In this document: piece after piece, positions 1-64,000 of the stretch
Layout of the letters: each line of letters starts with the position of its first letter
How positions within the stretch are numbered: position 1 is the first letter of the stretch
Assembly: GCF_013167455.1 (NCBI RefSeq)
Contig: NZ_CP038328.1
Reading direction: 5' to 3' (one strand)
Length of the DNA: 64,000 nucleotides
Source: Escherichia coli O157:H7
Lineage (GTDB): Bacteria; Pseudomonadota; Gammaproteobacteria; Enterobacterales; Enterobacteriaceae
Translations under genes and position numbers: made by a program
The notes under the pieces: generated by a model
What the model was told of the DNA's origin: nothing
Databases searched by the model: none
The model's input: the letters and a program-made list of their open reading frames with translations, nothing else

Positions 1-1545
1 CGAACCAGAGATCCAGGTCAGCACTTGCGCCATTCGCGGGTCACCACTCGCCTGCAACATCATTAAAAGCATGGTGAATGCGGTACTTAACGCCATCCCC
101 GCCAGTAACATGCGGTGTGGGGAAAATCCACCGCGCCCGGCGGCGATCATAATAATCAACAGCGTCACCGCCGCACCGATACTTCCCGCGGGTAACAGCC
201 AGCCAAAAGCATTACCCGGTACCAGAAACAGCATCAGTACCACGCCAAACGCCGCGCCAGAGCTAATCCCCAGCACTTCCGGGCTTGCCATCGGATTTCC
301 GGTCAGCCGCTGAATAATACAGCCCGCCACCGCCAGCATGACGCCCGCAAACAGCGCCGCCATAATTCGCGGCCAGCGCCAGGGCATCAAATCCTCGAGC
401 AACGCCCCGCTCGCCCACGTCCAGCCGTGCGCATCACGACCAAACGACAGCGCCACCACCACAGCCATCAACAGCAGCACGCCGCCCGCGAGGGCAAACG
501 CCAGCACATGTTGGCGTTCAGCCGCGACACGATCGTTGACCTTCATATCCGGCGCGCTAATGCTGCGTAAACGCGGCAACAGCCACAGTAGCAGCGGCGC
601 ACCGATCAACGCAGTGACCGAACCGGTGGACACTTCCATCCACACGCGAGTCAGCCAGAGGATGATTTGATCGGAAAGCCAGAGGATCAGCGCACCAATC
701 AACGACGCCAGCATCAGTCGCGGCAGCAGACGCCGCGCCCCCAGCATTTTTGCCAGCAACGGCGCGAACAACCCGATAAAGCCGATAATCCCCACCGCGT
801 TCACCAGCAGCGCACTGATGACAATAGCCAGCGACAGCGCCGCCAGACGCGCCAGCGACAAGGCTAGCCCGAGATTGCGCGCCACGCCATCATCAAGCCC
901 CATCAGTGTTAACGGACGAAGTAGCAGCAACGTCAGCATCACACCGCCCAGCAACTGCGGCCATAAACGCTCAACACCGCCCCAGTCGGTTTGCGTCAGC
1001 GTTCCGGTGCTCCACAGGAACATGCTTTGCAGTTGGTCATGGTGGAAGATAACCAGTAACTGATTGATTGCCCCACAATAAAGGCTCACTACCAGCCCCG
1101 CGAGGATCAGCGTTACCGGCGAAAGCCGTTTCCCCCACGCGACGCCAAAGACGATTAAGCCAACAACGCAAGCGCCCGCCAGCGCAGCAAACTGACTCGC
1201 CATCGCCCCTGGGATCGCCCAGAGCGTAGTGACGGTAATCCCCAGTTGCGCGCCTGTAGCAACGCCAAGTGTCGTCGGTTCCGCCAGCGGATTACGCAGC
1301 ACTTGCTGAAACAGCACGCCCACCAGCCCCAGGCCTGCGCCCACCAGCAGCGAAATCGCCAGACGCGGCAGCAAGCTGTAGTGAAAAATCATCTGCTCGA
1401 TGACGTCAATATCCGGCGACCAGGCAGCCTGCGCCCACTGGCTACGCGGCAGCGCCTGCGAGAAGTTCATCCAGGTCAGCGCCGTAGCGGCAATCACCAG
1501 CAACGCCAGCAATAATGCCGGGAAAAGCGCAATACGTTTACTCAC
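1..1545 (-). CDS. fhuB: Ferric hydroxamate ABC transporter permease FhuB, 5' ~515 codons only; 3' end lies beyond the window start
   Basis: Reverse-complement translation from a GTG at 1545 (overlapping the fhuD stop, GTGA) reads VSKRIALFP; at the window edge it reads MLQASGDPRMAQVLTWISGS. No stop before position 1. Not in the ORF track because it is open-ended. Confidence 0.85.
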   Translation of the reverse strand, partial: MSKRIALFPALLLALLVIAATALTWMNFSQALPRSQWAQAAWSPDIDVIEQMIFHYSLLPRLAISLLVGAGLGLVGVLFQQVLRNPLAEPTTLGVATGAQLGITVTTLWAIPGAMASQFAALAGACVVGLIVFGVAWGKRLSPVTLILAGLVVSLYCGAINQLLVIFHHDQLQSMFLWSTGTLTQTDWGGVERLWPQLLGGVMLTLLLLRPLTLMGLDDGVARNLGLALSLARLAALSLAIVISALLVNAVGIIGFIGLFAPLLAKMLGARRLLPRLMLASLIGALILWLSDQIILWLTRVWMEVSTGSVTALIGAPLLLWLLPRLRSISAPDMKVNDRVAAERQHVLAFALAGGVLLLMAVVVALSFGRDAHGWTWASGALLEDLMPWRWPRIMAALFAGVMLAVAGCIIQRLTGNPMASPEVLGISSGAAFGVVLMLFLVPGNAFGWLLPAGSIGAAVTLLIIMIAAGRGGFSPHRMLLAGMALSTAFTMLLMMLQASGDPRMAQVLTWISGS

Positions 1546-2435
1546 GCTTTACCTCCAATGGCGTTATCCAGAACGCGCACAAAGTGCATTGCCGAGAGAG
1601 TTGCACCATAAAACCAGACTGCGGGTACGCGCTGAAAGCGTCCGGCGCGGACAAACGGCATGGCCTGCCACAGCGGCGTTGCCATTAGCGCATCCATGTC
1701 TTTGCTGTTGTCGTGATCAAAACAGAGCACATCAACGTCTTTATACGCTGCCAGACGATCGATGCTGACGGCGGTACTGCCCCAGAAGTTGGTTTCCCCT
1801 TGCCAGGCATTTGGGATGCCGTACTCATCAAGAATTTCCTGGAACAAGCTGTTTGGACCGAAGACCAGCATATGGCGCGGATCGATAAGCGTCGTCAGCA
1901 ATAACGGACGCGCACCACGCTTCACAAAGCGGGGGTTCATGCTGCGGATAAAGTCTTCATATTGCGCTAAATGCGTTTCTGCTGCGCTTTGCAGGTTAAG
2001 TAAATCCGCCATTTCCGTCAGCGATTTACGCGCCATCGCCAGCGGCTGTTTGCCGTCGCTGAAGTTAAATCCACGCCCCGGCGCAATACGAGCCAGCATT
2101 TCTGGCGAAGGACCATATCCCGCCGACCAGACCATAAACGACGGTTTCATTTCGGTCAGCAGTTCGAGGTTAGGTTCTGTACGCAAACCGACGTCAATCA
2201 CCGATTCAGGTAGTGGTGGTTCGCTGACCCACAGTCGATAGTTGATGGTGTCTGCCACGCCATAAGGCACGATGCCGAGCGCCAGTAGTAATTCCACCGG
2301 CAGCCACTCCAGCGCCACAATACGATTTGGGTCAATAGCCGCCGCGTGGGCGGTATTCATCTGCCATAACAACGGAGAAAGCGCCATCGCCGTTAACAGT
2401 CGACGGCGCGAAATAAGAGGTAAGCCGCTCATCAA
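1542..2435 (-). CDS. fhuD: Periplasmic ferric hydroxamate binding protein FhuD
   Basis: 297 aa ORF; sequence and fhuACDB context match FhuD; overlaps fhuC stop and fhuB start. Confidence 0.93.
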   Translation of the reverse strand: MMSGLPLISRRRLLTAMALSPLLWQMNTAHAAAIDPNRIVALEWLPVELLLALGIVPYGVADTINYRLWVSEPPLPESVIDVGLRTEPNLELLTEMKPSFMVWSAGYGPSPEMLARIAPGRGFNFSDGKQPLAMARKSLTEMADLLNLQSAAETHLAQYEDFIRSMNPRFVKRGARPLLLTTLIDPRHMLVFGPNSLFQEILDEYGIPNAWQGETNFWGSTAVSIDRLAAYKDVDVLCFDHDNSKDMDALMATPLWQAMPFVRAGRFQRVPAVWFYGATLSAMHFVRVLDNAIGGKA

Positions 2436-3229
2436 TAAACAAAACTCACAGGTGCAGCACCCGCCGGATGCGGCAGAATACCCATCGGGATGCCATAAAT
2501 CATTTCGAGGGTTTCGCCGCGCATAATTTCCGCAGGCGTTCCCTGAGCAATCATTTCACCGCCGCGCAGGGCGACCAGATAATCACAGTAACGCGCAGCC
2601 ATATTGATATCGTGCAGCACGGCAATGACCGTCAGGCCACGCTCCTGACTTAAACGGTGCACCAGCGCCAGCACATCAACCTGGTGGGCGATATCCAACG
2701 CCGAAGTCGGTTCGTCGAGCAACAGACAACGGCTATCCTGCGCCACCAGCATGGCGATCCACGCCCGCTGACGTTCGCCGCCAGAGAGGCTGTCTACCAG
2801 CCGATGCGCCAGCGGTTTTAAGCCAACCAGCGAGATAGCTTCCTCAACTTTTTCGCGATCTGCCGCACCAAAGCGCCCTAGTGCGCCATGCCACGGGTAA
2901 CGACCAATCGCCACCAGTTCACGCACGGTCATCCCTTCTGCCGGAGGAAGCTGCTGCGGCAAATAAGCCACTTTGCGGGCGAACGCTTTGCTGCTCCAGC
3001 TTTCCAGCGGCTGGGCATCAAGAAGAATCTCCCCTTCCGACGGCGGCTGATGACGGCCAAGCATTTTGAGCAGAGTGGATTTACCAGAACCGTTGTGACC
3101 AATCAGACCGGTCACTTTCCCGGCAGGAAAGGTTAACGACAGCGGATGCAAAAGCGTGCGCCCGGGCACACGAAAGGAGATATTACGCAGTGCAAAAGTG
3201 GTATCGGAATGATTCGTGTATTCCTGCAT
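2432..3229 (-). CDS. fhuC: Ferric hydroxamate ABC transporter ATP-binding protein FhuC
   Basis: ORF 2432..3271 contains Walker A GHNGSGKST; start trimmed 14 codons to MQEYTNHSDTTFALRN, the FhuC N-terminus as I recall it (265 aa). Confidence 0.9.
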   Translation of the reverse strand: MQEYTNHSDTTFALRNISFRVPGRTLLHPLSLTFPAGKVTGLIGHNGSGKSTLLKMLGRHQPPSEGEILLDAQPLESWSSKAFARKVAYLPQQLPPAEGMTVRELVAIGRYPWHGALGRFGAADREKVEEAISLVGLKPLAHRLVDSLSGGERQRAWIAMLVAQDSRCLLLDEPTSALDIAHQVDVLALVHRLSQERGLTVIAVLHDINMAARYCDYLVALRGGEMIAQGTPAEIMRGETLEMIYGIPMGILPHPAGAAPVSFVY

Positions 3230-3279
3230 AACAGCCAACTTGTGAAACAGGCACGGAAATCCGTGCCCCAAAAGAGAAA

Positions 3280-5523
3280 TTAGAAACGGAAGGTTGCGGT
3301 TGCAACGACCTGACGTTCTGCGCCCCAGAAGCAGCCATAAGTGTTAAAGCAGCTGGCGACGTATTCACGATCGAACAGGTTGTTAACATGCAGCGCCACG
3401 TTGGAGCCCGCCATGCCGACTCGCGCCAGATCATAACGCACTAACGCATCCACGACCGTATAACTTCCCACTTTAAAGGAGTTAGCCGGATCACCATAGC
3501 TGGAGCCAGTATAACGACCACCGGTGCCCAGCGTCAGACCTGAAAGCGGACCGTCAAAGAAGGTATAGTCAGCCCACAGCGAAGCCATGTGTTTTGGCAC
3601 CTGTGCAGGCGTATTGCCTTTATAGGTAGTATCGGTGGTGTATTCCGCATCGGTGTAAGTATAAGAACCGACTACGTTAACACTCGCCGACAGCGCCGCT
3701 TTCGCTTCGATTTCTACGCCACGTGCGCGGATCTCGCCACCTTCAACCGAGAAGAAGGAACCCTCAGGGTCCGCCATCAGGTTGTTGGTTTTAGTGAGAT
3801 TATACACGGCACCAGTAACTACAATCGGACGATCTTCCGGTACATATTTCACGCCGACTTCATACTGCTTACCTTTAGACGGTGCGAAAATATTACCATC
3901 CTTCCCAACTTGCGAAGAAGGTTCAAACGATTCGCTATAGCTAAAGTAAGGTGTTACGCCATTATCAAACAGGTAGTTAACACCACCACGCCAGGTAAAC
4001 TGTTTGTCATCACGTTTATCGGTCGTCCCGGCAACGCGGTTAAGAGATTCTTGATCTGCCCAGTCATAACGACCGCCCAGGGTGACCAGCACTTTATCCC
4101 ACTGCGCCTGATCCTGAACATAAACGCCCGTTTGTTTCTGCTTATTCAGAATGCGGTAAGGGCCGGAGTTTGCCGGATCTTTGGCATTGAAGTCGAAATC
4201 GGTATTCACCGGATTGTACAGATCGAGCAGCGGTACGGAGTCGTCGTAACCAAACCAGGCGTTGATGTCATTACGCATACGCATAAAGTCGACACCGGTC
4301 AGCAGGGTGTGGTCGATATCGCCAGTGGCAAACTTGCTCTGCAACTGGGTATCAACGGAGAAGTTTTGCAGCTTCTCATCATCAACGACGTATTTACGTG
4401 CCAGATAATGGCCTTTATCCGCTGGCGCTAATGCCGCACACTGTTTGCTGTAAGCATTCGCCGGATCGGAGCAGACGCCGTAACCATAAACGCTGTTTTG
4501 CGAGGTTTTGTTTTCAGCAAAGCGCAGGTTCTGACGCACAGTAAAGGTGTCGTTAAATTCGTGATCGAAGCTGTAGCCCACCATCTTCTCATTACGAGAA
4601 TAGGTGTTGTTCTTCGCCCCTTCGTTAAAGTCTGTCGGCAGACGCTTACCGTTCGGCAGCGGCTCAACGGTTCCCTCTTTCGGCAACCAGCCGTAATAAC
4701 CGGTTTCCGGCTCGTTCTGGAAGTAAGAAAGGAAGGTGAAATTGGTTTTATCATCCGGACGCCAGGTGAACGCCGGTGCAATAGCATAACGCTGCTCTTC
4801 TGACCCTTTCTGCTGGGCATTGGCAGAACGCGCAAGACCGGTCAGGCGATAAGAGTAAACGCCGTCATCATCCAGCGCATCGCTAAAGTCAAAACCAGTC
4901 TGGAACAGGCTGTCAGTACCGGCTTTAAACTGAACTTCTTTCAGCGGTTCGGTGGTCGGACGCTTGCTGACCATATTCAACAGGCCGCCAGGACTGCTTT
5001 TACCGTAAAGCACGGAAACCGGGCCACGCATAATTTCAGCGCGTTCCAGCATATACGGATCAATGACCGCATCGTTATAGAAGTTGCCCTGCAACTTCAG
5101 GCCATTCAGATAGTTATTCTGGCTTTGGCCTTCTGCCGCAAAACCGCGAATGATCAGGTGGTCATAGGTGTTGGATGCGCCACGCGTACCAACAGAGACA
5201 CCCGGCGTGTAGCTAAGCGCTTCTTTTACCGACTTCGGCTGATGCAGCGCCATCTCTTCGGCGGTCACAACAGAAATAGACTGTGGCACTTTTTGAATCG
5301 GCGTATCGGTTTTAGTGCCGGTAGCTGACTGTCGCGCCGCAATAGTTGCAGCAGGCCCCCATGCGCTTTCTTGCGGCGCAGGTGCAGCGGTAACGGTGAT
5401 AGTGTCTTCTTTCGGTTCAACCGCTGCCTGTGCATAAACAGACATGCCGCTAACCGCTGTGGCTACTACAACTGCGATTTTACGCAGTGAGTGTTTTGGC
5501 TGAGCAGTTTTGGAACGCGCCAT
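3280..5523 (-). CDS. fhuA: TonB-dependent ferrichrome outer membrane receptor FhuA
   Basis: 747 aa ORF with signal peptide, TonB-box region and C-terminal ATFRF barrel terminus. Confidence 0.95.
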   Translation of the reverse strand: MARSKTAQPKHSLRKIAVVVATAVSGMSVYAQAAVEPKEDTITVTAAPAPQESAWGPAATIAARQSATGTKTDTPIQKVPQSISVVTAEEMALHQPKSVKEALSYTPGVSVGTRGASNTYDHLIIRGFAAEGQSQNNYLNGLKLQGNFYNDAVIDPYMLERAEIMRGPVSVLYGKSSPGGLLNMVSKRPTTEPLKEVQFKAGTDSLFQTGFDFSDALDDDGVYSYRLTGLARSANAQQKGSEEQRYAIAPAFTWRPDDKTNFTFLSYFQNEPETGYYGWLPKEGTVEPLPNGKRLPTDFNEGAKNNTYSRNEKMVGYSFDHEFNDTFTVRQNLRFAENKTSQNSVYGYGVCSDPANAYSKQCAALAPADKGHYLARKYVVDDEKLQNFSVDTQLQSKFATGDIDHTLLTGVDFMRMRNDINAWFGYDDSVPLLDLYNPVNTDFDFNAKDPANSGPYRILNKQKQTGVYVQDQAQWDKVLVTLGGRYDWADQESLNRVAGTTDKRDDKQFTWRGGVNYLFDNGVTPYFSYSESFEPSSQVGKDGNIFAPSKGKQYEVGVKYVPEDRPIVVTGAVYNLTKTNNLMADPEGSFFSVEGGEIRARGVEIEAKAALSASVNVVGSYTYTDAEYTTDTTYKGNTPAQVPKHMASLWADYTFFDGPLSGLTLGTGGRYTGSSYGDPANSFKVGSYTVVDALVRYDLARVGMAGSNVALHVNNLFDREYVASCFNTYGCFWGAERQVVATATFRF

Positions 5524-5547
5524 TGGTATATCTCTGATGTAAAGTGA

Positions 5548-5600
5548 ATGATAACGTAAACGAGAATGATTATTATAAAGATAAGATAATATTCGAAACT
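5548..5600. promoter_or_regulatory. Candidate Fur box(es) in the fhuA promoter region
   Basis: AT-rich GATAAT/ATCATT-like hexamer repeats (gataacgtaaacgagaatgattattataaagataagataatattc) directly upstream of fhuA, which is iron-regulated. Confidence 0.45.
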
Positions 5601-5742
5601 CTGGCGGGTTCGCAAGCGGTACGCAATCTGAGCGTTCCTGAAGGGTTAATAAACAACCAGATGAAAAGAAAGGGTTAATACTTTGGGTGGGATGTTATTT
5701 TACCGGATGGCAACTCGCCATCCGGTATTTCACGCTTAGATG

Positions 5743-8277
5743 TTAATTACTACCAAACATATCCTTAATCCAACCGGCTACACCGTCGCTGTCTTTCTGC
5801 TCTTGCTGAGCAGGTTGCTGTTGCGGCTGTTGCTGCGGCTGAGAAGACTGATCAAACGGATTGCCTGACGGCTGCTGCTGCATCTCACTCTGCTGGCACA
5901 GCGATTGCGGATCGCTGGTCCAGACCGGCAAGACACGCATGCCACCGCTGCAAACAAAGTTGCCGTCGTAGTCCACGCCCATATCTGCAATATCTTCTGG
6001 CGGAACAAGATTCAGCGGCGTTGGCGTCTGGTTAGCCAGATAACGCTGATAAATCGACATTGCCCCGCTGGCTCCATACAGTTTGGTCGGCTGGTTGTTA
6101 TCACGGCCGACCCAGGTGATGGTCACCGTGCTGCCGTCAATGCCCGCAAACCAGGTATCTACGTTATTGTTGGTAGTCCCTGTTTTCCCTGCCAGATGCA
6201 GGTTCGGGTATTTCGCCCCAAGCTGACGACCCGTACCGCGTTGTACCACCTGCTGCATGGTCCATAGTGTCAGATACGCCGCCTGCGCCGGAACAGCGCG
6301 TTCCGCCTGCGGGAAGCTCTGATACAGCACTTTGCCATCTTCCGCGATTACCGAACGCAGCGCAGAAAGCGGTGCACGGTTACCACCGCTGGCGATGGTC
6401 TGGAATGCCTGCGCCACTTCGATTGGCGTTAAGTTCAACGCCCCCAGCAGCATTGCCGGAACCGGATGCAACTGATCTTTCGGTACGCCCAGTTTAATCC
6501 AGGTATCCGTAACCGCAGGCAGCCCCAGCGCCATCCCCAGATTTACCGTCGGCACGTTCATCGAACGGGTCAACGCATCCACCAGCATCACTCTGCCGCT
6601 TTCGCTATAACGACGGTCATCATTCTGCGGTGACCAGACCTGGCCATTCGGCTGACGCAGCGCAATTGGCGCATCCGCAATCCACGTATTCAGACGATAG
6701 ATTTTCGGCTGGCTTAAGGCCGTCAGATAAGTCGCTGGTTTTGCAAGGGAACCAATCGAACGACGCGCCTGCATCGCACGGTTGTAGCCCGCAAACTGCG
6801 GCTCAGAACCTCCGACCATCGCACGAACTTCACCACTAAAGCGGTCGACGACCACAATCGCAGTTTCAAGATCGCTCAACTTACGCTGTTTCTTCAGTGC
6901 CGGAATACCTTCCACGGCGGCTTTTTCTGCCGCGTCCTGGGCCACCGAGTCAAAGGTAGTGAAGATCTTCACGCCGGAGAGATCTTTTACCTTATCGCCT
7001 AATTTAGCCTGAAGCTCCTGACGCACCAGTTGCATAAAGGCTGGCTGAGGAGAGATCACCCCACCGCGCGGCTGAACCCCCAGCGGACGCGCACTCAACA
7101 TGTCATAGAGTTCTTGATCAATAATCTGTTGCTGTTGCAGCAGACGCAGTACCAGATTACGTCGCTCCAGCGCCAGTTTCGGGTTACGCCACGGGTTGTA
7201 GATGGACGCTCCTTTCACCATACCGACTAACAGCGCCTGCTGATCGAGGCTCAATTCTTCTACCGGGCGACCAAAGTAATACAAGCTCGCCAGCGGGAAG
7301 CCGCGGATTTCGTTGTCGCCGCTCTGACCGAGATACACCTCGTTCATATACAGCTCAAGAATACGGTCTTTGCTGTAACGCGCGTCCATGATCAGCGCCA
7401 TGTAGGCTTCATTCGCTTTACGCCAATAAGAGCGCTCGCTGGAGAGGAACAGGTTTTTCACCAGCTGTTGCGTCAGCGTACTCGCCCCCTGCACCGTGCG
7501 ACCTGCGGTCAGGTTTGCCAGCACCGCACGTCCGATGGAGTAGAGACTGATTCCATCATGCTCGTAGAAATGGCGGTCTTCTGTCGCCAGCAAAGTATCC
7601 ACCAGCAAATCCGGGAAACCACTGCGCGGCACAAACAAACGCTGCTCACCGTTTGGTGAGGAGATCATGGTGATCAGACGCGGATCAAGACGGAAGAAAC
7701 CGAACTGACGGTTGTTCTCCATATTGACGATGGTCGCCAGATGATCGCCATCAAAGGTCAGACGCGCGCGCACCTGCCCTTCTTTACTGTCCGGGAAATC
7801 AAACGGACGGCGAATCATCTCAATGCTGTTGGCCTGCACGGTAAATTCGCCAGGACGGGTCATTTTCGACACCTGACGATACTGTGTTGCCTCCAGCAGC
7901 TTCACCATCTCGTTCTTGCTGATGGTCATGTCTGGCTCAAGGTTGACCATTCGACCATAAACTGCCGCAGGCAGTTGCCAGACCTTGCCATCAATACGGC
8001 TACGAATTTTTTGATCGAGATAAACGCCGTAAATGGCGATCAGCACGGCAAAAACGATAGCCAGTTTTAACAGCAGCCATAGCCAGCCGCGTTTGCCACG
8101 AGGCTTACGCCCTTTGCCTTTGCCCTTACCTTTGCGCGGCATCGGTTCTTCATCCTCATAGTCATCATAATCGTCGTAATCATCGTCATCTTCGTAACGA
8201 CGACGGCTTACCTTTTGTTTGACCGGACGCGTCGGTTTCCCTTTGCGTCCAATTGGCTCGCGGTCATTCCCGGCCAT
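5743..8277 (-). CDS. mrcB: Bifunctional class A penicillin-binding protein 1B (glycosyltransferase/transpeptidase)
   Basis: ORF 5743..8292 (849 aa); start trimmed 5 codons to [13 protein letters not shown] (844 aa). Acidic [15 protein letters not shown] tract, TM helix, C-terminal QQQPQQQ tail. Confidence 0.92.
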
Positions 8278-8375
8278 GCTTTTTCTCCGCAATATTCAGG
8301 CGCAAAAGCCCGATTTTCTGTTCTTCTGTTACAAGACAGAAGAAGATATCTCTCAAAATTTGAGCTCGATCGGTC

Positions 8376-8461
8376 CCCTCTCCCTTAAGGGAGAGGGTTA
8401 GGGTGAGGGTGAACGTGCGCGCTGGTGCCCTCACCCCGGCCCTCTCCCACAGGGAGAGGGA
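8376..8461. repeat. Cluster of three GC-rich palindromic hairpins (boxC-like?) in the mrcB-hrpB intergenic region
   Basis: ccctctccc-ttaa-gggagaggg, then gggtgaggg...ccctcaccc, then ccctctccc-aca-gggagaggg. Family assignment is a guess. Confidence 0.5.
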
Positions 8462-8472
8462 GAAAACCAACC

Positions 8473-10902
8473 TTACGAATACTTTTTCGTCCGTCGCGTC
8501 GGTGCCGTGTTTGCCGGGTCGTCCGGCCAGACGTGTTTGGGATAACGCCCTTTCATCTCCTTTTGCACCTCACGATACGCCCCTTTCCAGAAGGCCCCCA
8601 AATCACGCGTGATTTGCAGCGGCCTTTGGGCGGGTGAAAGCAATTCCAGCACCAGCGGCACGCGCCCCTGGGCGATCGTCGGATTAGTGGCCTCACCAAA
8701 CATCTCCTGCATTCTCACCGCCAGCGCGGGCGGGTTATCTTCATGATAACGAATGGCGATCCGGCTTCCCGTCGGCACAGTGTAATGCGCAGGCAATTCA
8801 CTATCCAGACGTTGCTGCATTCCCCAATCAAGTAATCCGCGTAGTGCCTGATAAATGTCGAGTGATTTCAGGCCGCGTAGTGAATGTACACCGGCCATAT
8901 GTGGCAGCAGCCACGTTTCCAGCGTCGCCAACAAACTTTCATCATCAACCGCTGGCCAGTCATATTCTGGCAACCACTTTCCGGCGCATAACAAACGCAA
9001 GCGTAGCTGTTCCGCTTCCGCCGTCCAGTTGAGCACGCTTAAACCTTTATCACGGATGCCGTTAAGCATCGCCTGATGCAACTCGTCTTCTGACGGTTTC
9101 GCCAACGGCTGCACTTTCACCGTCAACTGACCGATTTGCAGCCGACGCCAGGCTTTCAGCGTACCTTGCGCGTCATCCCATTCCACGGTGTCAGATTGCT
9201 GCACCAGCTGCGGACAGCGTTGTACTAATTCATCAATATCGACCGGTAACGCCAGTAAAATCCGCGCATCCGGCGAGGCGCTGCCCTGCAATAATAACGG
9301 CGCGATCAACCATTCGTGGCGACTTAGCGCGTCGTCGGCATCAAGCATCGCCCCCATGCCGTTTGCCAGTTGATAGCGTCCATCTTGCCCACGGCGGCGA
9401 GCAATGCGATCGGCAAACGCCCCGGCAAGTAGCGGCGCGATAAGCGAACTGTCTGCCTCACCGCCGCGTACGTTTAAGCGTTTTAACAGTTGCTGACTAC
9501 GTTGCTGCCAGGCTGGTTGATTGCGCGAAAACGCCACGCCCAGGTCACTATTGCCCATCCGTGGCGGCTCTTCGAGAATGGCGGCAATTTTTGCCGCGGT
9601 AGCAGCTTCGTCGTCGCTCTTTGCGCTAACCAGCATTGCCGCTAAACGCGGATCGTTACCCAGCGCTGCCATTTTTTGCCCTTGCGCACTAAGCCGTTCA
9701 CCGTCCAGCGCCCCCAGCATTTGTAACAGACGTTTCGCGGCCAGTAGATTCACCGTTGGCGGTTGATCCAGCCAGCTCATCTGCGCCGGATCGCTGCATC
9801 CCCATTGCAGTAATTCCATCAGCAAACCGGAAAGATCGCTTTGTAAGATCTCCGGTTCACTTTGCGCGGTAGCGCGTTCTGCTTGTTCTTTGGCGATTAA
9901 ATGCAGGCAGATACCCGGCTCCAGACGCCCGGCGCGCCCGGCACGCTGCGTCATCGACGCCTGACTGATTCGCTGAGTAATCAACCGCGTAAGCCCTGTT
10001 CGCGGATCAAAACGCGCCACCCTTTCCTGGGCACAATCCACCACCAGACGAATACCTTCAATGGTTAAACTGGTTTCAGCAATATTGGTCGCCAGCACCA
10101 CTTTGCGCATCCCTTGCGGTGCCGGGAGGATCGCTTTTCGCTGATCGTTCAGCGACAACGCGCCATACAGCGGGCAGAGCAATACATCACTGCCGATGCG
10201 CGAAGCCAGTTGTTCCTGCACACGCTGAATTTCTCCGACGCCAGGTAAAAATAACAGTAATGATCCGCTTTCCTGACGCAGCATTTCAGCGGTGGCTACC
10301 GCAACGGCATCGTCAAAACGCTGATGCGTGGGCAGCGGTAAATAACGGCGTTCAACCGGAAACGAGCGCCCTTCTGAGATGACGACGGGCGCTTCTGGCA
10401 GCATTTGCTGCAAGCGGTCGTTGTCCAGCGTAGCCGACATAATCAGCAGTTTAAGGTCATCACGCAGACCTTGTTGCACATCGAGTAACAGCGCCAACGC
10501 CAAATCCGCCTGCAAGCTACGCTCATGAAATTCATCAAGGATCACCAATCCAACACCGCTCAGTTCCGGGTCACGCTGGATCATCCGCGTCAGCACGCCT
10601 TCGGTAACTACTTCCAGGCGGGTATTCGGCCCGACGCAGTTTTGCGCACGCATCCGGTAGCCAACGGTATCGCCTGGCTTTTCGTTAAGCAGCTCCGCCA
10701 GCCGTTGCGCGACGTTACGCGCCGCCAGACGCCGTGGCTCCAGGAGGATAATTTTCCCGTTAATGCCGGGATGCGCCAGCAGTTGCAGCGGCAGCCAGGT
10801 TGATTTCCCGGCCCCGGTCGGCGCACTTAATAATACCTGCGGCGCATAATCGAGAGCGGTAAGTAATTCAGGTAACACGGCAGCAACGGGCAACGACGAC
10901 AC
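8473..10902 (-). CDS. hrpB: ATP-dependent RNA helicase HrpB (DEAH-box)
   Basis: ORF 8473..10947 (824 aa); Walker A SAPTGAGKST near N-terminus. Start placed at the GTG 15 codons in (VSSLPVAAVLPE, 809 aa) from recollection of the K-12 protein; the upstream ATG at 10947 is the alternative. Confidence 0.85.
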   Translation of the reverse strand: MSSLPVAAVLPELLTALDYAPQVLLSAPTGAGKSTWLPLQLLAHPGINGKIILLEPRRLAARNVAQRLAELLNEKPGDTVGYRMRAQNCVGPNTRLEVVTEGVLTRMIQRDPELSGVGLVILDEFHERSLQADLALALLLDVQQGLRDDLKLLIMSATLDNDRLQQMLPEAPVVISEGRSFPVERRYLPLPTHQRFDDAVAVATAEMLRQESGSLLLFLPGVGEIQRVQEQLASRIGSDVLLCPLYGALSLNDQRKAILPAPQGMRKVVLATNIAETSLTIEGIRLVVDCAQERVARFDPRTGLTRLITQRISQASMTQRAGRAGRLEPGICLHLIAKEQAERATAQSEPEILQSDLSGLLMELLQWGCSDPAQMSWLDQPPTVNLLAAKRLLQMLGALDGERLSAQGQKMAALGNDPRLAAMLVSAKSDDEAATAAKIAAILEEPPRMGNSDLGVAFSRNQPAWQQRSQQLLKRLNVRGGEADSSLIAPLLAGAFADRIARRRGQDGRYQLANGMGAMLDADDALSRHEWLIAPLLLQGSASPDARILLALPVDIDELVQRCPQLVQQSDTVEWDDAQGTLKAWRRLQIGQLTVKVQPLAKPSEDELHQAMLNGIRDKGLSVLNWTAEAEQLRLRLLCAGKWLPEYDWPAVDDESLLATLETWLLPHMAGVHSLRGLKSLDIYQALRGLLDWGMQQRLDSELPAHYTVPTGSRIAIRYHEDNPPALAVRMQEMFGEATNPTIAQGRVPLVLELLSPAQRPLQITRDLGAFWKGAYREVQKEMKGRYPKHVWPDDPANTAPTRRTKKYS

Positions 10903-10975
10903 AAAACGCTCCAGAGGGTTAACATTCTTCGCGCCACATTGTAGCATCGCGGTAATTCATAACCGAGTGCCTCAC

Positions 10976-12225
<1,250 letters not shown>

Positions 12226-12402
12226 TAAAGTAAGTAACTGGTTAATTTACATTCTGGTCGCGTGCGCAAATACGCTTTTCCTCACACAGTTGTCAAGTGT
12301 TACGTTTAGATAATTGCTATCCGGAAAAGCATCTGCTATTTATAGCGGCCTCATTTTTCCCCCGAACATGGGGATCGATAGTGCGTGTTAAGGAGAAGCA
12401 AC

Positions 12403-12858
12403 ATGCAAGAAGGGCAAAACCGTAAAACATCGTCCCTGAGTATTCTCGCCATCGCTGGGGTGGAACCATATCAGGAGAAGCCGGGCGAAGAGTATATGAA
12501 TGAAGCCCAGCTGGCGCACTTCCGTCGTATTCTGGAAGCATGGCGTAATCAACTCAGGGATGAAGTCGATCGCACCGTTACACATATGCAGGATGAAGCA
12601 GCCAATTTCCCGGACCCGGTAGACCGTGCAGCCCAGGAAGAAGAGTTCAGCCTCGAACTGCGTAACCGCGATCGCGAGCGTAAGCTGATCAAAAAGATCG
12701 AGAAGACGCTGAAAAAAGTGGAAGACGAAGATTTCGGCTACTGTGAATCCTGCGGTGTTGAAATTGGTATTCGCCGTCTGGAAGCGCGCCCGACAGCCGA
12801 TCTGTGCATCGACTGCAAAACGCTGGCTGAAATTCGCGAAAAACAGATGGCTGGCTAA
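12403..12858 (+). CDS. dksA: RNA polymerase-binding transcription factor DksA
   Basis: ORF 12385..12858; start trimmed 6 codons to [11 protein letters not shown] (151 aa); C4 zinc finger [25 protein letters not shown]. Confidence 0.95.
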
Positions 12859-12885
12859 TTACAGCCGTTCCATCACGTTTACCAC

Positions 12886-12914
12886 AGGCGGGAAATGCTC
12901 CCGCCTTATTTTTT
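12886..12914 (+). terminator. dksA intrinsic terminator; its loop contains the first in-frame ATG of gluQ
   Basis: Stem aggcggga / tcccgcct with loop aatgc, followed by a T-run (tattttttg), immediately after the dksA stop. Confidence 0.7.
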
Positions 12915-13821
12915 GTTCAAAGAGATGACAGACACACAGTATATTGGCCGCTTCGCCCCCTCTCCTTCCGGCGAGCTTCATTTTGGTTCTCTGATTGCTG
13001 CGCTTGGCAGCTATTTGCAGGCTCGCGCCCGGCACGGTCGCTGGCTGGTACGCATTGAAGATATCGACCCGCCTCGTGAAGTTCCCGGTGCCGCAGAAAC
13101 TATCCTGCGCCAGCTGGAACATTACGGTCTGCACTGGGACGGCGATGTTCTCTGGCAATCGCAACGTCACCACGCCTATCGTGAAGCACTCGCCTGGTTA
13201 CATGAACAAGGACTAAGTTATTACTGCACCTGCACGCGTGCGCGTATTCAAAGCATTGGCGGTATTTACGACGGTCATTGCCGGGTGTTGCATCATGGAC
13301 CAGACAACGCCGCAGTGCGTATCCGCCAGCAGCATCCGGTCACGCAATTTACTGACCAGCTGCGCGGCATTATTCACGCCGACGAAAAACTGGCACGGGA
13401 AGATTTTATTATTCATCGCCGTGATGGTTTGTTTGCCTATAACCTGGCGGTGGTGGTGGATGATCACTTCCAGGGCGTGAGCGAAATTGTCCGCGGGGCA
13501 GATTTGATCGAACCGACAGTGCGGCAAATCTCGCTGTACCAGCTTTTTGGCTGGAAAGTGCCAGATTACATTCATCTGCCGCTGGCGCTTAATCCACAAG
13601 GCGCTAAACTTTCCAAGCAGAATCATGCGCCTGCGTTGCCGAAAGGCGATCCACGCCCGGTACTAATCGCGGCACTTCAATTTCTGGGGCAGCAGGCAGA
13701 AGCACACTGGCAGGATTTCAGCGTCGAGCAAATCCTTCAGTCAGCCGTCAAAAACTGGCGGCTTACCGCAGTGCCTGAGTCGGCAATTGTAAATTCAACA
13801 TTCTCAAATGCGTCATGCTGA
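12895..13821 (+). CDS. gluQ: Glutamyl-Q tRNA(Asp) synthetase (GluRS paralog)
   Basis: 308 aa ORF, class I aaRS fold with HFGS-type motif (GELHFGSL). The first ATG sits in the dksA terminator loop; the ATG at 12925 (MTDTQYIG) is an alternative start. Confidence 0.88.
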
Positions 13822-13880
13822 GCTATGATTAGCCGCTATTTTTTTGTCCTGAATGATGTTTGACACTACCGAGGTGTACT

Positions 13881-15278
13881 ATTTTTACCCGAGTCGCTAA
13901 TTTTTGCCGCAAGGTGCTAAGCCGCGAGGAAAGCGAGGCTGAACAGGCAGTCGCCCGTCCACAGGTGACGGTGATCCCGCGTGAGCAGCATGCTATTTCC
14001 CGCAAAGATATCAGTGAAAATGCCCTGAAGGTAATGTACAGGCTCAATAAAGCGGGATACGAAGCCTGGCTGGTTGGCGGCGGCGTGCGCGACCTGTTAC
14101 TCGGCAAAAAGCCGAAAGATTTTGACGTAACCACTAACGCCACGCCTGAGCAGGTGCGCAAACTGTTCCGTAACTGCCGCCTGGTGGGTCGCCGTTTCCG
14201 TCTGGCTCATGTGATGTTTGGCCCGGAGATTATCGAAGTTGCGACCTTCCGTGGACACCACGAAGGTAACGTCAGCGACCGCACGACCTCCCAACGCGGG
14301 CAAAACGGCATGTTGCTGCGCGACAACATTTTCGGCTCCATCGAAGAAGACGCCCAGCGCCGCGATTTCACTATCAACAGCCTGTATTACAGCGTAGCGG
14401 ATTTTACCGTCCGTGATTACGTTGGCGGTATGAAGGATCTGAAGGACGGTGTTATCCGTCTGATTGGTAACCCGGAAACGCGCTACCGTGAAGATCCGGT
14501 ACGTATGCTGCGCGCAGTACGTTTTGCCGCCAAATTGGGTATGCGCATCAGCCCGGAAACCGCAGAACCGATCCCTCGCCTCGCTACCCTGCTGAACGAT
14601 ATCCCACCGGCACGCCTGTTTGAAGAATCGCTTAAACTGCTACAAGCGGGCTACGGTTACGAAACCTATAAGCTGTTGTGTGAATATCATCTGTTCCAGC
14701 CGCTGTTCCCGACCATTACCCGCTACTTCACGGAAAATGGCGACAGCCCGATGGAGCGGATCATTGAACAGGTGCTGAAGAATACCGATACGCGTATCCA
14801 TAACGATATGCGCGTGAACCCGGCGTTCCTGTTTGCCGCCATGTTCTGGTACCCACTGCTGGAGACGGCACAGAAGATCGCCCAGGAAAGCGGCCTGACC
14901 TATCACGACGCTTTCGCGCTGGCGATGAACGACGTGCTGGACGAAGCCTGCCGTTCACTGGCAATCCCGAAACGTCTGACGACGTTAACCCGCGATATCT
15001 GGCAGTTGCAGTTGCGTATGTCCCGACGTCAGGGTAAACGCGCATGGAAATTGCTGGAGCATCCTAAGTTCCGTGCGGCTTATGACCTGTTGGCCTTGCG
15101 AGCTGAAGTTGAGCGTAACGCTGAACTGCAGCGTCTGGTGAAATGGTGGGGTGAGTTCCAGGTTTCCGCGCCACCAGACCAAAAAGGGATGCTCAACGAG
15201 CTGGATGAAGAACCGTCACCGCGTCGTCGTACTCGTCGTCCACGCAAACGCGCACCACGTCGTGAGGGTACCGCATGA
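13881..15278 (+). CDS. pcnB: Poly(A) polymerase I
   Basis: ORF 13860..15278 begins with TTG; start placed at the in-frame ATT ([11 protein letters not shown]), the non-canonical AUU start remembered for pcnB, giving 465 aa. Nucleotidyltransferase motif [17 protein letters not shown]; basic C-terminal tail. Confidence 0.85.
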
Positions 15279-15757
15279 CAGTGGCGTATATTGCCATAGG
15301 CAGCAATCTGGCCTCTCCGCTGGAGCAGGTCAATGCTGCCCTGAAAGCATTAGGCGATATCCCTGAAAGCCACATTCTTACCGTTTCTTCGTTTTACCGC
15401 ACCCCACCGCTGGGGCCGCAAGATCAACCCGATTACTTAAACGCAGCCGTGGCGCTGGAAACAACACTTGCGCCTGAAGAATTACTTAATCACACACAGC
15501 AAATAGAGTTGCAGCAAGGTCGCGTTCGTAAAGCAGAACGCTGGGGACCGCGCACACTCGATCTTGATATCATGTTGTTTGGTAATGAAACCATTAATAC
15601 CGAACGACTCACCGTCCCGCATTACGATATGAAGAATCGCGGCTTTATGCTGTGGCCGCTGTTTGAGATTGCCCCGGAACTCGTGTTTCCTGATGGGGAG
15701 ACATTACGTGAAATACTCACTTCGCTAGCAGTACTACAACCTGCCATCTGGTATTAG
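15275..15757 (+). CDS. folK: 7,8-dihydro-6-hydroxymethylpterin pyrophosphokinase (HPPK)
   Basis: 160 aa [29 protein letters not shown] matches FolK; overlaps pcnB stop. The last ~13 residues ([13 protein letters not shown]) differ from the K-12 C-terminus as I recall it. Confidence 0.9.
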
Positions 15758-16037
15758 CTGTATTATTTTATTTTCTTATCTTACTCCTCACTTCCCCTCT
15801 TACAGATTAAATATACTTAATTTACATTTTAGTTTTTTTTAATTAATTCATGAAATAGCACTTCATGCAAATAGATTAGGCATTTTTTGTTTAAAAAACC
15901 TAGAATAGCAACAATTCAATACACCACGTAAATATATTCACACCCGTGATAATTCACCCCTATTACATCCTCCAAAAACTTTGAGTAATATCCGCTCGCA
16001 ATATTAATTTCATATAATTTTTGTAAGGATGCATGTA
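15758..16037 (+). promoter_or_regulatory. AT-rich leader/promoter region of the yad fimbrial operon
   Basis: ~280 bp of strongly AT-rich DNA with poly-T/poly-A tracts directly upstream of the fimbrial major subunit gene; the nucleoid-protein silencing typical of fimbrial promoters is inferred, not seen. Confidence 0.5.
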
Positions 16038-16634
16038 ATGAAAAAAGCACTTCTCGCAGCCGCTCTGGTTATGGCTTCTGGTTCCGCCCTGGCTGTAGAT
16101 GGTGGTCATATCGACTTTAACGGTATGGTACAGTCCGGTACCTGTAAAGTGGGTGTGGTAGATACTGGTATGCATAGCGTTACCACTGATGGCGTGGTTA
16201 CCCTGGATACTGCGAATGTTACTGATACTTTTGCTGAAGTTAGCGCAACTGCTGTCGGTTTACTGCCGAAAGAGTTCATGATTTCTGTTGAGTGTGATCC
16301 AGGTGCTCCGAAGAATGCTGAGTTAACTATGGGTTCTGCAAGTTACGCGAACACCAGCGGTACCCTGAATAACAATATGAACATCACTGTTAACGGTATT
16401 GCACCGGCTCAGAACGTAAACATTGCAGTTCATAACATGAAAAACAAAGCTGGCGCTGCTGAAATTAAGCAGGTCCATATGAACAACTCTTCTGAAGTTC
16501 AGGAACTGACATTAGACGCAGAAGGTAAAGGCCAGTACGTATTTAACGCATCTTACGTTAAAGCACCGAACAGCCCGGCTGTAACTGCTGGTCATGTAAC
16601 CACTAACGCGCTGTACACCGTTGCTTATAAGTAA
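16038..16634 (+). CDS. yadN: Fimbrial major subunit (type 1 pilin family), yadN position
   Basis: ORF 16029..16634; start trimmed to MKKALLAAALVMASGSALA signal peptide. First gene of a chaperone-usher operon; Cys pair typical of pilins. Appears divergent from the K-12 allele. Confidence 0.8.
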   Translation: MKKALLAAALVMASGSALAVDGGHIDFNGMVQSGTCKVGVVDTGMHSVTTDGVVTLDTANVTDTFAEVSATAVGLLPKEFMISVECDPGAPKNAELTMGSASYANTSGTLNNNMNITVNGIAPAQNVNIAVHNMKNKAGAAEIKQVHMNNSSEVQELTLDAEGKGQYVFNASYVKAPNSPAVTAGHVTTNALYTVAYK

Positions 16635-16651
16635 TTGATGGTGTGTTGAGC

Positions 16652-16684
16652 ATAAGGTTTGCCAGCAGGCAAACCTTATTTTCG
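16652..16684 (+). terminator. Intrinsic terminator/attenuator after the major pilin gene
   Basis: Perfect 12-bp stem ataaggtttgcc / ggcaaaccttat with loop agca, followed by ttttcg; the position matches attenuators that set pilin:assembly-protein stoichiometry. Confidence 0.7.
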
Positions 16685-16720
16685 CGAATTTAATCTTTCT
16701 ACAGACAGCAAGGAGTGCTT

Positions 16721-17446
16721 ATGTTTCCCTTGGTTAAAAAAACGGTTAGTGCATTATTTGTGAGTACTCTGTTAGCCAGTGCACCAGCATTCGCTGACAT
16801 TATTATTTCCGGAACACGTATCATTTATAACGCTGATAAAAAAGATGTTAACGTTCGTCTGGAAAATAAAGGGAATCGCCCCTTACTGATTCAGAACTGG
16901 TTGGATACGGGCGATGACAATGCCGATCCCAGCCAGATCAAAGTGCCGTTTACCGCGACCCCACCAGTTTCACGCGTGGAGCCAAAACGCGGTCAAACCG
17001 TAAAAGTGATGTATACCGGTGCAACAGCCCTGCCGAAAGACCGTGAAAGCGTCTACTGGTTTAACGTGCTGGAAGTGCCGCCTAAGCCGAAAGATGCTGA
17101 GGCTGACAAAAACTTGTTACAGCTGGCTTTCCGCACACGCATCAAACTCTTTTATCGCCCGAGTGGGTTACAGGGAGAACCGGCTGAAGCACCGGCGAAA
17201 ATCACCTGGAAATTAAACAACGCTCAGTTACAGGCAAATAACCCAACGCCATATTACGTGTCCTTTAATGAGGTCAAGCTGGAAAGCGGCGGCAAAACCT
17301 ACAACGTCAATTCCAGCATGGTCACGCCGTTCAGCCAGGCAAGCTTTGGCGTAACCAGTCTGCCAGGAAGCGTGTCATCCGGAAAAGTGGTCTTTAAAGC
17401 GATCAACGACTTTGGCGGCAACATTGATGGTTCCGCAACATTCTAA
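16721..17446 (+). CDS. yadV: Periplasmic fimbrial chaperone (PapD-like)
   Basis: ORF 16715..17446; ATG at 16721 has a good SD (aggag, 5 nt spacer). Chaperone motifs ISGTRIIY, LIQNWLDTGDD, FWFNVLEVPP, RTRIKLFYRP. Confidence 0.88.
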   Translation: MFPLVKKTVSALFVSTLLASAPAFADIIISGTRIIYNADKKDVNVRLENKGNRPLLIQNWLDTGDDNADPSQIKVPFTATPPVSRVEPKRGQTVKVMYTGATALPKDRESVYWFNVLEVPPKPKDAEADKNLLQLAFRTRIKLFYRPSGLQGEPAEAPAKITWKLNNAQLQANNPTPYYVSFNEVKLESGGKTYNVNSSMVTPFSQASFGVTSLPGSVSSGKVVFKAINDFGGNIDGSATF

Positions 17447-17487
17447 AAAATAAACGGATTCTTTTTAACATCGCCAGGAATGCAACC

Positions 17488-20088
17488 TTGTACCAGTTTA
17501 CTCATCAAAAAAGCCGTATCCCGAAAAAAACGCTACTTGCGGCCTGTTGTGCCCTGTTTTATAGCAGCAACGGTGCTGCGGCGGACACCGTGGAATATGA
17601 CAGTTCCTTTTTAATGGGAACTGGCGCATCAACGATTGATGTTAAACGTTATGCTCAAGGCAACCCGACACCGCCGGGTCTCTATAATGTCCGCGTATTT
17701 GTAAACGGTCAGGCGACTTCCAGCTTAGAAATTCCGTTTGTGGATATTGGCGAAAACAGTGCGGCGGCCTGTCTTACCCATAAAAACCTGGCGCAACTTC
17801 ACATTAAGCAACCTGAACAGCCTGTCACTTTACTCGCCAGAGAAGGTGAAGAAGAGGATTGTCTGGATCTGGCAAAGTCATACGAAAAGGCGGATGTGTG
17901 CTTTGACGGTAGTGACCAGTTTCTCGATCTGACGATCCCTCAGGCCTATGTTCTGAAAAGCTATGGCGGCTACGTTGACCCTTCTTTATGGGAATCGGGA
18001 ATTAACGCTGCCACACTGGCATATACCCTGAACGCGTATCACACAAGTTCAGATAACGACAATAGTGACAGCGTCTATGGCGCGTTCAACTCAGGTATCA
18101 ATTTAGGAGCCTGGCACTTTCGTGCGCGCGGTAACTATAACTGGACAACAGATAACGGCAGCGATTTCGATTTCCAGGATCGTTACTTACAGCGTGACAT
18201 TCCGGCAATCCGTTCCCAGATAATTATGGGTGATGCCTATACCACCGGTGAAACGTTTGACTCTGTCAACGTCCGTGGTGTTCGCCTGTACAGCGACAGC
18301 CGTATGCTGCCTTCGGCGCTGGCCAGTTACGCTCCGACCATCCGCGGTGTAGCAAACTCCAACGCCAAAGTCACCGTGACGCAAAGCGGATATAAAATTT
18401 ATGAAACCACCGTTCCGCCCGGTGAATTTGTTATAGACGACATTAGCCCTTCCGGCTTTGGTAGCGAACTGGTCGTGACCATTGAAGAAGCGGATGGTTC
18501 CAAACGCACCTTTACGCAACCCTTCTCGTCGGTTGTACAAATGCAACGTCCTGGTGTGGGCCGTTGGGATTTCAGCGCGGGTAAAGTCATTGATGACAGT
18601 CTGCGATCCGAACCCAATATGGGGCAAGCCTCTTATTACTATGGTCTGAATAACCTCTTCACGGGTTATACCGGCATTCAGTTCACCGATAATAACTATC
18701 TTGCCGGGCTGTTAGGTGTGGGTATCAACACCAGCATCGGCGCCTTTGCGGTAGACGTTACCCATTCCCGTGCTGAAATTCCGGATGATAAAACCTACCA
18801 GGGGCAAAGTTATCGCGTGACCTGGAACAAACTTTTCCAGGATACCGGGACATCATTTAACCTCGCGGCGTACCGCTATTCCACCCAGGATTACCTGGGC
18901 CTGCATGATGCGTTAGTCCTCATTGACGACGCCAAGCATTTGTCTGCCGATGAAGACAAAAACACCATGCAGACGTACTCACGTATGAAAAACCAGTTTA
19001 CCGTCAGCATTAACCAGCCATTGAATATCGCCTATGAAGATTACGGTTCGCTGTTTATTTCCGGTAGCTGGACGTATTACTGGGCGGCGAACAATAGCCG
19101 CACTGAATATAATGTTGGTTACAGTAAAAGCGTTTCGTGGGGCAGTTTCAGCGTCAACCTACAACGTAGCTGGAATGAAGACGGCGAGAAAGATGACGCG
19201 ATGTACGTCAGCGTTAGCGTACCTATTGAGAATATTTTAGGTGGCAAACGTAAGTCTTCTGGTTTCCGCAATTTAAATACTCAGCTCAATACCGATTTCG
19301 ATGGTTCACATCAGTTGAATGTTAACAGTTCCGGTAACACTGAAAACAATCTGGTGAACTACAGTGTCAACGCAGGTTATAGCCTCGATAAAAACGCCGG
19401 CGATTTAGCCTCTGTTGGTGGTTATCTCAACTATGAATCTGGGTTAGGCGGTATTTCCGCTTCGGCCTCGGCCACTTCTGATAACAGCCAACAGTACTCC
19501 ATCTCAACCGATGGCGGCTTTGTATTACACAGTGGTGGTTTAACGTTCACTAACAACAGTTTCAGCAGTAACGACACGCTGGTGTTAATCAACGCCCTAG
19601 GTGCTAAAGGCGCACGAATCAATAACAGTAATAACGAAATCGATCGCTGGGGATATGCCGTGACGTCCTCTGTCAGCCCATATCGTGAAAACCGGGTAGG
19701 TCTGAACATTGAAACACTGGAAAACGATGTTGAACTGAAAAGTACCAGCGCCACCACCGTACCACGTAGCGGCTCCGTTGTTTTGACCCGTTTCGAAACT
19801 GACGAGGGGCGTTCTGCCGTGCTGAATATTACTGCCGCCAATGGCAAATCCATTCCGTTTGCTGCGGAGGTTTACCAGGGTGAGGTGATGATCGGCAGCA
19901 TGGGCCAGGGTGGTCAGGCATTTGTACGCGGTATTAACGACAGCGGGGAATTAATCGTGCGCTGGTATGAAAACAACCAAACCATTGACTGTAAGTTGCA
20001 CTACCAGTTCCCGGCGCAGCCACAAACGCAGGGAAGCACCAACACCTTATTACTTAACAATCTTACCTGTCAGGTAGCAAATCACTAA
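17488..20088 (+). CDS. htrE: Outer membrane fimbrial usher
   Basis: 866 aa ORF, apparent TTG start; usher-family sequence throughout (GYKIYETTVPPGEFVIDD, RVGLNIETLENDVELK). Positional ortholog of htrE. Confidence 0.88.
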   Translation: MYQFTHQKSRIPKKTLLAACCALFYSSNGAAADTVEYDSSFLMGTGASTIDVKRYAQGNPTPPGLYNVRVFVNGQATSSLEIPFVDIGENSAAACLTHKNLAQLHIKQPEQPVTLLAREGEEEDCLDLAKSYEKADVCFDGSDQFLDLTIPQAYVLKSYGGYVDPSLWESGINAATLAYTLNAYHTSSDNDNSDSVYGAFNSGINLGAWHFRARGNYNWTTDNGSDFDFQDRYLQRDIPAIRSQIIMGDAYTTGETFDSVNVRGVRLYSDSRMLPSALASYAPTIRGVANSNAKVTVTQSGYKIYETTVPPGEFVIDDISPSGFGSELVVTIEEADGSKRTFTQPFSSVVQMQRPGVGRWDFSAGKVIDDSLRSEPNMGQASYYYGLNNLFTGYTGIQFTDNNYLAGLLGVGINTSIGAFAVDVTHSRAEIPDDKTYQGQSYRVTWNKLFQDTGTSFNLAAYRYSTQDYLGLHDALVLIDDAKHLSADEDKNTMQTYSRMKNQFTVSINQPLNIAYEDYGSLFISGSWTYYWAANNSRTEYNVGYSKSVSWGSFSVNLQRSWNEDGEKDDAMYVSVSVPIENILGGKRKSSGFRNLNTQLNTDFDGSHQLNVNSSGNTENNLVNYSVNAGYSLDKNAGDLASVGGYLNYESGLGGISASASATSDNSQQYSISTDGGFVLHSGGLTFTNNSFSSNDTLVLINALGAKGARINNSNNEIDRWGYAVTSSVSPYRENRVGLNIETLENDVELKSTSATTVPRSGSVVLTRFETDEGRSAVLNITAANGKSIPFAAEVYQGEVMIGSMGQGGQAFVRGINDSGELIVRWYENNQTIDCKLHYQFPAQPQTQGSTNTLLLNNLTCQVANH

Positions 20089-20089
20089 T

Positions 20090-20650
20090 ATGGAAAATTC
20101 TATGAAAAGGATACTACTAACATCCGCGTTAATAGGCCTGGGTTTACCGGCGGTTGGCTCTGCAACAGATCTTAATGTCGATTTTACGGCCACCGTATTA
20201 GCCACCACCTGCACGATAACTATAGTGGAAGATGGTGGTCCAGCAGTGACCGGTAGTAACGATGAATACAGCCTGACAATTCCTGATGTTGGTCTGGATA
20301 AAGTCGCTACCGCTGCGCCCGAAGCTCAGGCCAACTTTAAATTAAAGGCCTCCGATTGCAGCAATGGTTACTCAAAGATTTTTACCACACTTACAGGAAC
20401 AACGGTTTCCGGTAAGTTAATTGTTAATGAAGCAACCTCTGGCGCTGCTGGGGTGGGGATGGGGATTAAGCGTAGAGATACCGCAGACTCGACTTTCTTC
20501 ACACCCAATAATACTGACAAATTTGAATGGAGCGCCGATGAGAAAGCCAGCGGTGTGCCTCTGACCGTAGCACTGCGCGAAACAACGGCGGGAGCAGGAC
20601 GCACCGGTGCGTTTCAGGCAAAAGCCACCTTTAACTTCACCTACGAATAA
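20090..20650 (+). CDS. yadM: Fimbrial minor subunit, yadM position
   Basis: 186 aa ORF; signal peptide MKRILLTSALIGLGLPAVGSA (alternative start 20102); C-terminal pilin strand ending FNFTYE. Confidence 0.8.
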   Translation: MENSMKRILLTSALIGLGLPAVGSATDLNVDFTATVLATTCTITIVEDGGPAVTGSNDEYSLTIPDVGLDKVATAAPEAQANFKLKASDCSNGYSKIFTTLTGTTVSGKLIVNEATSGAAGVGMGIKRRDTADSTFFTPNNTDKFEWSADEKASGVPLTVALRETTAGAGRTGAFQAKATFNFTYE

Positions 20651-20664
20651 CAGGGACAGCCACC

Positions 20665-21270
20665 ATGAAATTAAAAGTCATCGCTACACTGATTGCTACT
20701 GTTGCCGTGGGTGTAAGCTTTAACAGCAATTTTGCTTCTGCGAGTACAACGTCCGCTTCTTTAACCGTAAACAGTAACCTGACTATGGGTACCTGCAGTG
20801 CTCAGATAATGGATAATAGTAATAAAGTGATCAATGAAGTGGTCTTTGGCAATGTTTATATTTCTGAACTCGGTGCAAAAAGCAAAGTGCAACAGTTTAA
20901 AATTCGCTTTAGCAATTGCTCTGGCCTTCCCCAAAACAGCGCCCAAATAGTGCTGGCACCTAATGGTATATCCTGTGCTGGTTCTCAATCGTCATCGGCG
21001 GGTTTTTCTAACAAGTTTACTGACGCTAGCGCAGCAACCAGAACGGCTGTGGAAGTATGGACTACAGATACACCGGAAAGCAATGGCAGTACGCAATTCC
21101 ATTGTGCTCAAAAGATACCAGTGCCTGTGACGCTTCCCGCCGACACCACAACTCAGCCTTACGATTACCCGTTAAGTGCACGGATGACCGTTGCGGAAGG
21201 TAGATTGGTAACCGATGTAAGACCGGGTAATTTCCGCTCTCCCACGACTTTCACGATCACTTATCAGTAA
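20665..21270 (+). CDS. yadL: Fimbrial minor subunit, yadL position
   Basis: 201 aa ORF; signal peptide; pilin-like C-terminus TFTITYQ. Confidence 0.8.
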   Translation: MKLKVIATLIATVAVGVSFNSNFASASTTSASLTVNSNLTMGTCSAQIMDNSNKVINEVVFGNVYISELGAKSKVQQFKIRFSNCSGLPQNSAQIVLAPNGISCAGSQSSSAGFSNKFTDASAATRTAVEVWTTDTPESNGSTQFHCAQKIPVPVTLPADTTTQPYDYPLSARMTVAEGRLVTDVRPGNFRSPTTFTITYQ

Positions 21271-21290
21271 TAGCGGATAAGGATATTAGA

Positions 21291-21881
21291 ATGCTATGCA
21301 GGCATCATAAAATCGTACACTTTTTAGGGCTGGCAACAGCCCTTATCACGCCTTTTGCCTATTCCGGCCAGGATGTGGATCTCACCGCAAAGATCGTGCC
21401 CAGCACCTGTCAGGTTGAAGTCAGTAATAATGGCGTTGTCGATCTCGGCACAGTGACGCTGGACTATTTTGCCGACAATGTAACCCCGACAACGGATTAT
21501 GCGGGTGGCAAAACGTTTAATGTGAATGTGGTCTCTTGCGATAACATTCAAACGACACAGTCGCAAATGAAATTAGATTTTCAGCCGCAGGCGGGATCGC
21601 TTGCACAGGCGAATAATCAAATTTTTAGTAATGAATATGAACAGCAGGCTACCGGGGCGAAAAACGTCGGCATTGTGATTTTTTCGGCCCAACCGAATCA
21701 GCAGACATTTAACGTGCGAGGAACGGATGGTTCCTCAACAGCAATTTATTCGGTAGCACCTGGCAATGCTGTTCCCTCAACCTGGACCTTTTATTCCCGT
21801 ATGCAGCGGGTGAATAATGCCCTTCCTCCTGAATCGGGAATGGTGAGAAGCCAGGTTATTGTTAACGTATCTTACGAATAA
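21291..21881 (+). CDS. yadK: Fimbrial minor subunit, yadK position
   Basis: 196 aa ORF with SD aagga upstream; pilin-like C-terminus VIVNVSYE. Confidence 0.8.
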   Translation: MLCRHHKIVHFLGLATALITPFAYSGQDVDLTAKIVPSTCQVEVSNNGVVDLGTVTLDYFADNVTPTTDYAGGKTFNVNVVSCDNIQTTQSQMKLDFQPQAGSLAQANNQIFSNEYEQQATGAKNVGIVIFSAQPNQQTFNVRGTDGSSTAIYSVAPGNAVPSTWTFYSRMQRVNNALPPESGMVRSQVIVNVSYE

Positions 21882-21892
21882 TAAGGATAATT

Positions 21893-23002
21893 ATGCAAAG
21901 GAAAGGCAATAAACTGTTGATTCAGTTATGCAGTGTGATACTGCTATTTTTTACCACATCCTGGTATGCATTGGCGAATGAATGTTATATAGAGAGAAAT
22001 GCTGAAGGGGATTATCACATGAAGATAAGCTCTACTCAGCTTAGTCTGGCGTCACAAATGGTCGAGGTTCCGACAGAAATAGCCGAAGCTACATGGGATG
22101 TAAATATTCAACTAAGAGGCGATGCCATAGGGTGTAAATCTCTTGGGGATAGTAAGGCAGTTCACTTTCTTAATACAGCTGACCCAAGTTTAATATCCAC
22201 GTACACCACAACGAATGGCGCAGCGTTATTAAAAACAACTGTTCCAGGCATTGTGTATTCTGTCGAGTTATTATGCCTTAGTTGTGGTGCCGCAGATGAA
22301 CTTGATTTATGGCTACCTGCACAAAGTGGCGCAGATAACTTCATACCAAGCACCCAGACGAAATGGGCCTATGAGTACAGTGATCAAAGTTGGTATTTAC
22401 GTTTTCGCTTATTCATAACTCCTGAATTTAAACCCAAGAATGGTGTTTCCAGCGGAACAACGATAGCAGGAAAGATTGCGTCATGGTATATAGGTACCAA
22501 TGACCAGCCGTGGATCAACTTTTACATTGACAATGACTCTTTAAAGTTTTTCGTCGATGAACCGACCTGTGCAACAGTTGCCCTGGCACAAGATCAGGGC
22601 AACGTCAGTGGCAATCAGGTAACGCTTGGGAACAGCTATGTTTCGGAAGTGAAAAATGGGCTTACGCGGGAAATCCCTTTTTCTATCCGTGCTGAATACT
22701 GTTATGCCAGTAAAATTACGGTTAAGTTGAAAGCGGCAAATAAACCCAGCGATGCCACACTGGTGGGTAAAACGACTGGCTCGGCTTCAGGCGTGGCTGT
22801 AAAAGTAAATTCAACTTATGACAATAGCAAAGTATTGTTAAAAGCAGATGGTAGCAACACGGTTGACTACAACTTCGCCGCCTGGTCAAACAACCTGCTG
22901 TTTTTACCTTTTACGGCGCAGCTGGTACCGGATGGTAGCGGTAATGCTGTCGGTGTTGGAACATTTTCAGGTAACGCGACCTTCTCCTTTACCTACGAAT
23001 AA
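21893..23002 (+). CDS. yadC: Fimbrial tip adhesin (two-domain: N-terminal lectin-like plus C-terminal pilin domain), yadC position
   Basis: 369 aa ORF, last gene of the operon; signal peptide; C-terminal pilin strand GNATFSFTYE. Shorter than the 412 aa K-12 YadC as I recall it, so the receptor-binding domain may differ. Confidence 0.78.
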   Translation: MQRKGNKLLIQLCSVILLFFTTSWYALANECYIERNAEGDYHMKISSTQLSLASQMVEVPTEIAEATWDVNIQLRGDAIGCKSLGDSKAVHFLNTADPSLISTYTTTNGAALLKTTVPGIVYSVELLCLSCGAADELDLWLPAQSGADNFIPSTQTKWAYEYSDQSWYLRFRLFITPEFKPKNGVSSGTTIAGKIASWYIGTNDQPWINFYIDNDSLKFFVDEPTCATVALAQDQGNVSGNQVTLGNSYVSEVKNGLTREIPFSIRAEYCYASKITVKLKAANKPSDATLVGKTTGSASGVAVKVNSTYDNSKVLLKADGSNTVDYNFAAWSNNLLFLPFTAQLVPDGSGNAVGVGTFSGNATFSFTYE

Positions 23003-31731: not shown

Positions 31732-34122
31732 ATGGCAATTAACAATACAGGCTCGCGACGATTACTCGTCACGCTAACAGCCCTTTTTGCAGCGCTTTGC
31801 GGGCTGTATCTACTCATTGGCGGAGGCTGGCTGGTCGCGATTGGCGGCTCCTGGTACTACCCTATCGCTGGCCTTGTGATGCTCGGCGTCGCCTGGATGC
31901 TGTGGCGCAGTAAACGTGCCGCGCTTTGGCTATACGCCGCCCTGCTGCTCGGCACCATGATTTGGGGCGTCTGGGAAGTTGGTTTCGACTTCTGGGCGCT
32001 GACTCCGCGCAGCGATATTCTGGTCTTCTTCGGCATCTGGCTGATCCTGCCGTTTGTCTGGCGTCGCCTGGTCATTCCTGCCAGCGGCGCAGTTGCCGCA
32101 CTGGTGGTGGCACTGCTGATTAGCGGTAGTATCCTGACCTGGGCCGGATTTAACGATCCGCAGGAAATCAACGGCACCTTAAGCGCCGATGCCACACCTG
32201 CGGAAGCTATCTCACCCGTTGCCGATCAGGACTGGCCTGCCTATGGTCGCAATCAGGAAGGTCAACGCTTTTCACCTCTGAAACAAATTAACGCCGATAA
32301 CGTCCATAATCTGAAAGAAGCCTGGGTGTTCCGTACTGGCGATGTGAAGCAGCCGAACGATCCGGGCGAAATCACCAATGAAGTGACGCCGATTAAAGTG
32401 GGCGACACCCTTTACCTGTGTACCGCTCACCAGCGCCTGTTTGCGCTCGATGCCGCCAGCGGCAAAGAGAAATGGCATTACGATCCTGAGCTGAAAACTA
32501 ACGAGTCTTTCCAGCACGTAACCTGCCGTGGCGTCTCTTATCATGAAGCCAAAGCAGAAACGGCTTCGCCGGAAGTGATGGCGGATTGCCCGCGTCGTAT
32601 CATTCTTCCGGTCAATGATGGTCGCCTGATTGCGATTAACGCTGAAAACGGCAAGCTGTGCGAAACCTTCGCCAATAAAGGCGTGCTCAATCTGCAAAGC
32701 AATATGCCAGACACCAAACCGGGTCTGTATGAACCGACTTCGCCACCGATTATCACCGATAAAACCATCGTGATGGCAGGTTCAGTTACCGATAACTTCT
32801 CAACCCGCGAAACGTCTGGCGTGATCCGTGGTTTTGATGTCAACACCGGGGAGCTGCTGTGGGCTTTTGATCCGGGCGCGAAAGATCCGAACGCAATCCC
32901 GTCTGACGAACACACCTTTACCTTTAACTCGCCAAACTCGTGGGCACCAGCGGCCTATGACGCGAAGCTGGATCTGGTGTATCTGCCGATGGGCGTGACC
33001 ACGCCGGATATCTGGGGCGGTAACCGCACACCGGAACAGGAACGTTATGCCAGCTCGATTCTGGCGCTGAATGCCACAACCGGGAAATTGGCGTGGAGCT
33101 ACCAGACCGTTCACCACGACCTGTGGGATATGGATCTTCCGGCACAGCCGACGCTGGCGGACATCACCGTTAATGGTCAGAAAGTGCCAGTTATTTACGC
33201 TCCGGCGAAAACCGGCAACATTTTTGTGCTCGATCGTCGTAATGGCGAACTGGTGGTTCCGGCACCGGAAAAACCGGTTCCCCAAGGTGCTGCCAAAGGC
33301 GATTACGTTACCCCTACTCAACCATTCTCGGAACTGAGCTTCCGTCCGACGAAAGATTTGAGCGGTGCGGATATGTGGGGAGCCACCATGTTTGACCAAC
33401 TGGTGTGCCGCGTGATGTTCCACCAGATGCGCTATGAAGGCATTTTCACGCCGCCATCTGAACAGGGCACGCTGGTCTTCCCGGGTAACCTGGGAATGTT
33501 TGAATGGGGCGGGATTTCCGTTGATCCAAATCGTGAAGTGGCAATTGCCAACCCAATGGCACTGCCGTTTGTTTCGAAACTGATCCCACGCGGTCCGGGT
33601 AACCCGATGGAGCAGCCGAAAGATGCCAAAGGCACGGGTACGGAATCCGGCATTCAGCCACAGTACGGTGTACCGTATGGTGTCACGCTCAACCCGTTCC
33701 TCTCACCATTTGGTCTGCCATGTAAACAGCCAGCATGGGGTTATATCTCGGCGCTGGATCTGAAAACTAATGAAGTGGTGTGGAAGAAACGTATTGGTAC
33801 GCCGCAGGACAGTATGCCGTTCCCGATGCCTGTACCGGTGCCGTTCAATATGGGTATGCCGATGCTGGGCGGGCCAATCTCCACGGCGGGTAACGTGCTG
33901 TTTATCGCCGCTACGGCAGATAACTACCTGCGCGCTTACAACATGAGCAACGGTGAAAAACTGTGGCAGGGTCGTTTACCAGCGGGTGGTCAGGCGACGC
34001 CAATGACCTATGAAGTGAATGGTAAGCAGTATGTGGTGATCTCCGCAGGCGGTCACGGTTCATTTGGTACGAAGATGGGTGACTATATTGTGGCTTATGC
34101 GCTGCCGGATGATGTGAAGTAA
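31732..34122 (+). CDS. gcd: Quinoprotein (PQQ-dependent) membrane-bound glucose dehydrogenase
   Basis: ORF 31714..34122; start trimmed 6 codons to MAINNTGSRRLL (796 aa); N-terminal TM helices plus PQQ beta-propeller domain. Confidence 0.93.
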   Translation: MAINNTGSRRLLVTLTALFAALCGLYLLIGGGWLVAIGGSWYYPIAGLVMLGVAWMLWRSKRAALWLYAALLLGTMIWGVWEVGFDFWALTPRSDILVFFGIWLILPFVWRRLVIPASGAVAALVVALLISGSILTWAGFNDPQEINGTLSADATPAEAISPVADQDWPAYGRNQEGQRFSPLKQINADNVHNLKEAWVFRTGDVKQPNDPGEITNEVTPIKVGDTLYLCTAHQRLFALDAASGKEKWHYDPELKTNESFQHVTCRGVSYHEAKAETASPEVMADCPRRIILPVNDGRLIAINAENGKLCETFANKGVLNLQSNMPDTKPGLYEPTSPPIITDKTIVMAGSVTDNFSTRETSGVIRGFDVNTGELLWAFDPGAKDPNAIPSDEHTFTFNSPNSWAPAAYDAKLDLVYLPMGVTTPDIWGGNRTPEQERYASSILALNATTGKLAWSYQTVHHDLWDMDLPAQPTLADITVNGQKVPVIYAPAKTGNIFVLDRRNGELVVPAPEKPVPQGAAKGDYVTPTQPFSELSFRPTKDLSGADMWGATMFDQLVCRVMFHQMRYEGIFTPPSEQGTLVFPGNLGMFEWGGISVDPNREVAIANPMALPFVSKLIPRGPGNPMEQPKDAKGTGTESGIQPQYGVPYGVTLNPFLSPFGLPCKQPAWGYISALDLKTNEVVWKKRIGTPQDSMPFPMPVPVPFNMGMPMLGGPISTAGNVLFIAATADNYLRAYNMSNGEKLWQGRLPAGGQATPMTYEVNGKQYVVISAGGHGSFGTKMGDYIVAYALPDDVK

Positions 34123-34160
34123 GACTTGCTCAGATTGCTGACAACGTGCGCGTTGTTCAT

Positions 34161-34259
34161 GCCGGATGCGGCGTGAACGCCTTATCCAGCCTACAAAATT
34201 GTGCAAAATCAATGGATTGCACAGGTAACGTAGGCCTGATAAGCGTAGCGCATCAGGCA
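34161..34259. repeat. BIME: two REP (palindromic unit) elements in opposite orientation
   Basis: gccggatgcggcgtgaacgccttatccagcctac and gtaggcctgataagcgtagcgcatcaggca are classic REP sequences; located between convergent gcd and cueO. Confidence 0.85.
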
Positions 34260-34323
34260 GATTTGCGTTTGTCATCAGTTTAATGCCCGGAGAGATCCGG
34301 GCATATTCCCGAATACGGTCTTT

Positions 34324-35874
34324 TTATACCGTAAACCCTAACATCATCCCCGTATCTTCATGCTCCAGCAGATGGCAGTGCGCCATATAAGCACGTTCTT
34401 TCGGTGCGTCGTGATTAAACTTCACCAGCACTTCACTGACATTGCCTTCTACCTTAACGGTATCTTTCCAGCCCGCGCGATGAGCCGCTGGCGGTTTGCC
34501 ATTTTCTGACAAGATACGGAACTGCGTGCCGTGAATATGGAACGGATGCAGCATCATGTCGCCCACGCCAGAGATAACCCAACGTTCGTACTGCCCTTTC
34601 GCCGCCGCAAACATCGGCTTATTCATATCAAACGCCTGACCGTTGATTTTATTGGCATGGTGGAAATCGAACTTCCCGCCGTGGTTCATATGATTCATAT
34701 TGCCGTGCCCCATATGGCCCATCATCTGGCTGTGATCCATTCCGGCCATCGCCTGATCGCCATATTTCTCCATTAGCATCTGCATCCCCATCATATCGAG
34801 CATCGGGTCCATAGAAAGTTGCAGCTTGCGTACCGTCAGCCCTTCCAGCGAAGGTAACGCAGGCAGGCTACTTAATGTGTCTGGCAAAGCACCGGAAGCA
34901 CTAATAGCAATCGGCTGAATCCGCATTACCGGATGAGGCTTATCAAACGGCGCAATCGCCATCCCCATCTGGCTGACCGGCAGCGTCACCAGGTCAAAGG
35001 GTTTGTTGTCGTTAACCTCCACCAGCACTTCAAAACGCTCGCCCATCAGCACCGGCAGCTCGTTCACCTTCACCGGTTCAGGTAGCAGACCACCGTCGCT
35101 GGCAATCACATAAAGCGGGCGATTGTCGCTGGTGGCGAAATTGAGCGAGCGGGCATTACAGCCATTGAGCAAACGCAGGCGCAGCCAACCACGCGGGGCA
35201 GCGTGTTGCGGGTAGATTGCACCGTTGGTCAGCAACGTATCGCCAAACCAGCCCACGGCGGCGGTCATCACATCCAGTTGATAATCAATCTGCCCGTCGG
35301 CGCTAAATTTCTTATCCTGAACGATCACCGGAACATCATCGATACCCCACTGTTTTGGCAGCATTAATTTCAGGATCTCGTCATCTTCAATCACCACCAG
35401 ACCAGCCAGCCCCATCGCCACCTGTCGCCCGGTCTTGCCATGTTGATGTGGATGGAACCAGCAGGTAGCGGCAGGTTGATCAACGTTCAACGTCACCGAG
35501 CGCTTGCCACCTGGCGGAATAATTCCCTGTGGGCCGCCGTCGACTTCACCCGGTACTTCCAGCCCGTGCCAGTGCAACGTCGTCTCTTCCGTCAGTTGGT
35601 TATAGATATCAACCGTTACCGCTTTGCCGCGCTGTAATTTCACCGCCGGCCCCAGCAGATTGCCGTTATAGCCCCAGGTAGTTGCAGTTTTCTCGCCAAA
35701 GGTAGACTGACCTGCGCCAATAGTTAACTGAATGCGATTACGGGCATCGGTCGTGAGCAAATCAGGGATCGGTAACGTTGGGCGTTCCGCCGCAAAGACT
35801 GCACGGCTCCACAGTGGCAAGGCTGAAGCCACACCCAGTGCGACGGAATATTTCAAGAAATCACGACGTTGCAT
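34324..35874 (-). CDS. cueO: Periplasmic multicopper oxidase CueO
   Basis: ORF 34324..35913; start trimmed 13 codons to [14 protein letters not shown] (Tat signal; 516 aa); copper-site motifs [19 protein letters not shown]; Met/His-rich insert. Confidence 0.93.
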
Positions 35875-35927
35875 AGTTATTTCCTTATTCTTAAGCAGGC
35901 GAAACAAAATCAAACGTTGAGCATAGT

Positions 35928-35946
35928 CCTTCCCCTTACGGGAAGG
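35928..35946 (-). promoter_or_regulatory. CueR (MerR-family) operator within the cueO promoter
   Basis: Perfect inverted repeat ccttcc-N7-ggaagg between a -35-like cttgacc and -10-like tatgct with a 19-bp spacer (minus-strand reading), ~50 bp upstream of the cueO start. Confidence 0.75.
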
Positions 35947-36039
35947 TCAAGCCGCAGACACAATTTAATCGACAATAATGGTCGTCGCCTCGCTCGCAGT
36001 GTGCTAACGTTTATCTTCTTTAAGCCCCTGGTAGAAGCA

Positions 36040-36387
36040 ATGAAGACGTTTTTCAGAACAGTGTTATTCGGCAGCCTGATGGCCGTTTGCGCAAACAGTT
36101 ACGCGCTCAGTGAGTCTGAAGCCGAAGATATGGCCGATTTAACGGCAGTTTTTGTCTTTCTGAAGAACGATTGTGGTTACCAGAACTTACCTAACGGGCA
36201 AATTCGTCGCGCACTGGTCTTTTTCGCCCAGCAAAACCAGTGGGATCTCAGTAATTACGACACCTTCGACATGAAAGCTCTCGGTGAAGACAGCTACCGC
36301 GATCTCAGCGGCATTGGCATTCCCGTCGCTAAAAAGTGCAAGGCCCTGGCTCGCGATTCCTTAAGCCTGCTTGCCTACGTCAAATAA
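36040..36387 (+). CDS. yacC: Uncharacterized periplasmic protein YacC
   Basis: ORF 35869..36387; start trimmed to MKTFFRTVLFGSLMAVCANSYA (signal peptide; 115 aa), divergent from cueO. Confidence 0.85.
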   Translation: MKTFFRTVLFGSLMAVCANSYALSESEAEDMADLTAVFVFLKNDCGYQNLPNGQIRRALVFFAQQNQWDLSNYDTFDMKALGEDSYRDLSGIGIPVAKKCKALARDSLSLLAYVK

Positions 36388-36492
36388 TCCCTGATACCTT
36401 TTTGTAGAAATATTGACCGTGCATCCGCGGTCAATGTTAGCTATTATGTTGCGCCCTTTTTTTACGGGTGTTAACAAAGGAGGTATCAACCC

Positions 36493-37359
36493 ATGGCCGA
36501 AAAAAAACAGTGGCATGAAACGCTACACGACCAGTTTGGGCAGTACTTTGCGGTAGATAACGTTCTGTATCATGAAAAGACCGATCACCAGGATCTGATC
36601 ATTTTTGAGAACGCTGCATTTGGTCGCGTAATGGCGCTGGATGGCGTAGTACAAACCACCGAGCGCGACGAGTTTATCTATCATGAGATGATGACCCATG
36701 TTCCGCTACTGGCCCACGGTCACGCGAAACATGTGCTGATTATCGGCGGCGGCGACGGTGCCATGCTGCGTGAAGTAACCCGACATAAAAACGTTGAGTC
36801 AATCACGATGGTGGAAATCGATGCGGGTGTCGTGTCGTTCTGCCGTCAGTATCTACCCAACCATAACGCCGGTAGCTACGACGATCCGCGCTTTAAGCTG
36901 GTGATCGACGATGGCGTCAATTTCGTTAATCAAACCAGCCAGACCTTTGATGTCATTATCTCCGACTGCACCGATCCTATCGGTCCCGGCGAAAGCCTTT
37001 TCACTTCGGCATTTTATGAAGGCTGCAAACGTTGCCTGAATCCTGGCGGTATCTTCGTCGCACAAAACGGCGTCTGCTTTTTACAGCAGGAAGAAGCCAT
37101 CGACAGCCATCGCAAACTCAGCCATTACTTCAGCGACGTTGGCTTTTATCAGGCGGCGATCCCGACCTATTACGGCGGTATCATGACTTTTGCATGGGCG
37201 ACAGATAACGACGCCTTACGCCATCTCTCAACCGAAATTATTCAGGCGCGTTTTCTCGCCTCTGGCCTGAAATGCCGTTATTACAATCCGGCAGTCCATA
37301 CGGCAGCTTTTGCCTTACCCCAGTATCTGCAAGACGCACTGGCTTCACAGCCGTCCTAA
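36493..37359 (+). CDS. speE: Spermidine synthase
   Basis: 288 aa ORF; matches SpeE; GGGDG SAM-binding motif. Confidence 0.95.
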
Positions 37360-37374
37360 GGAGAAGATAAGAAA

Positions 37375-38169
37375 TTGAAAAAACTGAAACTGCATGGCTT
37401 TAATAATCTGACCAAAAGTCTGAGTTTTTGTATTTACGATATCTGCTACGCCAAAACTGCCGAAGAGCGCGACGGTTATATTGCTTATATCGATGAACTC
37501 TATAATGCCAACCGTCTGACCGAAATCCTGTCAGAAACCTGTTCCATTATCGGGGCTAATATTCTTAACATCGCCCGCCAGGATTACGAACCACAGGGTG
37601 CCAGCGTCACTATTCTGGTGAGTGAAGAACCGGTTGACCCGAAACTCATCGACAAAACAGAACACCCCGGCCCACTGCCAGAAACGGTCGTTGCCCATCT
37701 CGATAAAAGTCATATTTGCGTACATACCTACCCGGAAAGTCATCCTGAAGGCGGTTTATGTACCTTCCGCGCCGATATTGAAGTCTCTACCTGCGGCGTG
37801 ATTTCTCCGCTGAAGGCGCTGAATTACCTGATCCACCAGCTTGAGTCCGATATCGTAACCATTGATTATCGCGTGCGCGGTTTTACCCGCGACATTAACG
37901 GTATGAAGCACTTTATCGACCATGAGATTAATTCGATTCAGAACTTTATGTCTGACGATATGAAGGCGCTGTATGACATGGTGGATGTAAACGTCTATCA
38001 GGAAAATATCTTCCATACCAAGATGTTGCTTAAAGAGTTCGACCTTAAGCACTACATGTTCCACACCAAACCGGAAGATTTAACCGACAGCGAGCGCCAG
38101 GAAATTACCGCTGCGCTGTGGAAAGAAATGCGCGAGATTTATTACGGGCGCAATATGCCAGCTGTTTAA
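37375..38169 (+). CDS. speD: S-adenosylmethionine decarboxylase proenzyme
   Basis: 264 aa ORF, apparent TTG start 15 bp after spe[19 protein letters not shown] matches SpeD. Confidence 0.93.
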
Positions 38170-38206
38170 CGGCTCTGGCGGAGCTCCCAGGCTCCGCCAG
38201 ATTTAT

Positions 38207-38569
38207 TTACTTCTGCTGCACGAAATTGCGGTAAGCCGCCACGACCTGCAGAAAATCCTCAACGCCGCATAGCGACAGGCTTTCTTCGTCGTAGTAGTTC
38301 ATCCCCTCTTCCATTTCATCGCCAGCGAATTCCAGTTGATTGGCGCGAACCATCACCTCTTCGCCGTCCATCCATAGCGTATACTCATGCCCTGCCCGCT
38401 GCCAGGAACGTTCGCTACCTTTCAGTGCGTGCGCTGCTTGTTCCACTTCATCAAGCAAGGCCAGGTTTTCTTTCACCTCTTCATTAAACCAGTGCCCGAC
38501 CACTTCATGCCCCATGGACATACGCACCTTTACCACTCCGGTAATATCGCGCAGAAATTCGTAATCCAT
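38207..38569 (-). CDS. yacL: UPF0231 family protein YacL
   Basis: ORF 38207..38617; start trimmed 16 codons to [22 protein letters not shown] (120 aa). Confidence 0.85.
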
Positions 38570-38744
38570 AGTGTGTTCCTCTGCTCCCGGCAATGCACCG
38601 AAATCGCATTGCGCCATTGATGTAATTATCGCAGCCTTACCGGAGAAAAACAGCGGAACGGCGATGGTTTAGAAATAAAAAAATGCCCGGGAATCTCATT
38701 CACCGGGCATTGTGTCGTTTATGCGCAGCGCGTGCGCTGACTTT

Positions 38745-41342
38745 TTAAACCGCAGTCTGGAAAATCACCCCATCGGCTTTCTCGGTGTACTGAGAAAGCT
38801 GGTTGAAGTTCAGATAACGGTAAGTATCAACGGCTGTTTTATCTACCTGCGCCACGTAGGTCTGGTACTCTTCCGGCGTCGGCAGTTTGCCAATCAGCGC
38901 CGCAACAGCAGCCAGTTCCGCAGAAGCCAGGAAGACATTCGCGCCAGTACCCAGACGGTTCGGGAAGTTACGGGTAGAGGTGGAAACCACCGTTGCACCG
39001 TCCGCCACACGCGCCTGGTTACCCATACACAGGGAACAGCCAGGGATCTCGATACGCGCACCACTCTTACCGAAGACGCTGTAGTAGCCTTCTTCGGTCA
39101 ACTGTGCGGCGTCCATACGGGTTGGCGGTGCCACCCACAGGCGGGTCGGCAACTGACCTTTGTGCGCATCCAGCAGTTTACCTGCGGCACGGAAGTGACC
39201 GATGTTAGTCATGCAAGAACCGATAAACACTTCGTCGATCTTCTCGCCCTGTACCGCAGACAGCGGACGTGCGTCGTCCGGGTCGTTCGGAGCACAGAGG
39301 ATTGGCTCTTTAATATCCGCCAGATCGATGTCGATCACTGCCGCGTATTCCGCATCTGCATCGGCTTCCAGCAGCTCAGGATTCGCCAGCCATTTTTCCA
39401 TGCCCTGAATACGACGTTCCAGGGTACGACGATCGCCGTAACCTTCCGCGATCATCCACTTCAGCAGGACGATGTTGGAGTTCAGGTATTCGATGATTGG
39501 TTCTTTGTTCAGCTTGATGGTACAACCGGCAGCAGAACGCTCGGCGGACGCATCGGTCAGCTCAAAGGCCTGCTCAACTTTCAGATCCGGCAGACCTTCA
39601 ATTTCTAGGATGCGGCCAGAGAAGATGTTTTTCTTGCCTTTCTTCTCAACGGTCAGCAGACCTTGTTTGATCGCATACAGCGGAATGGCGTGTACCAGAT
39701 CGCGCAGGGTGATGCCCGGCTGCATTTTGCCTTTGAAGCGCACCAGAACGGATTCCGGCATATCCAGCGGCATTACGCCTGTTGCGGCTGCAAATGCCAC
39801 CAGACCAGAACCCGCCGGGAAAGAGATACCGATCGGGAAACGGGTATGGGAGTCACCACCGGTACCGACGGTATCCGGCAGCAGCATACGGTTCAGCCAG
39901 GAGTGGATTACGCCGTCACCCGGACGCAGCGACACACCGCCACGGTTCATAATGAAGTCCGGCAGCGTGTGGTGCGTGTTCACGTCAACTGGCTTCGGAT
40001 ACGCCGCGGTGTGGCAGAAAGACTGCATCACCAGGTCAGCCGAGAAGCCCAGGCACGCCAGGTCTTTCAGTTCATCACGGGTCATCGGGCCTGTGGTGTC
40101 CTGAGAGCCTACAGAAGTCATTTTCGGTTCACAGTACGCGCCCGGACGAATGCCTTTCACGCCACAGGCACGGCCTACCATTTTCTGCGCCAGCGAGAAG
40201 CCGCGATCGCTCTCAGCGACATCTTTCGCCTGACGGAACACATCACTGTGCGGCAGACCAAGTGCTTCACGCGCTTTGGTGGTCAGGCCACGACCGATAA
40301 TCAGCGGAATACGGCCGCCAGCACGCACTTCATCAATCAGCACGTCGGTTTTCAGTTCGAAGGTCGCCAGCAGTTCGCCGGTTTCGTGGTTACGTACTTC
40401 ACCTTTGTACGGGTAAACGTCAATTACGTCGCCCATGTTCAGGTTAGAGACATCCACTTCGATTGGCAGCGCACCCGCATCTTCCATCGTGTTAAAGAAG
40501 ATGGGTGCAATTTTACCGCCGAGGCACAAACCACCGCCGCGTTTGTTCGGCACATGTGGAATATCATCGCCCATAAACCACAGAACGGAGTTCGTGGCGG
40601 ATTTACGCGATGAACCCGTACCCACAACGTCACCGACGTACGCCAGCGGGAAACCTTTCTGTTGCAGAGCTTCAATCTGTTTGATCGGGCCAACAACACC
40701 TGGCTGGTCTGGCTCAATACCTTCACGGGCGTTTTTCAGCATCGCCAGCGCGTGCAATGGGATATCCGGGCGTGACCACGCATCCGGTGCCGGAGAAAGG
40801 TCATCGGTGTTGGTTTCGCCAGTGACTTTGAAGACGGTAACGGTCAGTTTTTCAGCCAGCGCCGGGCGATTCAGGAACCATTCGGCATCAGCCCAGGACT
40901 GCATAACCTGCTTCGCATATTCGTTGCCTGCTTTCGCTTTCTCTTCTACGTCATAGAAGTTATCGAACATCAGTAGTGTGTGAGAAAGTGCTTTGGCAGC
41001 GATCGGTGCCAGTTTGGCATCATCCAGCGCATCGATCAGCGGATGAATGTTGTAACCACCCTGCATAGTACCCAGCAGTTCGATGGCTTTTTCCGGAGTC
41101 AGCAGTGGGGATTTGGCTTCGCCTTTGGCGACAGCAGCCAGGAAGCCTGCTTTAACATAGGCGGCTTCATCGACGCCAGGAGGAACACGGTTGGTTAACA
41201 GATCTAACAGGAATTCTTCTTCGCCCGCGGGCGGGTTTTTCAGCAGCTCTACAAGCGCGGCCATTTGGTTTGCATCCAGGGGTTTGGGCGCAATCCCCTC
41301 AGCGGCACGCTCAGCTACGTGCTTACGGTATTCTTCTAGCAC
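38745..41342 (-). CDS. acnB: Aconitate hydratase B (bifunctional aconitase / 2-methylisocitrate dehydratase)
   Basis: ORF 38745..41495 (916 aa); start placed at the GTG 51 codons in, giving [16 protein letters not shown] (865 aa); Fe-S cluster ligands in CSLCMGNQ. Confidence 0.92.
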
Positions 41343-41696
41343 GACGGTTCTCCTCGCTCTCATTGTCATAGTGCGGCAGGCGATTCTCTTCACGCTCCTG
41401 TGAGACAGCAGTTTGTAGGGTAAATGCCCAGTACCGCAACGGGCAGAATAGCAGGATTTTGACGACGTGTTAATCTGTTTACAAAAAAGCAACATAAAAA
41501 AGTGGCTGAATCGTTAAGGATGGTCTAGAGATTGTTTCCCTCCGTAAAAACTTCGTTAATTCGCATGGTGATAATCACCTTTCTCAACGAATCCCAAGAT
41601 TAGTCAAAATTTAAACTACCGCCTCTTTATACTCGGATTCACAGCACCTGCGGGTGGCAGTTCGCCGACCATTGCGATTTCCTTGAGATCCGAATT

Positions 41697-43550
41697 ATGA
41701 AAATGACTTTGCCGTTTAAACCCCATGTGCTGGCGCTAATTTGCAGTGCCGGGCTTTGTGCCGCCTCTGCCGGGCTATATATAAAAAGCCGCACAGTGGA
41801 AGCGCCTGTGGAAACGCAATCGACACAACTGGCTGTGTCTGACGCTGCCGCAGTTACGCTTCCTGCAACGGTTTCCGCACCTCCCGTAACACCCGCCGTC
41901 GTCAAATCCGCATTCAGCACTGCACAAATAGATCAATGGGTCGCGCCCGTCGCGCTGTATCCCGACGCCCTACTTTCGCAGGTGCTGATGGCATCAACCT
42001 ATCCGACAAACGTTGCTCAAGCAGTGCAATGGTCGCACGATAATCCACTTAAACAAGGCGATGCTGCTATTCAGGCGGTATCTGACCAGCCGTGGGACGC
42101 CAGCGTTAAATCACTGGTGGCCTTTCCACAATTGATGGCATTGATGGGCGAAAACCCGCAATGGGTGCAAAACCTGGGCGATGCTTTTCTGGCCCAGCCG
42201 CAGGACGTGATGGACTCGGTACAACGATTGCGGCAACTGGCACAACAAACCGGCTCGCTGAAGTCATCAACCGAACAGAAAGTTATTACCACAACGAAGA
42301 AAACTGTACCGGTAACACAGACAGTCACGGCTCCCGTCATACCATCCAATACCGTTTCAACTGCCAACCCTGTCATTACAGAGCCTGCAACAACCGTCAT
42401 TTCCATTGAGCCCGGCAATCCTGATGTGGTCTATATTCCCAACTACAACCCAACCGTGGTTTACGGGAACTGGGCCAATACTGCGTATCCGCCGGTTTAT
42501 CTGCCACCACCAGCCGGAGAACCGTTTGTTGACAGCTTTGTACGCGGATTCGGCTATAGCATGGGCGTTGCTACCACGTACGCACTATTCAGCAGCATCG
42601 ACTGGGATGACGACGATCATGACCATCATCATCATGACGATGATAATTATCATCACCACGATGGCGGTCATCGTGACGGTAATGGCTGGCAACATAACGG
42701 CGACAACATCAATATCGACGTCAACAATTTCAACCGTATCACCGGTGAGCATCTTACTGATAAGAATATGGCATGGCGGCACAATCCAAACTACCGTAAT
42801 GGTGTGCCCTATCATGATCAGGATATGGCAAAGCGGTTTCATCAAACTGATGTCAACGGCGGAATGAGTGCCACGCAGCTACCTGCTCCAACACGCGACA
42901 GCCAGCGTCAGGCGGCAGCAAGTCAGTTTCAGCAACGAACACACGCCGCCCCCGTCATTACACGAGATACCCAACGTCAGGCAGCGGCACAGCGGTTTAA
43001 TGAAGCTGAACACTATGGGAGCTATGACGACTTCCGCGACTTCAGCCGTCGCCAACCACTGACCCAGCAACAAAAGGACGCCGCTCGTCAGCGTTATCAG
43101 TCAGCTTCTCCTGAGCAGCGCCAGGCAGTTCACGAGAAAATGCAGACTAACCCGCAGAACCAGCAGCGAAGAGAGGCAGCGCGTGAGCGCATTCAGCCCG
43201 CCTCGCCTGAGCAGCGCCAGGCAGTCCGCGAGAAAATGCAGACTAACCCACAGATCCAGCAGCGAAGAGACGCAGCGCGTGAGCGTATTCAGTCAGCCTC
43301 GCCTGAGCAGCGCCAGGTGTTTAAGGAAAAAGTACAGCAGCGCCCACTGAACCAACAGCAACGTGATAACGCCCGCCAGCGTGTTCAATCAGCATCACCT
43401 GAACAACGTCAGGTTTTTCGGGAGAAAGTTCAGGAGAGCCGCCCACAACGTCTAAACGACAGTAACCATACTGCCAGGCTGAATAACGAGCAACGGTCAG
43501 CAGTACGCGAACGTCTCTCTGAGCGCGGAGCAAGGCGACTGGAAAGGTAA
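41697..43550 (+). CDS. yacH: Uncharacterized secreted repeat protein YacH (DUF3300-like)
   Basis: 617 aa ORF; signal peptide; Asp/His-rich tract; C-terminal tandem ~32-aa repeats (ASPEQRQ...). Confidence 0.88.
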   Translation: MKMTLPFKPHVLALICSAGLCAASAGLYIKSRTVEAPVETQSTQLAVSDAAAVTLPATVSAPPVTPAVVKSAFSTAQIDQWVAPVALYPDALLSQVLMASTYPTNVAQAVQWSHDNPLKQGDAAIQAVSDQPWDASVKSLVAFPQLMALMGENPQWVQNLGDAFLAQPQDVMDSVQRLRQLAQQTGSLKSSTEQKVITTTKKTVPVTQTVTAPVIPSNTVSTANPVITEPATTVISIEPGNPDVVYIPNYNPTVVYGNWANTAYPPVYLPPPAGEPFVDSFVRGFGYSMGVATTYALFSSIDWDDDDHDHHHHDDDNYHHHDGGHRDGNGWQHNGDNINIDVNNFNRITGEHLTDKNMAWRHNPNYRNGVPYHDQDMAKRFHQTDVNGGMSATQLPAPTRDSQRQAAASQFQQRTHAAPVITRDTQRQAAAQRFNEAEHYGSYDDFRDFSRRQPLTQQQKDAARQRYQSASPEQRQAVHEKMQTNPQNQQRREAARERIQPASPEQRQAVREKMQTNPQIQQRRDAARERIQSASPEQRQVFKEKVQQRPLNQQQRDNARQRVQSASPEQRQVFREKVQESRPQRLNDSNHTARLNNEQRSAVRERLSERGARRLER

Positions 43551-43561
43551 ATTACAGGCGT

Positions 43562-64000: not shown

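What the first reader, a model, noticed from the sequence alone, without database searches (positions are those of the whole stretch)
15680..15760. folK 3' end diverges: recombination breakpoint of the fimbrial island appears to lie inside folK
FolK matches the K-12 enzyme over most of its length but ends ...[22 protein letters not shown], whereas I recall ...PDGEMLRQILHTRAFDKLNKW in K-12. A replaced C-terminal segment of an essential folate enzyme next to a variable fimbrial operon suggests the island boundary sits within the coding sequence.
Basis: partly seen in the sequence, partly recalled or inferred. Interest (0 to 1): 0.4.

Follow-up and report, generated by a model that had tools for sequence, protein, structure and literature searches.

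The report
Mosaic folK beside variable fimbrial operon
The odd end of this E. coli O157:H7 folate enzyme is real, but it is an ordinary by-product of the neighbouring fimbrial gene cluster being swapped between Escherichia lineages by recombination, which drags the last, loosely constrained part of folK along with it.

Summary
The window is E. coli O157:H7. Its FolK (15275-15757) ends ...[12 protein letters not shown], where K-12 has ...HTRAFDKLNKW.

Against K-12 there are two change points in folK. Mismatches are 8/1603 up to nt 188, 41/252 for nt 189-440 (almost all synonymous, pS 0.57, near the E. coli-Salmonella level), and 22/34 in the tail.

The recombination junction is at window ~15458-15463, about 250 bp upstream of the flagged site. 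From there through subunit, chaperone and usher, O157 matches a non-coli Escherichia (E1V33 group): 0 differences over folK nt 253-449, against 8% in pcnB.

The tail is not island-derived. It has the usual length, keeps L144, L148 and the terminal Trp, and resembles Salmonella's tail (11/18), whose folK abuts panB with no operon. It looks replaced because the last ~17 codons are nearly unconstrained (pN/pS ~0.75 versus ~0.05).

E. coli genomes hold at least six tail classes, and tail family tracked usher family in the 13 loci compared. There is no integrase, att repeat or displaced folK remnant.

This is a known kind of thing: mosaic flanks of a hypervariable surface-structure locus. Interest is low to moderate.

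The parts
15275..15757 (+). folK (HPPK) CDS, 160 aa. It is a mosaic allele.
   Evidence: ORF and translation. RefSeq annotates it as folK, WP_000215141.1. It carries PF01288 and matches solved E. coli HPPK at E~1e-94.
15275..15462 (+). 5' segment of folK (nt 1-188), typical of E. coli
   Evidence: It has 0 differences from K-12 and pS 0.00. It differs at 12 sites from the E1V33-like Escherichia, which is the species background level. In the tree for nt 1-186, O157 sits inside E. coli.
15458..15463 (.). Left recombination junction of the O157 haplotype (between folK nt 184 and 189)
   Evidence: The last site where O157 equals K-12 but differs from E1V33-like is nt 184. The first site where O157 differs from K-12 and equals E1V33-like is nt 189. 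The maximum chi-square change point falls after nt 188.
15463..15697 (+). Divergent-haplotype body of folK (nt 189-423). It is diverged at synonymous sites, and the protein is almost unchanged (S64T, R76Q, V106T).
   Evidence: Over nt 189-440 there are 41/252 mismatches to K-12. Over nt 190-423, pS is 0.57 and pN 0.031. It is identical to E1V33-like over nt 253-449. O157, EF7 and E1V33-like form a clade with 100% bootstrap outside all E. coli.
15698..15754 (+). Codons 142-160: the hypervariable C-terminal tail of FolK ([19 protein letters not shown])
   Evidence: Against K-12, pS is 0.63 and pN 0.47. Only W159 is invariant, and L144 and L148 are >=90% conserved, in 28 enterobacterial FolKs. 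At least 6 tail classes occur in E. coli. The AlphaFold model shows a helix at 144-151 followed by coil.
15752..15757 (+). TAT (Tyr160) followed by the TAG stop. The usual TAA stop after Trp159 has mutated to TAT, which adds one residue.
   Evidence: O145, Res13 and E1V33-like have TGG TAA here. O157, EF7, PSJ32 and 88-3493 have TGG TAT TAG.
15758..16037 (.). AT-rich folK-fimbrial intergenic region, part of the haplotype block. Position 15768-15777 (TTATTTTCTT) marks a 59-bp deletion between direct repeats, relative to O145, Res13 and E1V33-like.
   Evidence: GC is 29% at 15700-15899. It has no homology to K-12. It is shared by 436 genomes. The deletion is seen in the alignments. No terminator-like site was found, and the one promoter-like site is not above chance.
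16038..23002 (+). Seven-gene Yad/Sta-like (gamma-4) chaperone-usher operon. Genes: major subunit 16038-16634, chaperone 16721-17446, usher 17488-20088, subunits 20102-20650, 20665-21270 and 21291-21881, adhesin-like 21893-23002.
   Evidence: Gene coordinates come from the RefSeq annotation of an O157:H7 genome that matched the 826-nt query at 100%, with window = locus + 3274; that offset was checked at folK and panB. DNA identity to the K-12 yad operon is only 45-75%. The usher is 60% aa identical to K-12 HtrE, 98% to E1V33-like and O145, and 69% to the Salmonella operon at the same site.
23066..23400 (+). Right edge of the block. About 70 bp upstream of panB is conserved even with the empty sites of Salmonella and Citrobacter. 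It is followed by a mosaic panB 5' end (panB CDS 23137-23931).
   Evidence: Local alignment of the empty-site intergenic region to the region before panB. The first ~250 nt of panB are 78-95% identical even among strains that carry the O157-type operon, and 82-92% identical to K-12.

Best explanation
The block between folK and panB holds a chaperone-usher fimbrial operon (Yad/Sta type). In Escherichia this operon exists as several deeply diverged allelic families. Whole haplotypes are exchanged between lineages and species by homologous recombination, and the crossovers fall in the conserved flanking genes, folK on the left and panB on the right.

In the O157:H7 lineage the left crossover lies at folK nt ~184-189. 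The 3' 295 nt of folK, the intergenic region and the operon therefore all belong to a haplotype that is also carried by a non-coli Escherichia (the E1V33 group). That haplotype is about as diverged from the K-12 haplotype at synonymous sites as Salmonella is from E. coli.

The FolK protein is nearly unchanged through residue 141, because purifying selection removes amino-acid changes there. The last 17-18 residues are a short helix plus a coil, and only two Leu and the terminal Trp are conserved in them. These residues are almost free to vary, so between old haplotypes they have diverged close to saturation and look 'replaced'.

What is shown: the mosaic structure, the junction, the relationship to E1V33-like, the population distribution, the conservation pattern and the pN/pS values. 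What is inferred: that homologous recombination is the mechanism, that the tail is tolerant in function, and that selection for diversity of the fimbriae keeps the haplotype families apart. The direction and date of the exchange between E. coli and the E1V33 group are not resolved.
For: Two change points against K-12: mismatches are 8/1603, then 41/252, then 22/34. pS is 0.00, 0.57 and 0.63, and pN is 0, 0.031 and 0.47; E. coli-Salmonella pS is 0.62-0.67 in the same segment.

A scan of 100,044 species genomes with an O157-specific 26-mer hit only Escherichia sp. E1V33. In a sister genome, pcnB differs from O157 at 117/1415 sites, but folK nt 253-449 has 0 differences. The subunit, chaperone and usher region is mostly 88-98% identical in 200-nt bins, lower in the two subunit-gene bins.

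Trees: O157 sits within E. coli for pcnB and folK nt 1-186. For nt 189-423 it groups with E1V33-like at 100% bootstrap, outside E. coli, E. fergusonii and E. whittamii.

Other strains carrying the same tail and operon have nested junctions: 88-3493 at nt ~370, and O145, Res13 and LB858871 at nt ~408. USMARC-51688 is identical to K-12 up to nt ~430 and then switches to a fourth tail. The two E. fergusonii types differ only from codon ~142.

The panB 5' end is likewise mosaic. Salmonella and Citrobacter have an empty site and an O157-like tail. The tail keeps its length and L144, L148 and W159. Tail family tracked usher family in the 13 loci compared.

Alignments to HPPKs from outside the Enterobacterales and Pasteurellales end at residues 132-141. 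One complete genome has IS1 inserted in the last codons of folK, which removes the terminal Ile-Trp.
Against: O157 and E1V33-like differ at 10 sites in nt 213-252, so the sampled E1V33 group is a relative of the exchange partner, not the partner itself.

The direction of transfer is unresolved. In E1V33-like too, this segment is more diverged from K-12 (15-17%) than its own core background (8%).

The sharp step at nt 440 could in principle be an additional, older breakpoint rather than only relaxed constraint. The similar pS in body and tail (0.57 versus 0.63) argues for relaxed constraint, but the tail has only ~12 synonymous sites.

The structure model is of modest confidence (mean pLDDT 68, and below 50 for residues 155-160). 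The location of the tail relative to the active site rests on my own knowledge of HPPK structures, not on a computation made here.

Selection for fimbrial diversity was not tested.
Confidence: 0.85

Rival explanations
1. One reading: insertion or replacement of the fimbrial island cut into folK and supplied a new, unrelated C-terminal coding segment. On this view the island boundary at ~15700 creates a fusion end on an essential enzyme.
For: Nucleotide homology to K-12 is lost at window 15714, inside the CDS, and GC drops to 29% from 15700.
Against: The tail has the canonical length and the conserved L144, L148 and W159. It is 11/18 identical to the tail of Salmonella, whose folK is followed directly by panB. 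The Salmonella tail peptide aligns to the end of the O157 tail at E=3e-14. Divergence begins 250 nt further upstream, at nt 189. There is no integrase, no flanking direct repeats and no displaced folK 3' copy anywhere in the 64-kb window.
Confidence: 0.05
2. An ancient balanced polymorphism that spans species. On this view the haplotype families, including the folK tail, are older than the Escherichia species and have been kept in each species by frequency-dependent selection on the fimbriae. Recombination only erodes the flanks, and little or no recent transfer between species is involved.
For: Both tail and usher families occur within E. coli and within E. fergusonii. Usher identity between families is ~60% aa, and the O157 family is closer to the Salmonella operon (69%) than to K-12's. 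pS between haplotypes is close to Salmonella level. Within a family, divergence between species is sometimes substantial, for example 88% between the K-12 and E. fergusonii type II ushers.
Against: O157 and E1V33-like are identical over 197 nt of folK, and their ushers are 98% identical, while their core genes differ by ~8%. The E. coli USMARC type and E. fergusonii type I ushers are 94% identical. These pairs require exchange after speciation. The two views are not exclusive: the families may be old and also be exchanged.
Confidence: 0.3
3. Local relaxed selection or hypermutation in the O157 lineage's own folK, with no recombination involved.
For: O157 carries a private R76Q change at a residue that is otherwise >=90% conserved.
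Against: The changes are almost all synonymous (pN 0.031). They start abruptly after 1603 nt with 8 mismatches. They are shared site for site with a different species and with unrelated E. coli strains such as EF7-18-51 and PSJ-32-1.
Confidence: 0.01

Closest known systems
Hypervariable surface or defence loci of E. coli whose flanking core genes are dragged along. Milkman's 'bastions of polymorphism' are the rfb O-antigen region with gnd and the hsd/ICR region (described in PMC12707154; the gnd detail is from my own knowledge).
   Same: Several deeply diverged allelic classes sit at one chromosomal position. They are exchanged by homologous recombination. Synonymous divergence is elevated in the adjacent housekeeping genes and falls off with distance. 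Junctions are mosaic, and flank segments give trees that conflict with the core.
   Different: Here the locus is a fimbrial operon. The hitch-hiking zone is short, about 300 bp into folK and 250-700 bp into panB. It includes the end of an essential enzyme's coding sequence, so the protein itself is polymorphic at its C-terminus. I found no published description of this for folK.
Yad fimbriae of E. coli and Sta fimbriae of Salmonella, a gamma-4 chaperone-usher operon at the same locus (Wurpel et al. 2013, PMC3559732; PMC13245861; PMC7098969)
   Same: The position is the same, and so are the seven-gene order and the fimbrial class. The literature already treats Yad as ancient and core-associated, as corresponding to Sta, as allelically variable and as showing recombination between phylogroups.
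   Different: The O157 usher is only 60% identical to K-12 HtrE. At the 80% threshold used in PMC13245861, phylogroup E is scored as Yad-negative. The O157 operon is closer to the Salmonella operon at this site (69%) and nearly identical to that of the E1V33 group (98%).
Integrative elements that replace the 3' end of their target gene, such as prophage e14 or phage 21 in icd, and tRNA/tmRNA islands (from my own knowledge)
   Same: A housekeeping gene next to accessory DNA carries an alternative 3' end that still gives a working protein.
   Different: Those elements carry an integrase and leave a displaced copy of the original 3' end as attR. None of that is present here. The alternative end here is the diverged homologous allele, and it is not carried by an integrating element.

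Membership tests
HPPK / FolK (Pfam PF01288) | Significant match to the HPPK profile and to solved HPPK structures | tested here: met
   Homologues carry PF01288. The match to solved E. coli HPPK chains has E~1e-94 over residues 1-152.
HPPK / FolK (Pfam PF01288) | Catalytic and ligand-binding residues conserved. In numbering that counts Met1 these are the Mg-binding Asp96 and Asp98, plus His116, Tyr117, Arg122, Asn56 and Phe124. The residue roles are from my own knowledge. | tested here: met
   All of them are invariant columns in the 28-sequence alignment, which includes the O157 protein.
HPPK / FolK (Pfam PF01288) | Pyrophosphokinase activity of this allele | not testable with these tools
   Activity is inferred only from the allele being the sole folK in hundreds of viable isolates.
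Integrase-mediated island that regenerates the 3' end of its target gene (e14/icd type) | Integrase or recombinase gene within the inserted block | tested here: not met
   The block contains only seven fimbrial genes between folK and panB.
Integrase-mediated island that regenerates the 3' end of its target gene (e14/icd type) | attL/attR direct repeats, with a displaced copy of the original 3' end at the far side | tested here: not met
   Only chance repeats of 14-30 nt were found, and none flanks the block. blastn and tblastn with the folK 3' ends of O157, K-12, APEC O1 and Salmonella found no second copy in the 64-kb window.
Hypervariable locus with hitch-hiking flanks exchanged by homologous recombination | Several deeply diverged allelic classes at one chromosomal position within a species | tested here: met
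   Tail-plus-intergenic classes occur in 3063, 561, 436 and 175 of 5426 genomes. About 1190 more genomes belong to other classes, and at least 6 tail classes were seen. The usher families are ~60% identical to each other.
Hypervariable locus with hitch-hiking flanks exchanged by homologous recombination | Flanking core genes show abrupt mosaic junctions, and synonymous divergence rises towards the locus | tested here: met
   Change points fall after folK nt 188 and nt 440. The pS gradients are 0.00, 0.57, 0.63 for O157/K-12 and 0.13, 0.27, 0.87 for K-12/APEC O1. The panB 5' end is mosaic.
Hypervariable locus with hitch-hiking flanks exchanged by homologous recombination | Flank segment and adjacent core give conflicting trees | tested here: met
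   Neighbour-joining trees with 200 bootstraps.
Hypervariable locus with hitch-hiking flanks exchanged by homologous recombination | Diversity maintained by selection (frequency-dependent or niche-specific) | not testable with these tools
   Not tested. [quoted passage not shown]
Yad fimbriae in the strict sense (HtrE-type usher) | Seven-gene operon between folK and panB, in the order major subunit, chaperone, usher, three minor subunits, adhesin | tested here: met
   Annotation. Equivalent operons in relatives carry the Pfam families Fimbrial, PapD_N/PapD_C and PapC_N/Usher/PapC_C.
Yad fimbriae in the strict sense (HtrE-type usher) | Usher at least 80% identical to HtrE, the operational criterion of PMC13245861 | tested here: not met
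   The usher is 60% aa identical to K-12 HtrE. The paper scores phylogroup E as Yad-negative. The operon is best called Yad-like or Sta-like.

The most novel reading that the evidence does not exclude
The folK-panB block, including the last ~17 codons of the essential folK gene, may be a balanced polymorphism that spans species. Its haplotype families (O157/Sta-like versus K-12 Yad) would predate the Escherichia-Salmonella split and persist side by side in E. coli, E. fergusonii and other Escherichia species. The end of an essential enzyme would then be permanently locked inside a block that does not recombine.
Probability: 0.3. Interest if true: 0.45.

Novelty: new member of a known kind. Interest (0 to 1): 0.3.

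Why it matters
This matters mainly for annotation and for population genetics. First, the FolK C-terminus cannot be used as a conserved feature: E. coli alone has at least six tail classes, and every solved E. coli HPPK structure that matched in the PDB search has the K-12 tail. Second, folK and panB alleles are unreliable phylogenetic markers near this locus. Third, the O157 'Yad' operon is a different allelic family from K-12 Yad, and screens based on identity thresholds miss it. Fourth, the locus is a compact, well-delimited example of haplotype exchange between Escherichia species, with nested junctions that could be used to study where crossovers resolve. For HPPK as a drug target, it suggests that the last ~17 residues are dispensable for catalysis and should not be targeted.

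Tried and rejected
1. Integrative-island model (e14/icd type). I searched for att repeats, a displaced folK 3' copy and an integrase and found none.

2. Regulatory signals. I looked for a folK terminator or a yad promoter in 15600-16100. There were no terminator-like sites, and the single promoter-like site is not above the shuffled expectation.

3. Donor of the folK patch among named species. Salmonella, Citrobacter, E. fergusonii, E. whittamii and two other Escherichia lineages are all <=87.5% identical in nt 186-425. Only the E1V33 group matched. The locus returned by the genome scan was cut inside folK, so I recovered the full region through the exact sequence of the neighbouring fimbrial subunit.

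4. Cluster look-up for the O157 FolK. It gave only E. coli names and said nothing about origin.

5. Literature. Searches for folK with yadN, for folK with panB and fimbria, and for E1V33 returned nothing relevant to the tail or the mosaic. A search for an open-access description of the HPPK structure gave nothing usable.

6. AlphaFold model from a 28-sequence alignment. Mean pLDDT was only 68, and below 50 for residues 155-160. I used it only for the 144-151 helix and did not take it to fold searches.

7. The four tail-plus-intergenic queries account for 4235 of 5426 genomes. I did not enumerate the remaining classes beyond two examples.

Full report
**Observation.** The window is E. coli O157:H7: an 826-nt query starting at folK is 100% identical to many O157:H7 chromosomes. 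folK is the ORF at 15275..15757 (+). It encodes 160 aa and ends ...[23 protein letters not shown]. FolK of K-12 W3110 is 159 aa and ends ...FPDGEMLRQILHTRAFDKLNKW.

**Where identity to K-12 changes.** A sliding comparison from sfsA to panC shows three levels.
- Identity is 99-100% through pcnB and the first ~185 nt of folK.
- It is 81-89% for window ~15460-15714.
- After 15714 the sequences cannot be aligned.
- The fimbrial operon is only 45-75% identical.
- Homology returns about 10 bp upstream of the panB start, at 85-87%, and stays somewhat depressed (mostly 94-98%, with dips to 86-89%) through panB and panC.

The mismatch counts are 8/1603 (pcnB to folK nt 188), 41/252 (nt 189-440) and 22/34 (nt 441-474). 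Maximum chi-square change points fall after nt 188 (window 15462; 211 against at most 34 in permutations) and after nt 440 (window 15714; 355 against at most 25). The first step, 250 nt upstream, is the actual haplotype junction.

**Nature of the divergence.** Between O157 and K-12, pS is 0.00 in codons 1-62, 0.57 in codons 64-141 and 0.63 in codons 142-158. The matching pN values are 0, 0.031 and 0.47. In the same body segment, E. coli against Salmonella gives pS 0.62-0.67. The 3' two-thirds of O157 folK is therefore almost as old, relative to the K-12 allele, as the split between the two genera. The protein is held constant up to Gly141 and drifts almost freely after it (pN/pS ~0.75 against ~0.05). 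Because pS is similar in body and tail, the collapse of identity at nt 440 is best explained by loss of protein constraint, not by a second, unrelated piece of DNA.

**The tail is homologous, not foreign.** I aligned 28 enterobacterial FolKs.
- Every tail has the same length, give or take one to three residues.
- Trp159 is invariant.
- Leu144 and Leu148 are at least 90% conserved.
- Everything else in the tail varies.

Salmonella enterica and Citrobacter have folK followed by panB about 120 bp later, with no fimbrial operon. Their tails are LTLRQQLTLLAVEKPASW and ISLHQLLTHLGAAKPAHW. The O157 tail matches the Salmonella tail at 11 of 18 positions, and the K-12 tail matches it at 7 of 18. In tblastn, the Salmonella tail peptide aligns to the very end of O157 folK, while the K-12 peptide stops at residue 28 of 35. 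Relative to outgroups without the operon, the O157-type tail is the conservative form and the K-12-type tail is the more derived one.

About 65-70 bp upstream of panB is conserved between the empty sites and E. coli. Nothing after the folK stop is conserved. The fimbrial block therefore sits downstream of the stop codon.

**Population picture.** The O157-type tail plus intergenic region occurs in 436 of 5426 complete genomes. These include O157:H7, O55:H7, O145 and various non-STEC strains. The other classes counted are:
- K-12/B1 type: 3063 genomes.
- APEC O1 type: 561 genomes.
- USMARC-51688 type: 175 genomes.

About 1190 genomes carry still other types. Two of those were sampled (...TALGNLLKINKFHELNKW and ...TILENLLRKNKFHELNKW), which brings the count to at least six tail classes.

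The tails fall into two families. One has the pattern L-T-x-L-x-x-x-Q/K-P-x-x-W, and the other has L-H/Q/K-x-x-x-F-x-x-L-x-K-W. These families track the usher families in all 13 loci compared.
- The ushers of O157, O145 and E1V33-like are 98% identical to each other.
- They are 81-82% identical to USMARC and E. fergusonii type I.
- They are 69% identical to E. whittamii and to the Salmonella operon at the same site.
- They are only 60% identical to the K-12, O26, APEC O1, E. fergusonii type II and Esp_P84 family.

Both families occur within E. coli and within E. fergusonii.

**Relatives of the O157 haplotype.** None of the named species in my panel is closer than 87.5% to folK nt 186-425 of O157. 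I scanned one genome per species for 100,044 species with an O157-specific 26-mer. The only hit was Escherichia sp. E1V33. A sister genome (GCA_004323655.1) gave the whole region. The comparison with O157 runs as follows.
- pcnB differs at 117/1415 sites (8.3%), and the other flanking core genes are 84-97% identical.
- folK nt 1-188 differs at 12 sites.
- nt 213-252 differs at 10 sites.
- nt 253-449 has no differences.
- The tail differs at 3 sites.
- The fimbrial subunit, chaperone and usher region is mostly 88-98% identical in 200-nt bins, lower in the two subunit-gene bins.
- The minor-subunit and adhesin end is much less similar.

O157 equals K-12 and differs from E1V33-like up to nt 184. 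From nt 189 it differs from K-12 and equals E1V33-like. This places the junction at window 15458-15463.

Neighbour-joining trees agree. For pcnB and for folK nt 1-186, O157 sits inside E. coli. For nt 189-423, O157, EF7-18-51 and E1V33-like form a clade with 100% bootstrap on a long branch outside E. coli, E. fergusonii and E. whittamii.

The direction of transfer is not resolved. In E1V33-like this segment is also more diverged from K-12 (15-17%) than its core background.

**Nested junctions.** Other strains that carry the same tail and operon keep less of the diverged flank.
- Strain 88-3493 switches at nt ~370.
- O145, Res13 and LB858871 switch at nt ~408.
- USMARC-51688 is identical to K-12 up to nt ~430 and then carries a different tail, one related to E. 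fergusonii type I.
- The two E. fergusonii types differ only from codon ~142: body pS is 0.02-0.04 and tail pS is 0.69.

The first ~250 nt of panB is equally mosaic, even among strains with identical folK. This is the pattern expected when a diverged block is exchanged by homologous recombination and its flanks are progressively eroded. The last conserved stretch, around the FPDG codons, acts as the innermost possible crossover site.

**Tolerance of the tail.**
- Alignments of the O157 protein to HPPKs from outside the Enterobacterales and Pasteurellales, including bifunctional HPPK-DHPS enzymes, end at residues 132-141.
- An AlphaFold model shows a helix at 144-151 followed by coil. Its confidence is modest: mean pLDDT 68, and below 50 for residues 155-160.
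- In strain LB858871 an IS1 end lies directly after ...CCTGCC (codons 155-156), so the annotated FolK ends ...LAVLQTCR and lacks the otherwise invariant Trp.
- It is my own knowledge, not something tested here, that the catalytic loops and ligand-binding residues of E. coli HPPK all lie before residue ~124 and that folK is essential in K-12.

**Rejected model.** Elements such as e14 in icd give a housekeeping gene a new 3' end. They carry an integrase and leave a displaced copy of the old end. Here the block holds only seven fimbrial genes. No repeat flanks it. No second copy of any folK 3' end exists in the window.

**What is known.** Wurpel et al. 2013 classed Yad as a core-associated gamma-4 operon, equivalent to Salmonella Sta at the same locus, and inferred that it is ancient. 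A 2026 study found Yad subtypes and recombination between phylogroups. At an 80% HtrE threshold it scored phylogroup E as Yad-negative, which fits the 60% usher identity found here. The O157 Sakai operon (ECs0139-0145) has been expressed and imaged as 'Yad'. The general phenomenon of hypervariable loci with diverged flanks is Milkman's 'bastions of polymorphism'. I found nothing on the FolK tail or on the mosaic structure of folK.

**Verdict.** It is misplaced by about 250 nt and wrong about the origin of the tail. This is a further example of a known kind of locus, with a neat detail: an essential enzyme has a species-level polymorphic C-terminus that is linked to the type of the neighbouring fimbrial operon. 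Interest is low to moderate.

Noticed in passing
window 15752-15757: The extra C-terminal Tyr of O157 FolK comes from a point change in the stop codon. O145, Res13 and E1V33-like have TGG TAA. O157, EF7-18-51, PSJ-32-1 and 88-3493 have TGG TAT TAG.
   Followed up: yes
window 15768-15777: O157 lacks 59 bp that are present directly after the folK stop in O145, Res13 and E1V33-like. The missing piece is bounded by a 10-bp direct repeat (TTATTTTCTT), which suggests a slippage deletion.
   Followed up: partly
window 15500-15502 (codon 76): O157 FolK has Gln at residue 76, where Arg is at least 90% conserved among 28 enterobacterial FolKs. E1V33-like has Arg. This is a private change of the O157-type allele, and its consequence is unknown.
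   Followed up: no
window ~13375-13575 (inside gluQRS, 12895-13821); also 12925-13075: A short patch is only 81-92% identical to K-12, inside a gene that is otherwise 99-100% identical. A milder patch (94-96%) lies 400 bp upstream. These are probably separate small recombination imports.
   Followed up: no
window ~24795-25090 (between panC and rpnC): O157 has about 225 nt here that K-12 lacks. Related genomes annotate a truncated hypothetical gene at this position.
   Followed up: no
window 23137-23400 (panB 5' end), and 23725-23875 and 24125-24275: The panB 5' end is mosaic even among strains with identical folK (78-95% identity in 60-nt bins). Further dips to 86-89% against K-12 occur in the panB 3' part and in panC.
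   Followed up: partly
L011 10030-10060 (E. coli LB858871): The inverted repeat of IS1 starts right after folK codon 156, and most of the fimbrial operon is deleted. The annotated FolK ends ...LAVLQTCR and lacks the invariant terminal Trp. An extra A in a CAAA run could be a real frameshift or a sequencing error.
   Followed up: partly
L005, L007, L008, L012, L025, L026: The fimbrial operon is often decayed by IS1, IS3 or ISApl1 insertions and deletions, and these insertions frequently lie within 15-90 bp of the folK stop. O26:H11 strain 11368 (L003) has an internal stop in its adhesin gene.
   Followed up: no
L006 (E. coli A3, from a bat) 8595-10468: This strain's pcnB 3' end clusters with E. 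fergusonii. Its folK is 97.8% identical to E. fergusonii in nt 1-185 and 95.4% in nt 186-425. Yet it carries the B2-type tail and a B2-type operon. This is another mosaic between species at the same junction.
   Followed up: partly
L003 10189-10423 (O26:H11 folK nt 189-423): The B1-type folK body is closer to E. fergusonii (93.8%) than to K-12 (90.4%) and clusters with E. fergusonii in the tree. The common alleles at this locus are therefore mosaic too.
   Followed up: no
window 15758-16037: No intrinsic terminator is predicted between folK and the first fimbrial gene, so read-through from pcnB-folK into the operon is possible.
   Followed up: no
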